From NCBI GenBank assembly GCA_045587085.1, contig JAZNBP010000120.1:1-56915 (forward strand): 56,915 nucleotides of DNA. Direction: 5' to 3'. Each line of letters begins with the position of its first letter. Positions within the stretch are counted from its first letter, which is position 1. Positions 1-56,915 of this stretch are shown piece after piece. Under the pieces are notes generated by a model. It saw nothing but the letters and a program-made list of their open reading frames with translations, was not told where the DNA came from and did no database searches. The DNA comes from Acutalibacteraceae bacterium (lineage in GTDB: Bacteria > Bacillota > Clostridia > Oscillospirales > Acutalibacteraceae). Both the position numbers and the translations under genes were made by a program.

Positions 1-141
1 AACTTGAAGCAGAGAACGAGCAGATAAAGAACTCTGATACTTTGTGTAAGTTAATCGGTGAGCAGAAAATAAAGATTGTAGAACTTGAAGCACAGATTGA
101 GAAAATGAAACAATGTGGAAATTGTGGTAACGGAACTATTG
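1..141. repeat. Terminal overlap copy 1: identical to 56775-56915 (circular closure or terminal redundancy); unit genome 56774 bp
   Basis: First 141 nt (aacttgaagcagagaacgagc...ggtaacggaactattg) recur verbatim as the last 141 nt of the window. Confidence 0.9.
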
Positions 142-224
142 GAAACTGTGAATATTGCACAAGAAAAGAAAAGCAGACACACACAGATACTACCGATTAT
201 TGGAGATTAAAGGAAAGGAGATAA
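1..224 (+). CDS. 3' part of junction-spanning ORF (ATG at 56735); small coiled-coil protein with CGNCGNG..NCEYC cysteine cluster
   Basis: Frame of ORF 42..224 is continuous with the ORF opening at 56735 across the 1/56775 overlap; stop at 222-224. Confidence 0.6.
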   Translation, partial: LEAENEQIKNSDTLCKLIGEQKIKIVELEAQIEKMKQCGNCGNGTIGNCEYCTRKEKQTHTDTTDYWRLKERR

Positions 225-231
225 AAAGAAA

Positions 232-375
232 ATGACCGCAGAAATAAAAATCAAGTTCAAGACTGAACGCACTTTCAATGAACTGTTAGAGAACATAAAT
301 AAAATACTTGCAGACTTTCAGAAGTCAGCAGAAGCAAAAGTAATAGATTGTGACCTTGCAGAGAAAAGGAGATAA
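232..375 (+). CDS. Hypothetical small protein (47 aa), below the ORF-track cutoff
   Basis: ATG 232 preceded by repeated cassette AAGGAGATAAAAAGAAAATGAC; open to TAA 373-375. Confidence 0.5.
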   Translation: MTAEIKIKFKTERTFNELLENINKILADFQKSAEAKVIDCDLAEKRR

Positions 376-382
376 AAGAAAA

Positions 383-571
383 ATGACAATGCAAGAATTA
401 TTAGACGAAATGAGAAAAGAGAGAGCAAGGTGTTCTACCCATTGTGGAACTTGGAACAGTGAAGATAGAGATTGTGAGATTTACGGTGAATACCATTGTC
501 CGCCTTCAAAGTGCAGTTATTTTTTAGCAACAGAACTTGCAAGAAGAAACAAGGAGATAAAAGAAAAATGA
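383..571 (+). CDS. Hypothetical Cys-rich small protein (62 aa)
   Basis: Internal ATG 383 of ORF 350..571 sits behind the same AGGAGATAAAAGAAAAATGAC cassette; six Cys (CSTHC..C..C..C). Confidence 0.55.
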   Translation: MTMQELLDEMRKERARCSTHCGTWNSEDRDCEIYGEYHCPPSKCSYFLATELARRNKEIKEK

Positions 572-1122
572 CAGAAGAACAGATTAAGTCGAAAGCAAAA
601 GAACAATGCCCTAATGATGAGTTTGCACAACAGATAATAATTGACGCTATAAATTGGGCAACAAAGAAACTTGAAAAAGAAAACGCAGACCTTGAAGAAA
701 AACTAGCAAATGCAGACTATCAGTTAGAAGGTCGTGATAACGAGATTGCAGAACTGAAAAAAGATAAGCAAAACTTACGAGCAGATTTAAGAACTGCGAG
801 AAACAACTTACGGGCGAAAGATACTGCTTATCAGTTGGCTATGGAAGAACTTAACTATGCAAAGACACACTGTTTATTTCACAGTGATTGTCCTACTCAA
901 AAGGAAAACGCAGAACTGAAAGAAAAGTACGATACTTGCCTTAGAGAGAATACGGGCTTGAAGATACACAGTGCTTATGTTGAGAAGAAATTTACCAAAG
1001 CAAAAGAAATTATTAAAAAGTTGTTAGACGCTTATGAGTACGTTATTCGGTACGAAGAATATGCTGATAGAGAAATACTAAAACAAGCAGAGCAATTCAT
1101 AAATAGCGAGGAGGAGAAATAA
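568..1122 (+). CDS. Hypothetical coiled-coil protein (184 aa)
   Basis: ATG 568 behind third copy of cassette, ATGA overlap with previous stop; heptad-like LEKENADLEEKLANADYQLEGRDNEIAELKK. Confidence 0.6.
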   Translation: MTEEQIKSKAKEQCPNDEFAQQIIIDAINWATKKLEKENADLEEKLANADYQLEGRDNEIAELKKDKQNLRADLRTARNNLRAKDTAYQLAMEELNYAKTHCLFHSDCPTQKENAELKEKYDTCLRENTGLKIHSAYVEKKFTKAKEIIKKLLDAYEYVIRYEEYADREILKQAEQFINSEEEK

Positions 1123-1174
1123 AAGAATACGAACCTGAAATTAAGGAATAATCATAAAGCTAGGAGGTAAACTT

Positions 1175-1354
1175 ATGATTTGTAGTATTGTTTGGATTTA
1201 TCTGTATTTCGCAGGTTTTATTAACCCTGACCACGCTCCTTGGAAAGTGTACTTTCCTGTGGTTATAGTGGAACTAATTATTTATCGCTTTGCTTTGCCA
1301 AAGCTTTGCGATTGGTTTGACAGAAGAAAACAAAATATAAATAAAAAGGAGTAG
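1175..1354 (+). CDS. Small hydrophobic membrane protein (59 aa), below ORF-track cutoff
   Basis: AGGAGG 7 nt upstream of ATG 1175; MICSIVWIYLYFAGFI.. and VVIVELIIYRFAL hydrophobic segments. Confidence 0.5.
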   Translation: MICSIVWIYLYFAGFINPDHAPWKVYFPVVIVELIIYRFALPKLCDWFDRRKQNINKKE

Positions 1355-1360
1355 AACAAA

Positions 1361-1996
1361 ATGAGATTTAGAGTACTAAACAAAGACCCGTTGTATGATT
1401 ACAGGGAAGCCTGCAAGGTTACGCAGGGAAGAGACTTAGCAATGGAGGTAGAGCATTGGAAGCCAAAGGACGAAGTGGAATATTGGATAAAGCAGATAAC
1501 AGCTAACCATTCCTGTATCCGCTCAATACATTTCCGTCTTGTAGACACAAGACCAAAATCTGTAATTATGCAGATTATCAGAGCAACCAAGGGTCATCCT
1601 CAGCCTGAGGTACAATCAAGCAGACCTGATTGGACAGGAAAGGAGCGTAGCACAGACCCTTATGAGGACAAGCTCTTTATACAAGACCACACAGCTGAGA
1701 GTTTTGTTGAAATGGCTAGACAGCGTATGTGTAGACGTACAGAGAGGAGAACCCGTGAGTTTATGTCCGAAATGGTTAGTACTCTCAAAAAGAGTAGAGA
1801 CTCTTTCTTACAGGCAGTAGGGTATTGCTGTCACGCTTATTGTTGGTGGTATGGTGGTTACTGTCCTGAGATTCAGGGTTGTGAATATAATGCACGTAAG
1901 CTGTCTGATAAAATGATTCAGGAGTACAGAATAGCAAATAACATTTCGCTTCGTACGAAGCAGGAAGAAGTAGAAGAGACAATGGAAAGGAGGTAA
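1361..1996 (+). CDS. Divergent ThyX-like (flavin-dependent thymidylate synthase fold) protein with C-terminal Cys cluster
   Basis: HSCIRSIHFRLVDTRPKSVIMQIIR..SSR parallels ThyX H..E..F.F.V.P..V..Q..RHR..S....S.R; later FVEMARQRMCRRTERRTRE parallels the R....AQ.EIR helix. The RHR triplet is RAT here. Confidence 0.4.
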   Translation: MRFRVLNKDPLYDYREACKVTQGRDLAMEVEHWKPKDEVEYWIKQITANHSCIRSIHFRLVDTRPKSVIMQIIRATKGHPQPEVQSSRPDWTGKERSTDPYEDKLFIQDHTAESFVEMARQRMCRRTERRTREFMSEMVSTLKKSRDSFLQAVGYCCHAYCWWYGGYCPEIQGCEYNARKLSDKMIQEYRIANNISLRTKQEEVEETMERR

Positions 1997-1998
1997 GT

Positions 1999-2178
1999 AT
2001 GGCACTCGCAAAATTAAACAAGACAATTGGTATTCCTGTAGAAGAAGTTGGTAAGAGAATCAAGGAGCTTAATGAAATACTTGAGAAACATAATATGATT
2101 TTAAAAGCAGAGAACAATGTAGGAATCTGCTTTTGGAAAGATGAAAACACAGCTATCAGCTTGAAACTTGAAACTTGA
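1999..2178 (+). CDS. Hypothetical small protein (59 aa), below ORF-track cutoff
   Basis: AGGAGG 5-6 nt upstream of ATG 1999; open to TGA 2176-2178. Confidence 0.45.
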   Translation: MALAKLNKTIGIPVEEVGKRIKELNEILEKHNMILKAENNVGICFWKDENTAISLKLET

Positions 2179-2222
2179 AGTTGTACTGTTGAGTGATGAA
2201 AAAGAAAAGGAGGAAGAACAAA

Positions 2223-2735
2223 ATGGCTGAGAAGTTTGACAACAAGATATACAAGAAAGCTCTCAAGAAAGCTGATGAGAGGATAGCTTCTTGCAAAGAC
2301 TCTATTGTAAAGAAATGTAATGAAGTAGAGAAAGAGTTCAGAAGCAGAGGACTTCACGCTACTGTGTGCTATGATGTTGAGCACAAAGTATACAAATGTG
2401 TTGATGAGACAGGAAGTTGGATAAGCTGTGACGGAAATCAGTGGACTCAAGAAGAGCTTAAGGATTGTGAAAAAGAGCCTTGTGAAAAAGGTATTGATAC
2501 ACGCAAGTTCAATGTAGGCTCTTCTGATTACTCAAGGCACAAGATACAGCCTTGGGATATTTGGATTGAATATAAACTCAATCCATTTGACGCTGATATT
2601 ATCAAGAGAGTATTACGTCACAAGAAAACAGACTCACGCAGAATGGACTATGAGAAAATTATACACATCTGTCAGGAGCGAATACGACAGATAGATAATG
2701 GCGAAGATGTGTGGGAGAAGCAAGAAGATGATTAA
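2223..2735 (+). CDS. DUF3310-family phage protein
   Basis: Start MAEKF behind AAGGAGG; C-terminal SSDYSRHKIQPWDIWIEYKLNPFDADIIKRVLRHKK matches the DUF3310 Y..(I)QP.(D)......NP...(N/D)IIK(Y/R)..R pattern. Confidence 0.55.
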   Translation: MAEKFDNKIYKKALKKADERIASCKDSIVKKCNEVEKEFRSRGLHATVCYDVEHKVYKCVDETGSWISCDGNQWTQEELKDCEKEPCEKGIDTRKFNVGSSDYSRHKIQPWDIWIEYKLNPFDADIIKRVLRHKKTDSRRMDYEKIIHICQERIRQIDNGEDVWEKQEDD

Positions 2736-3024
2736 CATAAATGACTTAGCAAAGCAGGCTCACACTCTGTCAGAAAGGAGAGGGTACAAGACGGATGTAT
2801 TCAGTTGTCTTAAGCACTGTGCAGGAGAAGTTACTGAAGCTGTGGAAGCTAACACTATCTACAACAAGACAGGAGAGAAGGCAGACCAAAGCCACTTGGC
2901 AGAAGAGCTTGCTGATATTATCATCTGTGCTCTGACAGCTTCAGCTGAAGAGCAGATTGATATTGAAAGAGCAGTAAATGAAGCAATGCTGAAGAACGCA
3001 AGGAGAGCTTATGAAACAACATAA
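2728..3024 (+). CDS. mazG: MazG-like nucleoside triphosphate pyrophosphohydrolase
   Basis: ATGATTAA overlap with upstream stop; EVTEAVEA and LAEELADIIICAL acidic helix motifs typical of all-alpha MazG. Confidence 0.55.
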   Translation: MININDLAKQAHTLSERRGYKTDVFSCLKHCAGEVTEAVEANTIYNKTGEKADQSHLAEELADIIICALTASAEEQIDIERAVNEAMLKNARRAYETT

Positions 3025-3157
3025 CGGTATTCCCTGCTCTCCTGAAAGCTTAGCTGAATGGCAGAAAGCGTTTACGGATATAGAAGAGTCTATCGCTTAC
3101 TGTGAAAAACATCCTTGCAAGCTGACTAAAAGCAAGGTACAATTGGGTTACTACTGA
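3011..3157 (+). CDS. Hypothetical small protein (48 aa), below ORF-track cutoff
   Basis: AGGAG 5 nt upstream of ATG 3011; overlaps MazG end by 14 nt; followed by terminator. Confidence 0.35.
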   Translation: MKQHNGIPCSPESLAEWQKAFTDIEESIAYCEKHPCKLTKSKVQLGYY

Positions 3158-3202
3158 TAGGTTTTCGACTTTCCCTGTCAGAAGGTATAGTTCTCTTTTT
3201 CT

Positions 3203-3237
3203 GAGGGTTTGCAGAGTTTCTGTGAACCCTCTTTTTT
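3203..3237 (+). terminator. Rho-independent terminator
   Basis: GAGGGTT (3203-3209) pairs AACCCTC (3225-3231), followed by TTTTTT 3232-3237. Confidence 0.75.
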
Positions 3238-3241
3238 GCAC

Positions 3242-3270
3242 TTGACATATTATACTAAGTGTAATATAAT
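3242..3270 (+). promoter_or_regulatory. Consensus sigma70-type promoter (class I family)
   Basis: TTGACA 3242-3247, 17-nt spacer tattatactaagtgtaa, TATAAT 3265-3270. Confidence 0.7.
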
Positions 3271-3291
3271 CAGTAAGTGAGAGGTGAAAAG

Positions 3292-3723
3292 ATGTATACA
3301 ATAAGTAACGTAAGTGATGATTTTGTGAAGTGCAAAGATGAGCAGGCTTTCAAAAGGCTTTACTGTAATCTCAGACTGAGACATAAGGGTCTTCAGAATC
3401 AGAAGGTATTCTGTATCGAGACAGAAGAGACTGTAGCAGGCTTCCCTGATGTAATGGAACTGTTTACAGGAGGAGCTACAGCTGTAGTGAACTTCTATGA
3501 GTTCAAGGCTTCTGACAGATATGGTAACATCGAGTTTCAGCCTTCTCAGCCTGCTTTCTATAAGAGCAATGAAGACTTGAAAGTACGTGTTGTAGCTTAC
3601 AACCGTAAGAGTCAGAGAGTACATATATTCAGTGCAAACGAGATATTCAATAAGAACTCTCCGTACTACACAGCGAACAGAAGAATAAACCTCACAAACG
3701 CTGAGAAGGAGATTCAGTTATGA
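3292..3723 (+). CDS. VRR-NUC-like PD-(D/E)xK nuclease (putative)
   Basis: GAGGTG SD before ATG 3292; GFPDVMELF..(12)..NFYEFKASD..(Q) fits G.PD....E.K....Q of VRR-NUC. Confidence 0.4.
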   Translation: MYTISNVSDDFVKCKDEQAFKRLYCNLRLRHKGLQNQKVFCIETEETVAGFPDVMELFTGGATAVVNFYEFKASDRYGNIEFQPSQPAFYKSNEDLKVRVVAYNRKSQRVHIFSANEIFNKNSPYYTANRRINLTNAEKEIQL

Positions 3724-4163
3724 GTATGACATTAAACAAAGAGCTTAGTAAACTAAGACAGGATTTCATAACCGAGCACAACATTAACTGTAGTACTTGT
3801 GAAAATTGGGGGAAAAACAGAAAAGGCAAGTGTGCTTCAAAGGCATATTGTATCGTACGAGACAATTCATTCAACTGTGCTTATAAAGCTAAAAAGACAA
3901 CGTTCAGAAAAGATTGGCGTGTATTCTTTGATACCGATAAGGGAGAAACCTTCACTGTATCTGATGTTGAGTACGCTGTAGCTACGGAAGAGTATTTTGA
4001 AGCTGTAAAGCGTTGTCACGGTATGTATGGGAATACAGGTATTTTTCTACAGCCTGTGTTCGAGCTTAAAGGACACCGAGCTTGGATGTACAGATTAGAT
4101 GAAGATTATACAGAGGAAATTAGGAAGTATGAACACAATAATAAAAATGGCGAAAGAAGTTAG
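3720..4163 (+). CDS. Hypothetical protein with N-terminal Cys cluster
   Basis: AAGGAG 9 nt upstream; CSTCENWGKNRKGKCASKAYC. Confidence 0.55.
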   Translation: MSMTLNKELSKLRQDFITEHNINCSTCENWGKNRKGKCASKAYCIVRDNSFNCAYKAKKTTFRKDWRVFFDTDKGETFTVSDVEYAVATEEYFEAVKRCHGMYGNTGIFLQPVFELKGHRAWMYRLDEDYTEEIRKYEHNNKNGERS

Positions 4164-4350
4164 AGAAGTTAGAGAAGTTAGAGAAGTTAGAGAAGTTAGT
4201 TTTGATATAGCTGTAGAAGCTCTAATGATTCAAGCTGAAGCTATCGGATATAAAACAGAAGAACCCAAAGAGTGTGTAAGGTGGGAACTAGCTAAAGCAT
4301 TTTATAAAGAGTTCAAGAAGGAGTATAAGTATGCAGGCACTGATAATTAG
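4129..4350 (+). CDS. Hypothetical protein containing (EVR)4 repeat; start uncertain (4099, 4129 or 4147)
   Basis: ORF 4099..4350; candidate ATGs lack a strong SD; overlaps the end of the upstream gene. Confidence 0.45.
   Translation: MNTIIKMAKEVREVREVREVREVSFDIAVEALMIQAEAIGYKTEEPKECVRWELAKAFYKEFKKEYKYAGTDN
4156..4199 (+). repeat. 9-bp tandem repeat (gaagttaga, about 4.9 copies) encoding EVREVREVREVREV
   Basis: Direct reading of gaagttagagaagttagagaagttagagaagttagagaagttag. Confidence 0.9.
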
Positions 4351-5629
4351 TTTAGAATCGTTTCAGAAAGGCGAAGTTCCTGAAGAGGTGAAGAAGTTTA
4401 TTCTTGCTCATCACGGAAAGGTATTTCAGATTTTAGACGAGTCATCTAAGATTAAAACAAACGAGCCTTGCAAGGAAAGCAAGAAAAGTAAGCGTACGCA
4501 AGCTATTAAAAAGCTAAACGGCATTGGTCACCGCTGTATCCTGACAGGAACATTTATGTCTAAGTCTCCTGTAAACGCATATGACCAAATGGATTACCTT
4601 AAGAACGGATTCTTTCCTGAAGGGATGTACGCTTTTGCTGAGCATTATGTTATCAGGCGACCTCTCCCTAATGTCAGAGGAGCACGAATTACTATATCCC
4701 CTAAAGATTATGACGCTATCAGAAAGAGACTTCTTCGCTGTAAAGGTGATTCAAGTGCTTTGTGTGGAGCTGTAGACTCTATACACTCATTTTATGGAAT
4801 CAGCAGGGACGATTGTATGCACATCCTTAAGAATGAAGCTTATACTCCATTCAAGAATATTGATGAGCTTTGGAAACGAATCGGAGACACTTGTCTCCAC
4901 CCTGCAAAGAAAGACATTCTTGATGTTCCTGATAAGATTTATAAGAACTACAAACTTTCTCTCACTTCTGAGCAGAAGAAGCTTTATTTGCAGTTACAGA
5001 ATCAGCACTGTACTGACCACATAACTGTGGATAACGGACTTAAGCTGTACCTTCGTTTTCAGGATATTTGTAACGGCTATGAGCCTGTAGAAACAGATGA
5101 GCTTGACGAAAACGGAAATCCTAAAGTTACGCTTATCCCTCTCAAAGAGAATCCGAAGCTTGATTGGCTTGAAGAAATGATTGAGACAATAGGCACAGAA
5201 CAGTGTATCGTGTGGTGCTCTCGCTCTCGACTTTTACACGACGCTTGTTCTAGATTACAGGAGAAAAATTATTCTTGTGGCATATACGACGGAAAGGTAG
5301 GTAATAAGGTTAGAGAGCAGGCTTATGAGGATTACTTTAATAAAAAGATTCAGATTCTTTTCTGTAATCAAACCTCAGCAGGTTACGGCTTGGATAAGCT
5401 TCGTAACGCTAACTATGCTTTCTATCTTTGCAACGACGCTTCTGTAGAAAAGAGACAGCAGAGTGAAGACCGCATAGCAAGAGGACTTTACAAAGATAAT
5501 AAGTTCATAGTGGATGTATCTATGGAAGGAACAGTAGAACAGAAAACTACTGCTTGCCTAAAATTAGGAATTGAGTTAATATCTTCAGGAGTAACTGATG
5601 TGGAAGTATTTAAGTATTATGGAGAATAA
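4331..5629 (+). CDS. SNF2-family helicase, C-terminal fragment (motifs II-VI only)
   Basis: FQILDESSKIK (motif II DExx), CILTGTFMSKSPVNAYDQ (motif III), IVWCS..(helicase-C)..NQTSAGYGLD and SEDRIAR; Walker A motif absent. Confidence 0.65.
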   Translation: MQALIISLESFQKGEVPEEVKKFILAHHGKVFQILDESSKIKTNEPCKESKKSKRTQAIKKLNGIGHRCILTGTFMSKSPVNAYDQMDYLKNGFFPEGMYAFAEHYVIRRPLPNVRGARITISPKDYDAIRKRLLRCKGDSSALCGAVDSIHSFYGISRDDCMHILKNEAYTPFKNIDELWKRIGDTCLHPAKKDILDVPDKIYKNYKLSLTSEQKKLYLQLQNQHCTDHITVDNGLKLYLRFQDICNGYEPVETDELDENGNPKVTLIPLKENPKLDWLEEMIETIGTEQCIVWCSRSRLLHDACSRLQEKNYSCGIYDGKVGNKVREQAYEDYFNKKIQILFCNQTSAGYGLDKLRNANYAFYLCNDASVEKRQQSEDRIARGLYKDNKFIVDVSMEGTVEQKTTACLKLGIELISSGVTDVEVFKYYGE

Positions 5630-5630
5630 T

Positions 5631-6254
5631 ATGAAGTACGAGAACTTACTTGAGTATGCTCGTGAGCATACTATAAAAGAATGTGCAGAACATTATGAGT
5701 GCTGTCTAGGTTGTATGAAGTCTTATTTGTATAAGCATAAAATTGACTTCAAAAGAGTAGACCGAAAGGGGAAAAATAACCCTAATTACAAGCACGGAGG
5801 GAATAATACAAGATTGTTTTTTACTTGGAAAAGTATGCTAGACAGGTGTAGAAGACCCAAAAACAAGCAGTACAAGGACTACGGAGGAAGAGGAATAACA
5901 GTATGCTCAGAATGGGAAGACTTCACTGTATTCAGAGAATGGGCACTTAACAATGGTTATACAGACTCTCTTACAATAGATAGAATAGATAATGATAAAG
6001 GGTATTGTCCTAGTAATTGTCGGTGGGCAAATAAGTATACTCAGAGTAATAATAAGAGTAATAATCGTAAAATAACATACAGAGGGGAAACAAAGACTCT
6101 TGCTCAGTGGTGCAAAGAATTAAACCTCAACTATGGTACTGTCAGCTCACGACTAAATAGAAGTAGAATGAGCATTGACTTAGCACTTACGAGCAATAAT
6201 TTTAACAAGGACAAGAAGCTATATCAAGAGCTAAAACAAAAATTGGAGGAATAA
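5631..6254 (+). CDS. Homing-endonuclease-like DNA-binding protein (YGGRGI / DRIDN..GY..NCRW motif family)
   Basis: GGAG 7 nt before ATG 5631; FFTWKSMLDRCRRPKNKQYKDYGGRGITVCSEWEDF..TIDRIDNDKGYCPSNCRWAN, flanked by HTH-like segments. Confidence 0.4.
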   Translation: MKYENLLEYAREHTIKECAEHYECCLGCMKSYLYKHKIDFKRVDRKGKNNPNYKHGGNNTRLFFTWKSMLDRCRRPKNKQYKDYGGRGITVCSEWEDFTVFREWALNNGYTDSLTIDRIDNDKGYCPSNCRWANKYTQSNNKSNNRKITYRGETKTLAQWCKELNLNYGTVSSRLNRSRMSIDLALTSNNFNKDKKLYQELKQKLEE

Positions 6255-6255
6255 G

Positions 6256-6459
6256 ATGAATCATTGTCTTTATATTCTTTGTTTCATTTTTCTGTTAGCA
6301 CTTGGTTGGTATCACTCTAATGCTCGATATAATGAGCTTGAGCATAGACTTGCTGTTGAAGCGGTAATCAGAGAAGCTCATATCCAAGAGCTTGAAAAGG
6401 AAATCAGATTACTTAAAACGGATGTTGATGTAATTTATTATGGTTTTCCTGAAAAATAA
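6256..6459 (+). CDS. Small membrane protein with N-terminal TM and coiled-coil tail
   Basis: GGAGG SD; MNHCLYILCFIFLLALGWY hydrophobic N-terminus. Confidence 0.55.
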   Translation: MNHCLYILCFIFLLALGWYHSNARYNELEHRLAVEAVIREAHIQELEKEIRLLKTDVDVIYYGFPEK

Positions 6460-6462
6460 TAC

Positions 6463-6491
6463 TTGACATTTTACACCAAGTATATTATACT
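6463..6491 (+). promoter_or_regulatory. Sigma70-type promoter (class I family)
   Basis: TTGACA 6463-6468, spacer ttttacaccaagtatat (17), TATACT 6486-6491. Confidence 0.6.
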
Positions 6492-6513
6492 GAGTGTAAT
6501 AAAGGAGGTCAGT

Positions 6514-6756
6514 ATGGGTATCATTATTGGAGTAGTAATTTTCCTTGTAGGCTGTTGTGTCTCTTCCTATGAAGATAACAGTTATCAGGCTCAGCGTAAT
6601 GCTGATGTCAGACAGAAGGAAATTATGACACAGCTTGCAAAGCTTCACGAAAGAGATTTAGCTCCTAAAGAGGAGAGAAGAACACGTAGAAGAATAGCTC
6701 AGGACAAAGAAGGAAACCTTCTTGCTGAAGAGATTACAGAGGAGATTATAAGATGA
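6514..6756 (+). CDS. Putative small lipoprotein/membrane protein
   Basis: AAGGAGG before ATG 6514; MGIIIGVVIFLVGC with lipobox-like LVGC. Confidence 0.5.
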   Translation: MGIIIGVVIFLVGCCVSSYEDNSYQAQRNADVRQKEIMTQLAKLHERDLAPKEERRTRRRIAQDKEGNLLAEEITEEIIR

Positions 6757-7064
6757 GTAAGCCTAGACAGATGTGGGCTCATCAAAAATATGCCTACGAG
6801 AAATATAAAAACAGAGAGTTCTTCGGTCTCCTGTTTCCTACAGGAACAGGAAAAACTCTTACAGCAAGCCGAATCGCTGAAGCCAAAGATATGCCTGTTC
6901 TAATTATTGCTCCTAACGCTTTGTGTAAACAGTGGGCTGATGAGCTTACAGATAAAAGTGATGACAGAATCACTGAGAAAGAATGGGAGATTGCGGTCTG
7001 CACGAGCAAGACTAAAAACACTAAAAAGTTTAAGTTAGCTTTGGATAGAGTTTGTGAGGAATAG
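6753..7064 (+). CDS. SNF2-family helicase, N-terminal fragment (motifs I and Ia only)
   Basis: WAHQ, LLFPTGTGKT (Walker A), VLIIAPNALCKQWADEL (Ia); ends before motif II. Confidence 0.65.
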   Translation: MSKPRQMWAHQKYAYEKYKNREFFGLLFPTGTGKTLTASRIAEAKDMPVLIIAPNALCKQWADELTDKSDDRITEKEWEIAVCTSKTKNTKKFKLALDRVCEE

Positions 7065-7066
7065 AT

Positions 7067-8239
7067 ATGTTAGAAGAGAAGATTTCTAAAAGACTTAAAG
7101 TACCTTACGTTGAGATTGTACGTGAAGGGAAAACTTACTACCTGTGTAACAACGGTGTCATTTTTGCTGACAGTGAATATATGGATTTCGCTGACTTAAA
7201 TGCTGAGTACGAACGAAGGGAAAAGGAGGATAAGCTTTATGATTATGCTTATGCAAAGAGTACGGGATTACTTAGAAAGAAGAGAACTCAAAAGGTTTCG
7301 CAGGAAGAGGTACAGGGGATACAAAAAGAGGTGGAGAAATCTGAAGAAGCCCGATATAATAATGAAGGTAGAGACTCCGAACGGAACGAAAACAACGATA
7401 TACAAAGGTGTGTCTCTGAACCTGAACTTCCCCGAATTGCAGAAAGAGGACGGAAAGATTCACTTAGCGGACGGGTCAACAGTGGAGTTAACGAACCTGA
7501 GGAAGCAAAAGGGAAATCTCGAAGTTCATTTCTGATTATTCTGATTCTCGCTTTCGCTTCTGTATGCTCAATGTATGAATCCACCTTGCACACCGCAACC
7601 TATTTGTATGATTACGTTGACTTAGTTTCAGCGTGGCTTTTGAGTACTGCGGTAACTGCTTACAACAGCTCAGCCTTTGAAGTATCCGTGATGTTCCATA
7701 CAATGAAGCGTAACTTTATGGCTTTCATCTTTATGCTTCTGTGGGCTATGGTAACTATATTCTCAATGGCTACGACAGTCTCTGTTTTTTATGACAGATT
7801 TAACTTCAATGAAGCTCAGATAGCTCAGGAGAATAAAACTGTAGATTCAAATAAGCTTGGGCTTGAATTGCTTCGTACTAAAGAAAAGGACTTGCGTGAA
7901 GCCATTGAGTTCAAGAAGAAGGATATTGAATACAGACAGGAGCGTGAGTACGCAACAACAGCTGTCCGACTTGAACTTGAAAACTTACAGAAGGAGCTTC
8001 AGGAAAATCTTACAGAACAGCAGAAGCTTTTAGCTGATACACCTGAAGTTATGGAAGAGAAGTTACAGAGAAAGGAAAGTCTCTTTGCTTTCCTTGGTCG
8101 TATGATTGGACTTGAAGGAGGTATACTTGAGTTTATTATGTCAACTCTGTCAGCTATCTTCATCAATCTTATAAGTCCAATGTCTTTGTCTGCTGTAATT
8201 GAATTGAATAGGAAGAGGGATAAGAACTTGACAAAGTAA
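7067..8239 (+). CDS. Membrane protein with charged linker, about four TM segments and C-terminal coiled coil
   Basis: GAGGAA SD; SFLIILILAFASVC.., VSAWLLSTAVTAY.., FMAFIFMLLWAMVTIFSMATTV, then LELENLQKELQENLTEQQKLL. Confidence 0.55.
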   Translation: MLEEKISKRLKVPYVEIVREGKTYYLCNNGVIFADSEYMDFADLNAEYERREKEDKLYDYAYAKSTGLLRKKRTQKVSQEEVQGIQKEVEKSEEARYNNEGRDSERNENNDIQRCVSEPELPRIAERGRKDSLSGRVNSGVNEPEEAKGKSRSSFLIILILAFASVCSMYESTLHTATYLYDYVDLVSAWLLSTAVTAYNSSAFEVSVMFHTMKRNFMAFIFMLLWAMVTIFSMATTVSVFYDRFNFNEAQIAQENKTVDSNKLGLELLRTKEKDLREAIEFKKKDIEYRQEREYATTAVRLELENLQKELQENLTEQQKLLADTPEVMEEKLQRKESLFAFLGRMIGLEGGILEFIMSTLSAIFINLISPMSLSAVIELNRKRDKNLTK

Positions 8240-8256
8240 ACTAGGTATAGTATATT
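8228..8256 (+). promoter_or_regulatory. Sigma70-type promoter (class I family)
   Basis: TTGACA 8228-8233, 17-nt spacer aagtaaactaggtatag, TATATT 8251-8256. Confidence 0.55.
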
Positions 8257-8274
8257 ATAACAAAGGAGTAAATT

Positions 8275-8574
8275 ATGAGAACCATTGCAAATACTGAAAA
8301 GGTTACCTTAAGGGTAACTAATAATGAGCTGATTGAGGGTAAGTGGCTCAACTATGAGCTTCTTTCGAGAAAGCTCGGAGAACAGGAAAAGGAACGGGGA
8401 ATGGGATATAAGAGCTTACGAAACAAGCTTTATAATTCGATTAATTGTAATAAGTACAATATGCAGACTGTTGCAGGCTTACAGTGCATTAATGTAGATG
8501 AACCTATGCAGGACTCTGCTACAGGAGCTAAAGTAAGAGCTTCTTTGGAACTTGAGTTCAAGAGGGTAAAATAA
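8275..8574 (+). CDS. Hypothetical protein
   Basis: AAGGAG 8 nt upstream of ATG 8275. Confidence 0.55.
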   Translation: MRTIANTEKVTLRVTNNELIEGKWLNYELLSRKLGEQEKERGMGYKSLRNKLYNSINCNKYNMQTVAGLQCINVDEPMQDSATGAKVRASLELEFKRVK

Positions 8575-8870
8575 TGAAGAAAGCTATATATAGATTATCT
8601 CAGGGTGTATTTTACACAGCTTTGATGTTTTGGGTAATTATTTTGAGTTACTGTATTGGTTTGTTAGCAGGTGGTTGTATCCTTTCTTTAATGCTCTCCT
8701 GCTATAGCGTATTCGAGCCACTACCTAGTCTTATAACAGAAAAGATGTGGCTCGTATATCTTGTATCAGGAGTGCCTGTTGGTTTGTGTGCTCTTGTTTA
8801 TATCATACGAAACATTATAATGTCTCGTCATCTAAAGAAGCACAATAAGCAGGACAATGGAAATCACTAG
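8574..8870 (+). CDS. Membrane protein (multiple hydrophobic segments)
   Basis: Start overlaps the upstream stop (TAATG); FYTALMFWVIILSYCIGLLAGGCILSLMLSCY, LVYLVSGVPVGLCALVYII. Confidence 0.55.
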   Translation: MKKAIYRLSQGVFYTALMFWVIILSYCIGLLAGGCILSLMLSCYSVFEPLPSLITEKMWLVYLVSGVPVGLCALVYIIRNIIMSRHLKKHNKQDNGNH

Positions 8871-9209
8871 AGTTGAAGCAGAAGCACTGAAAGCAAATAC
8901 CTTTGCTTCAGTGCTTTTCTTTTTCTCCTCTTTCAATTGCGTTTCGTAAGATTTCTTCTGCTCTTCGTAAGTGCTCTTCACATTGCTCAGCTGTGTTTCG
9001 GCTGTCTCTAATTGTGTCTCTGCTGTTGTCAATTGCTCCTTGAGCGTCTGCAATTCCTTCTTGGATTCTTGTATCTCGCTCATCATTTCCTGAGCTTCCT
9101 TGTCCGTCAGAGTCACGTCTGCGTAGGAATACGAGGAAGAATGTGCAAGCAATGATAGTAAGAACAGCCCCAATAACAGCGAAAATCTTTTTGATTTTAC
9201 TCCACACAT
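8832..9209 (-). CDS. Lysis-cassette ORF A: signal-peptide-like N-terminus, coiled coil, hydrophobic C-terminus (uncertain, competes with ORF B)
   Basis: AAGGAGGG 4 nt before ATG 9209; TAETQLETAETQL coiled coil. Its 3' end runs through the terminator hairpin and overlaps 8574..8870 by 39 nt. Confidence 0.4.
   Translation of the reverse strand: MCGVKSKRFSLLLGLFLLSLLAHSSSYSYADVTLTDKEAQEMMSEIQESKKELQTLKEQLTTAETQLETAETQLSNVKSTYEEQKKSYETQLKEEKKKSTEAKVFAFSASASTLVISIVLLIVLL
8882..8925 (+). terminator. Strong rho-independent terminator at the convergence point of the two transcription blocks
   Basis: AAGCACTGAAAGCAAA (8882-8897) pairs TTTGCTTCAGTGCTT (8902-8916), one bulged A, loop tacc, then TTTTCTTTTTC. 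Confidence 0.75.
8908..9207 (-). CDS. Lysis-cassette ORF B (alternative frame, GTG start): N-terminal TM then charged helical domain, i-spanin/holin-like topology
   Basis: GTG 9207 lies 6 nt after the same AAGGAGGG; IFAVIGAVLTIIACTFFLVFLRRRD; ends inside the terminator, leaving a normal intergenic gap. Confidence 0.35.
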   Translation of the reverse strand: MWSKIKKIFAVIGAVLTIIACTFFLVFLRRRDSDGQGSSGNDERDTRIQEGIADAQGAIDNSRDTIRDSRNTAEQCEEHLRRAEEILRNAIERGEKEKH

Positions 9210-9409
9210 TATCCCTCCTTAGAAAACTTTCCTGTAGCAATTAAGCCTGAGCCGAAGGCAATAACCCACTGAAAATCAGACTTCTCCATAAAGAAACCTA
9301 CTAAACCTGCCAAGATGATACCAAAGCCTAAGACTTTAGTAATATCACAATCCCATTCTCTGTCCGAGAACAGGGAGGTGAACCAATTCTTTTTCTTCTC
9401 TTCTGCCAT
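9209..9409 (-). CDS. Holin-like small membrane protein (two TM segments)
   Basis: GGAGG SD; VLGFGIILAGLVGFF and WVIAFGSGLIATG; sits within the cluster containing the putative endolysin. Confidence 0.45.
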   Translation of the reverse strand: MAEEKKKNWFTSLFSDREWDCDITKVLGFGIILAGLVGFFMEKSDFQWVIAFGSGLIATGKFSKEG

Positions 9410-9413
9410 TTCT

Positions 9414-9806
9414 TTATCCTCCTATCTTAGATTTTATAATGAATATAAAGAAGCTCGGAACGAGAGCGAGGAGCATACCTCCTAAGCCCACCAAAATGAA
9501 AGCTATAACGCTTCGATACTTCTTAGCGTCTGACTTATCCTTTGCTGTTCTCAGAGCTTCTGTATATGTAGTGAGAAGCTTTATCTGAGCGTCCTGTTGT
9601 TTCAGCTTTTCTTCAAAAGCTTCCTTCGTTGTTTTTATTTTTTCTTCAAAGTCTTTACGTACATCGTCAATCTTAGCAAGCAGATTCTCTTTTTCATTTT
9701 TATATGAGTCCTTGAAGTTCTGCATATCAGTCTTAATAGCTGATACGTCAGAACTTATTTTCAAGAGGAGCTCGACTGTATTAACATCCTTACTTTCTCC
9801 GCCCAT
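9414..9806 (-). CDS. Coiled-coil protein with C-terminal TM anchor (lysis accessory candidate)
   Basis: K/E-rich heptads then SVIAFILVGLGGMLLALVPSFFIFII. Confidence 0.45.
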   Translation of the reverse strand: MGGESKDVNTVELLLKISSDVSAIKTDMQNFKDSYKNEKENLLAKIDDVRKDFEEKIKTTKEAFEEKLKQQDAQIKLLTTYTEALRTAKDKSDAKKYRSVIAFILVGLGGMLLALVPSFFIFIIKSKIGG

Positions 9807-9808
9807 TT

Positions 9809-10486
9809 TTATACCTCAGTAAATACAGCTGTATAGACAGCAGATGTTTCACCTTCAGCAAGAGGTGTAGCCTGTGCTGAAAGAATAGCATTTGTTCCAA
9901 CTGTTTCACCGTTGCGTTTCCAATGGTCGAATGTCCAACCGTCTTTTTCAACAGCAATAATTCCAACATTACCGTTTGCAGGACTTACACCTGAAGGAGG
10001 GAATACTGTTACTCCTGCACTTGTAGCTTCAGCAGGACTTACTTCAGCTGACCAATTTACAGGAGCGAGCTCGAAAGTTGCTTTGAATACAGCTGACGCT
10101 TCTCCGTGAAGGTCAGGGAAGATACAAACAAACTCAGCGTCTTCTGAAATAATGACATTGTTGAGCTTCCAATTCTTAAATACATAATTACGAGTAGGAA
10201 CAGCTTTGAAAGCTACCTTGTCTCCTACGTGTACTGTTCCTGAAACAGGAGTTGCAATTGAACCGCCTGCTCCTTCACTGACTACAGCTGTGAAAGGAAC
10301 TTCAGCAGGTATATCAGCTACGAGTGTTCGGATTCCTTCTTCCTCCATATAAGTCTGAAGGACAGGAGAGTGCTCTTCAGAAATAGTCATATTCTTAAGA
10401 GCTTCGATTAATGACTCAGCATTGATTGTTTCAGCTTCGCCATTCTTGTGTGTAATCCTATACTGATTGTAAGATTTAGTTTGCAT
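9809..10486 (-). CDS. Protein with two Listeria/Bacteroides-type repeat domains (GY.F.GW-like)
   Basis: RNYVFKNWKLNN and DGWTFDHWKRNGETVG motifs, each ending in A(V)(F/Y)(K/T)A.F strands. Confidence 0.4.
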   Translation of the reverse strand: MQTKSYNQYRITHKNGEAETINAESLIEALKNMTISEEHSPVLQTYMEEEGIRTLVADIPAEVPFTAVVSEGAGGSIATPVSGTVHVGDKVAFKAVPTRNYVFKNWKLNNVIISEDAEFVCIFPDLHGEASAVFKATFELAPVNWSAEVSPAEATSAGVTVFPPSGVSPANGNVGIIAVEKDGWTFDHWKRNGETVGTNAILSAQATPLAEGETSAVYTAVFTEV

Positions 10487-10940
10487 AATACCACCTCATA
10501 GTATCTAATTTTCCGTTTTTCACGGTATTTGATGTTCCAAAGGAATCAAATGTTACTTTCTTGGATTTGTTTAGTACGACAAAATGACTGCCCTTCCATA
10601 CATACTTTCCGAAAACAATAGCTACTTTTGAAGGGATTTTCTCATCTGCCGAGTGGTGCTTTCCGTCATAACGTACATCGAGAGCAAAGAACTCATTAGC
10701 AAGAGCTGTGTGGTTAAGCACCTCAGATTCACCGTCATCATCACAATCTCCGTCGTGATTTAAGTCTCCTGAGATATATCCTTTTTTAACAGCTTCTTTC
10801 CATATCTTGTTCAAAGCTGTTCGTCCGTTACTGCCGTTAAATATAAGGGGAGACGCTTCTGCAAAGCAGAGAAATAAACATCCCCATTCCTGAATCTCAG
10901 GCAGTAACTGTCTGTCTGACTGTTTGATACCTACGAGCAT
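10476..10940 (-). CDS. Putative endolysin, papain-like cysteine peptidase fold with inserted dockerin/EF-hand-like Ca loop
   Basis: Q..EWGCLF (Gln/Cys) and GSHFVVLN (His/Asn) in catalytic-triad order; DLNHDGDCDDDGE fits D.N.DG..D; position between fibre and holin-like genes. Confidence 0.4.
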   Translation of the reverse strand: MLVGIKQSDRQLLPEIQEWGCLFLCFAEASPLIFNGSNGRTALNKIWKEAVKKGYISGDLNHDGDCDDDGESEVLNHTALANEFFALDVRYDGKHHSADEKIPSKVAIVFGKYVWKGSHFVVLNKSKKVTFDSFGTSNTVKNGKLDTMRWYYAN

Positions 10941-10945
10941 AAAAT

Positions 10946-10989
10946 AGCCCTCCTAGTCTTATTATAGAGCTAAGAGGGCTTCTTTGCAA
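10946..10989 (-). promoter_or_regulatory. Hairpin sequestering the endolysin SD, with a promoter -10 in its loop
   Basis: Minus strand AGCCCTCTTAG..(13 nt)..CTAGGAGGGCT, 11 bp with one G-U; the 3' arm contains the AGGAGGG SD. TTGCAA (10984-10989) N17 TATAAT (10961-10966) on minus. Confidence 0.55.
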
Positions 10990-10998
10990 GAAGTTTAT

Positions 10999-13656
10999 TT
11001 ATTGCCAAGCTATATTAGAGTAGTCTGACCACCAAAGACCTTGAAGTGTAGCAGACATAACCCAAATATTATTTGCATAAATAGCGTGACCAAATGTTAT
11101 ACTCTGCGTATAGACACCACTACCTTTAGTTTGCACCCAACTTATTCCGTCAGCAGACCTCCAACTTCCGTGTGTACTACTACAAGCAACAAATACACCA
11201 TTAGCATAAGCAACAGAGTTAAATGAGAAAGTAAGACAATCACCAATCGCTTGTGTCCAAGCTTTTCCGTCAGTAGAGTACCAAATTCCGTGAGAACTAG
11301 AACAAGCTACGAACATACTTTCCGCTATAATGACGCAACCAAATGAGTAAGCTGAGTTGTTACCTGTTCCTTGTGTCCAAGCTTTTCCGTTAGTAGAGTA
11401 CCACATACCTTGTGAATTAGACGACGCTACGTAGATTCCTTTCGCATATGTAACATAGCGGAAGCTATAATTTGTATTGCTTCCTGTTCCTTGTGTCCAA
11501 GTGTTTCCGTCATCATCTGACCACCAAAGCCCGTGTTCTCTACTACAAGCTATATAGAAGAAACCGTTGACGTAAACATAATCAAAGGTATATGAGTTTG
11601 TAGTTGATGATAATTGATACCACTGTTTACCGTTAGCAGAATAATAAAGTCCACTGCTATACGTACCAAGCACCCAATTTCCTGAAGCTCTAGTACAAAT
11701 AGAAAGCACTGATGTGGTATTACTACCGCTTCCTGCCATAAATTGCCCTCTAGACCAAGCTTTCCCGTCAGTAGAATACCAAACACCTTGACTGTTTGTG
11801 CCTGCAACCCACAAACCGTCCTTGTATACTACTGTGCTAAAACTTATATTAGCTATACTAGTTTCAGAAGGTACTAAATTAGTTCCTTTTGTCCAAGCTT
11901 TCCCGTCAACTGACCACCAAATACCTACATTGCTACTACAAGCTACAAATAAACCTTCATCATAAGCAATTTCATTAAATGTTGAATTACTACCAAAGCC
12001 TGTTCCTTTTGTCCAAGTTTTACCTAAAGCCCAACTGAATACCTTGCTGAGCCAACCTTTTGCATTTGTGTCGCCACCAAAGAAATTATAAGCTCCTCCT
12101 GTTGTAAACTTAGTTGTACCACCGCTCACAGGAGTAGCCGAATCTCCTGTGTTAGCTACTGAACCTAATCCGATATCAGCTTTAGTTATGTTAACGTCTC
12201 CTGTTCTATAAGAAGTTTCGGAATTTCCTTTAACGCCTGTTACTCCTATGCGTGAAGCTACTGTCATTTTTCCATTTGCGTCAGTTACAACCATACGGTT
12301 TGCTGTAAGGTTTGAAGTTACAACCGAACTTATAGCTCCTGTTATTTTGCTCTTAATGTAGTTCCACAAAGCACTAACAGAACGTCTAATATATGTATTA
12401 TTAGTTGTTCCTCCACCTGCATACTGAGCTACGTAGTAATCAGCGTCTTGTGGCGAAGTCTCACTTGTGGGTAAAGAGTTAATGAAGTTGTTAATTGCGT
12501 CAGTTGCTGTAGTCTTCCCTGTACCTCCGTGAGCAATAGGAAGTGTTCCTGTAATGCTTCCTGCACTTACAACATCATTAAGTGTAGCAAGAGAGAAGTG
12601 GCTTGTGTTCCAAGCTCCTGCTGAGTGAGCTATGATACAACGATACAACTTATTTTGATACATAACAAAGTTACCAACTGCATAAGCTGTGGATGTAGAG
12701 AACGCAGGTGCAAGAGAAGGGAAAATATATGTGTTTATGATATATTCTACACTCCTTGCTGTAAAGTGACTTACATTCCAAGCTCCTGCTGAGTGTGCTG
12801 TTGTACATTCATAAAGAGTGTTCTGATATGTAACGAAACTTCCTACAGTATAAGCTATTGAAGAAGAGAAGATTGGAGCTAAAGATGTAAGAAGATTATA
12901 AGCACCTCCTGTAGTAAACTTAGTTGTTCCTCCTGAGCTTACGTTAGCTGAGTCTCCTGTATTGGCTACTGAACCAAGACCAAGGTCACCTTTAGTAAGT
13001 TGTACGTTTCCTGTAGATGAATCAGGAGAGACACCATTTACTGTACGCACATCACCTGCTGAGAGTTTAGACCAAACTGCACCGTCGTAAATTACTCGGT
13101 CATTCTCAAGGAAAGCTATTTCTCCTGCACCAAAATCACAAGTTCCTGCAACATTACAAATGTAGAAATCTCCTTTAGTTCCTGTACCATTAACAAGATG
13201 AGGAGTATTTGTGTTTGCGTTCCAATTTCCTTCATACTCAATTGCACTTTCAGGAAGCTGAGCAAAAGGGATTCTTCCATTTGCGTCAAGGGTAGCTATA
13301 CCGTTTGCTGTACCCAAGTGACTTATGAAAGTAGCAAGCATAGATGATACATTGTCATTAACCTTATTAAGGTTGTATGAGATTCTTCCAAGGAAGTGAT
13401 TCATAAGCATACGTGTAATTGAGGACGCTTGACTTCTCCAACCTTTAGAAAGAATAGTCTCATTAACATTTAATATCGTAGCGTCAGCTACAGGAATATT
13501 CTGTTCATTGTTTACATTATAAACAGTAACACCGTCAGCTTCAGTAAGAGGATTGTTGTAGGCGTGGTCTGTATAAGCAAACTTAGCTACCTTGTTTGAA
13601 GTAAGTTTGTCTTCAACTGCCTTTATTCCTGTTAAGTCTTCATTAAGTGTTCCCAT
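10999..13656 (-). CDS. Tail fibre / receptor-binding protein with duplicated modules and C-terminal BNR-like beta-propeller
   Basis: Two SVANTGDSA..SGGTTKFTTGGAYN segments, two Y.VG.FV.YQN.LY.C..AHSAGAWN.SHF segments, and about 8 repeats of G.W(W/Y)S.DGK.WT.G. Confidence 0.7.
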   Translation of the reverse strand: MGTLNEDLTGIKAVEDKLTSNKVAKFAYTDHAYNNPLTEADGVTVYNVNNEQNIPVADATILNVNETILSKGWRSQASSITRMLMNHFLGRISYNLNKVNDNVSSMLATFISHLGTANGIATLDANGRIPFAQLPESAIEYEGNWNANTNTPHLVNGTGTKGDFYICNVAGTCDFGAGEIAFLENDRVIYDGAVWSKLSAGDVRTVNGVSPDSSTGNVQLTKGDLGLGSVANTGDSANVSSGGTTKFTTGGAYNLLTSLAPIFSSSIAYTVGSFVTYQNTLYECTTAHSAGAWNVSHFTARSVEYIINTYIFPSLAPAFSTSTAYAVGNFVMYQNKLYRCIIAHSAGAWNTSHFSLATLNDVVSAGSITGTLPIAHGGTGKTTATDAINNFINSLPTSETSPQDADYYVAQYAGGGTTNNTYIRRSVSALWNYIKSKITGAISSVVTSNLTANRMVVTDANGKMTVASRIGVTGVKGNSETSYRTGDVNITKADIGLGSVANTGDSATPVSGGTTKFTTGGAYNFFGGDTNAKGWLSKVFSWALGKTWTKGTGFGSNSTFNEIAYDEGLFVACSSNVGIWWSVDGKAWTKGTNLVPSETSIANISFSTVVYKDGLWVAGTNSQGVWYSTDGKAWSRGQFMAGSGSNTTSVLSICTRASGNWVLGTYSSGLYYSANGKQWYQLSSTTNSYTFDYVYVNGFFYIACSREHGLWWSDDDGNTWTQGTGSNTNYSFRYVTYAKGIYVASSNSQGMWYSTNGKAWTQGTGNNSAYSFGCVIIAESMFVACSSSHGIWYSTDGKAWTQAIGDCLTFSFNSVAYANGVFVACSSTHGSWRSADGISWVQTKGSGVYTQSITFGHAIYANNIWVMSATLQGLWWSDYSNIAWQ

Positions 13657-13667
13657 AAGTTTCTCCT

Positions 13668-14507
13668 TTATACTTCTACAAGTCTAACTTGCTTAAACTT
13701 TAATGCAACTATGTACTGAAGTAGAGTAAGTCTCTGCTCTTTATTAGGCACAGTTATTGTGCTATTGTATATATAGCTCACATTTATTACTTTATTATTT
13801 ACTGCAACCTGTACGTCTAATATTTTAACAAGTCCTTCAGGGCATAAGATTTCTATTATTCGTATTAACGAAGTAATTGATTCTCCATTGTATCTAATCC
13901 ATTGTAACGCCTTAAACAGCTCTATGTAAAGAGAAAAAGATATAGATTCATAAGTAGTTCCGCCTTCAGCTAAGAAGAGAAAATCATTGCCGTAAAAATC
14001 AGAGTAAGCTTTATCAGCAGGAGGGGTAGATAATACCGTCTCAGGTCTAACTCTTCCTTCATCATCAATAACATCTACTGCGTCTTCAGGAATGTAACCT
14101 ACTACAGCTTCATCCCCTACAAGAGAACTTCTTTCTTCTTCAGAAGCAAGTGTGTTTATGTCAGGACTAGTAATAGTTTCATCTGTATGCACAAAGTAGA
14201 ACTCTTCTACTGAAGTTTTGAACAAACCTCGCTCACTAAACTCTATATCATCAACTTTATAAGATTCCGTCATATATAAAGATGTCTTAACTTCATTTGT
14301 AGGTCTACGAGGAAGCTTAACACAGGCGAATCTGCCAAGATTATACAAAGTAGCTGAATCCATTTTATCTGATTCTAACTGCTGATTATGAAAATCAATT
14401 AACATTTTCTTGTTAGGCTCTGTGAGTGAGTTAAGTGTGTTGTTCAAGTTAGTTATATAGTAACCATTGAGTTCACCCCTAAGAAATCTAAAAAACGCTT
14501 TTGGCAT
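13668..14507 (-). CDS. Baseplate wedge / tail-fibre-adaptor protein (P2 gpI / Mu gp48 position)
   Basis: Synteny only: between the J-like baseplate gene and the fibre. Confidence 0.35.
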   Translation of the reverse strand: MPKAFFRFLRGELNGYYITNLNNTLNSLTEPNKKMLIDFHNQQLESDKMDSATLYNLGRFACVKLPRRPTNEVKTSLYMTESYKVDDIEFSERGLFKTSVEEFYFVHTDETITSPDINTLASEEERSSLVGDEAVVGYIPEDAVDVIDDEGRVRPETVLSTPPADKAYSDFYGNDFLFLAEGGTTYESISFSLYIELFKALQWIRYNGESITSLIRIIEILCPEGLVKILDVQVAVNNKVINVSYIYNSTITVPNKEQRLTLLQYIVALKFKQVRLVEV

Positions 14508-14509
14508 AG

Positions 14510-15679
14510 CTAGTCTCCCTGCTTAGAGAAGGTAACTGAATCTAATCTAGCAATTCTTGATTTTGGTACAGTTACATAATCTACTGTGTTTCCGTTCTGC
14601 TTAAGATTTACAGCTAGAACATCTACTCCCTGCAAGTTAAGATTTTTGAGAACAGAATAAGCTTCGTCTTCTTTAGCGTAGTCTTTATGTACTTCAGGAA
14701 TGAAGTGCTGTAGCAGAGCAATTCGCATAGCTTTTTCAGCGTCATAAGCTGAAGTGTAAAGCTCATCTACTGTGTAGAAAACCTCAATTGAGAAATGAGT
14801 TTCCCTGAAAGGTATCAAGTAGTATGAGTAGTTTCCGTTCACAAATACTTCATTTTCATATGTTACTGTTACAGCGTCGTTCGTATATACAGACGGATAG
14901 ATTACCTTATCAGCAATGACTTTTGCTATATCATTTCTCGGAGAACCTGAGAAGAAAATAGCTAAGTAATATGGAGGTATGGTTATCCCGTCATACACCA
15001 CATCGCTGTCTGTAGAATTGAACTTGACACGACAATCAAACAAATAAGGAAGGTTACGTAATCTGTTTTCAAGCTCCACAAGCGAGTCCTGCTCATTGTA
15101 TCCTGCAAGAATTCTTTCACGAAACTCAAGAGGTGTTTCTTCCTCTGTTCCAAGCAAAGCTTCATTATTTGTGCAAGAGAATACAAGCTCTGAATTAATA
15201 CTTCTGTCCGATGTTACTGTAATACCTGTTTGCTCTGTTACAGGGTAGCTTCCTCGTGTGGTAGACATAGCAATGAAAGAAACGTATAAGCCTGCTTCGA
15301 TTACAGTATCAGAGAGAACTTCAAACTCAAACACAACATCATCCTGAAACTTATAGGTATACATTCCTGCAAGCAGTGTAATGTTCTGTTCTGTCGGATT
15401 TGTAATGACAATGTTAAGCCCTGTAGCCGAAGCTAGGTGTCTTTCTGTTCCTACAAGAGAAGCTACAGAGAGAAGGTCTTCTTCTGAGCAACTTGCAGGG
15501 TCAAACTTATTGCTTAGTACTACACATACATTATTGATGATTTCAAAACCTTTTGAGATAGCCTTGAATATTAAGTACACAACATTTGTGTTAGTACGAG
15601 ACATTTTCTTTGGTGTGATGAGTTCATCGAAGTCATCACACATTTTTGTAAGTATTTCATCAAACGTTAATATCTGCAT
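14510..15679 (-). CDS. Baseplate J-like protein (P2 gpJ / Mu gp47 position)
   Basis: Size 389 aa and synteny after the gp25/W-like gene; GGAGG SD. Confidence 0.45.
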   Translation of the reverse strand: MQILTFDEILTKMCDDFDELITPKKMSRTNTNVVYLIFKAISKGFEIINNVCVVLSNKFDPASCSEEDLLSVASLVGTERHLASATGLNIVITNPTEQNITLLAGMYTYKFQDDVVFEFEVLSDTVIEAGLYVSFIAMSTTRGSYPVTEQTGITVTSDRSINSELVFSCTNNEALLGTEEETPLEFRERILAGYNEQDSLVELENRLRNLPYLFDCRVKFNSTDSDVVYDGITIPPYYLAIFFSGSPRNDIAKVIADKVIYPSVYTNDAVTVTYENEVFVNGNYSYYLIPFRETHFSIEVFYTVDELYTSAYDAEKAMRIALLQHFIPEVHKDYAKEDEAYSVLKNLNLQGVDVLAVNLKQNGNTVDYVTVPKSRIARLDSVTFSKQGD

Positions 15680-16071
15680 TATGCTACCTCCAAGAGTTTA
15701 TAGGAAAGATAAGAGTTTCCGTTCTCGTCTTCTACAGTATCAAATACAACCTTTACAGAAGAGGTAACTTTATTTACTGCGTCTATAATGTCCTGAATGA
15801 GTTGCATTACAGATATTTCTTCTCTGATAGCCTGACTCCACCTGATTCCGTCATCTACATCAAGAGGGTCAAGACCTTTTTGGAATATAGTTGCAAGAGC
15901 ACAAGCCTGCTCTATTTCGTCCCTACCTTCGACAGTCTCACAATTAGCTATTGTTTCAACATCGTCGATAGTCTCAAGCTGAGGGATGATATCTATAATA
16001 TCAGGAACGAAAACATTCTCGTCACCTAAAGGTTGTGAAACTGTCTCTTTTTTATAAACCTTAATATCCAT
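15679..16071 (-). CDS. Baseplate wedge protein (gp25 / gpW position), apparently leaderless
   Basis: Synteny; no SD; promoter -10 ends 6 nt before the ATG. Confidence 0.4.
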   Translation of the reverse strand: MDIKVYKKETVSQPLGDENVFVPDIIDIIPQLETIDDVETIANCETVEGRDEIEQACALATIFQKGLDPLDVDDGIRWSQAIREEISVMQLIQDIIDAVNKVTSSVKVVFDTVEDENGNSYLSYKLLEVA

Positions 16072-16077
16072 ATTTAT

Positions 16078-16106
16078 ATTATACTTCGCTTGTTAAGTAT
16101 CGTCAA
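16078..16106 (-). promoter_or_regulatory. Sigma70-type promoter immediately abutting ATG 16071
   Basis: Minus strand TTGACG (16106-16101) N17 TATAAT (16083-16078), then ataaat ATG. Confidence 0.55.
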
Positions 16107-16113
16107 GTTAATG

Positions 16114-16494
16114 TCATAGAGCTGTAACGTCTGTCTGACCTGCTGAGGAAACTTTTACTTTTATTAACCCTGAAGCTGATTGGTTTCCTGCTGTTCCGTT
16201 AATAGTAACTTCTCCTGATAAATCACCTTCAAGAACAGCTGTAAAATTATCAGGAAGAGAGATAATGTTTTCTCCTGTAGCTATAATAGAACCTTCACCT
16301 GTACCGTCATTATTAGTTACAGAACCACCGCCATTCGAGCCTGAAACCTTGAACTTTATCTCTTTGAAATAAACTCCCTTATTATTAATCAGTATTTCTT
16401 CTGAAGCTTGATTAGGCTCTATGGTAATTGTTCCTGTTGCAGGAGCTACAGGCTCAAGAATACATCCGTCTACAGCAATTGCTTTTCCACTCAT
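16114..16494 (-). CDS. Baseplate/spike-associated small protein
   Basis: Synteny after the spike gene; Gly/Ser/Thr-rich beta-like sequence. Confidence 0.35.
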   Translation of the reverse strand: MSGKAIAVDGCILEPVAPATGTITIEPNQASEEILINNKGVYFKEIKFKVSGSNGGGSVTNNDGTGEGSIIATGENIISLPDNFTAVLEGDLSGEVTINGTAGNQSASGLIKVKVSSAGQTDVTAL

Positions 16495-16496
16495 AA

Positions 16497-17432
16497 TTAC
16501 GCCTTAATAAATAGCTTGCCGTTAATTGTAACACCTGAGTTATCTGACTCTATGTTACATCCGTTCTTGTCCTGTAAAGTCATTCCTGAACTTGTAAAAG
16601 TAAGAGCTGTCTTTGCGTCTTTATTATGAATATAAGAAAGATAGCCGTCAGCTCCTATTGTTGCCGTAGCATTATACTTACTGCTGTCTGAATCGTACGA
16701 AACATCAGCCGTAATTGCTCCGTCAGCTCCTATCGTTGCTGTAGTTTTATATTTACTGTTGTCTGAATCGTACGAAACATTAGCTGTTATAGCTCCGTCA
16801 GCTCCAAGCTGTAAATCCGTAGCGTCATTCTTAACTTCTACAGCTCCGTCAGCTCCTGCTGTAACAGTGAGGTGGTCTTTGTCGTTATCTTTATCATATC
16901 CAATACCAATAGACACAGCTCCTTCTTCTGTAGTATCTATTGTAAGGTTGTTCACGTCATCTTCTTTGTTGTAGCCAAGCTTCAGACTAAGCTTGCCTTC
17001 TTCAATCTGAATCATATTCTTATGAGAAGCCGTTTTATACTGATTGAATAAAATAGCTATCCCTGCTGTCAGGCTGTATCCCTTTACCCTTTCATTCACT
17101 ATAATGTTTGTTTTATCACTGTCAGATTCAGGAATAGTGAACATATTTTCATCGTAAGCACGAGGATAGACAACTAACACTCGGTCGCCAACTTTAGGTG
17201 TAATATCAAGAGTGAAAGCTTCACTAGCTATGTTAGCTAATACACAAGTCATAATAACTATATCCTGCTGTGTTCTAGCTACAGCAAGGGAAACATCTAC
17301 AATTCCCTTAGCGTCATCCCGAACTTTCTGCACAATCCCGAAATCTATAATACAACTGCGTTTGACTATAGCTTCAACTGCTGAAGTAAAGTCTAGTCCT
17401 TTCTCTCCTGCTGTAAAATTAATATCTGCCAT
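16497..17432 (-). CDS. Baseplate central spike (gpV / Mu gp45-like) with repeated beta-helix tail
   Basis: N-terminal GIVQKV..VDVSL..P.VGDRVLVVYPR pattern; C-terminal IGADGAITA(D/N)VSYDSD.SKY..TAT repeats. Confidence 0.5.
   Translation of the reverse strand: MADINFTAGEKGLDFTSAVEAIVKRSCIIDFGIVQKVRDDAKGIVDVSLAVARTQQDIVIMTCVLANIASEAFTLDITPKVGDRVLVVYPRAYDENMFTIPESDSDKTNIIVNERVKGYSLTAGIAILFNQYKTASHKNMIQIEEGKLSLKLGYNKEDDVNNLTIDTTEEGAVSIGIGYDKDNDKDHLTVTAGADGAVEVKNDATDLQLGADGAITANVSYDSDNSKYKTTATIGADGAITADVSYDSDSSKYNATATIGADGYLSYIHNKDAKTALTFTSSGMTLQDKNGCNIESDNSGVTINGKLFIKA
16645..16794. repeat. 75-bp tandem duplication (2 full units plus partials) inside the spike gene
   Basis: ccgtcagctcc restarts at 16645, 16720 and 16795; units about 85-90 percent identical by eye. 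Confidence 0.8.
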
Positions 17433-17441
17433 TTTAATCTC

Positions 17442-18836
17442 CTATAGTTTTGAATCACGAGCACTTACAGCTGTGATGTGAACCTCATTGATGTCTTCCT
17501 GAGTTGCAAAAGTTATTGAAGCACTGATAACTAAGAATCTTGTTATCGTTGGTGCGTACGAAGCATAATAAGAAACTGTGCTTGTAAGAGCATATCTTGA
17601 AGCAAACTCCACATACTGAAATGGCTCAATGAATGTAAAGAACGGGCAAGTGATTGTTGCAACAGCGTCTATGTTAATGTTGTAAACAGCAGGAAGCTTA
17701 CCGTCATAAAGCTGTTTGTTAGCCAACACTGTATGCTTATACAGATTCTGTTTGTCATAAGCGTCAGCTATTCCTTGTATATTCTCTACCATTTCTTTCG
17801 GAGTGTAAATAAGAACATCCCCTTCGTTCGAGAAGGTAAACTCAAGCTCTGCGTCAAGAAAAGACATAATTCTTGCAATAGTTTGTCCTACAGTCCACCC
17901 TGCTTCAAAGTAAACATTCTGCTCAACTTCCTTACCTGTAGCGTCGAGCTTCTTCTCAAGCTTCAGGCTCTTAACTTCATCTGAGAGATAAACCTTCACG
18001 CCATAAGTCTTAGCGTCAAGCTCTGTCATCTTTCCTTCAGTATCAACTACTAAAGCTACAGGAAGGCTCTTTATATCAGAGACAGGAACGTTCTTCTTGA
18101 GCATATGAACGTTAGTATTGTCTACAACCTTACTGTCATTAAAGTAACGTCTTGTTATATTCTCAAAGAACACCTGCTCTAATTCTGTTCCTGACTTAGC
18201 TACAGGCTGAGCAATTGCTTGAATCGGTGATACAACGCTTGTTATTGCTACAGGGTCAGTAAACACTTCCCCTACATATCCGTGCATATGGAGCACAGAA
18301 TCAGGAGGAAGCTTGTCGTTCGTAACTACTACAGGAGCTTTCATAATAATCTTATCAGCTCCGTTCTTTGCTTCGAGCTTGAAATAATCGTTGTAGCTTG
18401 GTACTTGATTTTGCGGTAGCTTAAACTGCCCCCAATATCCCATAACAATTTCAACTGTCTCAATTACATACTGAGACTCGTTAAAGCTCCTGAGGTGCTT
18501 ACCGTCTCCTGTAACCATAAAGAAGTTAGTTACAAAGACATCAATTGATGTTCCTGTGTTTGATGTTACAAGCTTAGTTTGAACCTTTATTGAAGGCTTC
18601 ATACTACATCGTCGGATGATATATTTACCATTACCAATAGTAATTCCTCCAAGATTATCGAAGGTCTGATTCAACCAAACAAGCTCATAATCACTGCGGA
18701 TGACAAAAGACTCTCTTATTCCTGTAACTTTATTATAACAGTTAAGCTTGAGATTAATTATTCTGTCAAATATGTCTCCAATTTGCAGATTTACCTTCTG
18801 CTCATTGGGTATAAGTTGTGCTCTTTCAATCTGCAT
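17442..18836 (-). CDS. Baseplate hub protein (Mu gp44 / P2 gpD position)
   Basis: Synteny and size (464 aa). Confidence 0.35.
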   Translation of the reverse strand: MQIERAQLIPNEQKVNLQIGDIFDRIINLKLNCYNKVTGIRESFVIRSDYELVWLNQTFDNLGGITIGNGKYIIRRCSMKPSIKVQTKLVTSNTGTSIDVFVTNFFMVTGDGKHLRSFNESQYVIETVEIVMGYWGQFKLPQNQVPSYNDYFKLEAKNGADKIIMKAPVVVTNDKLPPDSVLHMHGYVGEVFTDPVAITSVVSPIQAIAQPVAKSGTELEQVFFENITRRYFNDSKVVDNTNVHMLKKNVPVSDIKSLPVALVVDTEGKMTELDAKTYGVKVYLSDEVKSLKLEKKLDATGKEVEQNVYFEAGWTVGQTIARIMSFLDAELEFTFSNEGDVLIYTPKEMVENIQGIADAYDKQNLYKHTVLANKQLYDGKLPAVYNINIDAVATITCPFFTFIEPFQYVEFASRYALTSTVSYYASYAPTITRFLVISASITFATQEDINEVHITAVSARDSKL

Positions 18837-19128
18837 ACACTTCTATCGTACAGTACCCCATATTGTCAGAAGTAAGTACTTTTCCCTCGTATTCTTTGTA
18901 TTCAGTATTAATCTTCATTAAATCATTACCAAGTCCTATAACACAAGGACATTTAGTAATGTTCTCCTCTATATCCCAAATCTCAATATTGATTGCCTTT
19001 ATCTCAGCAGAAACTCCGTCAGATAAAAGGCTTTCATCAACTCTATTAAGAACCATTATACTACCGTCAGGAAGAGGTGTCGAGAAAAAATCATTTGTAA
19101 AAGTTACCTTGTCAAGTTCTATAGTCAT
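18826..19128 (-). CDS. Small tail/baseplate protein
   Basis: GGTGAG SD; synteny. Confidence 0.4.
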   Translation of the reverse strand: MTIELDKVTFTNDFFSTPLPDGSIMVLNRVDESLLSDGVSAEIKAINIEIWDIEENITKCPCVIGLGNDLMKINTEYKEYEGKVLTSDNMGYCTIEVYAD

Positions 19129-19129
19129 A

Positions 19130-20104
19130 TTATCTCACCTTATTGTATTTGTTTATAATATTGAGAAGGTCTGTTACCTTTCCTTCCTCACCACCTGCCA
19201 TATTAAGAGCCTTAATTGCAAGCTCACCGTTGGCTTGAAGTATAGTGTTCTTTCGTACGAAAGCTTTGCCTGAAACAAATCCCTCAGGATACATAGAAAC
19301 GATAGGCATTTCCTGTACAGTCATTGTAGCTTCATATACTCCGTCTTCTGTACCTTCTTTTGTAATGTCCAAATCAACGATAGCTACGTACTTGTACTCC
19401 CAACTGTTCCATACCTTCATCTTAACTATGTGTCTCATCAACCACATAATCTCAAGTGACTGCTTGTTATAGTCAGGTTGCTGTACTGTATCTGTAATCC
19501 AATTATTCAAATCAAACTCAGAATAGTTCTGATTAATAAGCATACGAAGCAAGCCCTGAATAAACTTAAGATATGGTGTACTCAGTGTAGACCAAGCATT
19601 GAGATATTGTGTCGCTTCGTTCGATAAAGCTTCTACAACATTTCTTCCCTGTGTAGTACTCTTCAAAAGCTCTTCAGTTACAACTCTGTTCGTGTGTGAG
19701 TTGAACATAAAAGATTGGTCAAGCAAAGTAAGGTTATTGTACGGGATGATTACATCAAGCTTGTAAACCTTTGGTTTAATCACGATGTTGTCAGCAACTA
19801 CGTTAAGCAGACCTGAGTTCAAAGCAGGGTCAGAATCATTGGAAGTGAGTGTCTTAAACGGCACGCCTACTTTAGACATTTGATGAGAGTTATAAAATAA
19901 CATCTGTTTCTGACTTATCTCAGAACTCATAACCTCGTGATAACTCTTCACGTGGAAAAAAGCCACAGGAAAGGTAGCTTTAGGAGTATTGTTCGGATTC
20001 CAATTCACGTCATAAATATAGGTCATATTGTTAAGACGCTGAAGCATATCTTTATGGTAGCGAATCCCTGTAATAAATCTTAGTCCGTTCTTTGTTTGGC
20101 TCAT
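19130..20104 (-). CDS. Tail protein downstream of tape measure (Mu DNA-circulation-protein position)
   Basis: Start refined to MSQTKNG (ATG 20104) behind AAGGAG, 10 nt after the tape-measure stop. Confidence 0.45.
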   Translation of the reverse strand: MSQTKNGLRFITGIRYHKDMLQRLNNMTYIYDVNWNPNNTPKATFPVAFFHVKSYHEVMSSEISQKQMLFYNSHQMSKVGVPFKTLTSNDSDPALNSGLLNVVADNIVIKPKVYKLDVIIPYNNLTLLDQSFMFNSHTNRVVTEELLKSTTQGRNVVEALSNEATQYLNAWSTLSTPYLKFIQGLLRMLINQNYSEFDLNNWITDTVQQPDYNKQSLEIMWLMRHIVKMKVWNSWEYKYVAIVDLDITKEGTEDGVYEATMTVQEMPIVSMYPEGFVSGKAFVRKNTILQANGELAIKALNMAGGEEGKVTDLLNIINKYNKVR

Positions 20105-20114
20105 ATTACGCTCC

Positions 20115-22631
20115 TTAGAGTCTGTTAGCACCCTTATTTTTTCTGTAATCACTAGCAGGACGAGAGTAAGGTATAACCTTATTATCCTTAATTTCAACCT
20201 TATCGACAAGTATTCCGTTATGTCCTGTTCTGTTTGTTGTGAAGGATTCAAGCAATACATCACTTGCTTCCTTCTTTCCGTTATTATTCAAGTCAAGTAC
20301 TATCTTGTGTGTCACAAGACCGTTTGCTCCTCGCTCATCCATTGAGAAGATACTTGCGTTCTCATTAGTATATCCTACAGGAAGTTTACCCAAGACACCG
20401 CTTAAGTCAGCTCCGTAATCCTGATGTAACAGAGTGAGGTCGTAATATGGGTCAAGCTTAGATTTACCCGAGAGCTTATCAGCTCGTTTAAGTAAAACTT
20501 TCTCATTAAAGAAACGAGAATCGTGTTTATACATCCACATCCAAAATGAAGGAAAGTCTTCCGATTCATCATACATCGGAGCTTCACCAACTCTTTCGAG
20601 AGCTTCAGCCTTAGCTTCCTGTCTCCATTTTTCAGGCTCTTGTTTAACAGCAGGTAGCTTATCGTACTTAGCTCCTATATCTATTCCCTTCATATTCTTA
20701 GCTATAAGACCTAACTTCTTAGCTTTATCAAAGGTATCTTTGAATGAAAGCTTTCCGTCAGCTCCATAAGTTCTAAGCTCTACACCATAAAGCTTCTCAA
20801 GACTTCGAATAGTCATTTCCCAAGAGCGTTCAGTAGGATTCATCTTAGCATATTCTAAGTCTCCCATTTCAGCAGTCATATCAGATATGGCTTCTTTTTC
20901 AGCTCTCTTAATTCGCTCAGCTTTAGATAAGTTAGCTTCACTTTCTTTCTCTTTGTAAATCTTATCTTCTTCACTTTTGAGCTTCCTATTATAATCATCT
21001 AATTTCTTCTGATAATCCTTAGTCTCAGAAGCTCTTGCTTTATTGTAAGCTTCTCTTGCTTTGTTTATATCATAAGCGTTGTTCTCGGCTGTTTCTCTAA
21101 TCTCATCTTCAGTAATGTCATTCAAATATCTGTAAGCAGATTCATCCTTACCAAGCTGTGCTCGCTCCTTAGCCTGCTCATAAATTATGCTTTGTGTTGC
21201 TACCTGAAGCTCTTCTTGTGTTGGCACGGCGTAAGCAATCTTTTTGCTGAAAAGTCCTGTACCTTTATTTGCCGTTTCTGCTTCTCTCACAGCGTCCTGT
21301 AGAGCATAGTACCTAGCTTTCTGCTCAGGCTCTAGCTCATCCCAATTCTTCTCCATTTCAGTCATAGTAGCTTTAGCAGAAGAGATAAACTGTTCATTAG
21401 CTTGTTTATTTTCCTTGTTTCTTTCCTCTTTTTCTGATTGTGTCATTCCTATGCGTGAATCAGCTATACGTCTCAAGAGTTTAAGCAAAGCAGGAGCAAG
21501 TGATACTGCGATAGCGTCACGCACCTGCTCAATAACTTCTTTAAGAATATTCCATTCCTGACCAAGCTCTACAAGCACGTTTGTTCTTGCAGGGTCACTT
21601 GCGAATCCTCTTGCTGTCGGTACTGCATTTTTCCACTCAGCAAAAGTATCAGCCTGATTTCTAAACAGAGAATTGATGTTGTGCTGTTCCTCCTGCATAG
21701 TAGCGAAGATGTCAGCTATCTGTGGAGATATTTTAAGAAGATAACTGTAAAGCTCTCTTCTTGCTTGTTGCTCACCAACATACTGACCTATAGAGTTAAC
21801 ACCTGCATTTGCTTTCTCGTTAAATGTATCAAGAATAGATTCAAGAATCTTTTCAGGGTTGGAAGAACCAAGCCCCATTGTAGCCATTTCCTCAATCTTA
21901 CCGCCCATAACGACAGCAAGAGCTTCAAGGGAAGCTTCATCGAGAGTAGTTATGTTTCCAAACTTTCCCTGAATATCAGAAAGAGCTCCTGTAATTGTTC
22001 CTTCTTTTAATCCGTGTCTCTCTTCAACGTGACGGTACTGACGGACATTTTCATACGATGTTCCAAGATTGTGAGCTGTAATTGTATCCTGTACAGACTG
22101 AGAAGCACGAGAGAGGATAGACGAAAGAATCCTTCTTGTGATATTAGCAATCAGAGTGAGTGTACCAAGAATCTTAAGGAAAGTTCCTTTATGAAATCTT
22201 GTAGTTTCTGTCTCTTTGTTTGCGTCCTTATTCCTAGCAATTTCTTCAAGACTTTTTACAAGATTGTTTTCCTCATCTGTGAGGTCTCTAAGCTTAGTAG
22301 TTTTGTACTTAGATTGAGTTCCACCACTGAACTTCATCTTGTTTATAGCCTGAGCTATGGCTTTCTGAGCTACTTCCGCATATTGCTCTTTGACATAGAA
22401 GTGCTCAGTCATTTTACCAATCTGATTCTTTGCTACGCCTGTAGTAGCGTTGTAGTTGATGTCTTTAGGTGTAACGTGGTAGAAAGCGTCAGCAGGAAGA
22501 GCAGAGCGAAGGGCTTTTTCCATAAGCCCTCTGTCTCTATCATAGTCAGCCACAGCGTAAGCTTTAGTTGCTCTATCCTTAACGCTTCTTACTGTGATTC
22601 TCTTAAACTGTTCATCTAAGGTATTAGCCAT
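20115..22631 (-). CDS. Tail tape measure protein
   Basis: 838 aa, long helical/coiled regions, directly after the frameshifted chaperone pair. Confidence 0.6.
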   Translation of the reverse strand: MANTLDEQFKRITVRSVKDRATKAYAVADYDRDRGLMEKALRSALPADAFYHVTPKDINYNATTGVAKNQIGKMTEHFYVKEQYAEVAQKAIAQAINKMKFSGGTQSKYKTTKLRDLTDEENNLVKSLEEIARNKDANKETETTRFHKGTFLKILGTLTLIANITRRILSSILSRASQSVQDTITAHNLGTSYENVRQYRHVEERHGLKEGTITGALSDIQGKFGNITTLDEASLEALAVVMGGKIEEMATMGLGSSNPEKILESILDTFNEKANAGVNSIGQYVGEQQARRELYSYLLKISPQIADIFATMQEEQHNINSLFRNQADTFAEWKNAVPTARGFASDPARTNVLVELGQEWNILKEVIEQVRDAIAVSLAPALLKLLRRIADSRIGMTQSEKEERNKENKQANEQFISSAKATMTEMEKNWDELEPEQKARYYALQDAVREAETANKGTGLFSKKIAYAVPTQEELQVATQSIIYEQAKERAQLGKDESAYRYLNDITEDEIRETAENNAYDINKAREAYNKARASETKDYQKKLDDYNRKLKSEEDKIYKEKESEANLSKAERIKRAEKEAISDMTAEMGDLEYAKMNPTERSWEMTIRSLEKLYGVELRTYGADGKLSFKDTFDKAKKLGLIAKNMKGIDIGAKYDKLPAVKQEPEKWRQEAKAEALERVGEAPMYDESEDFPSFWMWMYKHDSRFFNEKVLLKRADKLSGKSKLDPYYDLTLLHQDYGADLSGVLGKLPVGYTNENASIFSMDERGANGLVTHKIVLDLNNNGKKEASDVLLESFTTNRTGHNGILVDKVEIKDNKVIPYSRPASDYRKNKGANRL

Positions 22632-22635
22632 TTTA

Positions 22636-23303
22636 TTACTCCTGCTTCATTATGTCTGATACGAGCTTGTTTACAGCACTGTCTGTATCTACATAGTTAC
22701 AGAACTCAAGGATGTCCAACCAACTCCTAGGCTCACAATGAAATCTGTCTATATAACGGTAGTATCTATAAACAGAATCACCGTATATGAACTTTTCCTT
22801 TATTTTCTCTTTTATCAGCTCGCTTAGGAAGTTGTTATCTTCACTTGATTCAGGCTCTTCTTCATAAGCTCTTCTCTCTCGCTCACTTTCGCCTGAATAC
22901 TTTTCAATGAGCGAGGATATTTTTTTCCGAGATACCCTGCAATAAACTCTACAAGCCAATTGACTATAATCGGGTATTCGTAAATGAAAGCTACTCCCCT
23001 CAAGTCCATATAACGATTAGTTACAACGAAGCGAGCTACCTCTTTTTCGACCGTACCTTCGACAAAGTAGATAAATACAGGTTTACCTACTAACATCTGC
23101 ATAGTGATGTCGTACATCAAATCAAAATTATCAGGGTCACTTACATCAAGTGCGTTAAGTGCTCTACACTCCTCAATCAGACGTATCTCAGTGAATCCGT
23201 TCGGAAACTCAAAACGGATTTTATTCTGCTGAACGTCTATTTTCTCTTCTTCATCCTGCTGTCTGCCTTTCAGGATTGAAGCGTCCAAAAAAATTTTGTT
23301 CAT
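22636..23303 (-). CDS. Tail assembly chaperone, -1 frameshift fusion product (G-T type)
   Basis: Slippery A_AAA_AAA at 22926-22920 in the zero frame (GGA AAA AAA UAU). ORF 22636..22959 is in the -1 frame and reads ..KKISSLIEKY.. from the slip site. Confidence 0.6.
22824..23303 (-). CDS. Tail assembly chaperone (zero-frame product)
   Basis: GAGGTG SD before ATG 23303 (MNKIF); located between tube and tape measure. Confidence 0.6.
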   Translation of the reverse strand: MNKIFLDASILKGRQQDEEEKIDVQQNKIRFEFPNGFTEIRLIEECRALNALDVSDPDNFDLMYDITMQMLVGKPVFIYFVEGTVEKEVARFVVTNRYMDLRGVAFIYEYPIIVNWLVEFIAGYLGKKYPRSLKSIQAKVSEREELMKKSLNQVKITTS

Positions 23304-23324
23304 ACTCTTTTCACCTCTACACTC

Positions 23325-23366
23325 ATTATAAAACAAAAAAGACGGTAAAGCAACCTTTACCGTCTT
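23325..23366 (-). terminator. Rho-independent terminator after the tube gene, overlapped by a possible promoter
   Basis: Minus strand AAGACGGTAAAG gttg CTTTACCGTCTT, then TTTTTTGTTT. TTGCTT N17 TATAAT (23330-23325) overlaps it. Confidence 0.65.
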
Positions 23367-23395
23367 CTCGTACTAGTGTTGAGTGCTAATCAATA

Positions 23396-24232
23396 CTAGG
23401 TGTTATTGTCAGGGTTAGGGCTTGAAGCCTTTTCCTGAAGTACAGACTGTACATTAACAACACCACCCCAAGTGTTTGTGTTCTTAACACCGTTGTCTCC
23501 GCTGATTTCCTGTGAGTTATCAGCTCCTGCTGAGATTTCGTCAGCAATGTTGCTTCCAATATCAGGACTAAGTGAAGTTGCAACGAGAGCACCGCTTCCT
23601 GTTCCACCGTTTCCGTCAGCGTTCTGAATAGTGTAAGGACTGTAGAATCCTTCAATACCCTGCTGACTACCAACAGCCCAAACAGCCTTAAGGTTAGCGT
23701 CGCTGTTTTTACTTTCAGCCTGAATCCAACCTGAGTACAGAAGCTGTACATTGTAAGTTGGAACTTCATTACCTTCTGAAACGTCTGTAGGACACTGCTT
23801 AACAGTCACACCGTAGTAAACCTTTGTTAAAGCTTTACCATTTACGAAGTCTGTCTTTGTGATGATACCACCAACATTGTCACCAACTGACTGAATCAGC
23901 TGACATCCTGCAATGAAGTCACCTGTAGCAACCTCTCCTGTAGTTGGAACAGCAGGAATTGTGATAGTACCATTAAGCATTTTGTTTGTGATTGTAACAG
24001 TAGAACCGTCAATCAAAACTGTCTGTTTAGCCGAGTCCTGATTCTGATTAGCTTCGAAGAAGCGACCTTCGAGTTTACAGCTCGCAGAAACATCAATTTC
24101 ATCAATTGCTTTTCCGTTTTTGCTGTCGATAGCTCCTGCAAAGAACGGGTGACGGAACTTAATAATAGCTCCACCTGCCTGTCGGAAGTGTGAGCGTGGC
24201 TGTTTGCCTGCCCTGTTATTACCGTAAGCCAT
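23396..24232 (-). CDS. Tail tube protein
   Basis: Synteny sheath-tube-chaperones; AAGGAGG SD; terminator after it. Confidence 0.5.
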   Translation of the reverse strand: MAYGNNRAGKQPRSHFRQAGGAIIKFRHPFFAGAIDSKNGKAIDEIDVSASCKLEGRFFEANQNQDSAKQTVLIDGSTVTITNKMLNGTITIPAVPTTGEVATGDFIAGCQLIQSVGDNVGGIITKTDFVNGKALTKVYYGVTVKQCPTDVSEGNEVPTYNVQLLYSGWIQAESKNSDANLKAVWAVGSQQGIEGFYSPYTIQNADGNGGTGSGALVATSLSPDIGSNIADEISAGADNSQEISGDNGVKNTNTWGGVVNVQSVLQEKASSPNPDNNT

Positions 24233-24246
24233 TTCCCATTACCTCC

Positions 24247-25548
24247 TTAGAACGAAATAGAACCTGAAACGTTAACGCCTTCAAGGTCGTCAACGTATAC
24301 AGCTGACCACACAGCAGTACCTTCGAACCAATTTCCTTTCTTTGCTTCTGCAAAAGGAGGGAACTTAACAACGATGTCTGTAAGTCTTCCAATGGAAGCA
24401 AACTTAGCAACGTTGTTGATAAGGAATGACTGAAGCTGAGCATATGTCTCCTGATTTACAAGTACAGGGCTTGTAAGAGTTGCAATTGCTGTAGCATATT
24501 TAGCCATATCCTGAGAAGTTGTGTAGTCAATCCACTTAGACATTGCATATGCTGTAGCAGGCATATTGTTTACACTTCTGTCACGAATGAGTTCTGCGTT
24601 GCTCTGTGAATCATCTGCAATAGAAATGAAATAACCAACATTCTTGTCATCAAGGATTTCATAGATTGAGCTTGGTAAGTTAAGGTTAACATCACTGTTA
24701 AGTGGTGAAGGATTTCCTGTAGGTTTAACCTTATTGCCTGTAAGACGAATCTTAGCAAGCTTGTTTCCAATGAACTGACCTGAAGCGTTACGTGCTTCAA
24801 ACCAACGTCCAAAGATAATTGGAAGCATATAACTTCCATTGTGGATGATAATATTTGTGTGGCTTCCTCCAATGAGGTTTACGTAGCCCCAAAAATATTC
24901 TGCACGGTCAGCGACTGTAGAACCTACAAGAGTTGTACAGTGAGTTGTCTCATCGCCTTTTGTAAGTGACTGAACTTTACAAGCATTTGTGTCTGTAACT
25001 CCGTCATATACGGCTACTTTAACTTCAGACAAACACCAAGAAAGTGTAGCTTCAATCTCACAAAGATATGACAAACAAAGAGCCATATCAAAGTAATTTG
25101 AATCATCATAGTCTGTAGCCTGAGCAGGGTCGGATTCTACCTTGCTACCGTCATAATGTTCTGAGAACATTGTCTTGAACAGAGAAATGAAATAAAGCTC
25201 GTTGAAAGCTTTAGTCAAAGGTGTCCAAGTAATAGCTCCTGCTGTAAGTGTAGGAGCGAAGCCTGTGTCATCAAATACGATAACATAAAGCTTAACGGCA
25301 AAGTTTGTACCGTCATTGAATACAGGAAGCCACTGTGAAAGAAGTGGACTGCCTTCAGCCAATACGTTCTTGTAGTTATCTACTGTTACTGCAATCACAG
25401 CATAGTTATTTGCTGTTACAGCAGTAGGGTCATAAGCTTCAGCTGACAATTGAGCCTGAGCCAATGACTTAGGAACGTAAATTGAAATTGCATTGAAGAG
25501 GTCTTCTGCTACACCCTCTGTCTCAGCGAGACGAGAACGAAAACGCAT
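24247..25548 (-). CDS. Tail sheath protein
   Basis: 433 aa, immediately upstream of the tube gene; implies a contractile tail. Confidence 0.5.
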   Translation of the reverse strand: MRFRSRLAETEGVAEDLFNAISIYVPKSLAQAQLSAEAYDPTAVTANNYAVIAVTVDNYKNVLAEGSPLLSQWLPVFNDGTNFAVKLYVIVFDDTGFAPTLTAGAITWTPLTKAFNELYFISLFKTMFSEHYDGSKVESDPAQATDYDDSNYFDMALCLSYLCEIEATLSWCLSEVKVAVYDGVTDTNACKVQSLTKGDETTHCTTLVGSTVADRAEYFWGYVNLIGGSHTNIIIHNGSYMLPIIFGRWFEARNASGQFIGNKLAKIRLTGNKVKPTGNPSPLNSDVNLNLPSSIYEILDDKNVGYFISIADDSQSNAELIRDRSVNNMPATAYAMSKWIDYTTSQDMAKYATAIATLTSPVLVNQETYAQLQSFLINNVAKFASIGRLTDIVVKFPPFAEAKKGNWFEGTAVWSAVYVDDLEGVNVSGSISF

Positions 25549-25674
25549 AAACCTTTCTGCTACCGAGCCAACGTAGTTGAGATTCGTAGTAGTTTCTCCT
25601 TATACATTTTATTAAAGGTATGTATGGGTGTTATGCAAACAACCTCTACCCTGCATTGCAATAGTCCGCTATGC

Positions 25675-26292
25675 TTAGACTTCCTTATCATCTACGTACA
25701 CCTTACCTTCGACCTTAAAGTTAATGCCTTCAAGTGGAAGCCAATTCATACGTATACATTCATCATAATACAATTTGAATCGTACGTCAAATGCAATCTG
25801 ACTGTTCTTACCAAAGTAATTTATTTTTCTTGGAACGATTGGCATTGTGTACTCAAGCTTCTCAGCATTGCAGACACCTGCAAAAATCTTATGAACATCG
25901 TTACGTTTAATCAGGTGTCTAAGTGTCTTAGCCCATTTACTTGCGTCTTTTCCGATAAATCTCAGTAAAATCAAAGCTACACATTTCTGTCTGTTAACTG
26001 CATTGCCTGAGTCATCTGTTGTGTAGTCATCCTGAGTTAAGCTTCTATCTTCAGAAATCCAATACTCAATAAATGTGTCCTTATTGAGTTCTTCTTCCTT
26101 AAAAAGAGGATTCTCAAAATTACCCTGCATTGGCACAATGTATTTATATTTTGGCGAATTAAAATCCTGACTCAAAGCTCCTATGATTTCTTTCTTATCA
26201 TTGTATACAGGGTCAATACCAAAGAAAATAAGATATAAAGCCTTTCTGAGATTATCAAAATCTACACCACTAAACCCGATTGTGTCCGCCAT
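25675..26292 (-). CDS. Head-tail connector / tail completion protein
   Basis: Position between capsid and sheath genes; GGAGG SD. Confidence 0.35.
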   Translation of the reverse strand: MADTIGFSGVDFDNLRKALYLIFFGIDPVYNDKKEIIGALSQDFNSPKYKYIVPMQGNFENPLFKEEELNKDTFIEYWISEDRSLTQDDYTTDDSGNAVNRQKCVALILLRFIGKDASKWAKTLRHLIKRNDVHKIFAGVCNAEKLEYTMPIVPRKINYFGKNSQIAFDVRFKLYYDECIRMNWLPLEGINFKVEGKVYVDDKEV

Positions 26293-27113
26293 TTTCCATT
26301 TCCTCCTATCTTCACGAAGAGCTGTATATGTTTTATCAAGTCTCCCATAGCATAAAACAAAGGAGCTCTGTCGTAACCAACTCTGATACGTTCTTTCTCT
26401 GTTTCAGGAGACATCACGTGCTTCAAAGGGATTTCACCGTTCTCTAATGCTTTAATTATATCTTCTCTTATAATTTCAGCAAGATAGTTTCCTTTCTTTT
26501 CTTCCCATTCTCGCTTATACTCTTCCCATTCCTTAAGCTTCTCTGTCATTCCTCTGTTAACTTTACGTCGTCTGTCTATCTTTCCTGATTTTGTTAAAAC
26601 TGCTCCTTCTGTAATATCCTCGGCATAAAATAAAAGCTCATCCTTAAGATTATTAAGCTCAACATCTACCTCTTCTTTTACCCAAGAATCTTGATATGTA
26701 GTGTTGAAATACTCATCTACAAAGAACTCTCCGTTATTAAATCTCTCACACAAAATCAGATAGAGACGTCTGTATGTAACATTAGCTCCACCATAAGTCT
26801 TACCTAACGGTGATATGTTGTTGTGTGTTGTAGAAGGGAACTTATAAGTTATCTGCCAATCAAAGTCTTCCGAAATGTCAGGAATGAGCTTTGCAGGCTT
26901 CTGTGTCCACTCTCCTTTTTCGTAACGTGGATTTCCAAACTTGTCATAACTGCTTGGTTTACTGTCTCTTTTATAAAACTTGGCTATATCATAACGCTCA
27001 GGCAGACGCATACGATAGGTGTTAATCCCTGTTTCGTGAGCGTCCGCTGAATCAAAATCATATACTTCTTCATTTATGAGTTCTGCGTTACTTGAATAGT
27101 CAAGTCTAGTCAT
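26262..27113 (-). CDS. Head-tail connector module protein
   Basis: ATGACTAG overlap with the upstream gene (translational coupling). Confidence 0.35.
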   Translation of the reverse strand: MTRLDYSSNAELINEEVYDFDSADAHETGINTYRMRLPERYDIAKFYKRDSKPSSYDKFGNPRYEKGEWTQKPAKLIPDISEDFDWQITYKFPSTTHNNISPLGKTYGGANVTYRRLYLILCERFNNGEFFVDEYFNTTYQDSWVKEEVDVELNNLKDELLFYAEDITEGAVLTKSGKIDRRRKVNRGMTEKLKEWEEYKREWEEKKGNYLAEIIREDIIKALENGEIPLKHVMSPETEKERIRVGYDRAPLFYAMGDLIKHIQLFVKIGGNGKWRTQSGLVV

Positions 27114-27498
27114 AATTGTTTTGTCCTAAGTTTACATCTGTAAACGGTGTTTGTACATCTGAATTACCAACGAATGTTTCAAGGCTATAGCAATAGAATC
27201 CGCCCTCAAACTTCCAAGGGTAATCGCTTGTAATCCTGTACAGCTCTTCATCCATTTCTATGAAGTTGCCAACTTTAAGCTTTGTTCTCGTCCAAATAGT
27301 AGGAACATTTACATCCGCTTCTGTGTCGTTTTCACGAATAAGGTCTCCCTTCTTCACATACTGAAATACGCCTTTTATTTTACCTAACGGCTTTCTTTGT
27401 GAGTACGAAGCAACAGATTGAGCTTCCATAGAAAAGTAATCAAACATTCGAAACTGTTCAGAGAAGAAAGCTAATTGGTCTCCGTAAACGCCACTCAT
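27106..27498 (-). CDS. Head-tail connector module protein
   Basis: GAGGGA SD; position. Confidence 0.35.
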   Translation of the reverse strand: MSGVYGDQLAFFSEQFRMFDYFSMEAQSVASYSQRKPLGKIKGVFQYVKKGDLIRENDTEADVNVPTIWTRTKLKVGNFIEMDEELYRITSDYPWKFEGGFYCYSLETFVGNSDVQTPFTDVNLGQNNYD

Positions 27499-27794
27499 TA
27501 GAATCCCTCGTCTGCAATCTCTTCAGGAGAAGGAATGTCATCTACTACAGTTGGAAGCGTCTTTTCTTTTCTTTCCTTCTTCTCTTTCTTTCCTTTGTCT
27601 TCGTGCTTAGGCTCTTCCTTCTTCTCAAGGACTTTACCGTTCTGAAAATAAACTCTCTCTTTGAAAGAGTAAGCCTTTCCTTCAGCTACAAGCTTTTCAA
27701 TTGTAGGTGCTAAGACCTCATTTGCTTCATAACAAACACAAGGTACAAAAACCTTGTTAGCAATTTTAACAGGTGTCTTTACGCTAAAAAACAT
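27498..27794 (-). CDS. Small structural-module protein with K/E-rich C-terminus
   Basis: AGGAGG SD; KKEEPKHEDKGKKEKKERKEK tail. Confidence 0.4.
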   Translation of the reverse strand: MFFSVKTPVKIANKVFVPCVCYEANEVLAPTIEKLVAEGKAYSFKERVYFQNGKVLEKKEEPKHEDKGKKEKKERKEKTLPTVVDDIPSPEEIADEGF

Positions 27795-27803
27795 TTCGTC
27801 CTC

Positions 27804-28274
27804 CTAGAATCCGTGACTTATATATAGATTTAATCTACCTGATGTCTTAATCATTAAGTAAGCTTTCGCTCCGAAAACATTACTTTTGAGAGCCTGAAGC
27901 AAGTCAGCATTGTTTACAGCTCCTGCTTTCTTTGAAGCTTCTCCAAACATAATTTTTGTACCGCCAATCTGCTTAGATTTAAGTGGTATTCCTCCCGTAG
28001 ACATTACACCAAGAGTAACGTCAGGGAAGAGGTCAGCTATGTACCAAGCTACTAAAAGCCCGTAGCACAGCTGAGTCTTCAATACATACTCTTCTCTGCT
28101 GAGGTGAGACCAAAGTTCTCCTACTCCTGCAAAGAGAGTATATGTATCAGCTATGCAAGTGTCGAGGACAGTATTTTTACCTTCGCTGAGCAAATCAGGA
28201 AAGTTCTGTCCGTAGCGAGTACGAAACCACTCTCTTGTGATTGGCTCAGGTTTTCCACTTGTCGTTACTTCCAT
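27804..28274 (-). CDS. Head-tail adaptor candidate
   Basis: Position after the capsid gene cluster. Confidence 0.3.
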   Translation of the reverse strand: MEVTTSGKPEPITREWFRTRYGQNFPDLLSEGKNTVLDTCIADTYTLFAGVGELWSHLSREEYVLKTQLCYGLLVAWYIADLFPDVTLGVMSTGGIPLKSKQIGGTKIMFGEASKKAGAVNNADLLQALKSNVFGAKAYLMIKTSGRLNLYISHGF

Positions 28275-28276
28275 AA

Positions 28277-28735
28277 TTAGAATCCTTCGTCTTCGTCAGC
28301 AGGTTTTGTTGCTTCACCCTTATCCTTTGTTAAGAGGGCTTCAAGCTGAGCTTTAAGGCTAGCATTTTCATCTGCAAGGTCTTTCATAGCCTTTGCGTCA
28401 GGATTTTCCTGTGCTTTTTCAAGCTCCTTGATTTTCTTCTTAAGCTCTTTATTTTCTTTGATTACTTCTTTTGCCTGTGGGTCAGGCTCACCTCTCGCTT
28501 CTGATTCATCAATAAGAGCAAGACCAAAGTCTTCGTCCTTGAAGTCTCTCATAAAAGCTTTGTTCTTCTTAAGAAGTTCATAATCTTCATCCTCTACAGC
28601 TGTAATACCTGTCATAGCTACGTTTCCTGTATCACGGAAAAGTCTGCGACGTTCAAGGATGATATTAAGTTTCTGACCGCCCTTCTCAATCTCATACGCA
28701 CGTGCGTATCTGCCTGTGTTAGAAATGTATTTCAT
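28277..28735 (-). CDS. Structural-module protein with coiled-coil acidic C-terminus
   Basis: AGGAGG SD; own promoter upstream. Confidence 0.4.
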   Translation of the reverse strand: MKYISNTGRYARAYEIEKGGQKLNIILERRRLFRDTGNVAMTGITAVEDEDYELLKKNKAFMRDFKDEDFGLALIDESEARGEPDPQAKEVIKENKELKKKIKELEKAQENPDAKAMKDLADENASLKAQLEALLTKDKGEATKPADEDEGF

Positions 28736-28764
28736 ATTTTCCTCCTATGATAATACTTGTTTTA

Positions 28765-28793
28765 ATTATAAAACCTAATAATAGTATCGTCAA
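28765..28793 (-). promoter_or_regulatory. Sigma70-type promoter downstream of the capsid gene
   Basis: Minus strand TTGACG (28793-28788) N17 TATAAT (28770-28765). Confidence 0.6.
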
Positions 28794-28797
28794 GTTC

Positions 28798-28829
28798 ATA
28801 AAATAAAAGCCCTAGATTTCTCTAGGGCT
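28798..28829 (-). terminator. Rho-independent terminator after the major capsid gene
   Basis: Minus strand AGCCCTAGA gaaa TCTAGGGCT, then TTTTATTTTAT. Confidence 0.7.
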
Positions 28830-28848
28830 CTTGTATCAGGTGGTCTTA

Positions 28849-30312
28849 CTATGCTGAAGCATATCCGAAGCCTGCGAGTACCTTTACAGTACCCTCAATT
28901 GGAGCAATTACGCCACCAATACGTTTGTACATTGTGTAGAGCATACCCTGTCTCTGCCACATAGCAGGAACGACATAGCTCTTGAGAAGTTCAGGGTGGA
29001 TGATAAGTGAATCCTGTTCTCCCATAGCGTCCTTGATAGAAGGTACTGTGATGATAAAGTAATCATAGTGGTTAGGGTTGAATGGATTCTGTTCACCACC
29101 TGAGATTGAAGGGTTAAGCATTGTATCAGATACAATTGTATATTTAACCGAAATCAATCCACCGTCAAGTTCGTTAGTTACGTTAAAGTTGTCCTGAATA
29201 ATCTTAAGCGGTGACTTAGGATTATATACGTCAGAGTATACAGTCTGTGTCAAAGCTTGGAATACGTACTCAGAACAGTTAATCTTAACTTCACGAGCCA
29301 TATAGTGATTCTCACGGAGGAAGTTACCAATTTCAGTCTGCATAGCACGAACGATGTCACTACCACGAGTTGTTGAGGTAGTAGATGTAAAGAGGTCATA
29401 GATTGGTGTGCCTGCGTACTGTACTACAGCTCCTACATCTGTAAGACCGTCGATACCTGCTTCGTCTGAACCAAAGTAAAGTATAGCGTCCTGCATACGG
29501 TCAAGAACCATATAAGCATACTTTTCACGGTCAGCCTTAATCTGTCCTGTGATAAAGTTACCTGACTGCTTAGCCTTAATATCTTCCATTGTGTCAGATT
29601 CGTAATCAACCGAAATATTGAATACTTCGTCTACAATCTGTGAAGCTTCGTTAGATACAGGGTTAGAGTTGTTCTGCTTGAAGTTGCCACGAGCAACATT
29701 AGACAGCTTACCATAACCTTCAAAGCTTTCTTTGAACAGTCCTACAACGTCAGCCCAAGGGTTGTTGAAAGATTCAACGCTTACCAAGTTCTTAGCGTGT
29801 GAAGAAGCGAAAGGCTGTTTAACAATCTTTGTCAACCAACCAACGTTCCACATCTGAACAGATGTCTGTTCAAGCAGAGAGTCAGTTACACCAAAAGCTT
29901 TAGCTTCTTTTTCAGGAGCACGAGCAGAGATAACGTACTGTCTTGTTGCTGTATCAAAACCCATTACAGGAATAAGAGAATCCTGTACTTTCTTGTGAGC
30001 TTCAGCTTCTGTCATTCCTGACTTGATAGCTGAATCCATAGCCTTGTCGATGTACTTTTTAGTACCTGCTGAAGGCTCTTCATAACGAATTGCCTGCGTT
30101 GGCTGTACACCGATTGGAAGGGCTTCCTTCATACACTTAGAGTCAGATACGGCAATACCGAGACCTGCTCCTCTTACGTCGGCTGAAAGATGTCCTTTTT
30201 CAATGTGAATATCATTGATATGCTGTGCAATTGTAGGATAACGCTGTAAGATGTCGTTTTCCATTGCTGTTTTAAGCTTTGTATAGCTTACTTCTTTCTT
30301 TGAACCTAACAT
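28849..30312 (-). CDS. Major capsid protein
   Basis: 487 aa; position after portal/scaffold genes; strong AAGGAG SD; dedicated terminator. Confidence 0.55.
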   Translation of the reverse strand: MLGSKKEVSYTKLKTAMENDILQRYPTIAQHINDIHIEKGHLSADVRGAGLGIAVSDSKCMKEALPIGVQPTQAIRYEEPSAGTKKYIDKAMDSAIKSGMTEAEAHKKVQDSLIPVMGFDTATRQYVISARAPEKEAKAFGVTDSLLEQTSVQMWNVGWLTKIVKQPFASSHAKNLVSVESFNNPWADVVGLFKESFEGYGKLSNVARGNFKQNNSNPVSNEASQIVDEVFNISVDYESDTMEDIKAKQSGNFITGQIKADREKYAYMVLDRMQDAILYFGSDEAGIDGLTDVGAVVQYAGTPIYDLFTSTTSTTRGSDIVRAMQTEIGNFLRENHYMAREVKINCSEYVFQALTQTVYSDVYNPKSPLKIIQDNFNVTNELDGGLISVKYTIVSDTMLNPSISGGEQNPFNPNHYDYFIITVPSIKDAMGEQDSLIIHPELLKSYVVPAMWQRQGMLYTMYKRIGGVIAPIEGTVKVLAGFGYASA

Positions 30313-30322
30313 TCTTGTCTCC

Positions 30323-30925
30323 TTATGCCAAATAGATTGAAGGTGATATGTAAACAGTTACTGATTTGTCGTCAGGGTTGATTGTTACAATCTTTCCTAC
30401 TACAACATCGTCATTGTCTACCAAATCTGAAGCTGTTGGAGCAAAGTAAACAGCACCGTTGCTTGCAGATACAACCATTACGTAGCCGAGAGTTGCGTTC
30501 TCAAGTACGTTTACCTTAGCTGAAGGAAGAGCAGAAGGTGAGCTTGCAACTACATAAGCGTGTTTATACTCTACGTAGCCTTCCTTAACGAGCATACCCT
30601 TCTGAAAGCTTGCAACTTCGTTGTTGATTGCAGGGTATCCTGACGCAATTGCAGGCTCACGAGCAACGATACCTGCGAACATAGGCACAGCATTGGAAAC
30701 TGTTGGAGCTCCTGCATATACCTTGTTGTTTTTCTGATGAGCGTCGTAGAACACTCCGTCGCCAAATAAGACCTTACCTGCACTCTGTCCGTCAGGAGAA
30801 AGGAGTGCTGAGTAACCGATTGTGAACGAGTTCTCGTGGATTTTCTTCAAAATACCGTTGTCGGTAAATGTTCCTTTCCAAATAGCCCCGTTGTGCATTG
30901 ACAGATTTTTACCATTCTGTTCCAT
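30323..30925 (-). CDS. Head decoration / auxiliary capsid protein candidate
   Basis: Position between the scaffold-like and capsid genes. Confidence 0.3.
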   Translation of the reverse strand: MEQNGKNLSMHNGAIWKGTFTDNGILKKIHENSFTIGYSALLSPDGQSAGKVLFGDGVFYDAHQKNNKVYAGAPTVSNAVPMFAGIVAREPAIASGYPAINNEVASFQKGMLVKEGYVEYKHAYVVASSPSALPSAKVNVLENATLGYVMVVSASNGAVYFAPTASDLVDNDDVVVGKIVTINPDDKSVTVYISPSIYLA

Positions 30926-30934
30926 ATTTTTCTC

Positions 30935-32239
30935 CTATCTTTCAAGGAAGCTCAGGTAATCACGTCCTGAAGCACTTCCCATAGAATCCAATTCAGAACC
31001 TTCAACTGAAGGTTTAGCTTCTTTAAGTCCAAGACACTCTTTTACAGCGTCCTGAATGAAAGGCTTAAGCTCATCTTTGAGAGAGTCCTTGATTGCTTTG
31101 ACGATTTCATCTTTTGCTACAAAAGCTGAATCCTTATTACAACCGTCTTTGTCCTCTTCGTCTTTAGAATCCTTGTTTTCTTCGTCCTCAGAGTCCTTAT
31201 TTTCGTCCTCTTCGTCTTTAGAATCCTTGTTTTCTTCCTCAGAGTCCTTGTTAGTATCCTTGTCCTCTTCGTCAGCAGAATCTTTGTTTGCAACTTCGTC
31301 GCCTTTGTCTTCAGGTTTCTTTCCGAGCTTAGCAAAAGCTCTTGAGATTTCACTCAGACTATCTCCACGAATCTCAACCCACATAGAGTCAAGAGTAGTT
31401 GTGAGTTCTGCTTCCTCAGCAACAGCCATATCTTTGTTGCTAAAACAATCTTTAACAACATCCATAAGCTTGTCTTTGGCTTCACAATCCTTAAGGATTT
31501 TCATAGAATCCAAGACTCCTTTCATTTCCTTTGCGAGTTCTTCTTCGGTTGTTCCCTTACTGTTCTTGACAGCTTCGAGTACAGCTTTACCGAATGAAAA
31601 GTTTGAGTCATTGACTGCCTGCTTTCTACTCGCAAGGTAAGCAAAAATGCCTGTAAGCATAGGTTTTATACCCCCTTTCATAATACTATCAATTACAGCA
31701 ACCTCAGAACCACCTCTACCTGCTCTTGTGATTGCCAAATGATTCACTTCTGTAATTTCATCTAAGATAATATCATATCCTACATCTTCAGGATTGTCTA
31801 CAAAATGCTTTCTGCAAGTGTAGCCAACTGATACTTCCTTATTGCTGAGATAATAATTATATAGCTCATCTGTATAGAATGTAATGTTTGATTTAAGACC
31901 AATCTCACCTTCAGCTTCACCTTCCAAAGCAACTACTTCAATTTCTTTATCCAAAGTTCCGCCTGCGAGCTCTTTGAAGTTTTGTGGTGTTACCCAAACG
32001 TCAGGATGTTCTTCTGTTACAGGAAGAGACTTAAACTTGTCTTTAGCTTTTACAATGACGTTTGCAGGACGATATTCTCTGTACCATTCTTTTTCTACAG
32101 GAGGTTTATTATCCTCTGTAATAAAGCTTTCAAGCTCTGACTTGTGATAGAGCTGAATACCTGAACGACAGAGAATTACATCCTTTTGTGTGATAAATGG
32201 AGAAGCGTCCGAATCTTTTACATTAATTGTCTTAGCCAT
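30935..32239 (-). CDS. Scaffolding/prohead-protease-like protein (DUF2213-like) with acidic low-complexity tail
   Basis: Start refined to MAKTINV (ATG 32239); VNHLAITRAGRGGSEVAVIDS resembles the DUF2213 H.A.v..GRaG motif; KDSEEENKDSKDEEDENKDSEDEENKD repeats. Confidence 0.4.
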   Translation of the reverse strand: MAKTINVKDSDASPFITQKDVILCRSGIQLYHKSELESFITEDNKPPVEKEWYREYRPANVIVKAKDKFKSLPVTEEHPDVWVTPQNFKELAGGTLDKEIEVVALEGEAEGEIGLKSNITFYTDELYNYYLSNKEVSVGYTCRKHFVDNPEDVGYDIILDEITEVNHLAITRAGRGGSEVAVIDSIMKGGIKPMLTGIFAYLASRKQAVNDSNFSFGKAVLEAVKNSKGTTEEELAKEMKGVLDSMKILKDCEAKDKLMDVVKDCFSNKDMAVAEEAELTTTLDSMWVEIRGDSLSEISRAFAKLGKKPEDKGDEVANKDSADEEDKDTNKDSEEENKDSKDEEDENKDSEDEENKDSKDEEDKDGCNKDSAFVAKDEIVKAIKDSLKDELKPFIQDAVKECLGLKEAKPSVEGSELDSMGSASGRDYLSFLER

Positions 32240-32240
32240 T

Positions 32241-32681
32241 TTAGAATGTAATATCTCCTGCTGAGTATCGTGCGTACGCAACATCGCTGATAGTTACGCC
32301 TGTAGCTTCTGCATAAGTAGCGTCTACCTTGCTCAAGCCTGTAGCTGACGGAACATAAGCCTTTACTGCTCCTTCTGATGAAGGTACTGCTGTAAGATAT
32401 ACAGCTTTCTCTGCTGAACCAAAGGCTACAAGACCTTTAATGACACCTGTTACTGTTACAGTGACTTTCTCCATACCGTCTTTACCTTCGGCAGGAGTAA
32501 CTTCTACAGGCTGTGTGTACTCGCCTGCGTTTATTGTAACTGCGTGATTTTCTTCAAGGTCAGTCTCACCTCCTGAAGTAGCCTGTTTGAAAGTTTTACC
32601 TTTCAGGTCTTCAGGACAATCATAGCCTGTAGCTTTCAGAAGGTCTGAAAGTAACATACTGTTAGGAATTGTTGCACTCAT
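32241..32681 (-). CDS. Hypothetical head-module protein
   Basis: AGGAGG SD, own promoter. Confidence 0.45.
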   Translation of the reverse strand: MSATIPNSMLLSDLLKATGYDCPEDLKGKTFKQATSGGETDLEENHAVTINAGEYTQPVEVTPAEGKDGMEKVTVTVTGVIKGLVAFGSAEKAVYLTAVPSSEGAVKAYVPSATGLSKVDATYAEATGVTISDVAYARYSAGDITF

Positions 32682-32701
32682 TGTGTCCTCCTATATTTAT
32701 T

Positions 32702-32730
32702 ATAATAATACCTATTTAGTTACTTGTCAA
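32702..32730 (-). promoter_or_regulatory. Sigma70-type promoter
   Basis: Minus strand TTGACA (32730-32725) N17 TATTAT (32707-32702). Confidence 0.55.
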
Positions 32731-32742
32731 TTTAGATTAGTA

Positions 32743-34701
32743 CTAAACACTCTTATTCTTATGCTTTGTAAGCTTCTCTGCTCGTTTAGCAGTACCACGA
32801 GTCTTCTCGTGCTGTTTCTGTTCAAGCCTTGAGTATCCGCTCTCTTTCTTATCACTCAGAGCTCTCTCACGAGCTTCTTCAGCAGGAGACCTGCCTTTAG
32901 TTGCTTTGTTTTCCTTGCTTGCAGGCTTCTTCTGTCCGCCTCTTCCGCCTGTAGCTACAGCTGTCTTCTGCATAGCTACGGATTCTTCTGTAGCCTGTGT
33001 CTGAGCCTGTGTCTGCTCAATGTTTGCTTTTGTCTGTTCGTTCTCAAGGTTAGTCTGTTTTTCAGTACGAGCGTCTACCTTATCCTGAATCTTCTTAAGC
33101 TTTTCAAGAATATCAGCAGATGTACGCATATCAACAGATACATTCTTATCAGCCATTTCAACTGCAATGTCTACAGGTACTTGAGAAGAAACAAGGTTGA
33201 AGATATTCTCTGAATGGAACTTACCAATCTGAGCTCTTTCCAAAGCATTAGCAATAACAGGTTGGTCAAAATGAATCTGTGTATAAGGAAGAGCTTCAAT
33301 AATCTCTTTATCTGCTCCAAGAGCGTCGATTATCATAATCTTTGCAAGCTGTTTGAACTGTGGCTCAATATCTTTATGAATCATCTGAATAGATTCATTC
33401 TGCTTAAAGAGGTTACCCTGTGTATCATCACCCGAAGCAAAGTTACCTTTCTCTGAAGAGAAGAGTAATGGCTCAGGAAGAACAGCGTCAGAAGCGAAAT
33501 CCTGTCTAAGCAGACGCATAAGTTCAGGAACTTGAGCAAAGTTTCTGTTAATACTCTTGATGTCTCCAAGCACGTCCATTGTGATAGGGTTATCAGGAGA
33601 AGCTTCACGTGTACGAATAGTAGCGTCATCTACTAATCCGTCCAAAGCATTAGCTCCCTCTGTAGCCAATACTCCGTCTATGTTAACTGTACGTGCAAGT
33701 ATAGACATCTGCTGTATCATAAGAGGTAAGCTCTGAATAGCTACCTTATAATTCATACCTGACTGAAGGTATCCGCATAAGTCTGAGATACCCCAACCCT
33801 GATTCAGTACCTGTCCCCAATACCCTGCCTGCTTTGCAGGTACTACACGTGCCGTACGTCCGTGATATACGTCAGCTCCTAAGAATGGAACTGTATATAC
33901 GTCAGGACGTAAAAAGTCTTTCTGTGTAGGGTTATATGGAGGTATGATAAATGTATTCCAACGGTCAAGCTGTACAAAATAATCTATACAGTCCTTTCCA
34001 AGTACGCCTGTTTTAAGCAAAGCTTCAAGGTTAAGTCTCAATGTAAGAGGATTATCTTTCTTGAACATCGGGAAGGTAAGTTCGCCACCGTATACCAATG
34101 CTGTTAAAGTAGACTCAGCAAGAATACTCTTAAAGTTATGTCGGCACTCGGCACGCTCGTTCACCTTATCCATTTGCTCCTGCTTTAAATGCTTATTCTC
34201 GATAACACAACCATTAAGCAGAATTGATTTTGATTTCTTGTTGATTACTGTCTCAAAAATACCTTTCTGAGAATAGATAGCGTTTGCTTCCCAAGGAGAG
34301 ATATAAACGTTAGGTAAGGCTAGATTAGCTCTCGCAGGGTCAGCGAGCGTATTGTTGTTCCACCTTCCATTAATTATGGAATCCCTCATCGCTGTCTGAT
34401 GAAGCTCCTCAGCCTTTACACCTTTCTTGGTAAGTATACAGTCCATAACAGCTCCAATATTTTCTTTGGCTCTGTTCGAAACAGTTTTCAAAGAATCAAG
34501 CTGTATGCTACATTTTGTTGCGTACGCAACAGTATCTTCGTGAATCGACTTTTCTACAAGCTCCTGAGCTTCACTAAGAGCTGACAAGTTCATTCCTTTG
34601 AACTTACTAGAATCTGTAACAGCAATCTTACCATTAGCATAATGTTTAACGGACATTCCTGAACTGTTAAGAATCTTTCTTAATTCTTTAAAATCTGTCA
34701 C
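32743..34701 (-). CDS. Portal protein (GTG start)
   Basis: 652 aa directly downstream of the large terminase; AAGGAG 8 nt before GTG 34701. Confidence 0.55.
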   Translation of the reverse strand: MTDFKELRKILNSSGMSVKHYANGKIAVTDSSKFKGMNLSALSEAQELVEKSIHEDTVAYATKCSIQLDSLKTVSNRAKENIGAVMDCILTKKGVKAEELHQTAMRDSIINGRWNNNTLADPARANLALPNVYISPWEANAIYSQKGIFETVINKKSKSILLNGCVIENKHLKQEQMDKVNERAECRHNFKSILAESTLTALVYGGELTFPMFKKDNPLTLRLNLEALLKTGVLGKDCIDYFVQLDRWNTFIIPPYNPTQKDFLRPDVYTVPFLGADVYHGRTARVVPAKQAGYWGQVLNQGWGISDLCGYLQSGMNYKVAIQSLPLMIQQMSILARTVNIDGVLATEGANALDGLVDDATIRTREASPDNPITMDVLGDIKSINRNFAQVPELMRLLRQDFASDAVLPEPLLFSSEKGNFASGDDTQGNLFKQNESIQMIHKDIEPQFKQLAKIMIIDALGADKEIIEALPYTQIHFDQPVIANALERAQIGKFHSENIFNLVSSQVPVDIAVEMADKNVSVDMRTSADILEKLKKIQDKVDARTEKQTNLENEQTKANIEQTQAQTQATEESVAMQKTAVATGGRGGQKKPASKENKATKGRSPAEEARERALSDKKESGYSRLEQKQHEKTRGTAKRAEKLTKHKNKSV

Positions 34702-34705
34702 TTTT

Positions 34706-36115
34706 CTACTCCTTTACAGTATTCGGTGCTTGCTTTAATGATATACCCTTAAGCATTGTCGGGTCAAGTGTTCTTGAGTGTACTTCCAACTCTACAGCTT
34801 CAGCTCCTCTAGCTCTTCGTGCTTCATAAAGACGCTCAAGCGTAACACGATACAGAGGTTTAAGCTCCCTCTTCCAAGAAAGAAGATAATGAACTACATA
34901 ACCGAGACAGTCTCCTTTATGGTCAGGAGCTCCCTTATTGCCTTTACTAGGCTGTCCTGTTCTTGGGTCTTTCTGCCAAGTCATAAGTGTTGTTTCCAAA
35001 TCCTTACACATAGGACATATAAATAGATGTTCTGCAACGAAAAGCTTATTACAAGCAAAGTTACGGTCACCAACGAGAGGATTGCACGAACGATAAGCTA
35101 TTTTAATCCCGAAAGTATGGAGCTCTTTCTTAAACTCAACGAAATGCTCTTTATATGTCATATCAGGTATCCAAAGAATATAATTTTCAGGAAAATCATA
35201 TCTAAATACCTCAGGAGCTCGTCTTATATCAGGAAACTCATAATCTTTAATTGCAATTATAGCCTGATTAATAATACAGAAAGCTACAGCGTTATTACCA
35301 AAGCTGTTGAAGTCTTGTCCAATGTAAATCGGAAGCTTGTTGTCTCTTGCATATTCATACAAGTCAGAATCAAGCTTATTCTTATCAGGATTATAGTCAG
35401 GAAATATGAGTCCTGAATCAATGGATACAAACTTACCTTCTAGCAGACAATCACGTTCCTTCTCGTTATAGATAGAATACATATTATCTACGTAATCCTT
35501 AGGTAGATATATGTTATCTCTCGTACGTGCCCTCATAAGTACGTAACCTATGCCTGACTTCTTGAAGTGCATTACAGTTTGATATGTACCTTTCAATCCC
35601 TGAGAAGAAGTTGTGTAAACCATAAATGGTGTTCTGAATCCGTCTATCTGCTGACGACAACGGTCATTTATAGATTTTACTACAGCCATAGCTGTCTGAG
35701 TATCAAGCTCGTCCAACTCGTCTGTGTATGAAGCACATACTGAGAAACCGTAGATATTTGATTCATCTTCGTCAGGGATAAGCAGTAACTCTACATTGCC
35801 TACTGTAATAATGTTATGAGCCTTGTCATATACATATTCTGAGTTAGTCTCTTTTAAGTCCTGCTCCAAAAGACCTGTAAGTGTCTTTTTCATAAAGGTA
35901 AGGTTTTTAGAAGCAATCAGAATCTTCGGATTATGTCCTTCTAAATCCTTCTTACCTAATACCTGCTTGATTGTATATTCAATAGCTTTACATAAAGCTG
36001 ATGTCTTACCTGAAGCGTATCCTGCTACTAGAAAGAAAAAGTTTATCTCAGGAAACCTTGAAGGTGCTTGTACAAGCTGACCTTGGTGCGGTAAGAGCTT
36101 AACTAGCGTTGCCAT
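34706..36115 (-). CDS. terL: Terminase large subunit
   Basis: Walker A VAGYASGKTS, Walker B-like CASYTDELDE, C-terminal nuclease-like IGQDFN segment. Confidence 0.7.
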   Translation of the reverse strand: MATLVKLLPHQGQLVQAPSRFPEINFFFLVAGYASGKTSALCKAIEYTIKQVLGKKDLEGHNPKILIASKNLTFMKKTLTGLLEQDLKETNSEYVYDKAHNIITVGNVELLLIPDEDESNIYGFSVCASYTDELDELDTQTAMAVVKSINDRCRQQIDGFRTPFMVYTTSSQGLKGTYQTVMHFKKSGIGYVLMRARTRDNIYLPKDYVDNMYSIYNEKERDCLLEGKFVSIDSGLIFPDYNPDKNKLDSDLYEYARDNKLPIYIGQDFNSFGNNAVAFCIINQAIIAIKDYEFPDIRRAPEVFRYDFPENYILWIPDMTYKEHFVEFKKELHTFGIKIAYRSCNPLVGDRNFACNKLFVAEHLFICPMCKDLETTLMTWQKDPRTGQPSKGNKGAPDHKGDCLGYVVHYLLSWKRELKPLYRVTLERLYEARRARGAEAVELEVHSRTLDPTMLKGISLKQAPNTVKE

Positions 36116-36632
36116 TCTCTTTCTCCTCTTTCTCTTTCAATCTCTGCTTAGCGTCTGCCTTAAGACGAGCTTCAAATGAATCAGTATCGTCACTTACTCC
36201 GAAGTCAGCTCCAATCTCTCTTGAGTTACCTCCGTGATTAACTTCAACTGTCTCAAGTGATTCAAAGTCTTCTCGGCTCATAGCTACGAAAGCTACGTTA
36301 AGAGCGTTACTTTCGTCCTTTGTGATATTAATATCTTCAAGCAAAAGTTTCTGCTTCATTTCCAAAGCTTTCAACACAGTGCCTGACATATCTGTGCCTT
36401 TCTCTGAGTGATTGTATGTTTCAGCTAATACCTTGTCCAATGTATTAAGTTGGTCTACGAAAAGTCCTGCTTTAATAGCTTTAGTTTCTGCTATATATTC
36501 AGGGTCTTCAAGCATACGTATACGTACATCTTTAGGTACTTTGCATATGTCCATAGCCAATGAGTCTTTGTAAATGATACGGTATTGTTGAATTACTTCA
36601 GCACGTAATTCTTCGTACGATTTTTCTGCCAT
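36099..36632 (-). CDS. Terminase small subunit candidate
   Basis: First gene of the late operon, overlaps terL start by 17 nt; function by position only. Confidence 0.35.
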   Translation of the reverse strand: MAEKSYEELRAEVIQQYRIIYKDSLAMDICKVPKDVRIRMLEDPEYIAETKAIKAGLFVDQLNTLDKVLAETYNHSEKGTDMSGTVLKALEMKQKLLLEDINITKDESNALNVAFVAMSREDFESLETVEVNHGGNSREIGADFGVSDDTDSFEARLKADAKQRLKEKEEKENGNAS

Positions 36633-36650
36633 TGTTTCCCTCTAGTGCCA

Positions 36651-36679
36651 ATTATATTATATGTGTTTACAGAAGTCAA
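36651..36679 (-). promoter_or_regulatory. Near-consensus sigma70-type promoter of the late/structural operon
   Basis: Minus strand TTGACT (36679-36674) N17 TATAAT (36656-36651), 19 nt before ATG 36632. Confidence 0.65.
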
Positions 36680-36694
36680 ACCTTGATGTATTAT
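36666..36694 (+). promoter_or_regulatory. Divergent plus-strand promoter overlapping the late promoter
   Basis: TTTACA 36666-36671, N17, TATTAT 36689-36694. Confidence 0.4.
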
Positions 36695-36700
36695 TAAATA

Positions 36701-36784
36701 CAAAGAGACTCCTCAATCTGCCATTGATGTTATTCTCTTTTCCTTCGTTGGGGCTTTCAGAAATGAGAGCCCCTTTTTATTTTT
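36701..36784 (+). ncRNA. Candidate short terminated transcript (about 84 nt sRNA)
   Basis: Bounded by the promoter above and the terminator at 36750-36784; no SD-led ORF inside. Confidence 0.3.
36750..36784 (+). terminator. Rho-independent terminator in the control region
   Basis: GGGGCTTTC (36750-36758) pairs GAGAGCCCC (36765-36773), then TTTTTATTTT. Confidence 0.65.
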
Positions 36785-36785
36785 A

Positions 36786-36850
36786 GGGGTATGCCTTTGC
36801 AGGAAAAGGGGGTGGTGGGGTAGGTGGGGTCTTTGAAAGGAGTACAGGGG
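36786..36850 (+). other. G-run cluster (possible G-quadruplex) in an otherwise A+T-rich genome
   Basis: GGGG 36786-89, GGGGG 36808-12, GGGG 36817-20, GGGG 36826-29, GGGG 36847-50. Confidence 0.5.
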
Positions 36851-36997
36851 TGGTGCTCGCTGATAATGAAAATGATAAAAATGATAAAAAAGGTTTTTAT
36901 ACTAAGCTTGGTTTAGAATGTGAAAAATGCGATTTTGTGTGAAGGAAAGGGTATCAATCCCGTTACCTCCCCTGAAGAGTAAAAAATCTGACAGACC

Positions 36998-37070
36998 GTT
37001 TCACGTGAAACACTTGTCCTACCTGCCATAACTAACGGTCGATAGCCTGTAAACTAATGACCGTTAGTTA
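36998..37070. repeat. Perfect 14-bp palindrome plus 12-bp inverted repeat
   Basis: GTTTCACGTGAAAC 36998-37011; TAACTAACGGTC 37029-37040 pairs GACCGTTAGTTA 37059-37070 (18-nt loop), just 3' of the minus gene 37077..37307. Confidence 0.85.
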
Positions 37071-37076
37071 GTCACC

Positions 37077-37307
37077 TTAAAATTTCATTATGTAAGTTTT
37101 AATGTTTCCCGATTTCGTGCACTTGAAGTATTTAATATCTTTCATATTATCATTGTCACTAATTAAGTGTGCAACACTCAGGACACCTACAGTAAAATAA
37201 TAACTATCATCACTTTTATTGTAATAATAAACACCTTCAAGTGTTTTCTTTTTGTCCATAGCACAATCAATTATATTGTGTCTGATTTGTGTTTCATTGA
37301 ATTTCAT
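37077..37307 (-). CDS. Solitary hypothetical protein (76 aa) inside the control region
   Basis: GGAGG 8 nt before ATG 37307; GGGGAAATCCCC box about 70 nt upstream. Confidence 0.5.
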   Translation of the reverse strand: MKFNETQIRHNIIDCAMDKKKTLEGVYYYNKSDDSYYFTVGVLSVAHLISDNDNMKDIKYFKCTKSGNIKTYIMKF

Positions 37308-37377
37308 AATTCATAACCTCCAAAAAATGATTTAATTTATAATATAAATATAGCGAATAAAACGGGCTTATGGTATA

Positions 37378-37389
37378 GGGGAAATCCCC
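37378..37389. promoter_or_regulatory. Palindromic GGGGAAATCCCC box (early-cassette box copy)
   Basis: Direct reading; same box family as the 8 plus-strand cassettes. Confidence 0.5.
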
Positions 37390-37848
37390 TATATTTCAGA
37401 ATATAACAAAATATTATATTTACGTTATTCAGGAATAAGAAACGCCTGTTATCTCAAAAAGAGTAACAAAAAGAGTAAGTTTAATTTTATATTTAATTTG
37501 TAGCCACGCAAAACAAAATGAAAAAAGATAAATTGTATACAATTTAGTTGTTTTCGATTTGAATGAACACCATATAATTTTACTATATTTAATTGTCATC
37601 TTATCCCGTTAGTCCTGTATAACATAAATACTATACAAATAAAGCGTAACAAAACTACTATACATTTGAAATAGTGTTGAAATCTTGAAAAGTTTCTGAA
37701 AATCTCAAAAAATCGAATAGAAAATCGTACTTACTAGAAAAATGACTAAAAAACGTTTTACTTACTTTTTTATATACTACAGAAAACAAAAAGAGTCATA
37801 AAACTAGTAAGTAAAAAACAGCAATTCAAAATTGAAAAAATATAGATT

Positions 37849-37878
37849 TATACAATTTTTGAATAGATTTGTTATACT
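37849..37878 (+). promoter_or_regulatory. Extended -10 promoter for the first early gene
   Basis: TATACA N18, with TGtTATACT (37870-37878). Confidence 0.4.
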
Positions 37879-37964
37879 ATAAACTATTGCGTCGTGCTAT
37901 TCTTAAATCATCAAGCGACGCATTGAGCGACACAAAATTAAATCATATAAGGAGATTTGAAGAT

Positions 37965-38267
37965 ATGACAAAACAAGAGTTTACAAACAAGATTAAAGCA
38001 GTTGCTGAAGGTTTGACAGATTATGAAAAGAAAGTAGTAGACTACTTTGCATTTAATTATCAGACTTTGTACGAAAACTGTTGCGACAATGCGAATTTCG
38101 TTTCTATTGACGAAGTTGAGACAAGCGAAAAAATCAGCAAAAAAGTATTACGTGGCGTTTTCTCTTCTATGATTAAGAAAGGTTTAATTTGTGACGGTGA
38201 AGGTAACGGCGTAGACGATGACGTTTTTACCTCGAATATCGGGGAATTGCTGTTTATTTCTACCTGA
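37965..38267 (+). CDS. Hypothetical early protein
   Basis: AAGGAG before ATG 37965 (internal to ORF 37869..38267). Confidence 0.5.
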   Translation: MTKQEFTNKIKAVAEGLTDYEKKVVDYFAFNYQTLYENCCDNANFVSIDEVETSEKISKKVLRGVFSSMIKKGLICDGEGNGVDDDVFTSNIGELLFIST

Positions 38268-38329
38268 ATGATAAAACTGATTTTGACTCAATGACTGAAG
38301 AACAGATAAATAAGTTTTATTTCTAGTTA

Positions 38330-38370
38330 GGGGATTTCCCTTATAGTAAATCTATAGGGGAATATATAAA
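38330..38370 (+). promoter_or_regulatory. Early promoter-leader cassette
   Basis: Box GGGGATTTCCC, hairpin CCCtTATAG/CTATAGGGG, TATAGT N17 TATAAA. Confidence 0.5.
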
Positions 38371-38402
38371 ATAAACATAGACACAATAACAGGAGGTGTA
38401 TT

Positions 38403-38690
38403 ATGTATACAACAAAATTAAACAAGACAACACAGAAGGCACAAGCATTTATTAATGCTTATTTTGGAAGTCACTATTTCTCTGTTCGTGACTGTTATTC
38501 TACTAGAACGTACACAAAGGAAAGTATTGAAAACAAAATCAAGGAACGTATGAGAAACGAAGGTTTAATTGACTACAGGGTAATTTCTTATAATACTTTC
38601 CATTTTACTTGCGGATATATGGACAAGTCACAAAATATTTTGTACGTGGAAACACACGCAAATATTTTCGAAATTGATTTACGTGATTAA
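38403..38690 (+). CDS. Hypothetical early protein
   Basis: AGGAGG SD. Confidence 0.55.
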   Translation: MYTTKLNKTTQKAQAFINAYFGSHYFSVRDCYSTRTYTKESIENKIKERMRNEGLIDYRVISYNTFHFTCGYMDKSQNILYVETHANIFEIDLRD

Positions 38691-38746
38691 AACAATTTTT
38701 CCCCTTCTGTAATGGGAGGGGAAAATAGTTTAAGAGATTAAATACT

Positions 38747-38932
38747 ATGGATTTATTTATCATTCAACGTATTAAAGGCGTTGCACAGATAGGGAAAGAA
38801 TACCACAATATAACACTTGAGACAGTAAAAACAATTGTTTCTAATATGTTATCAAATTATGATAATTTCATATGTACAGCACAGAGCAAAGAGGAAGCAA
38901 ATAAAACTTGTTTCAAGCTGAATGGATTCTAA
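38747..38932 (+). CDS. Hypothetical early protein
   Basis: ORF track; weak SD (AAGAG). Confidence 0.4.
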   Translation: MDLFIIQRIKGVAQIGKEYHNITLETVKTIVSNMLSNYDNFICTAQSKEEANKTCFKLNGF

Positions 38933-38950
38933 CTATCCCTGTTATAGATA

Positions 38951-38992
38951 GGCAAAATCCCCGATAGATAAATTATCAGGATTTTATATAAT
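38951..38992 (+). promoter_or_regulatory. Early promoter-leader cassette
   Basis: Box GGCAAAATCCCC, TAGATA 38965-70, N16, TATAAT 38987-92; 27 nt identical to 40000-40026. Confidence 0.55.
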
Positions 38993-39023
38993 AAACTTAT
39001 ATTCAATTTTTGGAGGTTATTTT

Positions 39024-39194
39024 ATGAATAAAGCAAAGTTTAATTATAAGGGAAACAATTATACTATTCTCTTCTTACCTTGTGGAAATATGGCAAGTGT
39101 AACAAAGAATAACGAAGGTACAAGAGATATTAAGTTTGACAATAAACTAACTGTAAAGAGATTTCTAAACGGGCTTGAGAAAATCAAGTTTTAA
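39024..39194 (+). CDS. Hypothetical early protein (56 aa), below ORF-track cutoff
   Basis: TGGAGG 7 nt before ATG 39024, behind a cassette. Confidence 0.5.
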   Translation: MNKAKFNYKGNNYTILFLPCGNMASVTKNNEGTRDIKFDNKLTVKRFLNGLEKIKF

Positions 39195-39213
39195 TATCAG
39201 GAGATTAAACACT

Positions 39214-39546
39214 ATGAAAACATTACTTATATACAAAATCAATTTTTCGTCAAGAGACTCAATTGAGACAACTTTAATATATCGTTATGGAAATACAAAG
39301 GACTTGTACGATAACTGTAAAAACAGTTATTACAGCACAGGACAGAAAATACTTGAGTACGAAACAGTAGATTATAATGAACTTGAAAAGCGTATTTTAT
39401 CGGGAAAAGTTGCACTGTTTCCGATTTCAAAGAACACAGATACATTTTTAATCTGTAATCATAACAGACTTGGAATTATCCCTGTTATGACACCCGTAAA
39501 ATACTATAAAGAGTTTAAAAGCATTTTTGAAAAGAATAATTTATAA
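39214..39546 (+). CDS. Hypothetical early protein
   Basis: AGGAG before ATG 39214 (MKTLL). Confidence 0.5.
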   Translation: MKTLLIYKINFSSRDSIETTLIYRYGNTKDLYDNCKNSYYSTGQKILEYETVDYNELEKRILSGKVALFPISKNTDTFLICNHNRLGIIPVMTPVKYYKEFKSIFEKNNL

Positions 39547-39548
39547 TA

Positions 39549-39590
39549 GGTATTTTCCCCTATGGTAAAAATTATCAAAGGGGATATAAT
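39549..39590 (+). promoter_or_regulatory. Early promoter-leader cassette
   Basis: Box GGTATTTTCCCC, CCCC/GGGG hairpin, TATAAT 39585-90, conserved leader AAAAGCATAAATCAATTTTTGGAGGT. Confidence 0.5.
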
Positions 39591-39622
39591 AAAAGCATAA
39601 ATCAATTTTTGGAGGTTTAGTT

Positions 39623-39997
39623 ATGGCAAAGGCTAAAGTAACTAGAAAATGGATAAGAGATAACTACTACTGTTGTAGTGTAGGTTATTGTGATTTACAG
39701 AACTTACTGCATTATCAGTCAGCAAGTTACTACACTTGTGGGGTTTACGGTTGGAATATGGACGTTTACACGTTCGGGGACTATGCTATAACCACAGGTT
39801 ATAGAGGAATGATAGACAATGTAACAAAAGACTATTATTCCCTGATTCGTGAGTACGACAATAAGGCAAGAGAACTATTGAAAGAACAGTGGAACAGACC
39901 ACACGACGAATTGAAGACAGAAGTCAATAATCTTCTTAAAGAGTTTTTACAAAAGGTTTTTGATACAAAGGATTCTAACAGATTCTATATTTATTAG
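39623..39997 (+). CDS. Hypothetical early protein (Cys/Tyr/Trp-rich)
   Basis: GGAGG SD; WIRDNYYCCSVGYCDLQNLLHYQSASYYTCGVYGWNMDVY. Confidence 0.55.
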   Translation: MAKAKVTRKWIRDNYYCCSVGYCDLQNLLHYQSASYYTCGVYGWNMDVYTFGDYAITTGYRGMIDNVTKDYYSLIREYDNKARELLKEQWNRPHDELKTEVNNLLKEFLQKVFDTKDSNRFYIY

Positions 39998-40039
39998 GGA
40001 AAATCCCCGATAGATAAATTATCAGGGAGACAGTAAAAT
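39997..40039 (+). promoter_or_regulatory. Early promoter-leader cassette
   Basis: Box GGGAAAATCCCC, TAGATA 40011-16, N17, TAAAAT 40034-39. Confidence 0.55.
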
Positions 40040-40071
40040 AGAACTATAAGCAATTTATGGAGGTAATTAAA

Positions 40072-40332
40072 ATGAAAGGAATTATCAGAAAGGGGAGTAA
40101 AGCAGAAAAGAGACTTCGAGCTGTCTCTGAGGATTTACAGGAGAAAATCAACTCAGGTAAAATCGGTAGTATGTCACCTATGGATATATCGGCTATCTGT
40201 TACGTGGCGAAAAAACTTGTGGTTTTTGGTGTAACAAGTACCTTTATTACTAAAGTTGCGGACTATTACAAGAGTTTTGGATTTACTGTTACAAAAGAGT
40301 TTGACAACATACAGTTTGTCATTGTTGCATAG
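40072..40332 (+). CDS. Hypothetical early protein
   Basis: GGAGG before ATG 40072. Confidence 0.5.
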   Translation: MKGIIRKGSKAEKRLRAVSEDLQEKINSGKIGSMSPMDISAICYVAKKLVVFGVTSTFITKVADYYKSFGFTVTKEFDNIQFVIVA

Positions 40333-40342
40333 GAGGAAGTTT

Positions 40343-40648
40343 ATGGCTAAAGATAAACAAAGAATTGTGTACAATGAAAAACTCATTCAGGCTATAAAGA
40401 AATACATTCTTGAAGATGAGGACAAAGAAGAAGTTGTAAATGAACTCAAGCGTTATAAATCTGAGTTCAGGTACTGCATAGGGTACAATTGGTATGCTTA
40501 CGGCAACATCTTGCCTTATTACTCACAGATTCGGGACTTCTATGAAAAGAATGGAATTGAAGCAAGTGAAAATGACAATATATTACAGAAGCATTTTGAA
40601 AAGCATATTCAAAGAGCTATTGATGAGATTCTGAAAGAAAACAGTTAG
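40343..40648 (+). CDS. Hypothetical early protein
   Basis: AGGAGG before ATG 40343. Confidence 0.5.
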   Translation: MAKDKQRIVYNEKLIQAIKKYILEDEDKEEVVNELKRYKSEFRYCIGYNWYAYGNILPYYSQIRDFYEKNGIEASENDNILQKHFEKHIQRAIDEILKENS

Positions 40649-40690
40649 GTAAAATCCCCGATAGACGAAAATCTATCAGGGGAGTAGAAT
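40648..40690 (+). promoter_or_regulatory. Early promoter-leader cassette
   Basis: Box GGTAAAATCCCC, hairpin CCCCGATAGA/TCTATCaGGGG, TAGACG 40662-67, N17, TAGAAT 40685-90. Confidence 0.55.
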
Positions 40691-40721
40691 AAAAGCATAA
40701 ACAATATTTGGAGGTTTAGTT

Positions 40722-41357
40722 ATGGAAAGAAAGACTTACACAATCTTTGATTCGTACGATACATATTCGGACGAAAGGAAAAAAGAAGCAAAGGAAAATA
40801 TTATCGAAAATGCTTTTTTCGATTCAGATGAAGACGATTGTATCACTGTTACTGATAACTTTGGTAAAGAAGTGAAGGTAACACGTGAAGAGTACGAAAA
40901 GACTATCACCGATGACCGTGTAACCGATGAGTGCTGTTTTCTTGAACAGGCTTGGTTTGAAGATGAAAGGAGTGAACTCAAGCGTGTCTCTGAAGGTGAG
41001 GTATTGGCTATTGCGTCGCTTGGCTTGTGGAATGGTAGACGTTACGGCTATAAGAAAGTTCAGTCTCTTGAAAACATTTTGTACTCAGATTGTGACTATG
41101 AAAGAGTTTTCGTTGATTCTAACGGGGATATTAGAAAAGAGGAAAGTCATCACGACGGAAACAATTCTATCCTGTACAGATATTGGAAAGAAGGCTTGAG
41201 TGAAGAGCAGAAGGAAAACTTTCTGAATAAGATTTACTACGGAAAGTGTTCACAAAAAGATATTACACGTTACACACGTAAAGCAGGCTTGGGAATTGCT
41301 CAGGCGTTCGGGTGGAAAGTAAGAGGGCTTAAAAGACTTACGATTCACGTAGCGTAA
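40722..41357 (+). CDS. Hypothetical early protein (211 aa)
   Basis: GGAGG SD behind a cassette. Confidence 0.55.
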   Translation: MERKTYTIFDSYDTYSDERKKEAKENIIENAFFDSDEDDCITVTDNFGKEVKVTREEYEKTITDDRVTDECCFLEQAWFEDERSELKRVSEGEVLAIASLGLWNGRRYGYKKVQSLENILYSDCDYERVFVDSNGDIRKEESHHDGNNSILYRYWKEGLSEEQKENFLNKIYYGKCSQKDITRYTRKAGLGIAQAFGWKVRGLKRLTIHVA

Positions 41358-41362
41358 AGATA

Positions 41363-41405
41363 GGTAAAATACCTGATAGACGATAGAGTCTATCAGGCGT
41401 AAAAT
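41363..41405 (+). promoter_or_regulatory. Early promoter-leader cassette
   Basis: Box GGTAAAATACCT, perfect 10-bp hairpin CCTGATAGAC/GTCTATCAGG, TAGACG N17 TAAAAT 41400-05. Confidence 0.55.
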
Positions 41406-41437
41406 AAAAGCATAATCCATATGAGGAGGAAAACATT

Positions 41438-42073
41438 ATGGAAAGAAAAATTTTGACTTCACAGAAGGAAGTAGTAAAGAACAGCTTGAAAGAGGACGGT
41501 TTCAACTTCAGTGGAGTAGACGTAGTAAAGTATCTTGGAGATATTTCAGCAGAGACTTATTGTGCTCTTATTGGACTTGACTACCACACGGTAGCTAAGC
41601 TTGGAGACATCACTTACAGTATTTCATACCTGAAAGAGAATGAACTTTTCTTACTCTTGTGCGAGACTTACGTTGATTCAGTTAAGAACGATAAACTTTC
41701 TGTTATCTTGGAAGATACAGAAGATTATCTTGAAATGTTCAAAACAGAAGATAAGGCTCAGTGCTTACCTTCAAATTGGAAAGAACTGATTACTGACGAG
41801 CAGTTACACGACATTTTACAGGAGCGTAATATTCAGACAATCGAGTGTTTGAACGATGATGACGTTCCTGATGAAATGAAGGAAAGAATTGCTAGAGATT
41901 GGTGCGAAAACAACTCAGATGAAATTAAGGACTACTTGGATGAAACAGACAAGATGATAATTGCGTACAATTATATTGAGGAAAATCCTTCTGATTCAGG
42001 AAGTGAGGTTGCTAAGCACATTGGTGATTATGACGCTAAGGACTTGATTAAAGAATTGGTAGACAATCTCTAA
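41438..42073 (+). CDS. Highly acidic early protein (DNA-mimic / anti-restriction candidate)
   Basis: GAGGAGG SD; D/E-rich throughout; function speculative. Confidence 0.3.
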   Translation: MERKILTSQKEVVKNSLKEDGFNFSGVDVVKYLGDISAETYCALIGLDYHTVAKLGDITYSISYLKENELFLLLCETYVDSVKNDKLSVILEDTEDYLEMFKTEDKAQCLPSNWKELITDEQLHDILQERNIQTIECLNDDDVPDEMKERIARDWCENNSDEIKDYLDETDKMIIAYNYIEENPSDSGSEVAKHIGDYDAKDLIKELVDNL

Positions 42074-42086
42074 ACAGGAGTGAACG

Positions 42087-42371
42087 ATGAACTCAGTAAT
42101 TTTATACGGACACTTTGCGGACGTCAGAGCTTCAACTAACGGAAGTGTAGAAGTAAAAGCAGACTTTTCTTGGAAGTCATTAGACGGAAGTTACTCAGCA
42201 ACATTCGTTACTGTAGATGACGCTTGGATAGAAGTAAGAGTAGCAACATCTTCTTTTGAAGAGTTTGAAAAGCGGATAAAACAAAATCCCTTCTGTAAAA
42301 TTGAGGGTAAACTTCGTACAGAAGTTGGACTTGGTAGCGGAATTGTGAGAAATTACGTTTGGTTAGAATAG
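42087..42371 (+). CDS. Small OB-fold/SSB-like protein candidate
   Basis: MNSVILYGHFADVRASTNGSVEVKADFS.. and ..KIEGKLRTE resemble the SSB N-terminal OB pattern. Confidence 0.3.
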   Translation: MNSVILYGHFADVRASTNGSVEVKADFSWKSLDGSYSATFVTVDDAWIEVRVATSSFEEFEKRIKQNPFCKIEGKLRTEVGLGSGIVRNYVWLE

Positions 42372-42413
42372 GGAAAATACCCTATAGACAATCTATACTA
42401 AGTGTGGTATGAT
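42371..42413 (+). promoter_or_regulatory. Early cassette / class I hybrid promoter
   Basis: Box GGGAAAATACCC, TAGACA 42385-90, spacer atctatactaagtgtgg (17), TATGAT 42408-13. Confidence 0.5.
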
Positions 42414-42445
42414 AAAGGTATAAACAGTTTACGGAGGTAAATACT

Positions 42446-49170: not shown

Positions 49171-50874
49171 ATGATTAACAATGTAGATTCACTTAAGTTT
49201 ACTCAGATATTTAAGGGCAAATCTAACACTTATGTTCGTAATGAACTACCTAAAGAAAAGCCTGAAGCAGGTAAGAAAATCAAAACAATCATCACTAACA
49301 ACGAAGGTAAGGTAGATAAAGACCTTTTATTTCATCACTTGAACGGAGACTTCGGAGTTGGTGTTTGTCCTGTAAACGCAGAAGGTAAATGCTTCTTTGG
49401 GGTAATTGATATTGATTATTACAAATCTAAAATCAGAAAAGTACTTCAGTTTATAAAAGAGTATCAGCTTCCATTACTTCCGTTCAGAAGTAAGAGTGGA
49501 GGACTTCACGTATATCTGATACTCTCGAAAGCAGTCTCAGCTAAACATATGCGTGAGATACTTAATCAAATTGTATATTATTTATCTCTTGATTTGCTTT
49601 ATGGTAAAGCAAAGGTAGAGATATTTCCTAAACAGGAGAAAGCAGAAGGTTTCGGCTCTTCTGTTACATTACCTTATTTTAATGCTGAAAAACCATATAC
49701 ATACCTCTTGGACTTGGACAGTAACCCTGTTCCCTTCTCTGAAGCTTTGGATTACATTCAGCATAGATTTACTTCAATAGAAGCTGTTAAAGAAGCGTTA
49801 GACAATCTTCCTTATAATGACGCTCCTCCTTGTATACAGCGTATCCTGATTTCTGAAGAAGTTGGTGGAGAGGATACAGGAAGAAACAATTTCTTGTACT
49901 CATTCGCTGTCTATGCTAAGAAGAAGTATGGGAACGGCTTTGAGGATTATGTAAAAGAAATCAACGAGAAGTTTGAATGTCCTCTTGAGGACAATGTAGT
50001 TGAACAGACCTGTACCTCAGTTCGTGAGCACGAGTATGTTTATAAGTGTAAGGATATTCCTTGTAACTCTTTCTGTGATAAACCAACTTGCCGTAAAAGA
50101 GAGTTTGGGCTTGGTAGAGATAAAGGACATTTCACAGGAATTGATTACGGTCAGCTGTTCCGTTACAAAAGTGCAGAGCCTTATTACATTTGGAAGCTTC
50201 GCTTACAAGGTCAAGAAGCTTGGGTAGACGTCATCTTTAAGGATGAGGGCTATCTTCTTGACCAAAAGAACTTTGCTAAGATGTGTGTAAGATACCTCAA
50301 TCAAGCTCCTATGCAGGTTTCAAATAATGATTGGTATGCAATTCTTAACTCTGTTCTTCCTAACGTTCAGGACGTAGAAGTTAAACAGGAAAGTGATACT
50401 TCTGCTTTGTCAATGGTTAAGTTTGCATTTATTAAGTACCTTGCAAACAAGCAGGCAAGACGTGACTCTCCTCAGCAGATTCGTGTTAATCTTTGTGTAA
50501 GACGAATGGAGTGTGGTGTTCCAAAATACTACTTTACTCATATCGGCTTTGCTGAGTTCCTGAAGAATCAGAAAATCACTTTCGATTTCAATATGCTTCG
50601 TGAAACATTATTGAAGTTCGGAGCTAAAGAAGATGTTCTTGTTTATGAAGATTCTCTTGGTGAGGAAAGAAGCTTTCCGTGTTGGAGCAAGACAGAGGAT
50701 GATGTTATTGAAGACGCTTACAACGGAGCTATGGAAGTTGAGGAAGGGGATAGAAAAGCAATGTCTATAGAAAGTGTCGGAGACGCTTCTAACGTTGATG
50801 AGTACGAGCCAAAAGAAGAGAAAGAAAAGCCTTATACAGATGAAGATAGAAAAGAAGGGGAGGAATTATTCTAA
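49171..50874 (+). CDS. Archaeo-eukaryotic-type primase-polymerase (prim-pol)
   Basis: GVIDIDYY (DxD) and SKSGGLHVYLIL (sGG.H.y) catalytic motifs; Cys-rich zinc motif CKDIPCNSFCDKPTC. Confidence 0.6.
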   Translation: MINNVDSLKFTQIFKGKSNTYVRNELPKEKPEAGKKIKTIITNNEGKVDKDLLFHHLNGDFGVGVCPVNAEGKCFFGVIDIDYYKSKIRKVLQFIKEYQLPLLPFRSKSGGLHVYLILSKAVSAKHMREILNQIVYYLSLDLLYGKAKVEIFPKQEKAEGFGSSVTLPYFNAEKPYTYLLDLDSNPVPFSEALDYIQHRFTSIEAVKEALDNLPYNDAPPCIQRILISEEVGGEDTGRNNFLYSFAVYAKKKYGNGFEDYVKEINEKFECPLEDNVVEQTCTSVREHEYVYKCKDIPCNSFCDKPTCRKREFGLGRDKGHFTGIDYGQLFRYKSAEPYYIWKLRLQGQEAWVDVIFKDEGYLLDQKNFAKMCVRYLNQAPMQVSNNDWYAILNSVLPNVQDVEVKQESDTSALSMVKFAFIKYLANKQARRDSPQQIRVNLCVRRMECGVPKYYFTHIGFAEFLKNQKITFDFNMLRETLLKFGAKEDVLVYEDSLGEERSFPCWSKTEDDVIEDAYNGAMEVEEGDRKAMSIESVGDASNVDEYEPKEEKEKPYTDEDRKEGEELF

Positions 50875-51488
50875 TGCTTAAGAAATGTAAGAAAGCTCTC
50901 CTTCTTTCTGACATCACACATTTTGCTGACACATACAGAGAAATAGCAGATGAATTAGGAGTAACTCTAACTGTTGAATCAGATTGGAACGTCAAATACA
51001 GACTGAATCAGGAAGTAGTAATCCTCGGCTCTAAGTTTTTAGACAAACTTAATCCTGATTACTTCCCTCAGGCAGTACTGATTCTGAAATCAGATGAGAA
51101 GCCATTCCCTTACATACAGCAGGGGATAACAAGATTTATATGTGATTATCAGAACACTAAGGAACTTGGCTTGGCTTTCTTCTATGATATGCCTGTGTAT
51201 ATAAGTTATACCACAGTAGAGCTTGAAGAAATGCTTAAAGGCTTTACAGCACATAGTTTTGTGGTTGGCGAATATAACTTTGATTTCTTAGCTGACTCTT
51301 TTAAGTTCAGAGGGAAACAAATCTATTTAGCTAAATCTCAGAAGCGTTACCTTGCTGAGTGGTTACTTGGCGGTCATAAAGATAATAAACGAAGAATGTT
51401 ACTTTGTACTTTACGTAAGAAGTTCGGAGAAACATTTTTATCAGATGTAGACCGTTTCGGTCATATCATAGGAGGAAAAGATGAGTAA
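50874..51488 (+). CDS. Atypical response-regulator-like protein: degenerate receiver-like N-domain plus OmpR/PhoB-type winged helix
   Basis: C-terminal FDFLADSFKFRGKQIYLAKSQKRYLAEWLL..LRKKFGE matches the Trans_reg_C pattern; N-terminal KALLLSD..VVILGS lacks the canonical acidic pocket. Confidence 0.4.
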   Translation: MLKKCKKALLLSDITHFADTYREIADELGVTLTVESDWNVKYRLNQEVVILGSKFLDKLNPDYFPQAVLILKSDEKPFPYIQQGITRFICDYQNTKELGLAFFYDMPVYISYTTVELEEMLKGFTAHSFVVGEYNFDFLADSFKFRGKQIYLAKSQKRYLAEWLLGGHKDNKRRMLLCTLRKKFGETFLSDVDRFGHIIGGKDE

Positions 51489-51687
51489 CAGAGCAAAGAG
51501 AGTGAGTGACAAGATTGTTAGTCAGCGAGTTGGTACTGTCGTTCAGGTATTGGCGATTATGGAAACCAACGCCCGTAAGATGTCTTGGTGGCAGAGATTT
51601 AAGCTCAGTCAGAGCTTCTTGTGGAAGAAGAACATTGACAGCTTCTTTCAGCTTGCAGATGAAAACAACAAGAAGGAAGGGAAATGA
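51481..51687 (+). CDS. Hypothetical small basic protein
   Basis: AGGAGG SD. Confidence 0.5.
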   Translation: MSNRAKRVSDKIVSQRVGTVVQVLAIMETNARKMSWWQRFKLSQSFLWKKNIDSFFQLADENNKKEGK

Positions 51688-51932
51688 ACGGAAAAATATT
51701 TAAGATTCTTGAACAGAAAGAAGATTGTGTTTTGTTAGTACGATACTGTTCTGATATGAGACACATTTATAAAGTTCGAGACATTGAGAATGATGACGTG
51801 TTTATCAGTAACAATTACGAACGAGCTAAGGATTATTTCGACCATTTTAACTTAGCTGAAATCAGAGCTCAGAAAAGAGAGCTCTTTGAAAAATGGTTAG
51901 ATGAGTTCGCTGAGAAGAAAGCAGAGGTTTAA
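51684..51932 (+). CDS. Hypothetical protein
   Basis: ATGA overlap with the upstream stop. Confidence 0.5.
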   Translation: MNGKIFKILEQKEDCVLLVRYCSDMRHIYKVRDIENDDVFISNNYERAKDYFDHFNLAEIRAQKRELFEKWLDEFAEKKAEV

Positions 51933-51933
51933 G

Positions 51934-53439
51934 ATGTTATTTGAAGGAAAAGAAGTTAAGATTTTGCTTGCACAAGCAGGCTCAGGCAAGACAAGCAGAT
52001 TGATTGAAGAGGTATCTAAGGAGCTTGAGACGAGACGCCCTGAAGAAATTGCCTTTGTAACTTTTACACGTAAAGGAGCAGAGGAAGGTCTTCATCGAGT
52101 GTGCTCTAAGCTCAGACTTACTCCTGACGATTTACCTTACTTCAGAACACTTCATTCCTTAACATTTCACGCTTTAGGTCTTAAAGCAACTCAGATGTTT
52201 GGAAGACTCGACCAAAGGAAGTTTAACAAAGAGTATGGTTATGAAGTTAACCGCTGTGAAGTGGATACGGGAAGGGTAGCTCCTACCCGTGACTCACAGT
52301 ACTTGGATTTTTATGACCTTGAACGGTCAGGAGCTTTAACAAGTAAACAGCTTGCTGAAGCCGATATTGAATTAGGTTATTACCGCCAACTTGTACGGAA
52401 ATATGAGGAATATAAAGCCAACGAGCACCTAGTTGACTTTTTTGACTGCCTTATAAAGTACGTACAGGAAGGCGATTCTCTTCCTGTAAGAGTCGTGATG
52501 ATTGACGAAGCTCAGGACATTACAACACTACAGTGGAAGGTTATAGATAAAGCTTTCTCAAGAGCTGAGAAAGTAATCGTAGCAGGTGACGAGAATCAGA
52601 GTATCTATCAGTACTCAGGGGCTCGTCCTGACTACCTTATTACACTCGCAAGGCACTACCCTGTTGAACACCTTTCTGTATCACACAGAATCCCTCAGAG
52701 CGTCTACAGACTAGCTAAAGGGATAACTGAGTTCATCGGGGATAAGACAGATAAGCCTTTCAACCCAAAATTGACGAATCCTGAAGGAAGCATAACACAG
52801 CTGTCGGAGCTTGACCGCTTGAAGCACTTTATTAGAGAGGAAGATTTTAGCAATAACAGTAATGAGACTTCTTGGTATATTCTTGCACGTAACAACTGCT
52901 TTCTTCCTGAAGCTCAGAAATTACTAGAGGAAAACCTGATACCTTATTGGACAGCTGACGGATTCTTTATGGGTGGTCAGATTATGAAACGTCTTAAGGA
53001 TTACCGTGGGTATGCTTTAGAAGGATACGGAAACCCTAAGAAAAGAGAAGACTTTCAGAGGAGATTTGGAATCGCAGATTTCACTAAGCCGTTCACTGAG
53101 ACCTGCCTGTTTACAGAAGGACGCAAGTGGGTATATGACGCTTACATTGAAAAGTATGGATTTGAACTTCTTGAACAAATGTGCAAATGGACTCCTCAGA
53201 TTTTAGTTAGTACGATACATCACGTTAAAGGTGGTGAAGCGAATAATGTTGCTGTTATGTTAGATACTACTCGTAGAACTACAGGAAACATCTTTAATGA
53301 TATTGATGAGGAGCTGAGAATCCTCTATGTAGGTGTGACTCGTACGAAACAAAACTTATTCCTAATCGACAGCAGGAACGGTCTTGGTTATGACAAGCTG
53401 TTACAGACAATAAAGGATGAAAACCACCTTGAGTGGTAG
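51934..53439 (+). CDS. UvrD/Rep/PcrA-family (SF1) DNA helicase
   Basis: AQAGSGKTS (Walker A), VMIDEAQD (II), AGDENQSIY (III), TIHHVKGGEANNV and YVGVTRTKQNL (V/VI). Confidence 0.7.
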   Translation: MLFEGKEVKILLAQAGSGKTSRLIEEVSKELETRRPEEIAFVTFTRKGAEEGLHRVCSKLRLTPDDLPYFRTLHSLTFHALGLKATQMFGRLDQRKFNKEYGYEVNRCEVDTGRVAPTRDSQYLDFYDLERSGALTSKQLAEADIELGYYRQLVRKYEEYKANEHLVDFFDCLIKYVQEGDSLPVRVVMIDEAQDITTLQWKVIDKAFSRAEKVIVAGDENQSIYQYSGARPDYLITLARHYPVEHLSVSHRIPQSVYRLAKGITEFIGDKTDKPFNPKLTNPEGSITQLSELDRLKHFIREEDFSNNSNETSWYILARNNCFLPEAQKLLEENLIPYWTADGFFMGGQIMKRLKDYRGYALEGYGNPKKREDFQRRFGIADFTKPFTETCLFTEGRKWVYDAYIEKYGFELLEQMCKWTPQILVSTIHHVKGGEANNVAVMLDTTRRTTGNIFNDIDEELRILYVGVTRTKQNLFLIDSRNGLGYDKLLQTIKDENHLEW

Positions 53440-53448
53440 GAGGAGTAT

Positions 53449-53802
53449 ATGACTATAGAAGAAGAGATTAAGTATATACACGATGAATATGACAAAGGAA
53501 ATAAATCAGTAAAGCCTTCTTTTAAGTATATTGTAATGCTTCCTATGAGTGATGATTTTGATGTTACAAATGACTTAGAAGAAGCAAAAGAGAAAGCTAT
53601 TAAATACGGAAATATGAATCATAGGATTTCAGAAATCTTTGAAGTAATGCTAGCTAAAGACGGGACTTACAGAGCAGATAAAAAGTTTATATATTATGAC
53701 TCAAGTAAGGAGTTAGAAGATATATGGGAGTTCCACGCTATGCACATTGCTTGGAGAACACGAGGAGATTATTTAGGAGGAAAAGATGAAGGAAGTAACT
53801 AG
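53449..53802 (+). CDS. Hypothetical protein
   Basis: AGGAGG SD. Confidence 0.5.
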   Translation: MTIEEEIKYIHDEYDKGNKSVKPSFKYIVMLPMSDDFDVTNDLEEAKEKAIKYGNMNHRISEIFEVMLAKDGTYRADKKFIYYDSSKELEDIWEFHAMHIAWRTRGDYLGGKDEGSN

Positions 53803-54023
53803 TTTAGAAGCTTTCAAAAAGGTGGAAAACAGAGAAGCTTGGGGAGAAGTGGATACTTGAGTATAAGGAGAATCAAAAAGTAAAGTTAGACGGAAACTTC
53901 TTTATGGATAGGTACTCTGTTTATGATTTTAGTCGCTCTCCTGAAGCACACGCAGGCTTGCAACAGCTCATAGCTTATGAAGAGTACGGAGAGTACTATG
54001 TCCTTAAAGAAGAATATTGTTGA
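53786..54023 (+). pseudogene. ORF interrupted by a +1 frame change at a GGGG run (pseudogene, sequencing error or recoding)
   Basis: AGGAGG-led ATG 53786 stops at 53858-60. The +1 frame is open from 53807 to TGA 54021-23. Removing one G of 53841-44 gives a continuous 78-aa ORF. Confidence 0.45.
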
Positions 54024-54048
54024 CATACTAAACCAAGTGTAGTATAGT
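54020..54048 (+). promoter_or_regulatory. Sigma70-type promoter (class I family)
   Basis: TTGACA 54020-25, spacer tactaaaccaagtgtag (17), TATAGT 54043-48. Confidence 0.6.
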
Positions 54049-54069
54049 AAATGATGTAAGGAGTTGGAT

Positions 54070-54363
54070 ATGATTTTTCAGTGGCAGATTAGTGAATTAG
54101 AACAGAAGGAAATGGAGGATGTAAACTACAAGAATACTCTTTTCCATTTCTGTGATGAGGTTGCAGACAGAATCGAAGCTTGGTTTAAGAAGATTGAGCT
54201 TAGTCACACTTCTCGCTTTGAAAATTGTCGTACTAATCATTTCTTCTACGTAGAGAACTGTGATTTACAGTATTTCAACGCAGATTGTGAAGGAGAGATT
54301 ATGTATCTCCTCGACGAAGGATTTAGAGTTATCGAAATTACGGAGAACAAGATAAATGGCTAA
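54070..54363 (+). CDS. Hypothetical protein
   Basis: AAGGAG 7 nt before ATG 54070. Confidence 0.5.
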   Translation: MIFQWQISELEQKEMEDVNYKNTLFHFCDEVADRIEAWFKKIELSHTSRFENCRTNHFFYVENCDLQYFNADCEGEIMYLLDEGFRVIEITENKING

Positions 54364-56476
54364 GATAACTATTGGAGCAGATACCGAAACTTATGACCCT
54401 CTCTTAAAGAAGCAGGGGTACTCTTGGAAGTATGGACAGGGACACATTTTGTGTACAGCCTTGTACTATGAAGAGGAAGACAGAATTGAGGTTATCGCAG
54501 GAATACATAATGACAATTGTCCTTTTACACGCATACAGAGACTTGAGCAGAATCGGAAGATTCGTGCTTTGCTTACTAATCCTGATGTTCGTCTTGTAGG
54601 AGCTAATATTACTTACGATATTGCTTGGTGGCTGTATGAGCTTAAGATGTCTACTTATGAAGTTAAGTGTTCATTCATTGATGTTCTTATTGCGGAACGC
54701 TTTTTGAATGAGTTTGATACTCCTGACTTGGAGAAGCTTTCTTGGCAGTACCTTAAGTATGGTAAGACAAAGCAGAGAGTTGAAGCTTGGATTCACGAAA
54801 ACATTTCTCGCAGAGGTGATTTCCGTCAACATCTTAAAGAAGCTCCTTGGGAGCTTACAGATGAGTATGTAAGAGGAGACGCTAAGAATCCTGTGAAGAT
54901 TTGGCGTAAACAGCTTACTCTCTTGAAAGAGCAGAATTTGTGTCAGCGAGTGAAGCTTGAGTTTGACATTCTCCTTCCTGCTTTGCAGATGACGATGTAC
55001 GGACTTCCTATTGATGAGAAAAAGAAGAAAGAAAACTACGAGTATCTTTCGAGCGTTGTTAAGAAGTTCCGTGCGGAGTTTATAGCTAAGTACAACTTGC
55101 CTAACTTCCGTGTAACAGCTTCAAGAGACGTAGCTTCTTTCTTGGACTCTCACAATATTCCTTATAACTATATGATTACCCTTACAGGTAAGGACGGAGT
55201 AAGATTTAGAAATGGAGAGGAAACAGATGACGCTTACAGGAAAGCAAAACAGCTTGTAACTCAATTCAGGTTGAAGAAAGGTAAGCCTGTTGCGTACGTA
55301 CCAAAAGAAATGGCGGAGCGTACAGTGGAGCTTCTCAAAGAAGAAGGCTTTATGTGTAACAGCTCACCGAACTTGGATAAGAAGTACCGTGAAGCAAAGC
55401 GAGAAGGTTATCCCGAAGTTGCTCTGATTGATGATTGGAAGAAAGCCAACGACATCTGTTCTAAGATTCTTGGGGACGCTTACAACCGATTCTACACAAA
55501 GAACTTCAAAGGAGAGACTTGTGTAAGACCTCAGGTTAAAACAGCCGATACAAAGACACACCGTATGAGTGAGAATAATCCGAACGGTCAACAAATTCCT
55601 TCAAAGAACGGTATTAAGATTCATAACGAGCGAGGAGAAGAAGTTGAAATCAGCTTCCCAAAGATAACTCGTGCTTTATTCAAGGCGAGTGAAGGTTGTG
55701 TTTTCGGTAAGATTGACTATGGACAGATTGAGTATCGTCTCATCTGTAATATTGCTTGTGGAGAATCAGGAAAGGAAGTACGCAGACAGTATGCTGAAAA
55801 TCCTCATCTTGACTTCCACCAATATGTTGTAGACCTCACAGGGCTTTCAAGAAAGTACGCTAAGAATATGAGTTTCGGTGTATCTTTCGGTATGGGGCTT
55901 CCCTCTATGGCTGAGAACTTTGGTTGGACAATCGAACACGCTGAAGAGATTGCAGAAGCATATCACTCTAAAATGCCGTTCGTAGCTCCTACTCTTGCTC
56001 TTGTAGGTGATACAGCTAAAGACAGAGGATATATCAGGACTGCTTACGGAGCTCACGCAAGACTGAAGGACAAGAAGAAAGCATACTCTATGCTTAACCG
56101 TTACACTCAGGAGAGTGGTGCTGAAGCAATGAAATGTGCTATCCGTCAGTCTTATCAGGAAGGAGTTTTTGAAAGACTCAAAACTTCTAATGTAGTACAC
56201 GATGAGCTTAACTTCCCTTACCTTGAGCCTACAGAGGAGCAGATGATTGACCTTTACAGAATGGCTCAGATAATGAGAGAAGCAATGCCTAACCTGAGAG
56301 TACCACTTGAAGCTTCTCCTGAACTTGGAGATAATTGGGCTTCAACTAAAGAAGTTACTGAGTGGATTGAACTTAGAGATAAGAATGATGAAGCTTGGAT
56401 TAAAGCTTCAGGTAACCTCAAGAAAGCTGTCAACATCTGTGACAAGCTGTTAAAGGAAGGAAGGGTAGCTGTATGA
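54356..56476 (+). CDS. Family A DNA polymerase with 3'-5' exonuclease domain
   Basis: GADTETYD (Exo I), RKYAKNMSFGVSFGMG (motif B R..AK..NFG..YG), NVVHDELNF (motif C). Confidence 0.75.
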   Translation: MAKITIGADTETYDPLLKKQGYSWKYGQGHILCTALYYEEEDRIEVIAGIHNDNCPFTRIQRLEQNRKIRALLTNPDVRLVGANITYDIAWWLYELKMSTYEVKCSFIDVLIAERFLNEFDTPDLEKLSWQYLKYGKTKQRVEAWIHENISRRGDFRQHLKEAPWELTDEYVRGDAKNPVKIWRKQLTLLKEQNLCQRVKLEFDILLPALQMTMYGLPIDEKKKKENYEYLSSVVKKFRAEFIAKYNLPNFRVTASRDVASFLDSHNIPYNYMITLTGKDGVRFRNGEETDDAYRKAKQLVTQFRLKKGKPVAYVPKEMAERTVELLKEEGFMCNSSPNLDKKYREAKREGYPEVALIDDWKKANDICSKILGDAYNRFYTKNFKGETCVRPQVKTADTKTHRMSENNPNGQQIPSKNGIKIHNERGEEVEISFPKITRALFKASEGCVFGKIDYGQIEYRLICNIACGESGKEVRRQYAENPHLDFHQYVVDLTGLSRKYAKNMSFGVSFGMGLPSMAENFGWTIEHAEEIAEAYHSKMPFVAPTLALVGDTAKDRGYIRTAYGAHARLKDKKKAYSMLNRYTQESGAEAMKCAIRQSYQEGVFERLKTSNVVHDELNFPYLEPTEEQMIDLYRMAQIMREAMPNLRVPLEASPELGDNWASTKEVTEWIELRDKNDEAWIKASGNLKKAVNICDKLLKEGRVAV

Positions 56477-56763
56477 TTAAAGAAGAACTTGAAAGCAAGT
56501 ATGTGATAGCACACGTTTTCACAGAGGACTTATTCAAAGAGGATAAAGGTTTGCTATTTAACACAAAAGATGAAGCGAAAGAATACTTAATCAAACATTG
56601 TGTTCTTTATGAGTTTTGGTGGGTTTGCACCGTAAAAGACCATAACGATTTATGCTTACGTTGGTGGGGAAATGGACAGACAGCACGTTCAAAGATGATT
56701 GATATAACGGAAGTAATTAAGGAGATAAAAGAAAATGACAAAGAAACAAAAAGCGTTTTTTGA
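56473..56763 (+). CDS. Hypothetical protein
   Basis: ATGA overlap with the polymerase stop. Confidence 0.5.
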   Translation: MIKEELESKYVIAHVFTEDLFKEDKGLLFNTKDEAKEYLIKHCVLYEFWWVCTVKDHNDLCLRWWGNGQTARSKMIDITEVIKEIKENDKETKSVF

Positions 56764-56915
56764 TTACCTTCAAAAACTTGAAGCAGAGAACGAGCAGATA
56801 AAGAACTCTGATACTTTGTGTAAGTTAATCGGTGAGCAGAAAATAAAGATTGTAGAACTTGAAGCACAGATTGAGAAAATGAAACAATGTGGAAATTGTG
56901 GTAACGGAACTATTG
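56735..56915 (+). CDS. 5' part of junction-spanning ORF (continues at 1..224 of the circular map)
   Basis: AAGGAGATAAAAGAAAATGAC cassette; ATG 56735; frame continuous into the overlap. Confidence 0.6.
   Translation, partial: MTKKQKAFFDYLQKLEAENEQIKNSDTLCKLIGEQKIKIVELEAQIEKMKQCGNCGNGTI
56775..56915. repeat. Terminal overlap copy 2 (identical to 1-141)
   Basis: Direct reading. Confidence 0.9.

Follow-up and report, generated by a model that had tools for sequence, protein, structure and literature searches.

Repeated cassettes of stop codon, stem-loop, predicted promoter and start codon between putative early genes in a group of uncultured phages

An uncultured 57-kb phage, represented here by a window of 56,915 nucleotides (the whole stretch of DNA analyzed), carries nine copies of an approximately 80-base unit between its small putative early genes. 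The locus raises the question of what such a unit does and how it is related to the genes that it separates. In our reading, the copies are probably composite regulatory junctions of the PeSL (promoter-early stem-loop) type.

Eight copies lie on the plus strand and one, which is degenerate, on the minus strand (Table 1). The order within the unit is stop codon, hairpin, predicted promoter, and ribosome-binding site. All eight plus-strand copies were found where the sequence-only reading had placed them, each extending from TAGG to ATG (38328-38405 through 47800-47877); the length of 60-80 bp given there is corrected to about 80 nt, from stop codon to ATG. Searching with an nhmmer profile of these eight copies recovers all of them (E ~1e-13 to 1e-18) and also picks up the degenerate copy at 37392-37307 (E 0.0075), which corresponds to the palindromic box noticed earlier at 37378, facing the minus-strand gene 37077..37307. 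The box pattern GGNAAAATMCCC, with at most one mismatch, has nine matches versus 0.9 expected, and nine or more were reached in 0 of 100 shuffles; the match at 5770 is a chance one. The 27 nt reported as identical between 38954-38980 and 40000-40026 are real and fall within 32 nt shared by cassettes 2 and 4 at 97% identity. Cassette 7 is a chimera with the TTGACA promoter family.

Table 1. Positions of the cassettes in the window and of their predicted signals
Feature	Coordinates	Strand	Gene that follows	Box and stem-loop	-35-like hexamer	-10	Predicted +1	ATG	Other
Cassette 1	38328..38405	+	38403-38690	box TAGGGGATTT; stem-loop 38338-38360 (CCCTTATAG/CTATAGGGG)	TAGTAA 38344-38349	TAAAAT 38367-38372	A 38379	38403	SD AGGAGG; nhmmer E 7e-13; covariance model 41.5 bits
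Cassette 2	38949..39026	+	39024-39194	box TAGGCAAAAT; weakened stem-loop 38959-38981	TAGATA 38965-38970	TATAAT 38987-38992	38999	39024	
Cassette 3	39547..39625	+	gene O (39623-39997)	box TAGGTATTTT; stem-loop 39557-39583	TGGTAA 39563-39568	TATAAT 39585-39590	39597	39623	
Cassette 4	39995..40074	+	40072-40332	stem-loop 40004-40028	TAGATA 40011-40016	TAAAAT 40034-40039	40046	40072	own TAG is the gene O stop codon
Cassette 5	40646..40724	+	gene G (40722-41357)	stem-loop 40656-40681 (CCCCGATAGA/TCTATCaGGGG)	TAGACG 40662-40667	TAGAAT 40685-40690	40697	40722	TAG is the stop of gene 40343-40648; best copy, nhmmer E 8e-18
Cassette 6	41361..41440	+	gene H (41438-42073)	perfect 10-bp stem 41372-41381/41388-41397	TAGACG 41377-41382	TAAAAT 41400-41405	41412	41438	RNAfold z = -7.7
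Cassette 7	42369..42448	+	SprT-like gene 42446-43174	box self-folds (ATAGGG-AAAATA-CCCTAT); no downstream 3' arm	-35 TAGACA 42385-42390	TGn-extended TATGAT 42408-42413	42420		TAG is the stop of gene 42087-42371
Cassette 8 (distal)	47800..47877	+	47875-48147	weak stem	TAGATT 47816-47821	TATAAT 47838-47843	47850	47875	TAG is the stop of ORF 47371-47802; nhmmer E 3e-15
Degenerate cassette	37305..37392	-	37077-37307	palindrome TAGGGGA-(2 nt)-TCCCCTA 37376-37391; no downstream stem arm					leader/SD TTTTTGGAGGT

A cassette fills the entire gap separating two putative early genes. The claim that nearly every early gene is preceded by a cassette was overstated, as this holds for 7 of the 12 genes within 37965-43174, that is, for every one or two genes. 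The flanking genes are ORFans, which we infer to be expressed early; no Pfam or PHROG function was found for the ten putative early proteins checked (37965-42073).

Comparison with related phages, which had been named as a check, demonstrates that the cassette recurs 6-10 times in each of seven related metagenomic phage genomes of ~56-59 kb. Beyond the 50 non-redundant copies from these genomes, nine copies are present in L018, and 11 more metagenome contigs contain 1-3 cassettes each. Cassette 8 is conserved in L018 at 15505-15587, and the degenerate cassette has a minus-strand counterpart there at 4274-4189 (E 4.5e-5). No cassette was found in relatives whose SprT-like protein (window 42446-43174) is at most 75% identical.

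The 50 non-redundant copies provide sequence evidence for the earlier promoter-leader reading through the geometry of the spacer, the -10 box, and the start site. All of them are in coding-strand orientation with the 3' end at the ATG. In at least 23 of the 50 copies, the TAR of the cassette itself terminates the upstream ORF; in most others, that ORF stops no more than 9 nt away. The box consists of TA(G/A)G, two bases (T/G, A/G), an A/T core of 5-6 nt that ends in T, and a C-run opening the hairpin; the A/T tract sits at about -42 to -47. The box sequence described earlier is thus present, but not as a free-standing motif, since its C-run is the 5' end of the hairpin. The -35-like hexamer TAGACn is weak (4-5 of 6 positions) and sits within the 5' arm of the stem; this arm is itself the -35 in 38 of the 50 copies, at a fixed distance of 17 +/- 1 nt from a -10 box with the consensus TAnAAT. 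The spacer is 17 nt long in 37 copies, 16 nt in eight, and 18 nt in five; the -35-like hexamers, 16-18-nt spacers, and -10 hexamers match the earlier description. All 50 copies have A as base 7 after the -10 box, the expected start site, and C or T just before it. Beyond this A come a leader of ~26 nt, GGAGG, and the ATG. A generic promoter scan of the AT-rich region is barely enriched (38 found versus 31 expected). The conserved geometry suggests that the cassettes act as promoters, and the GGAGG Shine-Dalgarno sequences indicate that the phage host is probably Gram-positive-like.

The stem-loop comprises 8-10 bp. RNAfold yields a mean of -14.6 kcal/mol over the 50 copies, with z < -2 in 41 of them, and the perfect 10-bp hairpin described earlier for cassette 6 (CCTGATAGAC/GTCTATCAGG) is indeed there. 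In the stem alignment, 93.7% of cells are paired, whereas slid controls pair at 34-60%, and the observed score is attained in 0 of 500 shuffles. The stem covaries, with changes on both sides in 6 of 9 pairs and compensatory arm changes such as CCTCG/CGAGG, CCCTG/CAGGG, and CCCCT/AGGGG. The loop (3-11 nt) and the distance from the stem to the -10 box (-2 to +9 nt) are variable, whereas the -35/-10 spacing is constant. No U-tract follows the stem-loop on the plus strand; therefore, efficient intrinsic termination is doubtful. A canonical hairpin with a T-run, in the form of a terminator, is found in the same genome at 36750-36773. Of the two options offered earlier for the box and hairpin, a terminator-promoter unit fits better than a regulator site, given the covarying arms and their variable separation.

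An unlikely alternative is that a phage-encoded or host protein binds the inverted repeat or the box over the -35 and spacer, switching the putative early genes jointly. The repeat indeed overlaps the -35 and the spacer, which is the classical operator position. The arm sequence is conserved beyond pairing alone, with GATAG nearly invariant; however, the -35 role also accounts for the conserved GATAGAC. Sister clades have stem sequences of their own (CCCGG..CCGGG in L015 and CTGGAGC..GCTCCAG in L016), the pattern expected from co-evolution between a specific factor and its site, but the arms change via compensatory substitutions, and the A/T core of the box switches freely between A and T. Moreover, the arm spacing varies by 8 nt without helical phasing, a poor match for a rigid dimeric regulator. 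Copies of the box and hairpin with no promoter, at L004 9467, L012 9470, and L014 9478, would suit a binding site. Gene family H (41438-42073) occurs in 7/7 cassette-bearing genomes and 0/4 cassette-less relatives, but phylogeny confounds this co-occurrence; a Pfam search gave no match for H, and its model (pLDDT 72) matched no fold in the PDB. The wHTH protein suggested earlier as the regulator (50874-51488) matches neither Pfam nor PHROG.

It is quite improbable that the hairpins process or stabilise RNA, or terminate antisense transcription, and merely adjoin the promoters. Intercistronic hairpins are more general in this phage family, as they occur in L015 and L016 whether or not a promoter is nearby, those of L016 sitting 3' of a TTGACA promoter; the promoter-less copies listed above point in the same direction. 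Four hairpins of the window are terminator-like on the minus strand, with the stem followed by ATTTTACC. However, the A/T core is T-rich in about one third of the copies, where a hairpin with a U-run is thus found on neither strand, and gene orientation gives no cause for antisense transcription across 38-48 kb. The coincidence of the 5' arm with the -35 means that the elements are physically fused rather than adjacent. In the early region of phage T7, intercistronic RNase III stem-loops likewise lie between consecutive early genes, and in either setting the hairpins could fix the 3' ends of upstream messages or make them more stable. The T7 sites have longer, interrupted stems and belong to a single polycistronic transcript from upstream promoters, with no promoter fused to them; for RNase III, a stem of 8-10 bp is short, which also counts against this alternative. 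The T7 sites are not known to serve as recombination junctions.

N4-like hairpin promoters for a phage-encoded polymerase, or selfish miniature mobile repeats that regulate nothing, would agree with a stem-loop adjoining the predicted start site and with multiplication of the repeat within genomes, but are very improbable, since the distance from hairpin to start is not fixed, 50/50 copies are gene-oriented and run exactly from stop codon to ATG, the cassette matches no Rfam family, and neither a phage RNA polymerase or sigma factor (in ~35 window ORFs, a scan confined to regions other than the minus-strand structural module) nor a transposase or integrase turned up in the scan of window proteins.

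Gene exchange between relatives is consistent with the preferred reading of the cassettes as composite regulatory junctions. The shuffling proposed in the sequence-only reading is borne out by comparison with the closest relative, L018 (88-95% identical to the window phage): three gene replacements or indels are observed, and in each of them one or more breakpoints fall at the edge of a cassette or within one. Replacement of gene O, the only event with cassettes on both sides, runs from the ATG of cassette 3 to the TAGG of cassette 4; L018 identity spans the entire cassette 3, ends ~4 nt before the ATG, and restarts exactly at TAGG. The Q/J replacement reaches the first base of cassette 7, where identity restarts, and its left breakpoint is a plain SD/ATG junction, not a cassette. 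Gene 37965-38267 and the 5' part of cassette 1 are absent from L018, with the breakpoint just past the -10 box. Indels of a gene plus one cassette are observed versus L014. Gene G has five different upstream genes across six genomes, always with a cassette in between, and genes B, H, and O similarly have varying upstream neighbours. Thus, swapping of genes at cassettes by related phages is directly supported. Cassette-free indels also occur (the W/S/Z genes within the B-F pair in L011; an extra gene at L018 5184-5414). Evidence for within-genome homogenisation is weak, with near-identical pairs in 5/160 comparisons within genomes and 9/1065 between them (permutation on mean identity, p = 0.06).

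As such a junction, the cassette would give whatever ORF lies 5' of it a stop codon (TAG or TAA), followed by a G/C-clamped stem-loop whose 5' arm doubles as a weak -35, a -10 box of the host sigma-70/sigma-A type, a fixed start at A, and a standard leader with a strong Shine-Dalgarno sequence. Host RNA polymerase would initiate at each cassette, making each one- or two-gene module its own transcription unit. In readthrough RNA from the upstream module the stem-loop may fold and work as an attenuator, an insulator, or a protective 3' end. With ~80 nt of almost identical sequence on either side of each module, homologous recombination between cassettes, inside one genome or between co-infecting relatives, could delete, insert, replace, or reorder modules, and each would bring its own expression signals along.

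PeSL cassettes were described in the T4-like myoviruses RB49/phi1, T4/PST, and KVP40/nt-1; they contain an AT-rich tract, a sigma-70 promoter, a poly-G/poly-C stem-loop mostly between -35 and -10, an SD, and an ATG, extend from stop codon to ATG, lie beside ORFans, and mediate shuffling, with terminator activity, promoter activity, and mini-circles shown by experiment (Arbiol et al., 2010, PMC2839356; Comeau et al., 2014, PMC4122927). The present cassettes share the AT-rich tract 5' of the -35, the -35/N17/-10 arrangement of sigma-70 type, the 3' SD and ATG, and a G/C-tract stem-loop located between -35 and -10 or overlapping the -10. In both systems, many copies are clustered among small ORFans, stem sequences are lineage-specific, degraded "half" copies occur, and cassettes bound insertions, deletions, and replacements between close relatives. 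The differences are that the present -35 is weak and embedded in the stem's 5' arm, that each cassette invariably opens with a stop codon, and that the stems have no U-tract. PeSL-type cassettes, known from T4-like phages, would now be found in an unrelated phage group (57 kb; no isolate exceeding 36% identity in the large terminase).

The start-associated sequences (SAS) and extended SAS of Cluster K mycobacteriophages are also conserved repeats directly 5' of start codons in a subset of genes, with a consensus particular to each phage lineage. The SAS measures 13 bp, sits at the translation start, lacks a recognised promoter, and is of unknown function; about half of the repeats follow an imperfect inverted repeat whose spacer varies from 4 to 13 bp (Pope et al., 2011, PMC3203893). 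The sequences are unrelated, and only the present cassette has a -10 box and a fixed predicted start site between the inverted repeat and the SD.

The promoter-leader cassette of the early region is real and conserved. Judging from sequence, its most plausible explanation is a composite unit that joins a stop codon, a hairpin, a promoter, and a ribosome-binding site, resembles the promoter-early stem-loop (PeSL) cassettes of T4-like phages, and would also serve as a recombination junction for early ORFan modules. The eight plus-strand copies (cassettes 1-8, numbered along the window) lie where the sequence-only reading had placed them; they align over about 85 nt with a mean column identity of 72%, and a profile built from them recovers them at E-values of 1e-13 to 1e-18. 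The same profile detects the proposed minus-strand copy as a degenerate ninth cassette. Repetition of the box was also borne out (nine pattern hits vs. 0.9 expected), and both the perfect 10-bp stem and the 27 identical bases reported for two copies are correct. Two other claims had to be amended. Cassettes precede seven of the 12 genes of the region, not nearly every early gene, and the box is not a separate motif, since a gap-free alignment resolves it into the stop codon, a short A/T tract, and the beginning of the stem.

Relatives were gathered via homologs of the SprT-like protein, whose cluster comprises 147 hits, by alignment-based search and exact-protein look-ups. Seven metagenomic genomes of about 56-59 kb, with an SprT-like protein at least 78% identical to that of the window, carry 6-10 copies each, all on the coding strand and all ending at an ATG preceded by GGAGG. 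L018, the closest relative, has nine copies. The cassette is absent from relatives in which this protein is 57-75% identical to that of the window. A short pattern scan of viral contigs gave one true relative; its matches in L001 and L003 are chance occurrences inside coding sequence.

The window begins and ends with the same 141 nt; the genome, about 56,774 bp in size, is therefore either closed/circular or terminally redundant. On the minus strand, between about 36.6 and 9.8 kb, lie the structural genes, including those for the large terminase and a portal-like protein. A plus-strand block runs from 37965 through the window end to about 8.2 kb; it opens with about twelve small genes, downstream of which are encoded the SprT-like protein, a PD-(D/E)XK nuclease, a DUF1351 protein, an AEP primase, a UvrD helicase, and a family A DNA polymerase. 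The region 37300-45200 had no isolate match at the DNA level when compared by distant blastn with 50,697 phage records, and by protein the nearest isolates share just 27-36% identity (at most 36% for the large terminase, to Tetrasphaera phage TJE1). The ten proteins encoded in 37965-42073 have neither a Pfam family nor a PHROG function. The samples that yielded this lineage are apparently ruminant-gut or rumen metagenomes, judged by sample names alone. A host search by 19-mer scan of 185,579 species genomes produced one match, in a Phycisphaerales MAG (CP070782.1), which was rejected as a host clue, being outside any CRISPR array and accompanied by no other similarity. The 25-nt identity to the cassette consensus in this MAG is either chance or a stray fragment.

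Features of the phage genome and of the compared loci (L-numbers) with their coordinates
Feature	Source	Location (nt)	Description
Terminal duplication	window	1-141; 56775-56915	exact repeat
HNH endonuclease gene	window	5598-6254	inside replication module
HNH_3 gene	L016	16432-16929	different gene, inserted after primase gene
Internal repeats in large genes	window	4144-4211; 11130-12024; 12135-13014; 16645-16794; 31144-31308	
Large terminase gene	window	34706-36115	469 aa, without intein; terminases of L012 and L016 also without intein
Terminase genes of several relatives	L011; L014; L015	1-709; 1080-3518; 88-2514	808-818 aa, with intein-splicing domain PF14890
Terminator	window	36750-36773	canonical hairpin + T-run
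Gene behind ninth cassette	window	37077-37307	minus strand
Loose repeats	window	37400-37900	such as CAAAAAGAGTAA; corresponds to the L008 tandem-unit region
Tandem 19-nt units	L008	5560-5745	about ten copies of AAAAAGCGGGATATTTCAG, divergent intergenic region between structural and early modules
Stand-alone hairpin	window	38697-38727	TTTTCCCC-13 nt-GGGGAAAA, between genes 38403-38690 and 38747-38932; exact place of an extra 76-aa gene in L018 (5184-5414)
Identical 27-nt segments	window	38954-38980; 40000-40026	
A/T core ATTTT	window	39552-39556	
A/T core AAAAT	L018	6266-6270	otherwise identical cassette
Gene O	window	39623-39997	
Gene G	window	40722-41357	
Perfect 10-bp stem	window	41372-41397	
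Gene H	window	41438-42073	211-aa acidic protein
Gene Q	window	42087-42371	
Cassette 7	window	42369-42448	
SprT-like gene	window	42446-43174	
Promoter-less box + hairpin copies	L004; L012; L014	9467; 9470; 9478	
Second promoter family	window	3236-3278; 6457-6499; 45039-45081; 48145-48187; 54014-54056	before replication and recombination genes
Leader hairpin insert, about 30 nt	L004; L009	6843-6885; 3221-3265	GATACGTCATACACGGAGCGTAGCGACGTAT
Motif related to leader insert	L009; L012	~3140; ~8175	CGAGCGTAGCGAG, just upstream of two other cassettes
tRNA-like gene	window	46395-46486	92 nt, Rfam tRNA 44.5 bits; ARAGORN 'tRNA-???', anticodon not assigned
Segment spanning tRNA-like gene	window	46351-47230	differs from L018
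25-nt match to cassette consensus	L017 (CP070782.1)	5799-5827	AATAGGTAAAATCCCCGATAGACTT, in otherwise unrelated GC-rich chromosome

The consensus of the 50 non-redundant copies from the seven cassette-bearing genomes is wTAGG T AAAAT CCCC GATAGAC -loop- (T)TATCGGGG a -filler- TAgAAT AAAAGCATA aACAATTTATGGAGGT TTAnTT ATG. Each cassette opens with TAG or TAA, a triplet that serves as the real stop of the preceding ORF in at least 23 of the 50 copies; in most others the stop lies at most 9 nt upstream. The gap-free alignment gives the box as TA(G/A)G, two bases (T/G, A/G), an A/T core ending in T, and a C-run. Every copy has such a core (AAAAT, AATTT, ATTTT), 5-6 nt long and flanked by GG and the C-run; it sits near -42 to -47 and does not reach the length of a full UP element. 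A first reading, in which the box occurs in two orientations, was discarded, because the flanks are fixed and the core is variable. The mutually reverse-complementary cores of one window cassette and its L018 counterpart could have arisen by three neighboring substitutions or by inversion of the short stretch that the G and C runs enclose.

The -35-like hexamer is located within the 5' arm of the stem (TAGACn in 24 copies, TAGATn in seven, TGGACA in five, or weaker), and its spacer to the -10, TAnAAT, is 17 nt long in 37 copies, 16 nt in eight, and 18 nt in five. The seventh base past the -10 is A in 50 of 50 copies, the preceding base being C or T in all of them; a pyrimidine at -1 and a purine at +1 form a standard transcription start. 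In cassettes 1-8, the start A so predicted falls at 38379, 38999, 39597, 40046, 40697, 41412, 42420, and 47850, respectively. The leader predicted from this position is about 26 nt long and contains GGAGG. The arrangement of -35, a spacer of about 17 nt, and -10 corresponds to a predicted sigma-70-like promoter with a weak -35 (TAGACn). The second promoter family of the genome is near consensus (TTGACA, 17 nt, TAtAnT); its spacer (TAcACnnAGTGTA) is conserved, and an A/T-rich tract precedes it. Cassette 7 shares the spacer and -10 of this TTGACA family and is thus a chimera of both families. The hairpin insert found in some cassette leaders, together with its related motif, may constitute a second small repeat family.

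The comparison of copies indicates that the stem-loop is selected as a structure. The 50-base segments fold at a mean of -14.6 kcal/mol, with z < -2 relative to dinucleotide shuffles in 41 of 50, and 38 of the 50 copies form at least seven pairs beginning at the C-run. A covariance model built from 20 copies identifies 39 plus-strand box + hairpin units (E < 2e-4) in the seven genomes and no unit in more distant relatives. On the alignment of this model, 93.7% of cells are paired and six of the nine pairs have changed on both sides (17 cells), a degree of covariation reached by none of 500 shuffles; in a control with the partners slid by 1-3 columns, pairing is only 34-60%. Compensatory changes include CCCCG/CGGGG, CCCCT/AGGGG, CCTCG/CGAGG, and CCCTG/CAGGG. 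In copies without the downstream arm, such as the one before the SprT-like gene, the box folds on itself (ATAGGG-loop-CCCTAT), and a copy in L012 (14728) has a compensatory variant of this fold, ATAAGG/CCTTAT. Thus some hairpin follows the stop codon directly in nearly every copy, those at window positions 47800 and 38949 having just weak ones. When G-U and A-C mismatches were compared to tell which strand forms the stem, the interior counts, about five vs. three, favored neither strand clearly.

Gene content around the cassettes varies between genomes. Over 33-53 kb, L018 and the window share 88-95% identity. Their differences in the early region are whole-module events, and in three of these, at least one breakpoint per event falls within a cassette or at its edge. 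One is the replacement of gene O, where identity spans all of cassette 3, ends about 4 nt before the ATG, and is restored precisely with the TAGG of cassette 4 (39995); in the interval, L018 has two unrelated genes split by another cassette. Another is the replacement of gene Q by the L018 gene J, where identity is lost right after the ATG and returns with the first base of cassette 7. The third is an indel of the first gene: positions 37938-38371, which comprise a Shine-Dalgarno sequence, gene 37965-38267, and, from cassette 1, the box, the stem, and the -10, are missing from L018, and the right breakpoint falls just after this -10. Indels of a gene plus one cassette are also observed relative to L014. 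Gene G has five different upstream genes across the seven genomes, always with a cassette between, and genes B, H, and O behave likewise. The cassette tends to travel with the downstream gene, the identity of 5' halves being 0.75 where two copies share the downstream gene, 0.71 where they share the upstream gene, and 0.67 where they share neither. Some cassettes are better conserved than the surrounding genes: those at L004 7259 and L013 2467 show no difference in the box + hairpin half (38 nt), and the G-family genes downstream are about 70% identical, as judged by the match of each to the window. Some indels of the region involve no cassette, and concerted evolution of cassettes within genomes is weakly suggested. 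The L018 copy of G is a truncated ortholog; a 210-aa gene of the same genome (6871-7503), considered as a second copy of G, is unrelated to it.

PeSLs span the interval from stop codon to ATG and contain an AT-rich tract, a sigma-70-like promoter, a stem-loop, and a Shine-Dalgarno sequence with ATG at the 3' end; the stem is stable, has G/C tracts, and lies between -35 and -10 or overlaps the -10 (PMC2839356; PMC4122927). They cluster among ORFans, have lineage-specific stems, leave degraded half copies, and recombine to produce insertions, deletions, replacements, and mini-circles, and one PeSL stem cut lacZ expression as strongly as rrnB T1 (PMC2839356; PMC4122927). Every sequence-level feature of these elements (stop-to-ATG span, promoter, AT tract, stem-loop, ORFan cluster, and bounded indels) recurs in the window cassettes, which would represent elements of this kind in a new uncultured phage group, the principle itself being already established. 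In the literature searched, PeSLs are discussed for T4-like and jumbo phages only, whereas the window phage, at 56.8 kb, is not T4-like. The PeSL-type design thus appears in a lineage unrelated to T4-like myoviruses of Gram-negative hosts, the only group documented in that literature, which suggests that junctions of promoter, hairpin, and ribosome-binding site are a general, convergent answer to expressing and exchanging accessory ORFans. The cassette model marks the edges of exchangeable modules, predicts exact start sites, and lists individually promoted early ORFans as candidates for host-takeover or anti-defense activity. The SAS/ESAS elements of Cluster K mycobacteriophages also combine a conserved start-associated unit with a variable-spacer inverted repeat but, unlike the window cassettes, have no recognized promoter. 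Rfam 15 gave no match in 37300-42500 at E <= 1, and in the whole window only a tRNA exceeded the gathering score.

Another explanation, which we consider improbable, is that the box and stem-loop form the recognition site of a lineage-specific phage factor, which would cut polycistronic early RNA at each boundary between genes or catalyze site-specific module exchange; in the latter case, this would be an integron-like cassette system in a lytic phage. The homogeneous stem of each sister clade, the promoter-less box + hairpin copies, and a cassette 100% identical amid genes that are about 70% identical are compatible with it. One candidate factor is protein H, whose gene is found in seven of seven cassette genomes and in none of the four cassette-less relatives sampled, a distribution confounded by phylogeny. 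H has no Pfam match, its AlphaFold model has a pLDDT of 72, and its best PDB fold match has E = 0.45. With homologs confined to this phage group, a model of moderate quality, and no informative fold, H was dropped as the cassette-reading factor. About 35 window ORFs, taken from outside the minus-strand structural module, were scanned against Pfam and PHROG, and no regulator, sigma factor, or polymerase able to read the cassettes was found.

Returning to the PeSL-like composite, its stems could be thought to act as intrinsic terminators. In a terminator test, no cassette stem was called on the plus strand, there being no U-tract, and four window stems were called, all on the minus strand. A third of all copies have no T-run on either side, which, as this run is required, counts against a minus-strand terminator role. 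Since the plus strand has no U-run and the genome possesses a canonical terminator elsewhere, strong intrinsic termination is not expected of the stems. Attenuation or insulation against read-through, or 3'-end protection of the upstream message, would be likelier roles.

The geometry of the promoter is fixed and that of the hairpin is floating. The loop is 3-11 nt long, and the 3' end of the stem falls between 2 nt within the -10 and 9 nt before it; filler sequence holds the -35/-10 spacing constant. This favors a real promoter and disfavors both a rigid dimeric repressor operator, with its fixed half-site distance, given also that the arms change by compensatory substitutions, and a hairpin promoter of the N4 type. 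The latter has a phage-encoded RNA polymerase, a short stem, a 3-nt loop, and a fixed distance to the start site; here stem geometry and start distance vary, and the scanned ORFs, those outside the minus-strand structural module, include no polymerase.

The cassette-less relatives keep intercistronic hairpins of their own kinds. L015 has CCCGG-loop-CCGGG directly before TAGAAT AAAATCATAAA, L016 has TCTGGAGC-loop-GCTCCAGA, in some cases downstream of a TTGACA promoter and in others promoter-less, and L008 has other hairpin-plus-leader units. Together with the promoter-less box + hairpin copies inside the cassette clade, they indicate that the gene-boundary hairpin is the more general feature of the family; the hairpin-promoter fusion would be its clade-specific form.

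Several minor observations concern other parts of these genomes. The 19-nt tandem units of L008 look like iterons. The HNH genes of the window and L016 may be mobile elements. The internal repeats of large window genes include a 75-nt tandem pair, an acidic repeat tract, a 9-nt tandem repeat (AGAGAAGTT), and 120-nt periodic repeats in an 885-aa ORF, which is probably a tail fiber.
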